Shown: positions 1 through 64,000 of the stretch, in pieces
How positions within the stretch are numbered: the first letter of the stretch is position 1
How the letters are laid out: each line of letters begins with the position of its first letter
Source: Fimicolochytrium jonesii
Taxonomy: Eukaryota
Reading direction: 5' to 3'
NCBI RefSeq assembly: GCF_025526975.1
Contig: NW_026515670.1
Coordinates: 248,001-312,000, forward strand
DNA: 64,000 bases
Program-made: the position numbers and the translations under genes
Notes under the pieces: model-generated
Database searches by the model: none
What the model was told of the DNA's origin: nothing
The model's input: only the letters and a program-made list of their open reading frames with translations

Positions 1-814
1 CCACTCGATATGCAACGAAGCCAGAGCTTCTCCCGCTGGGATACCGAGCCAAGGAAGGACGGAGCTGAAGCGTTCCGAGGCGGTCAGGTGTTCGAGGGTC
101 AAGACCTGTTGGACGCTCAGAGTGGGACAGGTGCTGATGTGGGTGTTGGGTATGCTCAGGGGTCGTCGGTCAGGAATACCTCGGTTAGTACCAGGATTCA
201 GTATCTGAACAAAACTTTCACATGCCACCTAACTACCACTCTAAACCCATCACACATATCCTATTCCCGCAGACAAGACCCACCCCTCGGCCGCAAGACC
301 ACACCTCCGCACCCCTCTCTGCTGGTTCTACAACCGACAAGCAAACAGCCATCCATGAAGAAGCCCAACGCATCGCGCGACTTAACCCGGATGCGCCGGA
401 GTTTGCGCCTGTTTGGGGTGCTGTTGGCGCGGGGACTAGATCTACGGATGAACGCGTGGCGAGGAAGGAGAGCGAGTGGGGTGGTGCGCCGGGTGTCCAG
501 GGTGGGTGGGGGTGGCAGGCTGGGAATACCGTATGTGTCCTCTGTATTCGCTTCCGTACCTCAATATAGGACGCAGTCTGTTCATGTTTTCGTATTATCT
601 TGTTTAGGCACCGATGACCACCACCACCGCACCCGAGACCCAACAGGGCCTCCCTGCGAAATCACTGAATTTGAGCTCGTACACTATCCCGTTGAAGTCG
701 AGGCCGAGTGATGAACCGGGGTTGAGGAGGAGCCAGTCGGAGGGACATATGGCGCCGGCTGCTGAGGGGGGGTCTCAGATGGTAGGTGGGATGAATAGGA
801 TGGCGTTGGTTTGA
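1..814 (+). CDS. 3' part of a spliced gene encoding a low-complexity protein with a PAM2 (PABP-binding) motif
   Basis: Introns 184-272 and 531-607 (GT..AG, phase 0) join ORF frames 10.., 222.. and 614..814. The peptide ARLNPDAPEFAP matches the PAM2 consensus xxLNxxAxEFxP. The 5' end probably lies outside the window. Confidence 0.55.
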
Positions 815-906
815 GTCGAGGGGGTGGGGTGTAGTAAGATTATTGAAGAAGGGTTCCGCTATGCATCATTTACCCGTCGTTCATTCTGAATGATTATCGC
901 AACCAG

Positions 907-2424
907 ATGCTCGGCAACCAAAACGGCAACCCCCAACGGCAAGGCTACATCCCCACCTCCTCCCCCATCCACGACACGCTCGTCTCCCGCGTCAAACACC
1001 TCCTCGAGCACCAGATGCGCACTAACCTCGCCTTCGCCGAAGCCGTCGCCGCCGAGTACGGCCGCGAGCTCGCCATGCGCGCCGAATCCCAGCGTCGCGC
1101 GTTTACGAACGAACTCAACCGTCGCGCGCAGGTGTCGGATATCGTTGTGAGGAGACGGATTATGGAGGCGAAGGAGGCGATCACGAGGGAGTTTGAGGAT
1201 CGGCAGAATGCCGCGGAACGGAGGGGGAGTATGGGGGGTGTTGGGGTGTATGCGGAGGGGAACGTGAACCCGGTTGTGGTGAACACCCTCCAGATGCGGA
1301 ACGCGGATCTGGGTCGGGAGGTCCTTATCCTGCGCACCGAACTCGATGCGCAGCGACATGAGAGCCAGAGGTGGCAGAATGAGACGATGCGGCTGCAGGC
1401 GTTGCTGGAGAAGAGTGGGTCGAGGCAGGGATCGGTTACCCCGTCCCAGCATCAGCAGAAGGAGGCGCATGCGGAGTTGGTGGAGCTGTGGAGGGAGAAT
1501 GAGGGGTTGGGGAGGGCGAATAGAGCGCTTCTGGCGAGGAATGAGGCGTTGGAGGCGCTGGTTGGGGGGATGGGGAGCGAGTGGAGGGATGTGGCGGAGG
1601 TAAGGTTTTGTTGATTTAGACTTTCTTTCGTACATCGGGATGGTGTATTGACAGAATCTTCTTTGATCAGCTTCAATGCCCCCACCAGATGAGCGCCACA
1701 TCGGTCCAAGGCAACCCAAAAGGCAGGGACATCACGCGAAGCGAACAACATGAAGTATCGGAAGACCCGCAGTTGATCAACATCGAAATCGAGGATGAAA
1801 ACGACGAAGAACAAGCGCAGGCTGAACCCGAACCGGAATTGTTTACGGCTGATGACGGCTCTCACGCCGGCCAGTCGCAGATCCAGTGGAGGTCTTCGAG
1901 GGAGGCTGGAGATGGGTTGAAGGGTGATGGTGCTGGGAACGATACCCGCCAGGTACTACTCGCTGTTTTTTTTCACCATTGTAAGTCTTAATGGCTGATT
2001 TGCCTGTGTACAGAAAAATCCGTCCTACAACCCGCGCTCCAGCTTCACTCAGTCCGAAGCCTTCACCTACAACGCGACATCTCCGCCGTTCACGCCTCAC
2101 TTTTCCATGACGTCTGAGAACGGAAATGCTCACAAGACCGAAACGACTGAGGCGGGACAGGTAGTGCTTGTTTCTCCTTTGCGTTTGTTTCCATTATGCC
2201 TTACTCATAATTGTACGGATGCTCAACAGACGTCAGCAACCCATCCATCCCCCTCAGCCAAGTCAACCTCTAGCGCCACCGCAGCACCCACAAAGACCAT
2301 GTACACCCGAGAAATGGTCGACAGCGTCTACGCCTCTGCCCTCGGGTTTGCCAAGAACAGTTCATCTGCACCGGGGTCGTCGGCTGCCCAGGAGGCTCAG
2401 AATACGTTCTTTGGTTTCGCTTGA
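907..2424 (+). CDS. Hypothetical coiled-coil protein, about 4 exons
   Basis: ORF 907-1599 is E/R/Q/L-rich and heptad-like. GT-AG introns at about 1600-1670, 1953-2013 and 2161-2229 link it to ORFs 1689.. and 2107..2424. Confidence 0.55.
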
Positions 2425-3079
2425 GAACATTGGCTCACCTCGAACATCTGCGCCAAGCCGGCGTCTCTACGCGAAGATCTCTGGAAACTCCTCCACGGAC
2501 GCACCCCCGAAACCAAGATCTGCGATTTTCCTCGTATTACTGAACATGGACGACAAAACAGAGAAAAAATCATAAATATTTGTGAGCCTGATCGGGGTTA
2601 TTGAGTGGGGGTGCCCGTTTGCTTTTTTGATGCGCTTATGGCTTGCTTTGTACGTAGTGATATATTTGTGAATTATGAATGTATGTATTGAGTCATGGGA
2701 CTCCTGAGTGAATACATTTGTATATCCTCTTGTCATCTTTCCCGTGTTGGACGATTGGGAGGATGGGTTGGTTGGCGAAGGTTGACAGCAAATCGACGGG
2801 GCAGTCTGAGAGTGTCGAAATGGGCGCCCCCTGAAACACTCCCATCAAAGAAAGACGCGGTGATGATTCATCGGTCGGCCGTTCGTTCCCACGTCTCTCT
2901 GAGAGCTCTGAGCCTGCCCAAAAATCGCTCGTTTTCTCAACTATATACAGTACGTTTCGGTCCTCAATTCCGCCTCGTTCCCCACCCAACCTCATTTTCC
3001 CACGATACTACGACAGGTTACCCACTCTGCCACTCAACAACACCACGACAGACGACAGACCACAGCTTCTCCACTAACG

Positions 3080-6000
3080 ATGGACACAAGCCGCATGAAG
3101 TTCGTCTCCCGCGGCGGAACCCAGCTCGATATCTTCTCCAACGCACTCGCCAGGCGGCAGTCCGTCTCCAACCCCGCGTCGAATAGCGCCTCTGCACAAG
3201 CGCTGGGTGCTCGGGTCTTGGAGGCGAGAAATGCGACGGCGAAGAAACTGAGTACTTTTGAGGGGGTGTTTATTCCGGTGTTTCTGTCTATTTGGGTAGG
3301 TTGGGGTGGACGGTGTTTGTAATCGTCGTGAGAACGTGAAGTCTGACGAAAATGTTTCCCAGGGAGTCTTGGCGTTCCTCCGGCTGCCGTGGGTGGTTGG
3401 ACAATCCGGTCTCGTTGGCACCATCGGCCTCTTCACCCTCGGCTACTTCCTCACTGGCACCACAGCACTCTCGCTCTCCGCCATCTCCAGCAACGGGCAA
3501 GTCGGCGGCGGCGGGCCATACTATGTCATATCACGGTGTCTCGGTCCCGAATTCGGCGGGTCTATCGGCGTGCTTTTTTACTCAGGCACGGTGCTTGGGG
3601 CTGTGTTGAATCTGTTGGGATTCGTTGAGCCGCTGTTGGCGTCGTTTGGGGAGGAGAAGGGGATGTTGGGGAAGGTGCTACCGGAGGGGGTTTGGTGGCA
3701 GTTGTTGTATGCGACGTGTGTGGGGCTGCTTTGTGTGGCGTTGTGTTTGGTGGGGTCTGCGGTAGGTTTCATGTCTTCTGTTGTCGCAAGTGTATAATAT
3801 TGCGAGTCTGACGTGGAGTATCTTGATAGGTCGTTGGTCGACTTTCGGTCTGGCTCGCGATCGCCCTTCTCGTCTCCACCTTCTCGGCAATGGGGTCTCT
3901 AGCCCTGCGACTACCTTTCGGAGACCCGGACTCAAGCGTCTACTTCAACGGCTTCAACAGCGTCACCCTGCACGCAAACCTGTTCCCCCACTTCACAACC
4001 GACTTAGGCGTGCAGCAAAGTCTACGGTCCGTGTTTTCCATCGTCTTCCCCGCCTGCACAGGTATCCTCGCCGGCGCCTCCATGAGCGGCGACCTAAAAA
4101 CTCCCAGCCAGTCCATCTCAAAAGGGACCATTCGCGCGATGGGGTTCACGTACATCTTGTATGTCGTCCTGGCGCTGTTGATTGCCGGGTCGATCGATCG
4201 GGCGGTGTTGAGGACCGATCTGAATGTTTTGCAGGATGTGTCGATTGTTCCGGCGTTGGTGGCTGTGGGTGTCGCTGCTACGTGTTTCTTTTCCGCGTTG
4301 GGGAGCTTGCTTGGGGCTGCGAAGATGTTGCAGGCGATCATCAGAGGTATTGTCGATGGTATCAGCGGAACGCATATGACCTCACCACCACTGATACTTC
4401 GTGAAACTACTTTATAGACGATCTACTTCCCATTCCTGCTAAAGCTCGTGAAGCCCTGTCGGGCGGGGATGAACCTGTATGGGCGATTTTCTTGACGTTC
4501 GGCCTGATCCAAGCTGCGCTGTTCGCAGTTAGCGATATGAATCAGGTGGGCTTTTCTGTCTTTCCCTCGTCTCCTAATTGTGTTACTCGCTTACATCGCT
4601 TTCGAAGATTGCACCTTACGTTGCGATGTTTTCGCTGCTGACGGTATGGCTTAACACAGAGCGCCGTCCCAGTCTCTTCTCGCACCCCTTAATCCTTTTC
4701 ATTCTCAGTTCGGAGTCCTGAACCTCGCCTGCCTCCTCCTCCGCATCTCCGGCTCCCCCAACTTCCGCCCGTCCTTCAAAACCTTCTCCTGGCGCACCGC
4801 CGCCTCGGGTTTCGCCGGCTGCCTGGTCGCCATGTTTGTCGTAGATGACATCCACGCCATGTACTCCTGCGTGTTGGGAGGCGCTTTGTTTGTGGTTATT
4901 CATTACTCAGCGCCGCCGAAGAGTTGGGGGGATGTTACGCAGAGTTTGATTTATCATCAGGTCAGGATAGGAATGGGATGTGGTGGGATGTGTGTACGTT
5001 TGCTGACTGGGTGGTGATCGTAGGTCCGGAAGTATCTCCTGCGGTTGGACGTTAGGAAGGATCATGTCAAGGTATGCATGCCCGGTTACGGCATTAGACA
5101 ATTCGGCAACCTAATCGTATCCTCGATAGTTTTGGCGTCCCCAGATATTGGTCCTTGTACAAGACCCTCGGCAGGATTTGCTTTTCATAAAGGTAAGCGT
5201 CCACAGGCTCGGTTAGGAAGCGTATGAACGACATCTAATAAACGCTTCCTGGCCCTCAGTTCTTAAACGACATGAAAAAAGGCGGCCTCTTCGTCCTAAG
5301 TCACATCATAAAAGGAGACTTCACTACCAAGCTACCAGACTACAAGAGGCAGCTCCCCGCCTGGTTGCGATACATCGATATCGCCCATGTCAAGGCGTTC
5401 GTGCAGCTTACGATTTCGCAGAACGAGCGTGTTGGGGCGCAGAATTTGCTTTTGGGGGGCGGCCTGGGTGGGATGAAGCCGAATATTATCGTAAGTCGGA
5501 GGCGTATGTTTCAGCCGTGGGTATCAGTGAGTGAGCGGTTTGCTAACATGTTGCACATTTCAGGCCCTAGGCTTCCTCGAAAGCAACCGCCGCACCCCCG
5601 ACTCAGACGAGGAATCCCTCACAGGCTCCCACACCGGCGGCGCCTTCACCATGTACTCCCGCACCAGCCCCGCACACAACCTCGCGGAACAAGTCGAGGA
5701 ACTCAACAGGGACCCGTTAGCTGCCGACCTACCCAACTCCGTCGATCTGGACGACGGGATCGCGGAGACGGATTATGTGGGGATTATTGAGGACGCGTTG
5801 GCGTTGGATAAGGCGGTTGCGGTGGCGAGGGGGTTCGAGAGGTTGGAGAGGGGGCCGGAGGTGAGGAGGAAGAGGATGGCGCAAGGGAGGTTGACGAGTT
5901 ATGCTGTTGAGGAGTATAAGCGGTGAGATTATGGGATTGGCACGAGTGCGCGTGTGGGATAGAGCTGATGATATTCACAGGTTCTCGATCTTCCTCTCCA

Positions 6001-6986
6001 ACCGCTTCTCCCAAGCCTTCCCCGACAACGTCATGTTCACATCCCCCAACGAGGCCTCCCCACTCCTCCCTTCCAACTCAAGCACCACTTCCAGCGGCTC
6101 CGACTCCCAAACCAAAGAACCACCCAAACCGCAGTACATCGACCTCTGGCCAATGCAGCTAGCCCAATCGGGTAGCGGCAGGGGAGCGTACAGCTTTGAA
6201 TCGTACACGATGGTGCTGCAGTTGGGAACGATCTTGCATATGGTCCCGCATTGGAGGGATAGCTATAAGCTCCGGACGGTGGTTTTTGTGGAGTTTGAGG
6301 GGGATGCGGAGGAGGAGAGGGTTAGGGTGGCTGCACTGCTGCGTGGTCTCCGTGTTGATGTGAGTTTCTCGTTCCACCATTTCACACACTTTGTTTCAAC
6401 AAACCTGAAGAGATAATCTTTTCCAAGGCTGAGGTACACATGGTCTACCTCCGCCCACACACCGGCCCCTCCTCATCACCCGAATACGAACGCATCTGCC
6501 GCGAAATCTCCCGGAACATCAGCCCGACCGATACCTCACGGCGTCTATCCGCCCGATTATCAAGCACACGTCTCTCCCGCGAATACCTCTCCACGTTCAA
6601 CGTCAAAGATTACGATGGTGATGCGGAATCATCTCGCGGTGTTCGGTCACCACCATCGCGGAGACAGATACCGATATTCGACAGCCTCCCAACCCGCATG
6701 CAACATATAATCCTAAACGAATTGTTGCAACATTGGTCGGGGCATGCGACTACGGCGGTAGTTTTGATGACTTTGCCGGCGCCGGAGCCTGGGTTTGTTA
6801 TTCTCCTCCTTTCTTCCATATCTTTTGCGTCGCTTTAACCGTATGACTTTTTTTTTGATTGATAGAACGGCGGATAATAGTGAGAGATCGACGACGTATT
6901 TACAGGAACTGGATTTGTTGACGAAGGACTTGCCGCCGACTTTGTTGGTGCATGGGAAGGGGTTGACTGTTACTATGGAGCTATGA
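3080..6986 (+). CDS. SLC12-family cation-chloride cotransporter (Vhc1/CCC-like), multi-exon
   Basis: Motifs KLSTFEGVFIP, SLSAISSNGQVGGGGPYYVISRCLGPEFGGSIG, FSIVFPACTGILAGASMSGDLK, WGDVTQSLIYHQVRK, GLGGMKPNII, YIDLWP and C-terminal DLPPTLLVHG. Confidence 0.93.
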
Positions 6987-7752
6987 GAGTGCTTTCCTCT
7001 AGGTATCTTTACGGGCGGTGGTACATGGTTGGACATCCATCCCTATTATATTAGAGGGCGGCGGCGTACGTGTAAATAGGACCTTGAGATTCAAACGCAA
7101 ATAAGAAGTTGTCACCACTTTCGAAATACCGAATCATAAATGATACATTGTGTTATGCAGCACATTCAGTCGTTGGCAGTCCGAGAATGCGCCGACGGCG
7201 TTTTTCGGTGATTTTCAGAAAACCCTGGCGAGAAGAATGCTGTCAATGTCCAAGAACGCGCTGTCGGAATCGTCGAAATCACGAAGTCCTACTACTAAAT
7301 TTAGATGTTTTCGAGTGCCGTAAGCAGCTCCGAATCCGAAAAGTCGCCCGTTAACTTTGATTAAACGTGAGCGTTATTTTCTCTTGGCGCTGTTTGCGGG
7401 AATGATTGAAAGGCCAAGGGGTGTTTACCTGCCCCTAAGCCCAAATAGACATCTACAGAAGGCGAGGTCGGTGTCCAGAAAGCCTCTTTTTTCGGGTGTG
7501 ATCGGCTGTCTTGGCAAACGAAGGTTTCGGGGTCTCTGTAGAGCAGAGCGCACTCTCTGTTGAGCAGAGGGATATATCGTTAGTAGCAGGCTTGCGTTGA
7601 ACCGCAGCAATAAACATCATACACAAAACCGTCCATCGGCTTCCTCCCTTATAAAAGTCCGAACTAGCACTTTCCAATCCCCCTCTTCCCTCCATCAACC
7701 CCATCACTCCTCGCCCACCACGTCCTACCCAACCCCCTCAGCGCCAGACGCA

Positions 7753-10358
7753 ATGCCTAATACCCACCAAGTATACCCGACCGCCTACGACGACGGCCAG
7801 CAATGGGCGGCGGCCCGGAATAGCGGTCCGCCACAGGGCTACCGCATGCCCCCGCAACAACACCCCGGGGGCGGTGGCGGTGGATTCTACCCACCAGCCC
7901 AGCCGCATCAGCAGTACTACCCCCAACAGCCGTACGCCGCCCCGCCTGCCCATTCACATGCGTACAGCGAGCCCGTGTACAGGCAGCCGCCACCGCAAGG
8001 GCATTACCAGCAGGCGCCCCCACAGCAGCAGCACTATAAGCAGCCGCAGGGATACCCCGCTGGCCCGAACCCGTATATCCAGCGAACCGCGCAGGAGAAC
8101 CAGGATGGGATATACCCGGCGCCGTTGCCGCAGCAGCAGGGGCGGGGCGGTCCCCCCGCTGGAGGGAACCCGAAGTATGAGATGGAGCCGGCGCCACGGG
8201 CGGAGAATATCTATAATCGGAAGTGTAGGGATGTGATTTGGTTGATTATTTTTCTGATCATGTTTGCGGCTATGTGTGCTGTGGGATACTATTCGATTCG
8301 TTATGGGAATGTTGATAGGTGAGTAACGTGGGATTTGGCACACAGAAGGATGGAGCTGTGGTATTAACACTGGTTCAGGTTGATCTACGGCCGCGACTCC
8401 GAGGGGAACCTCTGCGGCGCCCCCAACGGCACCGACTCCTCCCGCGATCTCCGAGGGCAGACAGACTTAGTCTACTTCCTCAACGACAACGATTACCGCC
8501 GCTGCGTCGACGGATGCCCATCTGTAACAGCCGACTACAACACCGTGATCTGCAAATACGACGTCGTCATCGCCGCCTCCGTCTCCGACAGGGCCGCCCA
8601 AATCCAAAGCGGCGACTGCTCACTGACCATCGAATCCAAAGCCGTCCTCAACCGCTGTATCCCATTGCAGCTGCTAAGCGACATCCAGACCGCCGCCAAC
8701 GCGTCGCTTCACAACCAGACGTACACAGCCTCGGGCTACTCCTTCGAGTTTGCCCGGCTCTTTTCGGCGGAACTGGACGCCCGCGACGCAGCGACGGCGA
8801 TCTTCCAAGACCTTGCGCAGAACTGGTGGGTCATCCTCGTCTGCGTCGGGGGTTCGTTCGTGCTCGCGTTCCTCTATATGCTGCTGCTGCAGTGGTTTGC
8901 GTCGTTGATGGTGTGGGGGAGCATCTTTGTGGTTCTCGGCGTCGCGTGGGCGCTGGGGTTCTACTTTATCTACAATTATGTGCGGATCAAGGTGTTGCAT
9001 CAGAATATGCTGAGCGTTGGGTTTTCGCAAATCGATTCGGTGCTCTATAATGAGAAGCTGTTGCTGGTTCTAGGTATGTTCAGGAAACGGTGCTATCTGT
9101 TAGAAGCCGCGCTCACAGAATCTTGTGTCGAATAGGTTGCATCACCGGAGGAATCGCTCTGATCCTAACGCTAGTTATCCTATGCCTGGGCCGGCGGATC
9201 CGCCTCGCCACCAAAATCGTCAAAGAAGCCAGCGCCGCCCTGCGCGCAATGCCCTTCATTGTCTTCTTCCCGTTCCTCAAGTACACCGTCATTCTCATCT
9301 GGATGGCCGTGTTCGTGGCCGTGATGGCGCTCCTGGCCACATCAGGCACGGAGATCACAACCGCGGTGGAGGGCGACGTCAACGACCAGCTATCGAAGAC
9401 GGGAAAGAAATACGAGAACCAGCCTACGCTGCAGTATCTTCAGATTTACTTTACGTTTGGGTTCCTTTGGGTTTATAACTGGATTATCGCTATTGGGCAG
9501 ACTACGATAGCAGGTAAGAGCCCCAAATTTGTGTTTTTGCGCTTTTTGAGGTATATTCCTAATACGTCATGTCGCACTGTAGGATCGATAGCAACATGGT
9601 ACTGGGCACGGGACAAAAAGAACCTCCCATCCTTCCCCGTCATCCGCGCCCTCGGCCGTACATTCCGCTACCACCTCGGATCTCTGGCGCTAGGATCTCT
9701 CCTAATCGCCATCGTACAGCTGATCCGATTGGTGATCTTCGAGATGCAGAGGAGGCTGAAGGGAACGGGCAACAAGGCAGCGCAATATTTGCTCTGCTGC
9801 CTGCAATGCTGTTTCAAATGCATCGAGGCGATACTGAAGATGTTGACGAAGAATGCGTATGTGGAGATTGCGGTTTATGGATACAGTTTCTGTACGGCCG
9901 CGAGGATGGCTATGCAGTTGATCGCTGCGAATATCGTTAGGTATGTGGAACTTCAACTGACCTTCGATAACCTCTCAGAAAGCGCGATGGCTCATACACA
10001 CGCTCTCTACTTGTTTAGGATGGTGGTGGTCCACAAAGTGGGCACCTTCCTCATTTTCGTCGGCAAACTCTGTATCGTCCTTATCACAACACTGGGCGGC
10101 CTCGGTCTCCTGGTCCATCTCGAAGGGAAGGACCAGGTTTTCGCCAACTACGCCGTCCCTCTGATCTTCATCATCATCTTCTCCTACCTGACGGCCTCCG
10201 CTTTCCTGTCGACGTTCTCGATGGCGATTACGACGATCTTCTTGAGTTTCTGTGAAGACAGCCAGAGGAATGATGGAAGCAGGGAGCGGCCGTATTACAT
10301 GTCGAAGAACCTGGAGAAGTTTGTTGATAAGCATGCGCATGATAAGCCGATGGTGTGA
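7753..10358 (+). CDS. Choline transporter-like protein (CTL/SLC44/Pns1 family) with P/Q/Y-rich N-terminus
   Basis: Motifs RKCRDVIWLIIF, YGRDSEGNLCG, RYHLGSLALGSLLIAIVQ, CCLQCCFKCIE, KNAYVEIAVYGYSFCTAA, IFLSFCED and PYYMS. Several short introns. Confidence 0.93.
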
Positions 10359-11801
10359 GGGGTGGCAGGGCCTGAAGGAAACGAGAGAAGAACAATGTCT
10401 GTCGGGAGTTAGCTGATATTGCATGACACTATCTGAGGAATTTGTGGGACAGTGCGAAAACAAAATAGCGGACGGGGGCAATCAGGCGCTATTGAGTTCT
10501 TTCTGAAAGTTGGAGTGATTTTGTCATAGGGAATACATGGCTGAGCAACGAACGGTTAAGGCCTTCATATCCTCAAAGGAGAAGAAACCCGGCTACATTC
10601 AGTGCATAGAGGGCAAGCTTGGTGAATGCGCCTACGAGCGGCAACTGAGAGATATCTCTTCTTCTGCCTCGAGAGCAACCGGCCCCGTGACCAACGGGAA
10701 AGACTAATCGTGTTCTTTACACATGACTAGAGTCGCTGAAGCAGACATTGATAGGTTTCTACTGCAGACACGCTTCCACGACCGCCGTATCAAGTGCCTC
10801 AACTTCTGCCCGCATTCTTTTAAAGGACGCATGGAGCACGTAACTCATTCTTCAATCGAGTATAGACGCCATGTCCAGTGACAGAAAGAGTATGCGCATA
10901 GGGAGACACGGAGTCCATATCCCTTCTCTCGGCACACCGAAGGTCAATATGCAGCAAGGGGTGGTATGACTCGTAGTCTCAGCACTGCTATCCCAAGATT
11001 CCCAACCCAGGGTGCATGTCCCCAACAGAAATCGGCACGTACCCTCAAGCCAAGAGCCTCAACGTTACGGGCAGACAGAGATGATTTATAAACCTTGCCT
11101 TGAATCTAATCCATTGTTGTCTGAGGTTGGCTAATGGAGTCTCTCGCCGCGAAAACTAGCGGCTCGGGAGTATCTTTCCTCGAAGGCGAACCAGGGGTCC
11201 CTTGAGAACGGGGCGGGTGGGATCTCCCGCACCCAACACACATGCAGCTCCGTAAACCTGCCTTCGTAAACCTGCATGCTGTCCCATGGCCGGCACCCGG
11301 TTTCAGCCCGCGCTACATTAACTTGCAGGCTGCCGTCGGACTGCCGTCGGAGTCGGAAGCTGCTTAGTAACGGCAGTTGGCGCCGCAAGTCGCGCGGTCC
11401 CTTTATGTTGTCTAGATCTAAGGATAAGTACAGTACTACCAGATCTTAGCTTAACTCCAGATCTACATAACGCAACATGAACGAATTCATGTCCCGGAGC
11501 GACTCACATGGACATTACAGTGAAGAACCGTCTCGGGTAACTATCATAGCACACAGTGGTTAGGCCATAGGACCAATCACAGTTGTTTAGGAATGATCAT
11601 ATGAGCCATCTTCCGTGTCTGCCTACTCAAAAGTCTTCCTGTAGTTAGCCTGATTCCGTGTCTGCTGCGAACGGCTGATCTGCGCCGAAGTATATAGTCC
11701 TCCTCGTCTCCTCCGCTTTACTCCACGTTCCTTAGTAGGTCCCCTCCTGTTCCGCTTCTTGAGCTTCACTAATCCCGACCAGCATCGATTAGAGCTATCG
11801 C

Positions 11802-12596
11802 ATGATGGTCTCCCCCAAGAACCTCGAGGCGTCGACCAGCACCGTCCCCAACATCACCATCCCCGCCACCCCGCTCATCACCGCCGCCCTAGCGTACGTT
11901 CGCGAGCTCAGCAACTCTTTCACCTACAATCATGTGGTGCGCTGCATGCTCTTCGCCTTGCACATTGGCGCTCGCCACCCCGCCGCCTTCCCTAGTTTTG
12001 ACGCTGAGCTCGTCGCCCTCGCCTCCATTCTGCACGATCTCGGATGGGAGACGCTGTCTGAGAACGCCAGCACGACCGCCGCCGAGCAAAAGCCTCCCAA
12101 CCCGCTCATCAGCGGGGACAAGCGCTTTGAAGTCGACGGCGCCAACGCCGCTCGGGCCTTTGTGCTTAAGCACGCCCCTTCCGCGGCGCAAGACGCGTGG
12201 CCCACCTCCCGCCTCCAACTGCTATGGGACGCCATCGCATTGCATACCAGTCCCAGCATCGCGTTGCACAAAGAGCCTGAAGTACGGCTGATTGCATTGG
12301 GACCCTTTCTTGACTTTCTCGGACCGGATACTCCTATCCCGCTCCCAGTAACCGGGCTGCAGGACGGCGAGCAGATAGTCCTTGAGCGGGAGGTGTGGGA
12401 TGCGGTGGTGGGAAAATATGGAAGGGAAGGGTTTAGAAGCGGCGTCAAGGAGATGATGTGCCACTTTTGTCGAGTGAAGCCGCATACGACGTGGGATAAT
12501 TTTGTGGAAGAGTTTGGGGAGCTATTCGTGGACGGGTACGACAGGGCTGGGAAGACGATTGCGCCACTTCTTTTGGGCGCGAAGGAAGCAGAGTAG
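11802..12596 (+). CDS. HD-domain metal-dependent hydrolase (cyanamide hydratase-like superfamily), intronless
   Basis: Single 264-aa ORF with NHVVR, ILHDLG, RFEVDGANAAR and LWDAIALHT. Confidence 0.85.
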   Translation: MMVSPKNLEASTSTVPNITIPATPLITAALAYVRELSNSFTYNHVVRCMLFALHIGARHPAAFPSFDAELVALASILHDLGWETLSENASTTAAEQKPPNPLISGDKRFEVDGANAARAFVLKHAPSAAQDAWPTSRLQLLWDAIALHTSPSIALHKEPEVRLIALGPFLDFLGPDTPIPLPVTGLQDGEQIVLEREVWDAVVGKYGREGFRSGVKEMMCHFCRVKPHTTWDNFVEEFGELFVDGYDRAGKTIAPLLLGAKEAE

Positions 12597-12696
12597 AGCG
12601 TTGTTGCAGAGGATACGAACTTATCATAGCGTTAGATAGGTGGACTCTCCAGTGCAGGGTCGGATTGCCCCTCTCTTTTTGCGGAGTTGCGCAGAG

Positions 12697-13294
12697 GGGC
12701 CGGCACAGGGGAAAAAAGAGATGGAGGTTGCTAGAATAGATGCAGGTGACGCTGCCCATTCTGCGTCCCTCCTCCGAAACGGACGCCATCAACGCTAAAC
12801 GCAAGCCTCCCCGCGAGTCTGCCCGCGAGTACGCCGTCGGCGCTTGGGTGTATGTGCAGGTGCCAGTAGTTTCTTCCATTGTCCGACGAGAGTAGGCAGA
12901 TTCGTAGGGATCGTTTCATCGCCAGAGGGTTGCCCAATCCAGCCAGCGATAGACGCAAGCCAGCAGCATCTCATCATGACATAAAAGCCACCGAAATACT
13001 GGCTCTATAGGCTCTATAGGCTTTTATGTCATGATGAGATGCACTTCTCCGAAGCCCCTCCCATCTCTGGCAACCTCATTCTTCCAGGGGCGGTTGCGTC
13101 TTCGGCTCAATCTCCAGTTCCGCAGCAGAAGGCTCCGGGACGAATGATGTCCGCTGGCCAACTCCACCCGCATCGGAACGCCCCTTGTCAAAATTTCTAT
13201 CTATCTCAGGGTCTTGGCATCCGGATAGAGAATGGGCAGCGTCACCTGCATCTATTCTAACAACCTCCATCTCTTTTTTCCCCTGTGCCGGCCC
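12697..13294. repeat. Nested inverted repeats: 66-bp outer arms and 24-bp inner arms
   Basis: 12697-12762 is the reverse complement of 13229-13294 with 1 mismatch. 12966-12989 is the perfect reverse complement of 13019-13042. Confidence 0.9.
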
Positions 13295-13421
13295 TCTCTG
13301 TAAGAGTGCCGATCGGCGGGGTCAGGGGACACAATCGCATTCTGCACCGTCCACACCGGTACCGTCCACACATCTTCCCCAGTTCCCATTTCGTGCAAGT
13401 CCCTCCTTTTCTCGAGCCACA

Positions 13422-13964
13422 ATGACAAGTCTAACTTTCCTCCAAAGTGAGTTATACATCGTCTGTCTTTGGAGACCCCCCCCGTCGAAGTCCAACTGAC
13501 GAGCTCTCCCGCCCCAGAACAAGCAGAAGTTGAACGCCTCGCCGAAGACATCCTCATCGAAAAGCAGCTTGTAATCGATCTCGACCGGCGGCGAAACGAT
13601 AACCGCATGGCCCTGCGTTCCATCCAAAAAACCTCCTCCTCACAACCCGGTAACGTCCCCATCCCCCCTCCCATTTCCCATCTCATCATCCGTTCCCACT
13701 AACAACCCCCTAACAGACAAAAAAACCTACTTCTTTGCCGGAGGCCTTTTCATGAAACTGCCCACCTCCTCCGTCAGCACGCTCCTCACGGAGGACCAGA
13801 CGAACATTGATGGGGAGATCGGGCGGTTGAGGGAGAGTATGAAGGAGAAGGCGTCGCAGTTGGATGTGCTGGAGCGGGGTGGGGAGCGCGGGGAGGGGAG
13901 GATGAAGGGGTTTGGGTTGAAAGGGATGGGGAAGGACGAGTTGAGGAATATTGCGAGGCGGTGA
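13422..13964 (+). CDS. PDRG1: PDRG1-like prefoldin-family protein, 3 exons
   Basis: Spliced peptide MTSLTFLQK-QAEVERLAEDILIEKQLVIDLDRRRNDNRMALR...GGLFMKLP...DQTNIDGEIGRLR...MKGFGLKGM, recognised as the PDRG1 pattern. Confidence 0.8.
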
Positions 13965-14317
13965 TGATGGCGGAGAGTATCTAAAACCAACCCCGTCGAC
14001 TACGGCACTATATATTTCACACAAAAATACCCCATATGTACATACGTCCTCAGAGCACGTCTCCTAATCTCAAAACAAATGGAAAGGTGACAAGAAACCG
14101 GCCGCCCTCCTAACTATTCCCGTAATTCGAACCCTACGTCATCTGTTCTCTGACTGGCATATCCTACTCTTACTTTCCGTCTCGCTACTCGCCGACAGAA
14201 CCTCATCTCGGAGAAATGTTGCATGCTATGCGAGCTTAGCCTCTGTATCCTCCTTCCTTCTCACCACTTCGGTGCCACGATTCCCGCCCGCCCCCCTCCC
14301 TTCTCATCGAACCCCCC

Positions 14318-14992
14318 TCACTTCGAATTCGCATACTTCTTAACCCACTCCCTCACCGTCTTCTCAAACACCGGCCGGTCGGAATTATACACCTGCGCAA
14401 TCGACGACTGCAGCGCGTCCTCGGGCACCGGGTTTTGCAGAAGGTCCACGAGGGCTATCAGCACGTCGGCTATCTTGGTTGATGGTTTCCACACCTAAAG
14501 GAATGACCACAATTACATTAAGACACGGGGAGTCTGAGGAGGGTTGGGGGGAGCACATACCTCGGTTTTTAATAACCCGATACAGATGGTCCCGTCGTCG
14601 TCGACGTTCGGGTGGTAGATCTTGGTCGTGAACTTGATGGATGGGGGTTTGAAGGGGTAGTCTGGTGGGAACTCGATGGTGAGCTGGAATGTGCCGCCTT
14701 TATATGCGCTGGTGTCCTATTGATTAAGGAATATGGTGATTAGCTTTCCACACATGGGCGAAGGAAGGATGATGACGCGGTTTGGCCTTACGGGAGCGGT
14801 TAATGCGCCTTTCCAGTGCAGGATATCGTCATCGCTCACGGGCTGAGCGGAGGCGTTTAGGGGCGGGTTCTTGGCTAGGTCTACCAGTTCCTGATACGAG
14901 ACTTTTATGTCAGTTTGGGTCTCCGATAAGAGCGACGAAAGTGGTGCATGCAAGATGGGCTTACATACCTTTTGAATTCGGCGCAGGGCCAT
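14318..14992 (-). CDS. Ubiquitin-conjugating enzyme E2 (Ubc4/UBE2L3-like), 4 exons
   Basis: Peptides [33 protein letters not shown] (catalytic Cys), WKPST and EWVKKYA. Confidence 0.92.
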
Positions 14993-15247
14993 GGCTTGTT
15001 GTGGGCGTTGTAAGGGCGGAGAAAGGTGAGAGGGACAGCTGCTTGACGAGGAACAAGTACTACGCTTCCTTGCTGTGCTCTGCTCAGCCGATATCTGAAT
15101 GTGATTCTTGTGATTTGCGTTGTTTTTCCCAGGGGATGTTGATTCCATGACGCGCAACTCTTCCCTCGCATCACACGGTGCAGACGTCCACACGGTGCAG
15201 ATCCATGACCGCGACGGCACGAGCCTTTTCCGCATCCGCTGCATGAG

Positions 15248-15659
15248 GCGTCCCTCCTTCGAAACGGACGCCATCAACGCTAAACGCAAGCCTCCCCGCG
15301 AGTACGCCGTCGGCGCTTGGGTGTATGTTCACCGTAATGAACTCGATACGACCTACGTTTCGTCCCGCAAGTTAGTTAACCGCTGGACTGGGCCCTACCA
15401 AGTTTCCAAGGCATACCCCGGTGGCGCTTACCTCTTACTCGACGAAAACGGGAATCCAGCGTTCAATTCGCGCCCGGTGAACCACTTGCGCCTGGTTCCC
15501 GCTCGGATCCGCCCGGCTTGGCACGTTCCCGCGTTTAATGCGCCCTACAACACCCCCCTCCACGATGATCAAGAGGATCCACCCCCTCCCAACGCTACGC
15601 CAGAAGAGATCGACGCTACATCAGAAGATATTGGAGCCCACCAGTCCTACGGCGGTTGA
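15248..15659 (+). pseudogene. Relic of an LTR-retrotransposon integrase C-terminus
   Basis: YAVGAWVYV...KLVNRWTGPYQVSKAYPGGAYLL resembles the Ty3/Gypsy GPY/F module. No other element parts are adjacent. Confidence 0.7.
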
Positions 15660-15660
15660 A

Positions 15661-16976
15661 ATGGGACTTATACATGAAGATGGCGAAGATGAGGAGGGCG
15701 TTGCGGTGGACGACGAATCTGAAACTTTCGCGGGATTAGAAGATGAGGAAGTGGCACCGCCGGCATCCTTGATGATTGAAGAGGTGGATGTCGTTGCCAA
15801 ATTCCGCCAATTCCAGGAGACGATGGCCGACAAGAAATATTGGTATGTGCGATGGCCGGTCCTTTTCCCCCCGGTGCATTGGTACTGAGCCGATGGTCCA
15901 TAGTCAAAGTCTTTCTCAGGACAACATCGTTGACCTGACGGAAGGTAGCCGCTTCCTCAGTGACCTTGGCTCAAAAACAACCAAGGAATTGAAGACTTTC
16001 CTGCTGAACGGCGTCGATTTCCCTCAGGCGTTGAACTGGGAGAATGAGGAAGTGGGAGCCAACATGAGCCAAAAGTCAAGGGTTGCAAACTGACGAGCCT
16101 CCCACCATTTAGATCAGTCGATTAACAAGGGAATGCATGAAACCTTTGTGGGTGGCTGCTCTGGTCTATTCTGCGTGGTTCAGATTCACCTAAGATGTGC
16201 TTTTAGCAACATTGCATTTACCAGAGTCACAAATCCCCTTGCAAAAATTGGGGAGACAGAGTACACTACCGCGTACCTTTCGCCTTTCCTAAAAGCGCCA
16301 CTGGAAAGGTCTATGGAAGCATATTGCTACTGCGACGAGGAGTTCTCCGAAGCTACTATATGGCGAAAAAACCTGGATCTCGATGCGCTAACGGAGACCC
16401 AAAGGCGGGGTCACCGTGTGGACGGCATCATCCGGTGGTCTCCCGCCTGGGAACTAGGCATGCTGGAGACGTCCGGTGCGCCCTTGTCGGAAGACCGCAC
16501 GAAAACTGCAGCGGACCATTACAAACTTGCGCGAGAAATGAGTATGGATTCTTAGCAATGTTCTTGTATTAAACTGACTTGACCTTTCTCCTCAGTTGCG
16601 GGACGCGTACGCGTTCACAGTTCATACCCTCAAGCACGACCACTACCGATCACCAGATCCAACAAAGCTGGTCATCTGCGGATTCCAGGCAAGTGGCTTC
16701 AAGCTGCATCTCCGTGTTCTCCTGCGAATCCAAGGATTGTTCTGGTTGGTCCCGACAAAGACCGTCATGCTGCCGCAATCAACACAGCAACTAAAGCTGG
16801 CCTCAAGGGCACTTGCCGAAGTCTTGAAGATGCACCAGATGATCCGCCGAACCGGCGAGTACCTCAACAATTTGATCCTTGACGACTCGGACAGCGACGC
16901 CCCTGCTTCACTGGATATCAAAACGACATCCGCCACGCCTGCAAAGGCCAAAAAGCAAAAGGAGGCTGGGAAGTGA
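15661..16976 (+). CDS. Spliced hypothetical protein with a PD-(D/E)xK nuclease-like motif set
   Basis: GETEYTTAYLSPF...RRGHRVDGII...ELGMLETSG...KTAADHYKLAREM resembles the D...ExS/K REase-like families expanded in early-diverging fungi. Introns are present. Confidence 0.5.
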
Positions 16977-18920
16977 AGTTTGTTGTCTGACTTAAAGAAT
17001 AAGGGGAAGATCATGCTCCGGTCACATCACAACCGCCCGGTAACAACTGCCAGGTTAGGATCTGGGCGTGGACACACTAGGACTGACGGGCTCGCGACGC
17101 GCTTCTCCCCGAACCCTCCGAACCCTGACGCTCTCTGCTTCACTCCAACAGCCCAACCCGCCATCTTGCTGACGGCAGGTCCGCCCAGCTTGCAACGTCG
17201 GTTGTCGTCACGGGAAGCCCCGCCCAGCTTGCAACAAGTCCGACACTGTGCTTCTGTTTCACGTTGGGCATGGTGTCTCACATCTGATCTGATCCTACAA
17301 GGTGACCGTAGAGTTCTCTGTCCGACACAGCACGCGGAAACGCGTATTATCCTGCCGAGGTAAGCTATATGCACACTTTGCTGCTGTGCGTGCTGCAGCG
17401 GCAAGGTTGCTCAGCGGACTGGTTTCCAGCACTTTTTCACGCCTGAGACATTTCGTGATTTCGTCACAAGCAAGGATTTGGCACCGGAGACTTTAGTCAC
17501 GATCTTCGCCTCACTCGCCAAGGAACCCGGCATCGACAATGACATGCTTTTTTCGTTAACCGCAGCAAATCATAGAGATCGTTTCATCCGCGCCGTTAAA
17601 ACTGTGCAACTTGAAGCGCATCATGCTGGTGACAACTCTACGCGCAACTTGTTTCGAAGATTGGTACAAAATCTGGTAAGTGGCGGATTCCAGATTCTGG
17701 GCTCCGCCACTTACCAGATTTTGGGCTGTGCTAAGGCTGCAACAAATCGGGGCATCGGGTGAGGCTTGTTACCCTGCCGATGCACCGGGAGTACGTGCAA
17801 GAGTTTCATCCCTCGTTGGAGCTTGTTGTATGCTGCTGGACGAACTACGCACTGGTTGATCGGACAATGAGCATGCCTCGAATAGATGCATTGGATGCGG
17901 TTTGTTACCCTACCAATGCACGGGGATAGGTGCAGAACTTGTCATCCGCGTTGGAGGTGCCATTGATAGTCGTAGTCGGAACGGCCACCTAAGCTGTGGT
18001 AATTTTAACTCTTGCTTCAACGGGCTCGGACCACAATTTCTCGCTTTTCCAAAGGTATTACCATACCAAGTTAGACCATGGAGATGTGGGGCGACGGCTA
18101 TGGGAAGCTTATGGCAAAGGTTCGTCACTGTGCCTTGCTCTCCCTGCAACGAAGAACTCATCGCATCTTTCGGCGTTTCTCGGATGTGGAGCACCAGGAG
18201 CCTCTCATCTGCTATTCCAGGAAAGTGGCTTCAAGCTGCATCTCCGTATTCTCCTGCGATTCCAAGTATCGCTCGTCCAGTAGTGGAAAGCTCATTGATT
18301 TCCGCAATAGAATCATATACACCCCTGGCAGCGCAAGCAAAAGGAGACATGCCACCACATACACCGCAGAGCTGGAAACGACGAGACAGCAGTCGCAAGA
18401 AGAGCAAATGATGCTCATGAACAAGGCGATAGAGGCGAACAATCAGTGGGCAGAGCGTTTGGTCGCTGAGAATAAAGCTGCCACCGGACGAGTGCTCCGC
18501 CAAAAAGACGACGCGCACCGGGCTGGGGTATGCGTTTCCGTGTGCGGTTGATCCTGACAAAGTGCTCAGCCAGTGCAGACGAGTTATAGGAAAGGAGCTG
18601 TAGCTAGCTCGCACATTAGACGATGTTAGCATCCTCAACGACAGCGGATCACTATATCAAGAAGCAAGGGTTGGAGAATCAGCCTCGTGGTGTGGATTCT
18701 GGCGGAGTCCACGGATTGCTGTGACGTAAGCGTGTTCTTCGAATGCAAACCGTCAAAAGAGGTCAGTCGCAGACGGGCCCCTGTCAAACAGCCGCCGCAG
18801 AAAAAGGCGGAATCTGGCCGGTTTGCGAGAATCAACAGATTCCTAGCCTTCAATACTTTTACCTGTTGAGACTCAACCCACATTTTCTGGATCAACTGCA
18901 TTCATCTATCCTTTCCCAAC

Positions 18921-19508
18921 ATGAGCTTCAATCCGGAAACATCGCCTGTCCGCAACTACGACGTCAAGAACGAGCTCGACCGCCTGCGCCTGGGCGATGA
19001 CCGATCTCCGAACACCGGCCCAACCACGAATCTGGATGCCGGCGCCAGCAACTACCACGCAGTCTCAAGGACACAACCCCATGCACCACATTCCTACGGG
19101 ACCGTTGGGCAAGGCCTGACATCCTCTATGGGAGGCCAACCCAGCCAGGCTGCCCAAGCCGCCTACACCGCCCTCCAAAACGGCCCCCTCCACACGCCCC
19201 TCCCCGGCGGCCGCCAACCGTACTCCGGCCCCCTTCCCACCCCTCACAACCACTTCTACCACCACAAAAGCGACCCGAAAACCCAAACCGTAACCCTGAC
19301 CACAACCACCCAGCTTCCCCACAACGGCAGAGCGCTCGAGGCCACAGACACGTACAGCTACCGCCGCCCGGAGACGAGTAACGGGGAGTATGGAAATTTC
19401 CCGCGGCATGCGCATAAGGAGTGTTTGGTTAACCAGGGGGTGGGTAACCATTTTGGAAAGGTGGTGAGGAGCGGTGATAGGGTTGTGCCGTTGGGTGGTC
19501 CGGGGTAG
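18921..19508 (+). CDS. Hypothetical protein, 195 aa
   Basis: ATG-initiated ORF with the host-like C-rich to G-rich composition. No domain recognised. Confidence 0.5.
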   Translation: MSFNPETSPVRNYDVKNELDRLRLGDDRSPNTGPTTNLDAGASNYHAVSRTQPHAPHSYGTVGQGLTSSMGGQPSQAAQAAYTALQNGPLHTPLPGGRQPYSGPLPTPHNHFYHHKSDPKTQTVTLTTTTQLPHNGRALEATDTYSYRRPETSNGEYGNFPRHAHKECLVNQGVGNHFGKVVRSGDRVVPLGGPG

Positions 19509-19798
19509 GCGGCTCGGGGGCCCCGTCAGTTATAATTGTCTTTTCTGGTTTGTATTTTGCAGTCACTGATCATGCCTTTTCTCGGGTTTTTTTTTCGATT
19601 TGCAGGTCTGCTGAACAACGCCCTGGATTGGCACGCCATGGTGCGGGATTTGCGTGAATCCTCTCGCCATCGACCCTCACGGTCCCTTCCCTCGTAGTTG
19701 GCCCGGCGAAAGATGATCATTGCCAAAACTTATGTACACAGCCCTTCATATAAAGATATTCTCTAAACAAATACCAGACCCGTATCCCCCCTCATCAC

Positions 19799-22700
19799 TC
19801 AGGGCCCCCCACCCCCACCCGCCTCCTGCCCTCGTCCCGCCCTCGCACCCCCCGTAAACAAGTCCTTCTCCAACCCCTTCAACCTCCCCCAATCGGCTCT
19901 CATGCTCAAAAACGGGTGCAGCAGCTGCATCTCGATCCTGCTCAGATGCCCCTCGTTCATCACTGTCTTCAAGTTCTCCGGGCGCACGACGAACAGGTTG
20001 GCGAGCTCGCGGAGCATGTCGAAGCGCTCGGAGAGGAGGGGGATTGAGAGGGTGGTTATGGAGTGTTGGTAGGCGGCCATGTCGCTGTGGGAAGGGGGGG
20101 AGGTGTTTAATGGATGGGGGAGGGACCACTGATTTCGAGTGTGGGATCTGGATCTTACGTGAGGAGGATGAGACCACCGGCTTGACTGACGGTAAACTTC
20201 TTGAGATGGTCCAGCAGCAGACTAAAGTGGATAGCAAATCATCAGGTTAGCGCCGATCAAACCAAAGCAAGCCGTGCGGTTTGATTTAGTACCTTTGAAA
20301 CGAGATCCCAATCTCCGACAAGAAATTCTCCAGATTACTCCCGGCGAGACACGTCCCGCCGCGTTGATGCACGAGGGATAGAAAATCGCAGACTTGGATG
20401 CATGTCTAAGAAAAAACCAACAGATGGTATCAAAACACACCATTGGGGATCCAGAGTGAAGTCCCACCCACTGGTCGAACGAGAAAAAAACAACCAACTC
20501 ACGGGACTAGGCAAGATCTCCTGATCCCCCGCATCGTCCTTTGGTTTAAAATCGGTTTTCTTTTGTGTGCCGAGGAGCGTGCCGAGCCAGCCCACGATGG
20601 CTGGGTAACCATCAGAAAACAATGTCATTTAGCGAGCACAGAGCGCGCGGACGAAGGAAATGGGATGGGATGTGTTATTACCAGTGATTTGTTTCTGCAC
20701 AAGCACGTTCAACCGATGCTCGACGGTCGACATGAACGAGTTTTTGTAGACGACCATGTCGCGGTGGGCTGTTGGGGAGGCGGAGACTACTGGGGCCTTT
20801 CCAAAATGATAGGGGGTTAGAAATGTGCGCGGGACTTTGAATCTGATGGTGGGACTTACGATCGAGCTTTGGAAATGGAATTGCAGCAATTGGAGCACTT
20901 TCTGCGCGACTTGGACCATTGGTAGCTGCTCGAAGGTGGGCGGGAGGCGGGGGTCGCTGTATTGGAGGTCTTCTATCATCCTGCGGGTTTTTGGAAGATA
21001 GCGAGTTTGTCATGTGGATGGGGAGATGATGAAGGGGAGGAGGGAAGCCTACATGTCCAATGCCACGGCGAGGTATTTGACACCCACAGTCTCGACGAAC
21101 AGCTTGAAAAGCGTACTTCCATTCGCAGCCCTGCTCACCAACATACCATTTACTTCAATCAAGATGAAAAAGCGGGGCGGGAGTGCAAAATGAAGAACCA
21201 CCTACATGTCACTCATCTTCGTCAACTGCCCACACCTCGCCATCGCCTCCACATGCAGTTCCAGTAACCCCGTCATCATCTGCACGGAGGGTAAGCCCAT
21301 TTCTTCCGGGCTCATGCGTTCTGATGCGGGTTGCAAGCCGATGGTCTGCGCGACTTCTTGCCCGAGCACGTTCATGGTTGTGACGAACTTGGACATAATT
21401 GCTTCGGCGGAGGTTGGGGAGAGTTTTGTGGGGGAGGGGGGTGCGGCGCTGGAGGTGCTGGATTTGGTAACGGGTTTGCCGCGGGCGGTTTTGGAGCGTT
21501 GGATCTGGGGGAGAGAAATCTTGTCAACTTCGGTGGGTGCCGGTCAGGGATTGTCCGTATCAATGCACTCACAGTATACTCGTAGAACTTCCCCAGCGAC
21601 TCATTGAACAGCTCGGTCAAGCAATACTGCTCCGCTTCAATGTACTTATCCCCCTCGATATGCGGGACGAACAGATCGTCGAAGGATCGGTTGATTGCCG
21701 AGGTCAGCATCGGTTTGCCGCCTTTGTCGGCCACGATGCTTTCGTCCAATTTGTGCAGGTCGTTGGCGAGCGCTGATATTGTCTGGTGGGAGGTTGAGAG
21801 GGCGCGGAGGTAGGCGAGATGAGACTCTTCGTTGCCAAGTGAGACCACGTTCTCCAGTTGGGTTTGGATCTAGGTAGTGTTATCAGCCGTGTTAGCGTAT
21901 CGGTGCAATCGGTGAGTACCAGTATCATGGAAGGTGGTCTTACGGATTGAGCAAAGATCCTTTGAATGAACTGCTGCATGACTGTCTGCGGGTTGGGAAA
22001 GACGGCGCGGATGACCGCCCATTCCTCTTTACATGTTTTGCGGACTTCGTCGCATAGTGCGACCAGATCTGCCTGTTCTCTGCCGGACGTGAGTTAAGTC
22101 GAAAGAAGACGTGGAAGCCAACTACATCGATTTGACGGTGCCTGAACGTTCTGCGCTGTCTCACCTTGGGAGATCATCCACAACTTCTAGTTCTTTGACT
22201 TTGGCCCGATTCATGAAGAACTCGTGCTGGTTGACGTAGGCACGGATACACGACTCTCCTCCATTGAATTCTACCAGCGCACATGCGCATTCCTGCATAA
22301 CCGACCAACATCTGTTTAGCGTCGCGCGATTCAACGGCTTGGAAACTACCCATACATACGTTCATGACCCGTCTGTCAAAGTCCCGGTATGCGTCATCGA
22401 ACCGTTCGAGGAGCTCCTTTTCGAAATGTTCTGCGTAGCTTTCGATGTTGCTTCGTGCCTGTAGAGTAGGGGGGCTGTTTGAGTTGGGGTGAACTGATCC
22501 ATTTCATGTTCATCCGAGACTCACGGCCTCCGTCCCTGGAATATCAACTTCTTTTGCAACGGCGCTCAACCGGCGCACGATGGTGGCAGTCTGCAGACCG
22601 TCGGGAGTCAGTCTGGTGCAATGAGGGAGGATTTGAGCATGATGATTGTGACGCACCTTGAACTCTCCCTCCGCGCCTTCATCTTTGACATCGTCCAGAC

Positions 22701-23507
22701 GGCGGGTGTTTCCAGCGTTGAACTCTGCAAAGTATTGAATGAGATCCTTTGCTTCCGCTGCTCTCTGTCTTTGCTTGTCAATGGTCTCTAGCTGTTCTCC
22801 TGTGGATACATTGCGCAACCTTTTGTTAGGCTCATTTATCAGTTGAAGTACAAGTGCGATCAGCAACGGACACCAACCTATGCTGATGGCCGTCTTTCCC
22901 ACATTTCCGAGTCGTGATTCTAGCGACTCAAACGACACATGTGCTTCCTAAGAGTGGATCAATGAGCGATCCGTGTTGTATAGAACCTTATGATCCGACG
23001 AACCTGCATCGCCTCATCAATCTCATGCAGGCTCTTCCTGCGCGCCGACTCGGAAGCCTCGGCCTGATCTTCCAGATCTTCGATCTTGTTATGTATCTTT
23101 CGCTTGAGCCTTAGTAGTTCATCAATCGCAGCTTCGAAATTGCGAATGAAAGGTTTCGGATCGAACTCTGTAGGTGCATCAGAGTCATACATTAAATCAC
23201 TAGTACGGCTTCCTATCCGCCTTAGATCATACATACGGCGAGGCGTGGCTTGATTTTGGGTGAGGAGCTTTGACGACAGGGACTCGACAAACTCGATAGG
23301 CGCAAACTTTCCCTATAGCAAGATGCCAACAGGAGCGACATGAAATTGTGTCAGCAAGCAGTACTGCAGAGTTTCGCACGCATAGCTAGATCTCCTGACC
23401 TTGAAGTTTTCCAGCTTCACCAGCTCGCGAGGCGACTGTGAGTCCCCTGTCCCAACTTTGGACAAGCCCCCTTTTGCGGTACTGCCCGAACGCTGCCGAG
23501 TGGCCAT
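19799..23507 (-). CDS. SEC10: Exocyst complex component Sec10 (EXOC5), multi-exon
   Basis: Peptides FDPKPFIRNFEAAIDEL, GKTAISIGEQLETIDKQRQRA, VMQQFIQRIFAQS and ERFDMLRELANLFVVRPENLK. Confidence 0.92.
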
Positions 23508-23830
23508 ATCTCTATCTCTATGCATATGCTGTTTGCGCGTATGTTTCAAGTCGGGAGGAACGCCTTTCTGAAGCCGGTCGGGAAAGCCCATCGGACGCAA
23601 GCGTCACGCGTTCCTTTCCGCCCGAATTCCCACCTTGAAAGTTGAACCCCGGCGGCATTTGAGGGTTGGAATTCGGACATCCACTCACGAGAAGGTCGCT
23701 CCCTCGGGTACCTTAGTATATAAAGAGCCTCTGCGGATAGAAGTGAGGGGTCGGGAGGCAGTGGCCGTGGAAGGAGACGCTTTTGAGACACACCCATCTT
23801 GGCCTTTTCCCGCCCGCTCCGCTACTGAGA

Positions 23831-26800
23831 ATGTCATTCCTCTCAAACTTCGCCCGCTCTCGACCACCGCCAGAACCACAAAGTAATGGAGGACACCGTA
23901 GATCCTTCTCGACGCCCATGGATACGAAGGTGCAGGACCCGGGAATGGGAATGGGTGGAGGGAAGGAAATGAGGACCTCTCCGAGCGCCGACATCTTGAC
24001 AAACTTGACAACAAAGAAGACGGCTATGACGATAACTGAGAACCCACTGGAAGACGCTATACAGAACGAACACGTTTGGACGGTTAAGGATATTGGGAAT
24101 AATGCTATTTCTGTGAGTTGCGACCCCATTGCCCCGAAGGTGCAAGATTGCTGGAGGACTGTGCCGTAGGAGCAAAAATGCTTGCAGTCCCGAGCGATAG
24201 CGAGGAGAATGCTCGAGGTCTGGGAGCGACAGTGAGCGGCACCGCGACCCAGTGCGAAGTATGAGAGCCGCGAGCGAAGCGAGCGTTGGTCTTGAACTGC
24301 AACGAGGGACAGCGAAGCGCGAGGGAAGCCAGCCACATTGCCCAATACTTCCTTTAACTGAGGCTCTTAGCGAGCATCAACGAGCGTCAGATCTTTTAGC
24401 GAGCGAAGCGAGCTACGCTCCTGCCCGTCGCCGCCCAACCTCCTCTTCGCGAGCGGAGCGAGCAGGGTATCGTTTGTTGATGATTGATGGATTAACGGGT
24501 CGATGAAGGTTGATGAAGGGTCGATGATGGTCGTTGTGGTTGATGGTTGATGGATGATGGTCGATGGTGGTTGATCGTTGATGGACGGTTGTTGATGGTT
24601 GGTTGATGCTTGATGGATGAAGGATGAGTTGATGATGGTTGATAATTGATGGTTGATGTTCATGGATGTTGATTGTTGATGGTGCACTCACACTCACTCC
24701 GTTCCCACCTTTTCGTAGGGAATCATAAATGACCCTCATGACCAAGGGAAAGGTGGCGGGTCGAAAGTGCTAAAGGCGATATCATTGGGCGAAAGCTCAC
24801 CAGCGCCGCCACCAACGAGCATCCGAAAGATCCAGAACAACGAGTTTGACCCTTACATCAAGTCCCTCGGAGACGTCTATAACAAATACCAGCTGAACAG
24901 AGCTCTAGGGTTGCAAAACGCCATAGAAGGAACTCCAATCCTCAGTCTTGGAATGGATGCAGCGTCCCCGTCTTTCGCCAACTTGGACGAGATCACGTCA
25001 CGGCTGGGCCTCGCTCCAGCGGGAAAGAAAGGCCAACCTGCGGGAAGCCCCAGCCGTCCAAACCTCCGTCCATCAAACGCACCTGCGCTGGAAACGGTAC
25101 CAAAGATCTTCATGGAGTCTGACTTTACACTCAGCAACCCACATACCTTTGCAGTCGTGTGTGAGAATGGGGACATCACCTCGCCTACGAATGCGGGCTC
25201 GACCACGACCAATGGCATTTTACAGGAGAAACTCTCCCACTATCTAGATACCGTGGAAGTGCATCTCCTCCGCGAAATCTCGCGACGTTCGTCCTCCTTC
25301 TTTGCGGCGTTGGCAAACCTACAAGCACTCCATCAGGAGACGCAGTCCTGCGTAGCACAGATTGGGGCCCTGCGGAAGAAGCTGAGCAACGTCAGTCGCA
25401 CCAACGCGAAGCAAGGGGTGGAGGTGGTACGCCTGAAGAGGCGGCGAGGGAACATTGGGGTATTGTACGGGGTAGTTACCCTCGTAGCCGAGGTACGGCA
25501 AACGCAGCCAATGATACAGCTCTTGCTGGAACAGAGGGACTACGTGGCAGCGTTGGATATGATCGAGCATACAAGCACGATCTTACGAGGCTCAGATGCC
25601 GGCCGTAAAGGTGCCGAAGAAGGCATAGAGCGCTCAAACCTCACCGAGGGCGTGCAACTAGTCCGTCGCTCCTCCGTCGTCTCCCAGAACCTAGACCTGA
25701 GACGCGTCCGAGCACTAGGAAGCTTCAGCGCCCAACTCCTCAGCCTATCCCGGACGATTGGCGCAACCATGGAAGCCGAGCTTGTAAATATCATTCTCTC
25801 CGATGTTCAAGAAACGATAGCCACGATGGACGCGTCAAAGACGTCGGCGCGGATCAGAGGCGCGCCGGCAGCTACGTGGGTGAAGAATATGTTGAATAGC
25901 ACGTATTCGTATTCCGTCGGCACACCTGTGGCGACGACGATTGATACGGCGTTCATTGCGGGGGAGGAGCGGCTCAAGACAAGGCTGTTGCCGCTGGTAT
26001 TAGGGCTGCTACGGATGGATAGGTTGGGGAGCGCTATGCAGTCGTATAAGGACGCTCTGCATAAGGAAATCAAACTTTTGTCGAAGAAGGTAAAGCGTAG
26101 TTTCACCTCCGCGTGTCGTATCGTGGCGAGCTGTCAAGACTGACATGGTCGGGTTTCCGATATGAAGTACTATCCGTCAACCGCAGGGCAGGATGTGCTA
26201 GGCATGTCTCCCGTGACCCCATTTTCCCCAAACTCCGACAAGAACCCACAGCAGAGGTAATGGACCCATGATTGTGTCATTTTCGCAACCCACAACTAAA
26301 ACCCCAGTTTCCCCACCAGTGCTCTCGCCCGACTGCTCCGCTCCCTCTCCTTCGAAGCATTCTATGACCTCCTCCTCATGGTCTACATCTCCCTCCTGCA
26401 CGTCATCCAACGGGTCAGCATAGCCCACGAAATAATCGTGCAGATCGTGAAAGAGGCCCAGGACCGCGGCGTCGTCATCGGAGCAGACAGCGCGAAAGGC
26501 CTCGACCTCCAATCCGCCGACACGCCTCCGACCCACCCCAACAAACTCCGGAAGAACCTCAGCGAGGATGAGGACGAGTTGGGCTCCACCGCCACGCTCG
26601 ACATCGATAACCCTGCACTCGGGATGGGCAGCGACCCGAGAGACGCGTTAACCCAGTCGACGGATGTCTTGGACGCTGGCACCTCGTCAACGTACGGGCA
26701 GATCATATCGGAATCGTCCGACGTGTTGTTCTCCGCGTGTGATCTGACCCATGCGCGGTGCGCGAAACTGATTGGCGTGCGGTCGGATCAGAACGCGCAG

Positions 26801-28690
26801 TTGAGCCCCGGCGATTTCTTCAGGTTGTTTGGAGCGACATGGGAGTTTGTAGTTGGGGGGGAGAGTCTGTGTGGGAGGATGTGCTTTGGGTTGAAGGGGA
26901 CGATACTTTCGCAGGTTTGTGTGGGATATTCACTCTGCATGCTACGCATCACATGGAGATCCTGACGGCTCCATTTGTGTTGTCGACCCACAGGCGAAAG
27001 CATTCATCAACCGCTTCCATGAAGACAAAGCCAAACAAATCGCGCACATCATCGAAACCGAGCAATGGGCACAGGCCGAAGTCCCTTACGACTTCCAAGA
27101 CATGGTCAACCAATACTTCCAAAGCACCTCCCCCATCACCCTCGATGGCAGCGACGAATCCCTCAACCGCCGGCTGTCCGACGATGAGGCGGTCACACCC
27201 AGCAGCGCGTCGTCCCCCTCCACATCTGCGCAGAAACTGGATGCGGCGTCGAGAACGCAGCAGTATTTGATGATTGATAGGAGACGATATAACGTTGTGA
27301 CGTGTGTGTTGCTCTTTTTGAAGATGTTGACGGAGTATATGCATTGTATGGAGAGTATCCCGACTTTGACGACTGATGTGCTGAATCGGATTGCCGATGC
27401 TTTGAAGGTGTGTTTTTCGTTCGCTGGTTGGTTTGCGGATGTAGAGAGGGGTATACTTAACCGTCGAGTGAAAGCTCTTCAACTCGAGAACCTGTCAAGT
27501 GATACTGGGAGCCGGCGCGATGCGGTCGGCGGGGTTGAAAAATATATCTGCCAAGCATATCGGTAGGTCCCAGCATTAGCAAACGTTTCGTGACACCGAC
27601 ATCCCATCCCCTAACGCACGTATCCACATTTTAGCATTGACAGCCCAGGCCCTCGGGGTCGTGATCGCCATCATCCCGCACATCAAAGACGGGATTCAAA
27701 AGTTCTTGCCGCCGAAGCAGCATGTGCTTTTGGGGGACTTTGATCGGTTGTTGCGGGTGAGCATTCATACACTTTGAGATTGTTCTATCTTCCGAGGGGC
27801 TTAGCAACTGATGATGATTGATTCACAGGACTACAAAGACCATCAATCGGAACTATACACCAAACTCATATCCATCATGGAGGAGTTCTGTATCACTCAG
27901 TCCGAACGGTTGCAGGTAATGCACACGTGTCCCGATGTTAGACGAGTTCCGTGAGGGAGGCTGAACGGCGCGCGATTGCTTTCCAGGCAATCGACTGGGA
28001 TAACCCGGACCCAGCCCTGTTCTCCCAAACAGAAGGCGCCAGCGTGCCCATGCTCGAGATCGTCAAACAGACCGTGACGCTACATAAGGTGCTTGCGCGG
28101 TATTTACCGCAGGAGACGATGAAGGTACGCGACGGGGTGTGTTCTTCACAGACACGTTTCTAAAAATGGATGTACTGACATGGTCGGTTTGCTTAGAACG
28201 TGCTACTGGGCGTCTTTAAGGCCTACAATCAGTGTATTGGGGACAAGCTCAAAAACGTGGATCTGTTCACCGGGGCGGGGAAGAATAGGTATGATTTCTC
28301 CTCTCCTTTCACCCAACACAATGCCAAGTTTTTTTTTACTCACAAACCCCCGCTAGACTCTTAATCGACGTGCAACACCTCATCCAAAAGCTCTCCGCAC
28401 TAGACGGCGTCGACGGCCCCGGCACCGCCCTCGAAGTCGCCGTCAACAACATCAAGATCAAGGACCGGCGCACGGCGGCCGCACCGCCGGGGACTAGTAA
28501 CCCCAATAATCGTGGGGGAACACCCACCCCGCGGTCGTCGTCGGAACAAACGACTAATACTACCCAGTCCCCGCAATCGGCCACGGCGGCGGCTGCAAAT
28601 GCGGCGGCTAATGCGAAGAAGGGGAATTTCGCGTCGGCGTTTGGGAGTATGTTGAAGAATAAGAATGCCGGGTTGCCTGGGGCCGGGTAA
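23831..28690 (+). CDS. VPS54: GARP complex subunit Vps54, multi-exon
   Basis: Peptides NAISGIINDP, LQEKLSHYLDTVEVHLLREISRRSSSFFAAL, FHEDK..E.EQW, FNSRTCQVILGAGAMRSAGLKNISAKH and LHKVL. Confidence 0.95.
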
Positions 28691-29123
28691 GGTGGGGAAG
28701 GGACTGGTGGGGGGGTTATGTATTTATTTTAGCTTCGGGGCTTTTTTTTTTTGGAGTGTGAGGTTCGGGTTTGATGACTTTCTAGAAGTGTTGTTAAATT
28801 GAAGCATGGCTGTCTGTGCAGCAAGCGTGTTGCTGCAGCGAGGGTGTTGCTACATTGTCACGAAGCACATGCTCGAATCATATCATTATCACATGTTATT
28901 GATCTAGGGAGGACCGTGAAGAGCTATGTACATGTTGAGAGGCGTACTACTACAGGTGCGGGAGGATGGGTCGAGTAGTTAGATGATGGGACCTACTACT
29001 TCCATAATTGGAAGGATGGGTCGACTAGTTCGCCGCAGGAGTCACTAGTCGAGTCTCGCATCCCCGTATAAGCTCGATTGCGGATATCCGTCCCCTGCTT
29101 CCCAGAGCGATACGGCCGCGTAG

Positions 29124-29699
29124 TCAACGGCCTCCCTTCCAACCGCTCTCTTGTGGAATACCCGTGCGTACGGCCCAACCTTTTGTAAGCGGGATTCCCT
29201 GAGCACCCGTCCGGAGTTCCTGTAGACAAGCGACACATTGGACAGCGAGTAAAACGCCTGCCATGGACACCAATTTACCGTGCCAAAATCTACCATCATG
29301 ATTGAACTTGTCTTGATAACTCAAGCTTCGCGGCGTGATGTCTTGGGGGTTCCCGATCGGAACAAAGTCGAAGTGCCAACCTGTCTTCTAGCAGGTTTCG
29401 CGGCAATAATAAGCAGTCTTGCAGCGGGCACATGCAGCGGTCGCCGGGGGTGCGGCTGCAATGAGAACTGGGTTCCAGACTATCTCGTTTCCTTGTTCTT
29501 CATGCGCCGTCGTGGTTGTCTTCGTTGTGGTTACGAAGCACACAAACCAGCAACTGATCGTTGCTCCCCAAGTCCAACAGTTGATCCGTTGTAAGCTCAT
29601 TGTGGACGAGGGCTCCACTTTTTGAACGATCCAGAGTTGTCCAAAAGCAAAGACGTCCAAATCTGCCCGCCAAGCCTCCATGGTCTCCCCCGCTCTCAC
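29124..29699 (-). pseudogene. Decayed MYND-type zinc-finger gene
   Basis: Reads ACARCKTAYYCRETC*KTGWH. The in-frame TAG at 29388-29390 replaces the Q of the MYND CQxxxW motif. Confidence 0.55.
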
Positions 29700-31549
29700 A
29701 CAGGGTTGCGAGAAGTCATTGACGGGGGATGAGTAGGATCCTGCGCGGTGTTTCCAGGTTTAGAGGTGGTGATGGTCTGAACTCTCTCCCGGAAGGGCAC
29801 CACAAGGCTGCTTTCACCATGCCCGCCCGCCGGGAGTTCCAAGTCGCGGAGGATAGCAGTGCACCTTCTCCATATGTCGGTGCAACACAAACGACCTTTG
29901 GCTCGGCTTTCCACCCATCATCCTACTTCTTCTGATCATCTAACTAGTTCAGACGATGGCCCTCGATGCTCAAGCACTTGCCAGTATGCATTCATGCACC
30001 CGCCGGCATCCGGGTTGAATGAGAGTTTTGGCTTTCATCTGTAGCCGGGCAGTCCTCGATGGCTTCGAATCCAACAGCATTTCCAAGCGGTCTCGTGTAC
30101 CCGCTGTTAGGCGACCGCACGGCAGTTGCGCCAATGATCCTGTGAATGACGATTGAAAGACTTTTGTCGGAAAATATTGTGGCCACACAAAGTCGCTGCT
30201 CCATATCCCGTTATAACTCCATTCATTCCAACGCTGCTCCAGGTTGGTCCCCCCCCCCCCCCCCCCCCCCCCCTGATATCCCTCCTTGGACCCAGCCATG
30301 CTCCACGTCGAGTTTGCAGGCTCACAATCCGATAATAGTCGAGCAATCTATCTTTTTTTTGTCCATTTCCAGCGGCGGCTGCGCATCGACGTCGTCCCCC
30401 GAAGAGTCAATCGTCCCAGTCGGATATCGGGATGCAGGTGAACCGTACTTCCATCACTTCCACTGTTTGGCATTGAGTGCCCTTTTGGCGAAAGGAACCT
30501 GGACTTGATATATACAGTCTGTTGCCATAAAGCAGGTCGCCACCGAAAGTAAGTCAGTGTCCTCGCGGCTGATCATCGCACCCATCATCCTTATTCAAAT
30601 TGAACGGTATTAGGACTCTAATCTAAACTAGATCTGTCACTGTCCTACGCAACAACCGCTGGGGCCGACTGCGCACGGCCAGGTGCGACCTGCTTTATGG
30701 CAACAGACTGTACAGTAGGACGCGACAAGGACACATCATCCCCAGCATACACCCCCAATTATGAGAATGCCCACAGAATGACGCGATTTGAGATTCAGGG
30801 GAGATTCGCGACGACATCCACGCGACGTTCTTTTGGAGGTGCTATGGAAATTCCGCGACGATGGGCTATGGACATTTTGGCAAGTTCCTCCCACAGATGT
30901 TCACACAGAGGTCCCACAGATGTTCCACAGAGGATCCTTGAACATCTGCTTTCCAACATCCACGGGAAGTGCCACACACCTGGCATCTGTGTGTCATTCC
31001 TCTCGCGTTGCCGGTAAACCCTTATATCCAGTTTGTCGCAATCATACAAGCATTCTATAATTTTTCGCGCATCAAATATGTACAAGGGCTCATCTCTTCA
31101 TAGATGACGCAGAGAGAATCAAATACAGGTGAAGTGAAGCAGGGATATAGAAAGCACGGTTCAATCGGATATAGTGGGGCGTCATCGAGAAGGGAAAAGG
31201 AGCATAAGAGGAGTAATGAGTCCCGGCAAAACCACAACCAATGACGCACCAATGCAACAATCACAGTCGCATAATAGATACATGGGTATACCGAACCGAG
31301 CTGTTGCGGCGAAAGAGGTGTTCGTGAAACGGAAGGGTATGGTGGTGGTGGTTGGTAGATTTGACTGGAATGGGCATGAGGGAATGGCGGAGGTCGGATT
31401 TGCCGTTGTGGGTAATGCGGTGGTAGCGTGCAAAGGCGTGGTTGTTGGGACCAAAAGGCAGAATGATTGCAGACGAGGGTCTGTTTGTACCAAACGTCAA
31501 TGAGAGTTTTGCGGAACGCTGAGAAGCCCACAAAGTGACATTACCATCA

Positions 31550-33787
31550 TTACAAGAAACCATCCGCTTCATCTGCATCGAACCCCCTGAAGTCGCCAAG
31601 CAGTCGATCCGCCTGAGGTGATGTCAGCTGCTTGTCGGAATTGTAGGGACGTGCCTCATAGTGATCTTCATTTGAGATGGTGCGAGCGGAAGAGGACAAT
31701 GCCGGCGTGCGAGTGGAAGCCGGCGTGCGAGTGGAAGAGGATGCTGGCGTGCGGGTGGGCTTGGGAGTATGAGCAACGTATGATGACTCGGAACCCGCGT
31801 CCGGAGACATGTTGCGGATCTGGGTCTGGTTCGGTGGCCGGGCTGTTGAGTGTTCGTCGTACTCATCTGGGGTGTGGGAACGATAGTCGGAATTCCCATT
31901 ATCACCCTGATGCGCAGAAAGCACCATCGAATCTTCCCGGCGGGTGTAGAGTGCAGCATCCTTGGACAGTACGTCCTCCATATACCTGGCACATAAAATG
32001 TTAATTCACAGGCTTAAACACAACGTACGACGATGTTTTCCTCACAGAGCAAGGGTTTCGCTAGGCAACTCGTATATCGCTTTGAGTCATTCGGTGATCT
32101 CTACCCAGAAGCGGTTGCCTAGATCCTCATTCTCCATCTCGGCTACCATTTTGCGCTGTTTGACAATTGATGCAAACGATGATCAGTATATATCTGAGAG
32201 GACACGCCACTCTCGCAGACAACCAGTCCCTCACCACGCCTTACCAGAAGTGCTGCTCTAAGCTTGTGCGATGCTTTTGGTTGGATACCATTGAACAACA
32301 TCCGAGTGTAGGCTTTGAGCTCGAGATCATTAATGACCTTTTCGTTCGGCGGGCCCACCAAGATCTGCTGCTTCATCGCGGTTCGGACTTTGGCGAGCGC
32401 ATTACTGCACTCGGTTTTGACTTTTTCGTTGATAATCTCTACATTCCGCTGTCCCTTGGTGACACCTTTGGAGATATTGAGAGTAATATGAGAGTAATGT
32501 GATGAGAATAGTCCCACCGGGTATGGTATTACTGAGCACAGCACAAAACGATGTGGCTTTACCCGCTTCCTTCCGAAAGAGAATATCTGCCAGTGTCTGC
32601 GACTCGCCGGCGTACGTTGTCTTCACGGGGTTATAACACACTTGTCTTGCCTGAGCCTTCACAGCTGAGCGGAATGCCTGTCTGTTTGTATGTACAGCGG
32701 TCGAAAATATGAAATGTTTAACCACTGCGAGTATTAATAGATAGACAACGCTCACTCCCATACAACGCTCAGCCCCATACCCTGTTTGGCTCCCAGGATG
32801 CAACCGACATTCTCTGACCGATTCGAATTTGCTGTTTCAACTCCTGGATTTCAGCAAATAGCCAGACCTGTTGCTGTGCGTGCGAGGTTGTTGCGAATTT
32901 GAGAGCAGTTGGAATAAGTTCGGGTGTAACATTGAGTGAGAGTAGGAGGCTGGTGGCCTCTGGTGTAGAAACCGCTGAAACACCGGTGGGCCCAGGTGAG
33001 AGGCTGCTGTGCGAGGTGGCGGCGGATTGTGATACGGGAAGAGTGGATTGCGTGGGAATTACGGGGACATAGGTCTTTCGTAGCAGCGGGCTCCCGGTCG
33101 AAGGCTGCCCTGTTGTGCTGGTTTGCACCCGTTTAGCTTGTGGCGTTGGACCTGGCCCTTCAGACGCTGGGCGTTTCTGACCGATTTTGAGACTACGGAA
33201 TTTACTGCTGGAGGTGGCTTTTGGTGGATGCCTTGGGTCATGTGAAGCAAGTGCTGAGCGCAAGCCAGGTGGGTCAGGCTTCGTTGAAAACAAGTTGCCG
33301 GTGGTGGTGCTACTGCCGCCAGTTTGCCTGCGGTGAGGGGTACTGCCACCGGTCATTGTGGTGCCGAGAATTGAGACGCTTCAAACGGTGATGGCGTCGG
33401 CTGCTTTCTGAAAAGGCACCAGACCGTCTGCGTGGGAAAACGGACTGTGGCTGCCGAAAAGGCAAACAGCATGAAAGTTAAGACATTTTCCCTTACGCGC
33501 GAAGGAACTCATAAGTGCTTACATAATCAGATGGACTCTCAGTTCCGCTTCTTCCCCGCTTGAGCCCAGACCCACATGCTTGACCACCACTCGTGCTATT
33601 CCCACTTGCAGAAGCACTTTGTTTCCCTTGCTTTTTTCGTTGTCGTGATGTTGTGGTGCTGCTGCTGCTTCCACCTCGGCCAGGTCCTTTCCCTTTCCCC
33701 TCTGCTTTCCCCGCCGCTTTCCCCTCTGCTTTCCCCTCTGCTTTCCCCGCCGCTTTCCCCGCCGCTTTCCTACGGCCACGGGGCATG
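31550..33787 (-). CDS. Probable second (TnpA-like accessory) spliced gene of the CMC element
   Basis: Co-oriented ORFs 33493.., 32769.., 32143.. and 31550.. separated by GT-AG introns. N-terminal PRGRRK and (GKAA/GKAE)n repeats, S/T/P-rich. Exon model not fully resolved. Confidence 0.45.
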
Positions 33788-34001
33788 GGTGCTGGGATTG
33801 CGAATTCTGTTTCCTGGCTGATGGTGGACTCGGCAATTGACTCGGCCCCATCTGACTCCAATGCCGACGATTCCCCGTCCGACGGTATCGATGACGGTTG
33901 ATCAGAATCGGCATCAGATGTAGTACCATGAGTTGTAGTACCCTCTTGTCCCAAAAGAACTGCTAGCTCATAGGTATTGACCGATTTCCGAATGCTTTCC
34001 G

Positions 34002-35235
34002 TCAAGTTGTCGTCACCATCGTCGATCTGCACTGGGAATAATTTGCGAACCCATGGGGTGCTGAATACGCAAGTGTTGACAATAGTTCCGTCGGTATATG
34101 AATGATCTTCTCTTTGAGCTTGACCACACTCACGCGCTCCTGTCTGGTGGGCTCCTTGCTTTTAGCGATTTCGCACCCCAGAAAACTGCAGTGATGTTGT
34201 GTATTCACCGGCCCTTCGATATCTGAAACACTAACTAGTCGTCTCCGGGCATCAGCAGGTGCGGCGATCACTGGGCATCCCTGCCATGTTGCATCCAGCA
34301 CATCAAAGAGGCTGACACCTATCAGGATAGATTCGTTGTCATTTGGGAAAGTCGAAATCTCCTCAACTCTTGCGATGGTTTTGTCGAATAACAACGCAAA
34401 TTCCCCTACAACTAGCTTCCGGTGCTTGTCAACATGGAGCGCTTGCCACGAAAACGTGAGCTTTACATTCAAGTGATGCCTATCGTTGTGTGAACCGCCG
34501 GCTACCGTTGCCTCAAATTTGATAGGTTTCCGATTGATTTTCCTTTTGGGAGCAAGCGGCGGATCCTCGGATAGCACTCCATACAGCTTTCTCACTTGCG
34601 GCAACTCAAGCAAACCGATCAAGTCCTCTCCCGCCCGTTCCCACTGTCCCGCAGCTCGTTCGGCTCCGGCTCGTTCGGCTCCACGCTGGTCCGCTCCAGG
34701 CTGGTCCGCTCCAGGCTGGTCGGCCCCTTGTTCCACAGCACCTTCTTGTCCCATTGCGCCATCTGCTTCAGCTCTGTCACCCTCACTAGCGCCGCTCCAG
34801 TAGTACCCGCCGGACACCAGATGCCGCATTGTTTGGTACCGCGCAAACCGCACCGCTATGTCCTTGGATGGCGCATGGCGATTTGTATGAACAGAATGAT
34901 TCCGCATGATAGCATTGAACGACTCAAATTTCTCTGTTGCATAAAGCATAGGTGGTCCCAGTCGCCGCATGCAGTCCAGAATATGTAGGATGATGTGAAA
35001 TTTGTTGTGGTTTAGGAGGCGAATATCGCCCTCGACGACCGCAGATAGCACCGCATTCAGCAATCTGTTGACATCCGCCATAAAGTCTTCCGTTGTCGTG
35101 TCGACGATTCGAGTATACAACAGGGCTGATAACGCAGCCATGTACCGCCATGCCCGAGACCACGCCGCCGAAACCAGCCCGTATGAAACCAGGTACCCAA
35201 TCTGCACAAATGCCCGGAAATCCTTCCCCTGCAAG
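34002..35235 (-). pseudogene. Fungal CMC/EnSpm-like transposase, C-terminal portion
   Basis: GKDFRAFVQ...KFHIILHILDCMRRLGPPMLYATEKFESFNAIMRNHSVHTNRHAPSKDIA...RHLVSGG matches the KxH..H....GP....TE.FE..N CMC-type pattern. Cut at 35236 by an LTR. Confidence 0.8.
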
Positions 35236-35773
35236 TGTTATGATCTCGACGACTGAGGCGGAAGCGAAGTAGAGAAGACAAGGCGAGAGCGATGGGCGAC
35301 AAGAGATTGTATTGGCGAAACAAGAGACAAGGACTAGAACAAGAGATGACAAGAACTGGTGTTGATCTGCTGGGGAGGAAGGGAATGGACGAAGAGAGGC
35401 CGGCTATTTCTAGATAGGCAACCCAGCAGGCCAGAGAACAACAACAACAAGAGGGGACTGGGGGGCGCCAGCTATGCTCCTAGAGCGTGCGTGGCGAGCG
35501 TAGAGAGCATTGCTACAGCTGCTGGCTATGGGGAAGCAGTGGGGGGTGTGGAGAAGCCGAGGGGGGATTGGCGAAATGAGAGGAGAGAGGAGGAGTGGCG
35601 ATATTGCAAGAGGATTGGCGAAATGAGAGGAGAGAGGGGGAGTGGCATTGACATTGACATTGACACTGACATTGACACTGACATTGACATTGACATTGGC
35701 GTTTGACATTTGGCGGTTGACATTGGCGGCTGTCAGTAGGTAAGCTTATGGTATGGGCGCGTCGTCCATAACA
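35236..35773 (-). repeat. 3' LTR of A1 (family A)
   Basis: Termini TGTTAT..ATAACA. Contains a (GACATT)n microsatellite. Confidence 0.95.
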
Positions 35774-35835
35774 TCACCCCTCTTTTTAGCGGCGGCGGCG
35801 GCGGCATCGAGTTTGGTGTGGCCGCAGAGGAGGTG

Positions 35836-38800
35836 CTACGGGAACAGAGGAAGGCTTGTTGGGGTACGCGCTGTGGAATCCTGGAGGAGTGCGTCGGTAC
35901 GGGTGAGGTGTTCCACGGGCTCCCAGGTGTTCTCGGAGTCAGGCCAGCCCTGCCATTTGACCAAGTACTGAAGGCGACGACAATGGATGCGAGAGTCAAG
36001 GATGGCTTCGACAACCCACTCTTCTTGACCCTCAACAGTCTCTGGGGGCGCAGGTTCGGGTTCGTGTCGTTCGGGGATGGTGAAGCGGGGTTCGAGGAGC
36101 GAGACATGGAAGACATCGTGGATTTTGTACGTAGGCGGGAGCTTGAGCCGGTAGGCGACGGGATTGATTTTTTCAACGATGGGGAATGGCCCAATCTTGC
36201 GATGGTCGAGTTTCTGAGAGGGCTGGGTTGTCTGGAGGTTTTTGCGGAGGAGCCAGACGTGGTCGCCACGCTTGAAGTCCGGTCCAGGAATTCGTTCAGC
36301 GTCGGCGTAGCGCTTCATTTGATCTTGGGCTTCCTTGAGCTCGAGGGCGAGCTGTTCATGGACTTCCCTGATTTGTTCAGCGCGGGCTTCAGCGGCGGGG
36401 TTGACGGATTCGGAGGTAGCAGAGGCCGCGAAACTGAAGCGGGGGTGGAGACCCTTGTTGACGTAGAAGGGGGTGGTCTGGGAGGCAGACTGGTGGGTGT
36501 TGTTGTAGGCGAACTCGGCGGACGACAGAAGCTGTTTCCAGTTGTCCTGTTGGTGGTTGCAAAAGCATCGGAGATACTGCTCCAGGATCTGGTTGGTGCG
36601 TTCCGTCTGGCCATCGCTCTGGGGGTGGAAGGCCGAGGAGAGGTTGGCTTTTGCCCCAAGGAGTTCGAGAAGTCGACGCCAGAACCGGGACTTAAACTGG
36701 GGTCCTCGGTCAGAGATGACGTCGTCGGGGAGGCCGTGGAGACGGATGATGTTGTGGAAGACTAGGTCGGCGGTGGATTTGGCGGATTCTGACTCGCTGC
36801 AGGCGATGAAGTGGGCCATCTTGGTGAGGCAACAGTTGACGTTCAGGATGGAGTCGTACCCGTCCACGGGAGGCAGACCGGTGATAAAGTCCAGGGACCA
36901 AGATCCCCAAGGGCGGGTAGGGATACTGTTGGGCTGGAGTAGGCCAAATGGTTTGTGTCAACTGGATTTCGCTTGGCTACAGGTATCGCAGGACTTGACG
37001 TAGGCCTTGACGAAGCGCCACTGGCTGGGCCACCAGTAGTTGCGGGAGGCGAGTTCAAGCGTCTTGGACATCCCAAAGTGGCCGGCTAGGGGAGTATCGT
37101 GCATGTCGTGGCAGACTTCGGCTCGGAGCTCGTTGGTGGGGACATAGACCAGGTTATCGTGCAGCAGGATCCCATCTTCATCTGAGAACCGCTTGATACG
37201 ATCTCGGGTTTCCTCAGTTCGTTGGGCGAGGGGTATCTTGAGCTTTTCGCGAATGGTCTTAGCGAGGGGATCAGAGGCCTGGGCGGCCTTAATCTTGTCA
37301 AGCAGCGTGGTATCCATGGGTGTGAGGTAGGCAGCCGCGAGTCGAAGGCGTTCGGGAGTCAAAATTGTGGTTGCCTGGGAGCGGAACGCTTCTTCCCCCT
37401 CTTTTAGCTCATGTTCGGAGCGTCGGGAGAGGGCATCGGCTTGGTGCTGCTGGGAACCGGGGCGATAGGTAATGACAAAGTCAAAATCCGAGAAGAATAT
37501 CGACCAGCGGGCTTGGCGGCGGTTCAGGGTGCGGGTGGTCATGAAGTACATGAAGGTTTTTGTGGTCGGAGTAAACGGTGATCTTGTGACGGGCGCCAAT
37601 GAGATGGTGGCGCCACTGGGCAAAGGAGTCTTGGATGGCCAGAAGTTCCTTGTCGTAGATCTCGTAGTTGATCTCTTCGGCCGTGAATTTGCGAGAGTGG
37701 AAGGCCACGGGGTGGAGCTGATTGTCCTGGTCAGGTTGGAGGAGAACTGCGCCAAGAGCGAAGTCGGAGGCGTCAGTTTCGACGACGAAGGGCTTCTCTG
37801 GGTCAGGGTGAGCAAGGATGGGGGCGGTGGTGAATGCTTTCTTCAGGTTCTCGAAGGCGGTGTTTGCGGCGGGTGTCCAGGCGTATGGGATGTCTTTCCG
37901 GGTCAGGGCTGTGAGCGGGGTAGCGATCTTGGAATAACCTTGGATGAATTCGGCGATAGGAAGTTGGCAAAGCCGAGGAACCGCTGGACGCCTTTGACAT
38001 TCTTGGGAGGTTCCCAATCCGTGATGGCAGCGATCTTCTTGGGGTCCATCTGGATGCCTTTCTTGGAGATGATGAAGCCTAGGAACTCAACGGATTCGCG
38101 GTTGAATTTGCACTTCTCTGGTTTGGCGTACAACCCATGCTGTCGGAGGCGGGACAAGACTTCGCGGACATGTTTGGGGTGATCTTCGGGGTTCTTGGAG
38201 AATATCAGGATATCGTCGAGGTAGACGACAACAAACACATCGAGAATGTCGCGGAAGATGTCGTTCATCAGGTACTGGAAGACGCCAGGAGCATTGCTGA
38301 GTCCAAAGGGCATGACATTGTATTCGAATAGGCCGTAGCGGCAGCGGAAGGCGGTCTTCCATTCATCGCCCGGGCGCATGCGTAAGAGGTTATAAGCGCC
38401 GCGGAGGTCGATCTTGGTGAGACGGCGGGCGCCGCGCAAACAATCCATGATACCGTTGATCAGGGGCAGGGGGTAGCGATTCTTCACCGTGATGCTGTTC
38501 AGGCCTCGATAATCAACGCAGAGGCGGAGAGAACCGTCCTTTTCTTCACGAATAAGACTGGCGCACCGGCAGGGGACTTTGAGGGTTTGATGAATCCTTT
38601 GGCGAGGTTTTCTTCGAGGTATTCGCAGAGTGCCTTCATTTCTGGTTCGCTGAGGCTGTAGATCGGGCCGAAAGGTGGCTGCTTGCCTTCTTCCAGATCG
38701 ATTGGACAGTCGTAGGGCCGGTGCTTGGGGAGAGTGTCAGCATTTCTCTTTTCGAAAACGTCGGCGAAGTCTTCGATACTCGGGGGGCAGGAAGTCTTTG

Positions 38801-39699
38801 ATGTCTTTCTCGGGTGTCGGGGGGTTACTGGGGCTAGGCGAGGCCGGGAGATCGGGTTTCGCAGGGTTGGCGTAGGCGACAAAGACCTGGTCATGCCTTG
38901 CTGCGACCCTGGAAGGCTGGGGCGGAGATGAACGAGACTCGGAGCGGCGTGGGAGCCGGTTCTGGGGTGCTGGAGCGAGATACCTTGGGTACTGGAATCG
39001 ACCATGTTTCGTCGACGGGGACTTCATCCTGGGGGATGCGGATCAAGGGCTCGGGGGTTCTGGCGGGTGCTGGGCTCGGGGGTGCTGGAGAGTTGTCCCA
39101 ATTCGCGAATTCATGGTACTGACAGTCGCAACGGAAACCGACCGAAAGGTTCTTGAAGTCAAGGTTAATGTTGTGGAGGCGGAGCCAGGGGAGACCAAGG
39201 AGGATTGGAGCATGGGGTGATTTGGTGACATGGAAGACGAGTTTTCGAAGTGGTCGTCGACCCACATGCCTACTGGTTGGGTGTGATGGGTGATTGGCTC
39301 AGCAGAGCTGGGTTGACTGTCAACGAGTTCGATCGTCAGTGGACGCTGATGCGGGACTAGGGCAATGCGGTGTTTGCGGGCAAAGTCTCTGTCGATGAAG
39401 CAGGACAGGGCACCATTGTCGATCATGGCTGAGGTAGGTATCGGGGCGCGGCTGGATGATACCATGATGGTAACGGGGTAGTTGAAGGGTTCGACGGGAC
39501 CCAGCGCAAGCATGGCGCGGGGGTTAATTTCGGAGTTTTCGACATGGGCAGCGGCTAGGAGGGTTGTGTCGGCTATAACGGAGTCGGGAACCAGGGGGGT
39601 GGCCCCTCCCGTTGCAGGAGCTGCGAGGTTAGGAGGCCCGGGGCGGTGTGTGTTGTCCAGTCGCTGGGGCTTTACTGCGGCTGGACTTTGGGAAAACCC
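35836..39699 (-). pseudogene. pol: Pol of A1 (PR-RT-RH-IN-CHD), broken by several frameshifts
   Basis: Domains are split across ORFs 39043, 38891, 38499, 37903, 37481, 36958 and 35836. Confidence 0.9.
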
Positions 39700-40670
39700 T
39701 GTTCGGTGGAGGGTTCTTTGATGTCGACGTTGGCGGCACAGGTGGTGGTCTTGTTCTTGACGGGGCAGACTTTTGCAATGTGCCCCGCGCCGCCGCAGTA
39801 AAGGCAGAGGTTGTTGGAAATGCGTCGTTGGCGTTCCTGCGGGCTCAGAGGGCCGCGGGGACGAGCGGCGTCAATCTGCATAGGCTCGCTGTGGTCGACA
39901 GTGGTGGTAGTAGTAAACAAGGTATGGGGAACCGGGAAGGTCTGGCGGCTTCTGTTTCGCTCCAGGCGGCGCTCAAACAGCCGGTTATCGCACTGGATAG
40001 CCTGCTCCATCACCACATTAATGGTGGCCGCAGGGGGCATCGTGAGCATCAGGTCTTTGAGGTCTTCTTTGAGGCCACGGCGGAAGGTAGCAATCAGGGC
40101 CTGGTTGTTCCAGGAGACATCGCATTGTAGCTGGCGGAACTCAGCGACGTACTCCGTTGCTGCACGGGTTTGGGGAAGGTTCTGGAGCTTGTTTTCAGAG
40201 GTGCGGACCCTGTCGCTGTCTCCGAAGACCGATTGCATCTGACTGATAAAACTATTGAAGTCCTGAACGCTGTGATCTTGGCGTTTGACTAGGGGCGCCA
40301 TCCAGGCTTGCGCAGTGCCGGAGAGGTAGGTGCCAATAGTTTGGATCTTGATGATGTCGCTGGGGTAGGGGTCGGGCTGGAGAGCAAACATCAACCGGAT
40401 GTTGTTCAACCACCCACGGAATTTGCTGCGGGTACCATCAAACTTCTCGGGCGAGCTGATCCTTGGCTCCAGAGCAGGGTTGGTGACTTGAGGATGGGTG
40501 TACGTATCGGCTTGAACCTGGGCGGCAATGCTCTGGGCAGCTTGTGCGTCGGCTTGGGCTTGCGCTAGGTTGGCCTGCAAGTTGGCGTTTTGGCTTTGCA
40601 AGGCGGCGATGGCTTGGCACATATCGTTCCATTGCTTGGCGGTGAAAGGTACGGATTCGGGTTGGGACAT
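39672..40670 (-). CDS. gag: Gag of A1
   Basis: Motifs PEKFDG, PMQID and zinc knuckle CLYCGGAGHIAKVC. Confidence 0.92.
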   Translation of the reverse strand: MSQPESVPFTAKQWNDMCQAIAALQSQNANLQANLAQAQADAQAAQSIAAQVQADTYTHPQVTNPALEPRISSPEKFDGTRSKFRGWLNNIRLMFALQPDPYPSDIIKIQTIGTYLSGTAQAWMAPLVKRQDHSVQDFNSFISQMQSVFGDSDRVRTSENKLQNLPQTRAATEYVAEFRQLQCDVSWNNQALIATFRRGLKEDLKDLMLTMPPAATINVVMEQAIQCDNRLFERRLERNRSRQTFPVPHTLFTTTTTVDHSEPMQIDAARPRGPLSPQERQRRISNNLCLYCGGAGHIAKVCPVKNKTTTCAANVDIKEPSTEQGFPKVQPQ

Positions 40671-40739
40671 GGCGAAAAAGGTTTGTTGGATGCAGGGCTG
40701 GACGGGTTCTGAACTTCGCAGTGTTGGAGCAGATCAAAC

Positions 40740-41274
40740 TGTTATGATCTCGACGTCGGAGGCGGAAGCGAAGTAGAGAAGACAGGGCGAGAGTGATAGG
40801 CGACAAGAGATTGTATTGGCGAAACAAGAAACAAGGACTAGAACAGGAGATGAGAAGAACTGGTGTTGATCTGCTGGGGAGGAAGGGAATGGACGAAGGG
40901 AGGCCGGCTATTTATAGATAGGCAACCCAGCAGATCAGAGAACAACAACAACAAGAGGGGACTGGGGGGCGCCAGCTATGCTCCTAGAGCGTGCGTGGCG
41001 AGCGTAGAGAGCATTGCTACAGCTGCTGGCTATGGGGAAGCAGTGGGGGGTGTGGTGAAGCCGAGGGGGGATTGGCGAAATGAGAGGAGAGAGGAGGAGT
41101 GGCGATATTGCAAGAGGATTGGCGAAATGAGAGGAGAGAGGAGTGGCATTGACATTGACATTGACACTGACATTGACACTGACATTGACATTGACATTGG
41201 CGTTTGACATTTGGCGGTTGACATTGGCGGCTGTCAGTAGGTAAGCTTATGGTATGGGCGCGTCGTCCATAACA
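40740..41274 (-). repeat. 5' LTR of A1
   Basis: Direct repeat of 35236-35773. PBS adjacent at 40728-40739. Confidence 0.95.
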
Positions 41275-44200
41275 CCTACCTCAGCCATGATCGACAACGG
41301 TGCCCTGTCCTGCTTCATCGACAGAGACTTTGCCTGCAAACACCGCATCGCCCTAGTCCCGCATCAGCGTTCACTGACGATCGAACTCGTTGACGGTCAA
41401 CCCAGCTCTGCTGGGCCAATCACCCATCACACCCAACCAGTAGGCATGTGGGTCGACGACCACTTCAAAGAACTCGTCTTCCATGTCACCAAATCACCCC
41501 ATGCTCCAATCCTCCTTGGTCTCCCCTGGCTCCGCCTCCACGACATTAACCTTGACTTCAAGAACCTCTCGGTCTGTTTCCGTTGCGACTGTCAGTACCT
41601 TGAATTCGCGAATTGGGACAACTCTCCAGCACCCCCGAGCCCAGCACCTGCCAGAACCCCCGAGCCCTTGATCCGCATCCCCCCGGATGAAGTCCCCGTC
41701 AACGAAACACGGTCGATTCCAGTACCCAAGGTATCTCGCTCCAGCACCCCAGAACCGGCTCCCACGCCGCTCCGAGTCTCGTTCATCTCCGCCCCAGCCT
41801 TCCGGGTCGCAGCAAGGCATGACCAGGTCTTTGTCGCCTACGCCAACCCTGCGAAACCCGATCTCCCGGCCTTGCCTAGCCCCAGTAACCCCCCGACACC
41901 CGAGAAAGACATCAAAGACTTCCTGCCCCCCGAGTATCAAGACTTCGCCGACGTTTTTGAAAAGAGAAATGCTGACACTCTCCCCAAGCACCGGCCCTAC
42001 GACTGTCCAATCGATCTGGAAGAAGGCAAGCAGCCACCTTTCGGCCCGATCTACAGCCTCAGCGAACCAGAAATGAAGGCACTCTGCGAATACCTCGAAG
42101 AAAACCTCGCCAAAGGATTCATCAAACCCTCAAAGTCCCCTGCCGGTGCGCCAGTCTTATTCGTGAAGAAAAAGGAAGGTTCTCTCCGCCTCTGCGTCGA
42201 TTATCGAGGCCTGAACAGCATCACGGTGAAGAATCGCTACCCCCTGCCCCTGATCAACGGTATCATGGATTGTTTGCGCGGCGCCCGCCGTCTCACCAAG
42301 ATCGACCTCCGCGGCGCTTATAACCTCTTACGCATGCGCCCTGGCGATGAATGGAAGACCGCCTTCCGCTGCCGATACGGCCTATTCGAATACAATGTCA
42401 TGCCCTTTGGACTCAGCAATGCTCCTGGCGTCTTCCAGTACCTGATGAACGACATCCTCCTGCGACATTCTCGATGTGTTTGTTGTCGTCTACCTCGACG
42501 ATATCCTGATATTCTCCAAGAACCCCGAAGATCATCCCAAACATGTCCGCGAAGTCTTGTCCCGCCTCCGACAGCATGGGTTGTACGCCAACCCAGAGAA
42601 GTGCGAATTCAACCGCGAATCCGTTGAGTTCCTAGGCTTCATCATCTCCGAAGAAAGGCATCCAGATGGACCCCAAGAAGATCGCTGCCATCACGGATTG
42701 GGAACCTCCCAAGACTGTCAAAGGCGTCCAGCGGTTCCTCGGCTTTGCCAACTTCTATCGCCGATTCATCCAAGGTTATTCCAAGATCGCTACCCCGCTC
42801 ACAGCCCTGACCCGGAAAGACATCCCGTATGCCTGGACACCCGCCGCAAACACAGCCTTCGAGAACCTGAAGAAAGCATTCACCACCGCCCCCATCCTTG
42901 CTCACCCTGACCCAGAGAAGACCTTCGTCGTCGAAACTGGACGCCTCCGACTTCGCTCTTGGCGCAGTTCTCCTCCAACCTGACCAGGACAATCAGCTCC
43001 AACCCGTGGCCTTCCACTCTCGCAAATTCACGGCCGAAGAGATCAACTACGAGATCTACGACAAGGAACTTCTGGCCATCCAAGACTCCTTTGCCCAGTG
43101 GCAACACCATCTCATTGGCGCCCGTCACAAGATCACCGTTTACTCCGACCATAAAAACCTTCAGTACTTCATGACCACCCGCACCCTGAACCGCCGCCAA
43201 GCCCGCTGGTCGATATTCTTCTCGGATTTTGACTTTGTCATTACCTATCGCCCCGGTTCCCAGCAGCACCAAGCCAATGCCCTCTCCCGACGCTCCGAAC
43301 ATGAGCTAAAAAGGGGGAAGAAGCGTTCCGCTCCCAGGCAACCACAATTTTGACTCCCGAACGCCTTCGACTCGCCGCGGCCTACCTCACACCCATGGAT
43401 ACCACGCTGCTTGACAAGATTAAGGCCTGCCCAGGCCTCTGATCCCCTCGCTAAGACCATTCGCGAAAAGCTCAAGATACCCCTCGCCCAACGAACTGAG
43501 GAAACCCAAGATCGTATCAAGCGGTTCTCAGATGAAGATGGGATCCTGCTGCACGATAACCTGGTCTATGTCCCCACCAACGAGCTCCGAGCTGAAGTCT
43601 GCCACGACATGCACGATACACCCCTAGCCGGCCACTTTGGGATGTCCAAGACGCTCGAACTCGCCTCCCGCAACTACTGGTGGCCCAGCCAGTGGCGCTT
43701 CGTCAAGGCCTACGTCAAGTCCTGCGATACCTGTAGCCAAGCGAAATCCAGTTCGACACAAACCATTATGGCCTACTCCAGCCCAACAGTATCCCTACCC
43801 GCCCTTGGGGATCTTGGTCCCTGGACTTTATCACCGGTCTGCCTCCCGTGGACGGGTACGACTCCATCCTGAACGTCAACTGTTGCCTCACCAAGATGGC
43901 CCACTTCATCGCCTGCAGCGAGTCAGAATCCGCCGAATCCACCGCCGACCTAGTCTTCCACAACATCATCCGTCTCCACGGCCTCCCCGACGACGTCATC
44001 TCTGACCGAGGACCCCAGTTTAAGTCCCGGTTCTGGCGTCGACTTCTCGAACTCCTTGGGGCAAAAGCCAACCTCTCCTCGGCCTTCCACCCCCAGAGCG
44101 ATGGCCAGACGGAACGCACCAACCAGATCCTGGAGCAGTATCTCCGATGCTTTGCAACCACCAACAGGACAACTGGAAACAGCTTCTGTCGTCCGCCGAG

Positions 44201-45479
44201 TTCGCCTACAACAACACCCACCAGTCCGCCTCCCAGACCACCCCCTTCTACGCCAACAAGGGTCTCCACCCCCGCTTCAGTTTCGCGGCCTCTGCTACCT
44301 CCGAATCCGTCAACCCCGCCGCTGAAGCCCGCGCTAAACAAATCAGGGAAGTCCATGAACAGCTCGCCCTCGAGCTCAAGGAAGCCCAAGATCAAATGAA
44401 GCGCTACGCCGACGCTAAACGAATTCCTGGACCGGACTTCAAGCCTGGCGACCACGTCTGGCTCCTCCGCAAAAACCTCCAGACAACCCAGGCCCTCTCA
44501 GAAACTCGACCATCGCAAGATTGGGCCATTCCCCATCGTTGAAAAAATCAATCCCGTCGCCTACCGGCTCAAGCTCCCGCCTACGTACAAAATCCACGAT
44601 GTCTTCCATGTCTCGCTCCTCGAACCCCGCTTCACCATCCCCGAACGACACGAACCCGAACCCGCGCCCCCAGAGACCTGTTGAGGGTCAAGAAGAGTGG
44701 GTTGTCGAAGCCATCCTTCACTCTCGCATCCATTGTCGTCGCCTTCAGTACTTGGTCAAATGGCAGGGCTGGCCTGACTCCGAGAACACCTGGGAGCCCG
44801 TGGAACACCTCACCCGTACCGACGCACTCCTCCAGGATTCCACAGCGCGTACCCCAACAAGCCTTCCTCTGTTCCCGTAGCACCTCCTCTGCGGCCACAC
44901 CAAACTCGATGCCGCCGCCGCCGCCGCTAAAAGAGGGGTGATGTTATGGACGACGCGCCCATACCATAAGCTTACCTACTGACAGCCGCCAATGTCAACC
45001 GCCAAATGTCAAACGCCAATGTCAATGTCAATGTCAGTGTCAATGTCAGTGTCAATGTCAATGTCAATGCCACTCCCCCTCTCTCCTCTCATTTCGCCAA
45101 TCCTCTTGCAATATCGCCACTCCTCCTCTCTCCTCTCATTTCGCCAATCCCCCCTCGGCTTCTCCACACCCCCCACTGCTTCCCCATAGCCAGCAGCTGT
45201 AGCAATGCTCTCTACGCTCGCCACGCACGCTCTAGGAGCATAGCTGGCGCCCCCCAGTCCCCTCTTGTTGTTGTTGTTCTCTGATCTGCTGGGTTGCCTA
45301 TCTATAAATAGCCGGCCTCCCTTCGTCCATTCCCTTCCTCCCCAGCAGATCAACACCAGTTCTTCTCATCTCCTGTTCTAGTCCTTGTTTCTTGTTTCGC
45401 CAATACAATCTCTTGTCGCCTATCACACTCGCCCTGTCTTCTCTACTTCGCTTCTGCCCCCGTCGTCGAGATCATACCA
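41275..45479 (+). mobile_element. pol: Family A copy A2, 5'-truncated within protease; frameshifted pol plus 3' LTR (44942-45479)
   Basis: Near-identical reverse complement of the A1 pol. PPT AAAAGAGGGGTGA precedes TGTTATGG at 44942. Confidence 0.93.
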
Positions 45480-46043
45480 CCTACGATGAGCAACTCTCAG
45501 GCGGCTGCTAATACCGCTGTCAGCTATGCGATAGTTAACAATGACCGCTTAGAGCTTGACCCATTTGAACACCCGCATCGAAGGGCACAACGGCTCGACG
45601 GCGACCAACGCCAAGGCATCGGCCCCGCAGAGCGTAACCGCCCCTTGCACAGGCGCAGGGGGTCACCCCCATGGTCGCTACCTGGGAGGAGGCACTCCCG
45701 CTCACGCTCACCCCGTCGACGTCGAAGCCCAAACCCCCGACGCCGGAATCGGACGCCAGAGCGATACAGGCGCGGACGACAAGGTCGCAGGAGCATCTCC
45801 CGACCCCGTCGAAGGAGCCGCTTAGCAAGCCGCTACCGCAGCCGCTCCCCGGCGAGGACCCAAAGCCGCTCCCCCATGCGGCGCAGGAGCCGTACCCCAG
45901 CCCAACAGGAGAACGGACAGGCAACAATCCTCCAAAACCTACCACCCGCCGATGGCAACAACCCAGCGCTTGCACGGCCCGGTTACTCGAACCTCATACG
46001 GGCCCTCGCCACCGCCGTTTCTACCCAAAGCGCGCGGCCTTAA

Positions 46044-48765
46044 ATGAGGAGGGCTTCCTCACGGCCAAACCATTCAAGCGAGCAATCAAGAGGGATAAGA
46101 TCACCGAGGTCTATACCGCATGGGTCTCACGCACGGACACGGAGGTGGACCTGGCCACAGACGACGCCCTCACGGGTGTTGCCGAAGCCAAAGGGTAACT
46201 TCGTTTGCACGGGCGAGGCGAAGAACCGTGCGATCCTGGCGGACCGAAAGGCAATGGCCACCCCTCCGGATACCACCCCGGAGGATCCACTCGCATCGGT
46301 CGTCGCCAACCACCCTCTTCGCCCGACGTTGGAACAGTTTACAGATACCCTCTTCACCGAACAGAACGGCCTCCCGCCGGACCGCGGCGACGACAACTTC
46401 AGCATCAATCTGAAGCCCGGCTCCAAGCCTGTCATGCTCCCACTCTGCCACTTAGCCCCCGATGAACTCGACGAGTCACGGCAGCAACTCTAGCGCCTAT
46501 CATCCCGCGGGTGGATCTCCCCCTCTAAGAGCCCCTGGGGAGCACCCGCACTGTTTGCCCCGAAGAAGGACGGTGGGCTCCGCTGCTGCATCGACTACCA
46601 CGCCCTCAACAAGATGACCCATAAGGACGCCACGCCCCTCCCAAACCTCAACGAGCTTTGGGACCGCCTCGTCGGCATTAAGGGCTTCACCGCTATCGAC
46701 ATCCACGATGCCTACCACTGCATCCTCATTCGGGAGGAAGACCGTGAGAAGACTGCCTTCCAGACGCGCTTCGGCCACTTCCAGTACAACGTATTACCCT
46801 TCGGGCTGACGAACGCGCCCGCGACGTTCCAACGCCTCACGAACAAACTCCTGGGCAACAAGTACGATTCATACCTCATCTCTTACCTCGATGACATCCT
46901 TATTTTCAGCCCAGACATGGACTCACACATCGGGCATGTCACCAAAGTGCTCAAGACCCTCTCGGCTCACCGCCTCCACGTGAAACCGTCCAAATGTCAG
47001 TGGGCAGTGGACCGGGTCGAGTTCTGCGGGCACATGGTCGGTAAGGACGGCTTTTCCATCGCCCCGTCCAACGTTGAGGCTGTCCGCGCTCGACCCAAAC
47101 CCACCAGCGCCTTCGAGCTCCTCTCGTTCATGGGGCTAGTCAACTATGTCAAGGAATACATTCCGCATTATGCTGACACAGCCCTCCCACTGACCAACCT
47201 TCAATCCGGCACCCGCCCGTGGCAGTGGGGCGCCGAGGAACAAGCAGCATTCGACACCATCAAGGCGCGCGTCGCCGATGCCCCTTGCCTGGCATTCTTC
47301 GACCCCGATAAGTTCCCCTACGTCTTCTCTGACGCGTCGGGCATCGCCGTAGGGGGCTGGATTGGTCAGGGCATGGATGGCGACTTTCCCATGCCGAATC
47401 CACTGCCCACCACGAAAAAGGGCCTCAATAACCTTCCGCGCCTCCGCGTCATGTCATATTACTCACGCAAGATGGCTCCGGCCGAAATCCGATACCCCTT
47501 GCACAAACAGGCGCTCCTCGCATTGGTCAAAGTGATCCGCGCTAACCGCCACTACCTCATCGGTCGCCAATTCCGTGCATTTGTTGACCACGAATCCCTC
47601 ATATACCTCCAGAATCAGCCTCATCTCTCCCGGCGCCAGGCTGGATGGGTGGAGTTCCTTCAGGACTACGACTTCACCATCGAATACCTCCCCGGCGAGT
47701 TCAATCACATCGCCGACATACTCAGCCGCACCCCGCTGTACGCCCCGAAGTGCGCCAGCTGTCCGATGAAGGTCGAAGTGTTCTCCATTGTCACCGGGAC
47801 ACCTCTACCGGGCATCACCGACCGCCTCCCTACCGACACCGAGTGGCTCACTGTGCTCGACGATGACAAGTTCTGCAAGGACACCCTCGCCCACCTGCAG
47901 ACCACCGCGACGAACCCCGACGACCCCTCTACCCTCTCGGGTTTTGCCCGCCGCCTCACGCGCGACGACCGTGGCTTCCTTTTGTACCATGGCCGCCGCT
48001 ACGTCCCCGAGGGCCTTCGGGGCCCCCTTCTCAGGTTCTATCACGACTCCCTGGCCAACGGCGGCCACTTGGGTGTCCAGCGCACCGTCGCCAAACTCCT
48101 CGCGCTCTACTACTGGCCCCGCCTCAAGCGCGAGGTCCACCAGTACGTCCGGACTTGTCCCGACTGCCAACGCAACAAGCAGGCTTCCAACTTCGGGCTC
48201 CTACGCAGCATTCCGGTCCCCGGCGAGCGCTGGCGTTGCGTCGGCTTGGACATCTACTTCCCCACGACGACCTCTAAGGGGGGGGAAGCGGGAGACGAGT
48301 CCGTCATGGACAAGGGAGCTGTCCTCATCCTGGTGGACTACTTATCCAGCCGCGTAATCCTCCTCAAGACCCACGCCAAGGCGACGGCAAAGGAACTCGC
48401 CCAGCTGTTCTTCGACCAGGCCTTCCGCATCACGGGCATGCTCCACACGATCATCAGCGATCGGGACACCAAATGGACCGGCGCCTTTTGGAAGCACCTC
48501 CTGAAGTGCGCCGGCGTAGAGCAGGAACTCTCGTCGGCACGCCACCAACAGACCGACGGCAAGACGGAGAACGTCATCAAGACAATCAAGAAGATGATGG
48601 TCCCCTACCTCAACTACACCGGCTCCAACTGGCGCGAGATGCTTCCCCTCCTCGAGTACAACTACAACAGGACCCCCCAGGCCTCCACGGGCATGTCCCC
48701 GTACGAGATCGACATCGGGTACATCCCGAAGGTACCAGACCAATGGGGTACCGGCGACCCAACAT
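46044..48765 (+). pseudogene. pol: Family C pol (RT-RNase H-integrase core)
   Basis: SPWGAPALF, LPFGLTNAP, YLDD, SDASG, HHCC zinc finger, SDRD and HQQTDGKTE. In-frame TAG at 46491-46493. Confidence 0.9.
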
Positions 48766-49307
48766 TGTTATGAATGGGCGGAGCCGATGGAAATAGAGGC
48801 GACTTGTGGTGCAGGTTGTTGACAGGTAATGGTATTCAGACCGAAACAAGAACTAGAACAAGACTAGGAAGAACTGGTGTTGATCTGCTGGGGGATCAGG
48901 AAGTGGGGAGCTCAGGGGAGGCGGCTATTTATGTTTTTTCTGGGAAGGCTGGGGAAGCGTGGGGAAGCAGAAGGGTACGGAATGAGAGGGAAGCCAAGAG
49001 AAGCGCCAAGGGTGGGGAAGCATAGAAACAGAAGACTGGGGATGGGGTGGCTACGCTGAGGCTGTGGGCGGGTACGTGGGAAGTATGGAGAAGGGTTTGT
49101 AAGCGCCGAGTGTTGGGAGGTGTGGCTACGTGCGGCTGCGTGGAGAAATGAAGGCAGTGGCAGGTGTGGGGTAGCGCGGCTGCGTGCGGCTGCGAGGTTT
49201 GGCAGATGTCAGGTTTTGACAGGGAATTGACATTGACTGACTGTTGGGATGCTGTCATGAGGTAAGCGCATGGTATGGACGCGTCGTCCATAACATCACC
49301 CCCTCCT

Positions 49308-50460
49308 TTAGCCACGGCGTCCGGATGTTGTTTTGATGTTGGCAGGCTTTGGTCGGGGTTTGTCGGGGTACTTTTGGTGGAACTGGGCAACAAGCTCTTG
49401 ACATCGGGCAAGGTGTTCCACTGGCTCCCATGTGTTCTCCAAGCTTGGCCAACCCTGCCACTTGATGAGGTACTGAAGGTGCGTGCGTCGAATACGGGAG
49501 TCAAGAATGTCTTCCACAATCCATTCCTCCTGTCCTTCGACTTCTTCTGGTGGGGTGGGTTCTGGCTCAGTTCGCTCCGGAATGGTGAAACGTGGTTCAA
49601 GAAGGGAGACATGGAAGACGTTGTGAATTTTGTAGGATGGGGGAAGCTTGAGGCGATATGTGACCGAGTTGATCTTCTCCGTGATTGTGAAGGGGCCAAT
49701 CTTACAGTGATCAAGTTTCTGGGAAGGTCGGAGAGTCTTGAGATTCCGCTGTAAGAGCCAGACACTGTCCCCGGGTTTCATGTCTGGGCCAGGTGCCCTC
49801 TTAGCATCGGCAAAGTGCTTCATGCGTCCTTGGGCCTCCTTGAGCTCAGTGGCAAGCTGTTCATGGATTTCCTTGAGATGGTTGGCACGAGCTTCGGCTG
49901 CAGGATTAAGGGATTTGGTTGTGGTGGCGGAAGCCAGACTGAATCGAGGATGGAACCCATAGTTGGCGTAGAAGGGGGTTGTCTGGGTGGCGGAGTGGAT
50001 GGTGTTATTGTAAGAGAACTCAGCAGAAGACAAGAGTTCCTTCCAGTTATCTTGTTGATAGTTGCAAAAGCAGCGAAGGTATTGCTCAAGAATCTGATTG
50101 GTCCGCTCGGTTTGTCCATCGCTCTGGGGATGGAACGCCGATGAGAGGTTGACCTTGGTTCCCAGGAGAGCGAAGAGACGTTTCCAGAAGTGGGAGTTGA
50201 ACTGTGGGCCACGGTCAGATACAATATCGTCGGGGAGTCCATGGAGCCGGATGACATGGTGCCAGATCAGATCTGCAGTTGATTCAGCGGTGGCAGTTTT
50301 CCTGCACGGTACGAAGTGCGCCATCTTGGTGAACCGGCAGATGACAACAAGCACAGAACCAACCCCATCACTGGCGGGTAGATCCGTGATGAAGTCCATG
50401 GAAATTGACCCCCAGGGGCGGTCAGGGACCTGCAGGGGTTGGAGAAGACCGTAGGGCTTG
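49308..50460 (-). pseudogene. pol: Family B integrase core + chromodomain fragment, copy 1
   Basis: Motifs MDFITDLP, SDRGPQF, HPQSDGQTER, GPF and YLIKWQGW. Separated from the upstream pol by an LTR. Confidence 0.9.
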
Positions 50461-51105
50461 TGTTATGGACGACGCGTCCATACCATGCGCTTACCTCATG
50501 ACAGCATCCCAACAGTCAGTCAATGTCAATTCCCTGTCAAAACCTGACACCTGCCAAACCTCGCAGCCGCACGCAGCCGCGCTACCCCACACCTGCCACT
50601 GCCTTCATTTCTCCACGCAGCCGCACGTAGCCACACCTCCCAACACTCGGCGCTTACAAACCCTTCTCCATACTTCCCCACGTACCCGCCCACAGCCTCA
50701 GCGTAGCCACCCCATCCCCAGTCTTCTGTTTCCATACTTCCCCACGTACCCGCCCACGGCCTCAGCGTAGCCACCCCATCCCCAGTCTTCTGTTTCTATG
50801 CTTCCCCACCCTTGGCGCTTCTCTTGGCTTCCCTCTCATTCCGTACCCTTCTGCTTCCCCACGCTTCCCCAGCCTTCCCAGAAAAACATAAATAGCCGCC
50901 TCCCCTGAGCTCCCCACTTCCTGATCCCCCAGCAGATCAACACCAGTTCTTCCTAGTCTTGTTCTAGTTCTTGTTTCGATCTGAATACCATTACCTGTCA
51001 ACAATCTGCACCACAAGTCGCCTCTATTTCCATCGGCTCCGCCCATTCATAACAGTTTGATCTGCTCAACAACCCCCAGCCGCTGTACCTCCACGCCAAA
51101 TCACC

Positions 51106-52032
51106 ATGTCCGACGCCCTTCCCCTCACGGCCGAAGCCTGGCAAGCCATGTGCAATGCGATTGACGAACTTCGAGCGCAGAATACCACCCTACAAGCCGA
51201 ACTAGCGCAAACCCAGACCACTGCCCCTGCCACCCACGCCCCCGAACCCAAAATCAGTCTCCCAGACAAATTTGATGGCACCCGAAGCAAGTTCCGTGGG
51301 TTACTCAACCAGATCCGGCTCATGTTCGCCCTCCAACCCAGGCGCTACCCCAACGATCAGACCAAGATACAAACTATTGGCACCTACCTCACTGGCACTG
51401 CCCAGGCCTGGCTGGCGCCCCTTGTCAAACAAGACCATCATTCCCTTACAAACCTGGATGATTTCATCCAGCAAATGCAAGCAGTCTTTGGAGACAGCGA
51501 CAGGATCCGCACATCCGAAAACAAGCTCCAGAACCTTCGACAAACCCGTGCAGCAACAGAGTATGTAGCTGAATTCCGACAGCTGCAATGCGATGTGTCG
51601 TGGAATGACCAGGCATTGATTGCCACCTTCCGTCGCGGCCTCAAAGAAGACGTCAAGGACTTAATGCTCACGATGCCCCCTACCGCCTCAATCGACACCG
51701 TGATGGAACAGGCCATCCAATGTGACAACCGATTGTTTGAGCGCCGTCTAGAGCGAAGCAGGAACCGACAGCCATATGTGCCAGTTACCACTAGCCCCAC
51801 CCTCATGAGCCCCGACAACCGCCCAGACGACCCTATGATCATTGACGCTGCTCGTCCGCGAGGACCCCTCACACCGCTAGAGCGCCAACACCGCATCACA
51901 AACAAACTTTGCGTCTACTGTGGTAAACCCGGCCACATAGCCAAACTCTGCCCGAACAAGATACGCACGGCGAATGTCGCGGTTAAGGAACCTGCACCCA
52001 TCCAGGATTTTGCCCAAGTCCAGCTGCAGTAA
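51106..52032 (+). CDS. gag: Family B Gag, intact
   Basis: Motifs PDKFDG, PMIID and CVYCGKPGHIAKLC. Confidence 0.92.
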   Translation: MSDALPLTAEAWQAMCNAIDELRAQNTTLQAELAQTQTTAPATHAPEPKISLPDKFDGTRSKFRGLLNQIRLMFALQPRRYPNDQTKIQTIGTYLTGTAQAWLAPLVKQDHHSLTNLDDFIQQMQAVFGDSDRIRTSENKLQNLRQTRAATEYVAEFRQLQCDVSWNDQALIATFRRGLKEDVKDLMLTMPPTASIDTVMEQAIQCDNRLFERRLERSRNRQPYVPVTTSPTLMSPDNRPDDPMIIDAARPRGPLTPLERQHRITNKLCVYCGKPGHIAKLCPNKIRTANVAVKEPAPIQDFAQVQLQ

Positions 52033-54711
52033 AGGCCGAGCAGCTGGGCAACACCTGTCCTGGGCCTTCTCACCACGCAAGTACTGCCAAGGGAGAAGCC
52101 ACAAAACCTTGCTCCGATCCTGGCATCTCCAGCAACACCCTTCTCCTGACCACCAACAATGTCAATCTCCTATCTGAGATACCCTCACCCATGCGGACTT
52201 TGGGCCCATCCTCACCATTCGAGTACCCTGTTACCCTGCAGATATTGGCCCAGCGAGCTCCAGTTCAGCTTTCAGCACTACTCGACACCGGTGCGATGTC
52301 GTGCTTCATCGACGAAAGTTATGCCCGCAAGCACCGCATCCCACTTGTCAAGAAGGAGGACCCCATTGCGCTAGAACTGGTTGACGGACGTCCCAGCCAT
52401 GCGGGCTCCATTACCCATCACACCCAACCTTTGGGCATGTGGGTCAACGACCACTTTGAGGAGGTGGTATTCCATGTGACATGTTCCCCGCATGCGCCAA
52501 TCATCCTGGGGCTTCCCTGGTTTGAGCTCCATGATGTGGAGCTACACTGGAAGACTCGCACTCTTTGCGTCCGCTGCCATTGCGGTTTTGGACAATACGC
52601 CTCCTGGGATGCCCTGCCAACAGAACCTAGCCCGAAGCCCTCAAGAACCCCTGAACCTCTGATCCGTATCCATCAAGACGAGATTTCAGTCTCCCTAGCC
52701 CAGACACCCAACACACTGGACCCAGCACCCACACCGATCCACGTATCGTTTATCAGCGCCCCAGCTTTCCGTGTGGCGGCAAGGCATGACCAGGCATTCA
52801 TTGCCTACGCCAATCCGACCAAGTCAGATTCCCAAGCCCTGGCGACCACTCCTCCAAAAGATCCGAAGGCCATCATTCCTGAAGAATACCAAGATTTTGC
52901 GGACGTCTTCGCCAAGAAGAACGCGGATACCCTCCCAGAGCACCGACCCTACAACTGTCCCATCGACTTAGAAGAGGGCAAACAGCCACCGTTCGGCCCG
53001 ATCTATAGTCTCAGCGAGCCTGAAATGCAGGCACTCTGTGACTACCTTGAAGAGAACCTAGCTAAGGGGTTCATCAAGCACTCCAAGTCTCCCGCCGGTG
53101 CCCCAGTCCTCTTTGTCAAGAAAAAGGACGGTTCCCTCCGTCTGTGCGTCGACTATCGTGGACTCAACAAAATCACCATCAAGAATCGCTATCCCTTGCC
53201 CTTGATTAACAGCATCATGGATCGTCTTCGAGGGGCACGTCGGCTCACCAAGATTGACCTCCGGGGAGCCTACAACCTTCTTCGGATCCGGCCAGGGGAT
53301 GAATGGAAGACAGCGTTCCGATGTCGCTACGGCCTATTCGAGTATAATGTCATGCCGTTTGGGCTCACCAATGCCCCTGGAGTATTCCAACACCTCATGA
53401 ACGACATATTCCGTGACATTCTCGACGTTTTTGTTGTGGTCTACCTTGACGACATTCTGATCTTCTCAAAAAACCCAGAAGACCACCCCAACCACGTCCG
53501 AGAGGTGCTCTCACGACTCCGCCAGCACGGGCTGTATGCGAAACCGGAAAAATGCGAATTCAACCGTGACTCTGTTGAGTTCCTGGGGTTTATCATCTCC
53601 CAGCAAGGCATTTCCATGGACCCAAAGAAGACGGCTGCCATTACCGAATGGGAACCCCCAACGAATGTCAAAGGCATCCAGCGCTTCCTTGGTTTTGCCA
53701 ACTTCTACCGGCGATTCATCAAAGGGTACTCTGCGATCGTTGCACCCCTGACCACGCTCACTCGCAAAGACTTGCCATTCAAATGGACCCACGCTGCACA
53801 CCTAGCTTTTGAAACCCTCAAGAAAGCCTTCACCTCCGCACCTATCTTGACTCACCCCGACCCTGACAAGCCCTTCATTGTCGAATCCGATGCCTCCGAC
53901 TTTGCCCTTGGCGCCGTCCTCCTTCAACCCGATGACACAGATCAACTCCACCCCGTGGCCTTTCACTCCCGCAAATTTACTCCTGAGGAAATCAACTATG
54001 AGATCTATGACAAGGAACTCCTGGCTATCCAAGACTCATTTGCTCAATGGCGACACCACCTCATTGGTGCCCGCCACAAGGTCATCATTTACTGTGACCA
54101 CAAGAACCTCCAGTACTTCATGACTACCCGTACCCTCAACCGCCGCCAATCCCGCTGGTCAATCTTCTTTGCTGATTTCGACTTTGTCATCACATACCGC
54201 CCTGGTACCCAGCAACACCAAGCTGACGCCCTCTCTCGTCGCTCTGAATACGAGCTAAGGGAGGGGGAAGAAGCATTCCGCTCCCAGGAAACCACGATCC
54301 TCACCCCTGACCATCTCCGCCTGGCCGCCACTTATCTGACCCCACTGGACTCCTCGCTCCTTGACCAAATCAAAGCTGCCCTGGCATCCGATGTGTTTGC
54401 GCAAACCATCCGGCGACAGCTTAGGGCCCCCATTGCCCAGCAATCTCAAGAAGACCAAGAACGGATAAAGCGATTCTCCGAGGAAAATGGGGTTCTGCTG
54501 TACGACAACCTTGTCTACGTCCCCACCAACAAGCTCCGTGCTGAGATCTGCCGGGACATGCATGACACGCGTTTGGCAGGACACTACGGCATGTCAAAGA
54601 CCCTGGAGCTCATCTCACGCAACTACTGGTGGCCTAGCCAGTGGCGTTTTGTCAAGTCCTACATCAGGTCCTGCGACGTATGTGCTCAAGTCAAGACCAG
54701 CAGACACAAGC
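52005..54711 (+). CDS. pol: Family B Pol (PR-RT-RH-IN zinc finger), open frame truncated by an LTR
   Basis: LLDTGA, YLDD, SDASD and H..H..C..C. The frame is open from 51987, is -1 relative to gag, and is cut at 54712. Confidence 0.92.
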
Positions 54712-55253
54712 TGTTATGAATGGGCGGAGCCGATGGAAGTAGAGGCGACTTGTGGTGCAGATTGTTGACAGGTAATGGTATTCAGATCGAAACAAGAACT
54801 AGAACAAGACTAGGAAGAACTGGTGTTGATCTGCTGGGGGATCAGGAAGTGGGGAGCTCAGGGGAGGCGGCTATTTATGTTTTTTCTGGGAAGGCTGGGG
54901 AAGCGTGGGGAAGCAGAAGGGTACGGAATGAGAGGGAAGCCAAGAGAAGCGCCAAGGGTGGGGAAGCATAGAAACAGAAGACTGGGGATGGGGTGGCTAC
55001 GCTGAGGCTGTGGGCGGGTACGTGGGAAGTATGGAGAAGGGTTTGTAAGCGCCGAGTGTTGGGAGGTGTGGCTACGTGCGGCTGCGTGGAGAAATGAAGG
55101 CAGTGGCAGGTGTGGGGTAGCGCGGCTGCGTGCGGCTGCGAGGTTTGGCAGATGTCAGGTTTTGACAGGGAATTGACATTGACTGACTGTTGGGATGCTG
55201 TCATGAGGTAAGCGCATGGTATGGACGCGTCGTCCATAACATCACCCCCTCCT

Positions 55254-56406
55254 TTAGCCACGGCGTCCGGATGTTGTTTTGATGTTGGCAGGCTTTGGTC
55301 GGGGTTTGTCGGGGTACTTTTGGTGGAACTGGGCAACAAGCTCTTGACATCGGGCAAGGTGTTCCACTGGCTCCCATGTGTTCTCCAAGCTTGGCCAACC
55401 CTGCCACTTGATGAGGTACTGAAGGTGCATGCGTCGAATACGGGAGTCAAGAATGTCTTCCACAATCCATTCCTCCTGTCCTTCGACTTCTTCTGGTGGG
55501 GTGGGTTCTGGCTCAGTTCGCTCCGGAATGGTGAAACGTGGTTCAAGAAGGGAGACATGGAAGACGTTGTGAATTTTGTAGGATGGGGGAAGCTTGAGGC
55601 GATATGTGACCGAGTTGATCTTCTCCGTGATTGTGAAGGGGCCAATCTTACAGTGATCAAGTTTCTGGGAAGGTCGGAGAGTCTTGAGATTCCGCTGTAA
55701 GAGCCAGACACTGTCCCCGGGTTTCATGTCTGGGCCAGGTGCCCTCTTAGCATCGGCAAAGTGCTTCATGCGTCCTTGGGCCTCCTTGAGCTCAGTGGCA
55801 AGCTGTTCATGGATTTCCTTGAGATGGTTGGCACGAGCTTCGGCTGCAGGATTAAGGGATTTGGTTGTGGTGGCGGAAGCCAGACTGAATCGAGGATGGA
55901 ACCCATAGTTGGCGTAGAAGGGGGTTGTCTGGGTGGCGGAGTGGATGGTGTTATTGTAAGAGAACTCAGCAGAAGACAAGAGTTCCTTCCAGTTATCTTG
56001 TTGATAGTTGCAAAAGCAGCGAAGGTATTGCTCAAGAATCTGATTGGTCCGCTCGGTTTGTCCATCGCTCTGGGGATGGAACGCCGATGAGAGGTTGACC
56101 TTGGTTCCCAGGAGAGCGAAGAGACGTTTCCAGAAGTGGGAGTTGAACTGTGGGCCACGGTCAGATACAATATCGTCGGGGAGTCCATGGAGCCGGATGA
56201 CATGGTGCCAGATCAGATCTGCAGTTGATTCAGCGGTGGCAGTTTTCCTGCACGGTACGAAGTGCGCCATCTTGGTGAACCGGCAGATGACAACAAGCAC
56301 AGAACCAACCCCATCACTGGCGGGTAGATCCGTGATGAAGTCCATGGAAATTGACCCCCAGGGGCGGTCAGGGACCTGCAGGGGTTGGAGAAGACCGTAG
56401 GGCTTG
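55254..56406 (-). pseudogene. pol: Family B integrase core + chromodomain fragment, copy 2
   Basis: Near-identical direct repeat of 49308-50460, offset 5946 bp. Confidence 0.9.
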
Positions 56407-57000
56407 TGTTATGGACGACGCGTCCATACCATGCGCTTACCTCATGACAGCATCGCAACAGTCAGTCAATGTCAATTCCCTGTCAAAACCTGACACCTGC
56501 CAAACCTCGCAGCCGCACGCAGCCGTGCTACCCCACACCTGCCACTGCCTTCATTTCTCCACGCAGCCGCACGTAGCCACACCTCCCAACACTCGGCGCT
56601 TACAAACCCTTCTCCATACTTCCCCACGTACCCGCCCACAGCCTCAGCGTAGCCACCCCATCCCCAGTCTTCTGTTTCCATACTTCCCCACGTACCCGCC
56701 CACGGCCTCAGCGTAGCCACCCCATCCCCAGTCTTCTGTTTCTATGCTTCCCCACCCTTGGCGCTTCTCTTGGCTTCCCTCTCATTCCGTACCCTTCTGC
56801 TTCCCCACGCTTCCCCAGCCTTCCCAGAAAAACATAAATAGCCGCCTCCCCTGAGCTCCCCACTTCCTGATCCCCCAGCAGATCAACACCAGTTCTTCCT
56901 AGTCTTGTTCTAGTTCTTGTTTCGATCTGAATACCATTACCTGTCAACAATCTGCACCACAAGTCGCCTCTACTTCCATCGGCTCCGCCCATTCATAACA
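56407..57000 (+). repeat. Solo LTR of family B inserted antisense into family B integrase
   Basis: TSD GCTTG at 56402-56406 and 57001-57005. Confidence 0.93.
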
Positions 57001-60000
57001 GCTTGTGTCTGCTGGTCTTGGCTTGAGCACATACGTCGCAGGACCTGATGTAGGACTTGACAAAACGCCACTGGCTAGGCCACCAGTAGTTGCGTGAGAT
57101 GAGCTCCAGGGTCTTTGACATGCCGTAGTGTCCTGCCAAACGCGTGTCATGCATGTCCCGGCAGATCTCAGCACGGAGCTTGTTGGTGGGGACGTAGACA
57201 AGGTTGTCGTACAGCAGAACCCCATTTTCCTCGGAGAATCGCTTTATCCGTTCTTGGTCTTCTTGAGATTGTTGGGCAATGGGGGCCCTAAGCTGTCGCC
57301 GGATGGTTTGCGCAAACACATCGGATGCCAGGGCAGCTTTGATTTGGTCAAGGAGCAAGGAGTCCAGTGGGGTCAGATAAGTGGCGGCCAGGCGGAGATG
57401 GTCAGGGGTGAGGATCGTGGTTTCCTGGGAGCGGAATGCTTCTTCCCCCTCCCTTAGCTCGTATTCAGAGCGACGAGAGAGGGCGTCAGCTTGGTGTTGC
57501 TGGGTACCAGGGCGGTATGTGATGACAAAGTCGAAATCAGCAAAGAAGATTGACCAGCGGGATTGGCGGCGGTTGAGGGTACGGGTAGTCATGAAGTACT
57601 GGAGGTTCTTGTGGTCACAGTAAACGATGACCTTGTGGCGGGCACCAATGAGGTGGTGTCGCCCTTGAGCAAATGAGTCTTGGATAGCCAGGAGTTCCTT
57701 GTCGTAGATCTCATAGTTGATTTCCTCAGGAGTAAATTTGCGGGAGTGAAAGGCCACGGGGTGGAGTTGATCTGTGTCATCGGGTTGAAGGAGGACGGCG
57801 CCAAGGGCAAAGTCGGAGGCATCGGATTCGACAATGAAGGGCTTGTCAGGGTCGGGGTGAATCAGGATAGGTGCGGAGGTGAAGGCTTTCTTGAGGGTTT
57901 CAAAAGCTAGGTGTGCAGCGTGGGTCCATTTGAATGGCAAGTCTTTGCGAGTGAGCGTGGTCAGGGGTGCAACGATCGCAGAGTACCCTTTGATGAATCG
58001 CCGGTAGAAGTTGGCAAAACCAAGGAAGTGCTGGATGCCTTTGACATTCGTCGGGGGTTCCCATTCGGTAATGGCAGCCGTCTTCTTTGGGTCCATGGAA
58101 ATGCCTTGCTGGGAGATGATAAACCCCAGGAACTCAACAGAGTCACGGTTGAATTCGCATTTTTCTGGTTTCGCATACAGCCCGTGCTGGCGGAGTCGTG
58201 AGAGCACCTCTCGGACGTGGTTGGGGTGGTCTTCTGGGTTTTTTGAGAAGATCAGAATGTCGTCAAGGTAGACCACAACAAAAACGTCGAGAATGTCACG
58301 GAATATGTCGTTCATGAGGTGTTGGAATACTCCAGGGGCATTGGTGAGCCCAAACGGCATGACATTATACTCGAATAGGCCGTAGCGACATCGGAACGCT
58401 GTCTTCCATTCATCCCCTGGCCGGATCCAAAGAAGGTTGTAGGCTCCCCGGAGGTCAATCTTGGTGAGCCGGCGTGCCCCTCGAAGACGATCCATGATGC
58501 TGTTAATCAAGGGCAAGGGATAGCGATTCTTGATGGTGATATTGTTGAGTCCACGATAGTCGACGCACAGACGGAGGGAACCGTCCTTTTTCTTGACAAA
58601 GAGGACTGGGGCACCGGCGGGAGACTTGGAGTGCTTGATGAACCCCTTAGCTAGGTTCTCTTCAAGGTAGTCACAGAGTGCCTGCATTTCAGGCTTGCTG
58701 AGACTATAGATCGGGCCGAACGGTGGCTGTTTGCCCTCTTCTAAGTCGATGGGACAGTCGTAGGGTCGGTGCTCTGGGAGGGTATCCGCGTTCTTCTTGG
58801 CGAAGACGTCCGCAAAATCTTGGTATTCTTCAGGAATGATGGCCTTCGGATCTTTTGGAGGAGTGGTCGCCAGGGCTTGGGAATCTGACTTGGTCGGATT
58901 GGCGTAGGCAATGAATGCCTGGTCATGCCTTGCCGCCACACGGAAAGCTGGGGCGCTCATAAACGATACGTGGATCGGTGTGGGTGCTGGGTCCAGTGTG
59001 TTGGGTGTCTGGGCTAGGGAGACTGAAATCTCGTCTTGATGGATACGGATCAGAGGTTCAGGGGTTTTGAGGGCTTCGGGCTAGGTTCTGTTGGCAGGGC
59101 ATCCCAGGAGGCGTATTGTCCAAAACCGCAATGGCAGCGGACGCAAAGAGTGCGAGTCTTCCAGTGTAGCTCCACATCATGGAGCTCAAACCAGGGAAGC
59201 CCCAGGATGATTGGCGCATGCGGGGAACATGTCACATGGAATAGCACCTCCTCAAAATGGTCGTTGACCCACATGCCCAAAGGTTGGGTGTGATGGGTAA
59301 TGGAGCCCGCATGGCTGGGACGTCCGTCAACCAGTTCAAGCGCAATGGGGTCCTCCTTCTTGACAAGTGGGATGCGGTGCTTGCGGGCATAACTTTCGTC
59401 GATGAAGCACGACATCGCACCGGTGTCAAGTAGTGCTGAAAGCTGAACTGGAGCTCGCTGGGCCGATATCTGCAGGGTAACAGGGTACTCGAATGGTGAG
59501 GATGGGCCCAAAGTCCGCATGGGTGAGGGTATCTCAGATAGGAGATTGACATTGTTGGTGGTCAGGAGAAGGGTGTTGCTGGAGATGCCAGGATCGGAGC
59601 AAGGTTTTGTGGCTTCTCCCTTGGCAGTACTTGCGTGGTGAGAAGGCCCAGGACAGGTGTTGCCCAGCTGCTCAGCCTTTACTGCAGCTGGACTTGGGCA
59701 AAATCCTGGATGGGTGCAGGTTCCTTAACCGCGACATTCGCCGTGCGTATCTTGTTCGGGCAGAGTTTGGCTATGTGGCCGGGTTTACCACAGTAGAGGC
59801 AAAGTTTGTTTGTGATGCGGTGTTGGCGCTCTAGCGGTGTGAGGGGTCCTCGCGGACGAGCAGCGTCAATGATCATAGGGTCGTCTGGGCGGTTGTCGGG
59901 GCTCATGAGGGTGGGGCTAGTGGTAACTGGCACATATGGCTGTCGGTTCCTGCTTTGCTCTAGACGGCGCTCAAACAATCGGGTGTCACATTGGATGGCC

Positions 60001-60606
60001 TGTTCCATCACGGTGTCGATTGAGGCGGTAGGGGGCCATCGTGAGCATTAAGTCCTTGACGTCTTCTTTGAGGCCGCGACGGAAGGTGGCAATCAATGCC
60101 TGGTCATTCCACGACACATCGCATTGCAGCTGTCGGAATTCAGCTACATACTCTGTTGCTGCACGGGTTTGTCGAAGGTTCTGGAGCTTGTTTTCGGGTG
60201 TGCGGGTCCTGTCGCTGTCTCCAAAGACTGCTTGCATTTGCTGGATGAAATCATCCAGGTTTGTAAGGGAATGATGGTCTTGTTTGACAAGGGGCGCCAG
60301 CCAGGCCTGGGCAGTGCCAGTGAGGTAGGTGCCAATAGTTTGTATCTTGGTCTGATCGTTGGGGTAGCGCCTGGGTTGGAGGGCGAACATGAGCCGGATC
60401 TGGTTGAGTAACCCACGGAACTTGCTTCGGGTGCCATCAAATTTGTCTGGGAGACTGATTTTGGGTTCGGGGGCGTGGGTGGCAGGGGCAGTGGTCTGGG
60501 TTTGCGCTAGTTCGGCTTGTAGGGTGGTATTCTGCGCTCGAAGTTCGTCAATCGCATTGCACATGGCTTGCCAGGCTTCGGCCGTGAGGGGAAGGGCGTC
60601 GGACAT
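57001..60606 (-). pseudogene. Family B gag-pol, inverted copy with frameshifts near 60030 and 59065
   Basis: Reverse complement of 51106-54711 with scattered substitutions. Confidence 0.92.
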
Positions 60607-60678
60607 GGTGATTTGGCGTGGAGGTACAGCGGCTGGGGGTTGTTGAGCAGATCAAACAGCGTCGTCCATACCAAACAT

Positions 60679-61335
60679 AGCAACTGAAACAGGCCGATCG
60701 AAAGTGCATTGAGGAGCGCATGCAGCAACTGACCGAGGTGAGCCGCATCGTTCAGCACAGACTCCGAGAGGCCCAGGACAGGCAGGCAAGATACTACGAC
60801 AGGAACAAGAATACGGACGCGTTCGTAGTAGGCGACCAGGTCCTGCTGAACCGCAAAGGCATCCAGATCAAGAGTATCTCGGCCCGAAACAAGAAGCTGT
60901 CCGCGCTATGGATCGGGCCCTTCACCGGCAGCGGAAAAGGGCCCCACCCAGACACCTACGAGCTGGAGCTCTCCCACGAGTTCAGTGGACTACACCCGGT
61001 GTTCCACGTCAACATCCTACGCAGGTACAACCCTCCGGAGAACGGCCCATACCAAAAAGTGGACGCGCCACCCCCCCCCAGAGGAAGTCAACGGCAAACT
61101 CGAACACCGAGTTGAAGACATCCTCGACTCCAAGTGGGTACGCAACACCGAGATGTTCCTGGTCAAATGGGCCGGCTACGATGTGTCCCAGAACACCTGG
61201 GAGCCACTCCGACACGTCCGTGACACCTCGGCCCACAAGCGATATGTCCGAAAGCAAGCCGCCAAGCGCCAGGACAGTCGGGAGACCAAGGCAAAGGAGA
61301 GAGCGGCAGTCTCCCGTCGCTGTAAACGTATCTGA
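60679..61335 (+). pseudogene. pol: Family C integrase C-terminus + chromodomain
   Basis: AQDRQARYYD, WIGPF, HPVFHV and VEDILD..FLVKWAGYD..NTWEP. Frameshift in a C-run near 61070-61079. Confidence 0.88.
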
Positions 61336-61398
61336 ACCTTGTACATACATCAAAACAGAGTTTCTAATGTCCAAAATGATCATTACCATTACGGACTC

Positions 61399-61617
61399 AT
61401 GCGGGCGGGTACTAATACCGAGGCCTATGATGCGGGCGGGTACATAGTACCAGGGCCTATGATGCGGGCGGGTACGTAGTACCAGGGCCTATGATGCGGG
61501 CGGGTACGAGGTACCAGGGCCTATGCGAGCGGGCAAGCAAGGTGTCAGGGCTCATGCGGGCGGGTATGCAATACCAAGGCCTAGGATGCAAGCGGGTGCG
61601 AGGCACCAGGGCTCAGG
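61399..61617 (+). repeat. About 7 degenerate tandem copies of a ~32-bp unit (ATGATGCGGGCGGGTACRTAGTACCAGGGCCT)
   Basis: Visible head-to-tail array without spacers, in the 3' UTR of element C. Confidence 0.9.
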
Positions 61618-61703
61618 ACGATCGGTGAAGTACCAAAGGGAAACGCTCCGAGGATATCAAATTCAACAAAATATATACAAGAAAGAAGAACGATGACGCC
61701 AGG

Positions 61704-62462
61704 CTAAATACCAGCCTGTTTGGCGAAAGACCATTGGCAACGTGAGCCGTGGCAGGCGGTCCCCATGCCACAACCCAGCGGGACGAACTGCTGGAAGTTC
61801 ATCTGGCTAGAGGGAGCACGTCACGTCAGTGGCGGGACCTGTCGAAAACTCACGAGTGTTGTACTTATGCGCGGACATGCCTCATACACTGGATGTGGTT
61901 GCAGGGGAAGACCCGCACGTCCTCGGCCAGACAATCGCAGTCGGGCCACACACAGGTGCAGGGTAGCGCCTGGCAGAAGAGCGGCACTTCACACTCCTCC
62001 CCGAAACCGTCCACGTAGCCGCACGTGGACTCCCCGATGGGCGTGTCGGTCTGTCGGGAAGAGACGTGAGCTGTCAGTCACCCCATGGGAACCACCCATG
62101 ACATGCGGTTCCTTACGGTGTCATCACAGAGCGGGAGGATGCAAGGCCGGCATATAACGTGCTGGCACGCCAAGAGGAACATCTTGCGGGGACGGTACGT
62201 GTTGCAGTTCCAACACGTAGGTCGGGCCGGTGGAGCCGGAGGCTCCGGGGTACTGTCCGTGTGCACCTCGGGGGTGTCCTGAGATAGAATCGGTCAAACC
62301 ACGTAAGTTGGGTCAATTGGGCAACCTCCGTGGACTCACCGCTCGCTGTCGCTTGAGACCCTTCTTCAGGCTGTCCCCTGTGGTGGGACCCTCGCCTACT
62401 TTCTTCTTACCCGATGACGGGCCGGCGGCAGTGGGCTTGGCAGAAGGAGCTACGCTGGCCAC
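61704..62462 (-). CDS. Antisense spliced accessory gene in element C: tandem RING-like Cys/His protein (about 189 aa; may be decayed)
   Basis: Exons 62462-62340, 62278-62117, 62050-61869 and 61806-61704 join in frame. Motifs CWNC-x12-CQHVICRPC and CVWPDC-x11-CNHIQCMRH. Start is GTG; the third donor reads ATAAGT. Confidence 0.7.
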
Positions 62463-62562
62463 AGTGAAGAGGGGAACGGCGACGGTGAGAGGTTACGAGA
62501 TTGGGGGCAAGAAATGTAAGTCTGGGGACTGGCGGGAAGGTGCCGAGGGGAGTACTGCCTTC

Positions 62563-62570
62563 CTTTTATA
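62563..62570 (-). promoter_or_regulatory. TATA box (TATAAAAG) for the antisense RING-like gene
   Basis: Consensus TATA about 100 bp upstream of exon 1, followed by a pyrimidine-rich leader. Confidence 0.55.
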
Positions 62571-62804
62571 TGCCGCAGGGACAAGGACCATAGCGCCCCA
62601 CGACCAGCTGCGGCCAAATCATCTCTACCTCATATCGGCGTGGATCTGATTGCCATCGTGGTGACGACCGGTGACGCCAGCCGCTCCAGTAGAGCCATGC
62701 GCACTCCTCATGGCCGACACCCGTGTCAGCTCCACATCAAGTAACAGCGGGGAGCGACTGACAGGTGCGGTCGGTGTCGGAGTGACACTTGGCTCTAAGG
62801 GGGG

Positions 62805-63023
62805 TGTAATGAGGTGCTGCAGGTGTCACCTTAGTGCGGGGAAGCGCGTAGGGCATGAGATCACGTGTAGCGTAGATTATATTGGGGTTCTACGCTCTGG
62901 GGTGACTCCCAAAGGGAAGAAAAGCCTTCGGGCGGCGCCCCGGGAGGTAGAAACTCTAGAATTCTTTCAATACATCGAGCAGAGACAGAGCTAGCCTCTG
63001 GCAACGGACCTAGCATTATTACA
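62805..63023 (+). repeat. Probable 3' LTR of family C (219 bp)
   Basis: Begins TGTAAT directly after the purine tract AAGGGGGG and ends ATTACA (6-bp terminal inverted repeat). No partner LTR in the window. Confidence 0.7.
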
Positions 63024-64000
63024 AGGTCGGTTGAGAACCAAAGGAGGAACCCGAGGTTTAGTCATAGGTCAAAAGTTACCCATGACGTGTTTTCAGGAGA
63101 AAAACGTTAAGAATGTCAGGTGCAGATCCAAAGAAAAACATTCAATCGCGCGTGATGACAAAATCAAAGCGACTGGCATTTTCTATAATTGGGGGTGTAG
63201 CCACCAGCAGAAGTCGCCGGCCTGCCTGCCCATCTGAAGAAGTACGGAAATTGACAGCAGCTGGTCGTTGACTTCTGGGTTGCACACGGAGGCTTGGCGA
63301 ACCCGTCGTACCCGGACTATTGGCCACCTACTGTATACAAGTCTCGCCGATGCCCTTCTTGGCCGCCGTCGCTCGCATCCCCGGCCCTTTGCCTTCCTTG
63401 CCCGAAAGCGTGCACCCTCCGATGCACGTCAAGTCTAGTCAAGAACGCGTGCGCTCATAAACGCGTTTTGCGCAGTGGGATCTCCGATCGCGCCGACTGA
63501 CAGAAGGAAGGGGTCCTAGGACTTTCGCCAACTTGTCCCAGGAACGCTGTTCGTCGCATTTTCAACCTTCGTCTGCAAGAATGCTGCGGAATATCCACCT
63601 TCTGAGTGAGATACCCAGATATCAGCCGCACTTCACTCCCCCAGGGTCTCAAAATTATCGTCGTGCCATCTCATCATATAAGAACACCGCGGTTTTAGAC
63701 CCTCACAAACACATTCATCACCACTGCGACACCCAGAGCTGAAGCAATACATAGAACTCGAAAGTAAAAGGATGTCATTCATCCCCGACCCCGAAACAAT
63801 CCCTTCAGTTTCCTACCTCCCCTTCCGCTCCGATATGGCGCGGTACATGGTCGCCGAGATTCGTAACATCGGTACGGATAAACTGTTGGTTTCCATTCCC
63901 CGACATACTATGCGTCTGACGCAAATCATGTTTCTCCCCATGATTCACTAGCGGCAGGCCTAGCAACAACCGGCCTAGCCTCCCACGCCGACAAGATAGA

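Follow-up and report, generated by a model that had tools for sequence, protein, structure and literature searches.

Antisense open reading frames lying between pol and the 3′ LTR have been described in the retrotransposons Grande, RIRE2, Retand and PvRetro13 and in Boty of Botrytis (PMC7264820, available sections). The named cases, referred to as aORF-3R, are brtn of Boty/BcGypsy1, gene23 of maize Grande, rice RIRE2 and TRP28 of Retand; brtn of Botrytis Boty is also cited in the accessible part of PMC8365987. Within the same sections of PMC7264820, the origin of these genes is given as unknown, with no similarity to other transposons or viruses, and antisense spliced transcripts are said to be worth seeking. 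In Retand, tandem arrays are often located in the aORF-3R region (PMC11963269, in the text at hand). Additional coding capacity of other kinds has been reported as well. The giant Gypsy elements Burro/GYPSM1 of planarians encode RING-finger-related (AIR1), MATH/TRAF and BIR domains, for which a role in meddling with the host was proposed (PMC6431247, excerpts), and orchid Gypsy elements have captured an AlkB ORF (PMC9289625, excerpts). The words "antisense" and "RING" are absent from the available portion of PMC3248453. Here we describe a spliced antisense gene with two RING-like units, probably carried by a retroelement of the chytrid fungus Fimicolochytrium jonesii, in a stretch of 64,000 nt (the window) of contig NW_026515670.1.

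From 35.2 kb onward, the window consists of a nest of Ty3/Gypsy elements (A, B and C), heavily rearranged. The segments of element C and its surroundings that matter for the antisense gene are the following.

45935..48765, plus strand: 5′ part of the pol of element C (RT, RNase H, integrase)
60679..61335, plus strand: integrase C-terminus, SH3 and chromodomain of element C, with a frameshift near 61075
61399..61612, no strand assigned: array of 32-nt tandem repeats, with 4 good copies to 61525 and degenerate to about 61612
62797..62804, plus strand: polypurine tract (PPT) AAGGGGGG, adjoining the LTR-like repeat
62805..63023, plus strand: probable 3′ LTR of element C, 219 nt, TGTAAT...ATTACA

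The two parts of pol are split by a nested family-B block, with a flanking duplication of AACAT at 48761-48765 and 60674-60678; tblastn alignments of four related proteins run through the join. Element C scores above the Pfam cut-offs for RVT_1, RT_RNaseH, Integrase_H2C2, SH3_Tf2-1 and Chromo; by its RT-RNase H-integrase order and its C-terminal chromodomain, it is classified as a chromovirus. It belongs to a fully supported clade together with two Powellomyces hirtus proteins and one metagenome protein, with 71-73% identity in RT-RNase H. Family B, which has 40% identity to element C in RT-RNase H, falls outside this clade. The pol of the window copy is broken by frameshifts near 46150 and 61075 and by stops at 46491 and at the B-block junction, and the 5′ LTR, PBS and gag of the element lie outside the window.

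The first-pass annotation of this DNA had taken 62805-63023 as the LTR of element C. The polypurine tract and the TG..CA ends speak for this assignment, but the window contains no second copy of the repeat. A loose scan for a PPT next to inverted ends gave 50 matches in 128 kb, of which only 4 begin with TGT[AT]AT; the other 3 correspond to ends of the LTRs of A and B, for which repeated copies exist. Within 61336-62804, we found neither terminal repeats nor a duplication that would delimit a nested insert. In the 977 nt beyond the repeat (63024-64000) there are short ORFs only, and the 3 that were scanned have no Pfam match. The interval between integrase and LTR spans 62 nt in A and 12 nt in B, versus 1469 nt in C. 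Within this interval, the 32-nt array sits between the converging ends of pol and of the antisense gene, and the antisense coding unit lies downstream of pol and upstream of the PPT, that is, in the aORF-3R slot as long as the LTR call holds. The gene is likely inside element C; that it is carried by the family, beyond this one copy, we consider somewhat probable.

The features of the antisense transcription unit are listed below in the direction of its own transcription.

62563..62570, minus strand: TATA-like box, about 108 nt above the start and outside the LTR, a presumed promoter
62340..62462, minus strand: exon 1, 123 nt, 41 codons, with GTG at the place of the start codon, A at -3 and G at +4
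62279..62339, minus strand: intron 1, 61 nt, phase 0, GTGAGT..CAG
62117..62278, minus strand: exon 2, 162 nt, with predicted ligands 1-6 of unit A (C63-x2-C66-x12-C79-x-H81-x2-C84-x2-C87)
62051..62116, minus strand: intron 2, 66 nt, phase 0, GTAAGG..CAG, containing a TGA in frame
61869..62050, minus strand: exon 3, 182 nt, with the final predicted ligands of unit A (C105, C115) and predicted ligands 1-6 of unit B (C128-x4-C133-x11-C145-x-H147-x2-C150-x2-H153)
61807..61868, minus strand: intron 3, 62 nt, phase 2, with a non-canonical AT donor, a CTGAC branch and a TAG acceptor
61704..61806, minus strand: exon 4, 103 nt, with the predicted final ligand pair of unit B (C168-x5-C174) and a TAG stop
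61672..61677, minus strand: TATATA in a U-rich stretch directly past the stop, a possible 3′-end signal

The four exons (61704-62462) splice into a product of 189 aa, and all the exon and intron coordinates, intron ends and the spliced product given in the first-pass annotation were reproduced. So was its minus-strand box: TATAAA occurs a single time in 61336-62804 on either strand, at 62570 on the minus strand, and a CT-rich leader lies downstream of it. The product of exon 1 is basic, with a bipartite NLS-like stretch. We presume that TATATA could act as a 3′-end signal from the role that it has in yeast. The position of the GTG start, proposed earlier, is supported by the length of the viral homolog described below, whose Met precedes intron 1 by 40 residues, compared with 41 codons here. 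An in-frame ATG at 62591 was rejected as the start: a stop intervenes, it overlaps with the TATA box, and the exon 1 length of the homolog fits the GTG. An Rfam scan of the sequence gave no match.

Two details of the earlier reading had to be corrected. Exon 2 had been thought to be the only exon visible among the open reading frames, but the stop-to-stop list includes exon 2 and exon 3; and the TAA past exon 3 had been attributed to a G>A change in the third donor, but it is in frame with a GT or an AT donor alike, since a phase-2 GTAA donor gives TAA in that frame regardless. The ORF of the viral homolog also stops at the position of donor 3. The view that this copy is decayed stands, given its GTG start and AT donor, and the window copy of the gene is likely dead.

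Several observations show that the gene itself is not an accident of composition. The motif CxHxxCxx[CH] is present at just 2 places in the six frames of the whole 64 kb, both inside the antisense gene; when the 1469-nt region was shuffled 3000 times with its dinucleotides preserved, one such motif arose in 24 cases and two in none. A strict intron pattern (GTRAG[TG], 52-80 nt, YTRAC branch, YAG), which corresponds to the general fungal consensus and was composed after the introns were seen, picks introns 1 and 2, with two matches attained in 5/2000 shuffles; intron 3 falls outside the pattern because of its AT donor. The sense strand of the region contains no match to it, and a control on both strands of about 26 kb of gag/pol from A, B and C yielded 2, both in B. 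The introns resemble those of the host, which are GT-AG and 60-79 nt long. The GC content by codon position is 0.59/0.55/0.76 in the antisense gene versus 0.59/0.43/0.80 in the pol of element C, and its GC3 of 0.76 compares with 0.64-0.73 in three host ORFs. The antisense four-exon spliced gene is thus real. Moreover, a homolog with matching breaks and conserved ligands lends good support to the splice model, AT-donor intron included, and to the action of selection at the predicted zinc sites.

This homolog emerged when exon 3 was compared by phmmer with 1.84 billion proteins, a search that returned 2 matches. DAC81638.1 (E 1.7e-5), a 197-aa protein named "oncoid", belongs to the 21,205-nt record of Powellomyces chytrid fungus MELD virus 1 and is the sole true relative found by this search; the other match (P0010), a Rib-repeat surface protein, was taken as chance. 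The identity with DAC81638.1 is 43-50% over exons 2 and 3: 27/54 residues for exon 2, which was not part of the phmmer query and whose score is reached by 0/1000 shuffles, and 26/61 for exon 3, with a pairwise tblastn E of 3.5e-30 for the two exons. Exons 1 and 4 show no sequence similarity to the viral protein in pairwise comparison. A counterpart of exon 4 is absent from its annotation, and its start consists of Met and 39 further residues, 7 of them K/R, before the break at intron 1, so that it is basic like the exon 1 product. The predicted zinc ligands of exons 2-3 are conserved in 14/14 cases and the other cysteines in 0/4, a difference that indicates that selection acted on the zinc sites. 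The first-pass annotation had made its proposal depend on the conservation of Cys and His residues, and all 14 testable ligands are indeed kept in DAC81638.1.

The breaks in DAC81638.1 coincide with all three intron positions of the antisense gene. At intron 1, the viral protein has a stretch of 25 residues that starts with V-S (encodable by GTRAGY) and closes with a Q directly preceding the residue that pairs with the first one of exon 2 in the alignment; this is the weakest point of the match, the donor V-S having been picked by analogy. At intron 2, it has an insert of 25 residues placed exactly there, with V (GTN) first and Q (CAR) last, and no branch-point motif is encodable by the protein letters in the 8-30 nt before this second acceptor. 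At its C-terminus, its last four residues are identical to those that close exon 3, and a phase-2 GTRA donor at this place yields an in-frame stop. With the viral splice sites deduced from protein letters alone, the annotation of DAC81638.1 appears to read through two introns and to end at the third.

The name of the viral protein does not fit, since LxCxE is lacking in both proteins (LxCxD is likewise absent from the antisense product and from DAC81638.1), while oncoids are defined by an LxCxE Rb-binding motif near paired CxxC and are usually found upstream of PolB (PMC8502044, available parts). In the accessible main text of that paper, neither "RING" nor "splic" appears and the ORF is not discussed; the portion of the preprint at hand (10.1101/697771) treats neither the DAC81638.1 ORF nor splicing, and the corresponding portion of 10.1101/2023.10.16.562556 names one Powellomyces MELD accession. 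The first-pass annotation made no mention of a relative in the record of a Polinton-like DNA virus.

Other searches for relatives yielded less. A word-based protein search gave no true relative among 18 candidates of 75-240 aa or in the 1 candidate of 108-2000 aa; its sensitivity is low, as it failed to find the 197-aa homolog itself. In the protein collections searched, with chytrid proteins present in the word-searched one, no annotated cellular relative came up, and viral contigs and phage records contain no relative of the antisense gene or of DAC81638.1. One metagenome match (L001) was discarded, being short, in another frame and over a bacterial hydrolase-like ORF. Scans for relatives of element C with DNA context gave only distant elements (L002-L004, 21-26% identity).

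A search of sequencing runs listed one run, X1, and no RNA run, which has no bearing on expression. X1 is a DNA run from a straw metagenome, an unrelated sample (5% of words), in which six contigs of 151 nt match the window at about 95%: three on the integrase/chromodomain, one on the 32-nt array and two on the antisense gene. They cover 396/657 nt of the integrase/chromodomain and 302/759 nt of the antisense gene, and none of them joins pol to the antisense gene. One has a 1-nt deletion inside intron 2. The listed differences in exons are non-synonymous in 5/5 cases, versus 5/8 in the integrase/chromodomain, on contigs of depth 2 and read length that are too thin to measure selection. Among these differences, L77S makes the position more like that of the viral protein and D139E makes it less so; no conserved ligand is affected by any of them. 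Cover is absent for exon 1, the LTR, the right flank (63024-64000) and most of 29000-33600, and present for the pol of A and C; such gaps have no bearing on copy number.

RING domains of the C3HC4 type follow the spacing C-x2-C-x(9-39)-C-x(1-3)-H-x(2-3)-C-x2-C-x(4-48)-C-x2-C. In the spliced product, predicted unit A reads C63-x2-C-x12-C-x-H-x2-C-x2-C-x17-C-x9-C115 and predicted unit B, 12 residues further on, reads C128-x4-C-x11-C-x-H-x2-C-x2-H-x14-C-x5-C174. Ligands 1-7 of unit A fit the RING pattern, with x9 between ligands 7 and 8 (x4 in the homolog); unit B departs from it in the first spacing (x4), in the His at ligand 6 and in the final spacing (x5). Six Pfam RING families match exon 2 at E 1e-4 to 0.06, all under the curated cut-offs; zf-RING_5 scores best, at 22.6 bits (E 1.1e-4, cut-off 27.9), and a further scan gave 18.3 bits against a cut-off of 21. 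These are scores of half domains, since the exons were scanned singly and ligands 7-8 were outside the query. No Pfam RING family matches exon 3 or unit B. The weak sequence matches in PDB are RING proteins in 8/10 cases. For the homolog, most of the Atlas clusters that come nearest (score 0.87-0.89) are RINGs of the C3HC4 type, which we regard as a lead only. Predicted models had mean pLDDT of 53 and 36, the spliced full-length product being outside this modelling, and a fold search with these low-confidence models gave nothing at E 0.001 and weak lists rich in RING and RBR entries that were left uncounted. The two units are not detectable duplicates of each other, as 120/2000 shuffles reach their alignment score.

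RING domains contact the E2 through a hydrophobic residue before ligand 2, a Pro after ligand 7 and a basic linchpin after ligand 8. The residues at these positions are N/G/E in unit A, D/G/H in unit B and K/G/G in unit A of the homolog; a hydrophobic helix (I88, L91) is present. With most of the classical E2-contact residues missing, a role as adaptor or heterodimer partner would be at least as likely as that of a stand-alone ligase. An RBR architecture is ruled out by the presence of two units only, by the RING-type C-x-H-x2-C in unit B and by the lack of IBR-type spacing, for which the known IBR pattern served as comparison. Of the two RING-like cores proposed earlier, the zinc-binding layout and the conserved ligands hold up, but the Pfam evidence stays below the cut-offs for unit A and is nil for unit B. 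On predicted ligands, then, the presence of two RING-like zinc fingers is supported; some role in the ubiquitin pathway seems fairly probable, and stand-alone E3 ligase activity rather doubtful.

We propose that a four-exon RING-like gene is carried in reverse orientation in the stretch that separates the chromodomain of element C from its 3′ LTR, and that it would provide the element with a nuclear, ubiquitin-engaging factor; to this explanation as a whole we assign an even chance. Only one element copy was read, and its start and one donor are non-canonical. The antisense gene would be transcribed from its own TATA promoter, toward pol, and would end near the tandem array. Its introns would outlast retrotransposition: antisense introns in the genomic RNA of a retrotransposon are copied and not spliced out, since the RNA bears them reversed and unreadable by the spliceosome. 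The gene may have entered the element with its introns, and the simplest source would be a DNA element, for example a MELD virus, which keeps introns naturally; this direction of transfer is a proposal only. Entry might have occurred by DNA recombination or template switching, within a common fungal lineage. The nuclear protein could then bind a host E2 or RING partner and redirect ubiquitination onto a factor involved in silencing or restriction. That a DNA-virus record contains a relative with three coincident breaks makes it likely that unrelated mobile elements share the gene. The exon identity of 43-50% is close to the 43-46% integrase identity between element C and Powellomyces elements, which would also fit descent inside one LTR lineage. 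A broader form of the proposal, in which a tandem-RING family limited to chytrid mobile elements was passed intron-intact between a DNA virus and an LTR element, both redirecting host ubiquitination against silencing, remains speculative and, in our judgment, unlikely.

The viral relative could be explained otherwise. The gene might be an accessory gene confined to the family-C chromovirus lineage, and the "oncoid" ORF might lie in a retrotransposon of the C type, whole or partial, that is nested in the 21-kb MELD record, with no sharing between virus and retrotransposon. The closest named relatives of element C (72-73% in RT-RNase H) come from Powellomyces hirtus, and thus from the genus behind the virus record, and the similar identities of exons and integrase are what such nesting would produce; in addition, the accessible supplementary maps of PMC8502044 carry RT labels on other contigs, and its Fig. 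5 legend names Gag/retropepsin in an unnamed element. However, DAC81638.1 is annotated as a virus gene, and the available Fig. 5 and Fig. 6 legends have no RT label; the typical location of oncoids upstream of PolB (PMC8502044, excerpts) also argues against nesting. This is the main alternative, and we regard it as a minority possibility. Doubt of a similar degree attaches to another reading, which concerns function: the product could be a zinc-finger regulator that binds DNA or protein outside ubiquitination, with the tandem array as a possible target. This would account for the missing E2-contact residues, for the His ligand 6 and x4 first spacing of unit B and for the basic N-terminus of both the antisense product and DAC81638.1, and it has precedents in the plant antisense genes, such as those of Grande and Retand, whose products are nuclear or predicted DNA binders (PMC7264820, PMC11963269, in the sections at hand). 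Yet all the family-level signals below E 0.1 are of RING type. RING domains are typically modules of the ubiquitin pathway.

The condition of the window copy raises the question of whether the gene serves the element at all. A MELD-virus gene, or an unseen host gene, might have been captured by one sub-lineage of C and be decaying as a passenger, the selection on its ligands predating capture. The broken start and donor 3, the 5/5 non-synonymous differences in X1 and the failure to see a second linked copy in the X1 contigs or in the window would all agree with this. However, the frame is open through all four exons, promoter-like, leader and 3′ signals are present as in a complete unit, and a diverged copy exists in the unrelated sample X1; decay is moreover to be expected, since the pol of the same copy is broken too, by two frameshifts and two stops. 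A passenger gene appears quite unlikely to us. As a further alternative, the gene could lie outside element C and belong to the host or to an endogenous virus, with a truncated element as its neighbor and with 62805-63023 not being the LTR of C. The repeat is single in the window, the loose LTR signature matches 50 times in 128 kb, the intervals of A and B (62 and 12 nt) are far from 1469 nt, and the region is heavily rearranged. Against this, a PPT abutting TGT[AT]AT with a 6-bp inverted end is otherwise seen only at the LTR ends of A and B, no further LTR-like end or junction follows the chromodomain, and the 977 nt beyond offer short ORFs, with no Pfam match in the 3 scanned. We hold a location outside the element to be very improbable.

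If the proposed transfer is true, the antisense slot would allow a retroelement to acquire and retain intron-bearing genes of DNA viruses, and an antisense extra ORF, of a kind whose origin is called unknown in reviews, would have a traceable origin. The reviews of aORF-3R leave both origin and function open (PMC7264820, PMC11963269, in their available parts), and the gene of element C has a relative in another class of mobile elements. Its recognizable domain type suggests a direct assay. Whether shared between element classes or a lineage-wide retrotransposon gene, it would in either case be a conserved, testable accessory gene. The case also makes clear how such genes escape notice: they are spliced and antisense, and the public "oncoid" annotation apparently reads through two introns and ends at the third.

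Among known proteins, DAC81638.1 is the closest to the antisense product, sharing with it the identity in exons 2-3, the ligands, the three breaks and a basic N-terminus of equal length, but it was recorded from a Polinton-like dsDNA virus and annotated as unspliced, whereas the antisense gene likely lies in a retroelement. With RING-type E3s (PF00097, PF14634 and the RING1 of RBR proteins), the predicted product has in common the eight-ligand spacing, the C-x-H-x2-C core and weak profile matches; it differs in remaining below the cut-offs, in the His at ligand 6 of unit B and in lacking most E2-contact residues. Burro/GYPSM1 is also an LTR element with RING- and ubiquitination-related domains, but these are part of a huge polyprotein or of an upstream accessory ORF and do not make up a distinct gene that is spliced and antisense (PMC6431247, within the available text). 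In literature searches whose coverage left out most subscription papers, we found no account of an LTR element with a RING gene that is antisense and spliced, nor of such a gene being shared with a Polinton-like virus.

The aORF-3R genes are equal to the gene of element C in slot and orientation, and gene23 of Grande is driven by an upstream promoter of its own and encodes a nuclear protein, according to the accessible descriptions. The aORF-3R cases are defined by their presence across a family, whereas the gene of element C is known from one element copy. They also differ in content: no RING domains are described for aORF-3R in the sources as available, whereas the gene of element C is interrupted by three introns and is related to a protein recorded from a DNA virus. 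Additional antisense genes at this place are known from Boty, Grande and Retand; the tandem-RING payload and its intron-conserving link to a DNA virus did not come up in the literature searched and appear to be new.

The window's retroelement nest and its flanks hold the following features.

15114-15659, plus strand, short remnant similar to the C-terminal part of a retroelement integrase
32772-35237, minus strand, ORFs flanking the nest on its left, truncated at 35237 by element A
35233-45480 and 48766-60673, large inverted duplications of families A and B, with junctions at LTRs
~36957 and ~43737, split between integrase and RT-RNase H frames, family A
50462-50463 and 56408-56409, the same split, family B
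61399-61612, tandem array with a 32-nt unit, between the convergent pol and antisense gene

The inverted duplications of A and of B are 97-99% identical, their halves meet at LTRs, and the 5' half of the chromovirus C is missing. This arrangement suggests that LTRs mediated an inversion or deletion, or else that the assembly is faulty here. In every A and B copy, the integrase frame is separated from that of RT-RNase H, and the break falls at roughly one position, directly after the zinc-binding domain; it may represent a shared frameshift or else a junction. The 32-nt array repeats a GCGGGCGGGTAC core; past 61612 the arrangement of units differs between the window and one contig of the straw metagenome run X1.

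Left of the nest, a 410-aa ORF groups at a score of 0.95 with unnamed fungal and algal protein clusters and weakly with clusters bearing Plavaka/DUF6830, and a Pfam scan of it gave no matches. These ORFs are possibly a DNA transposon that was the target of retroelement insertion. The integrase-like remnant at 15114-15659 overlaps the 5' end of an opposite-strand gene, presumably ubiquitin-conjugating-enzyme-like.

Gypsy-type pol is also encoded on two metagenome contigs (L003:1399-6848 and L004:2-1255), the former with a long third ORF besides. Both are assigned to bacterial metagenome-assembled genomes (two in all), of which they are likely eukaryotic contamination.

For the antisense gene's sole relative found, DAC81638.1 of Powellomyces chytrid fungus MELD virus 1, a search of the protein for an LxCxE motif found none. 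Its public "oncoid" annotation appears to read through two introns and end at a third, and splicing may occur in further fungal MELD-virus ORFs.
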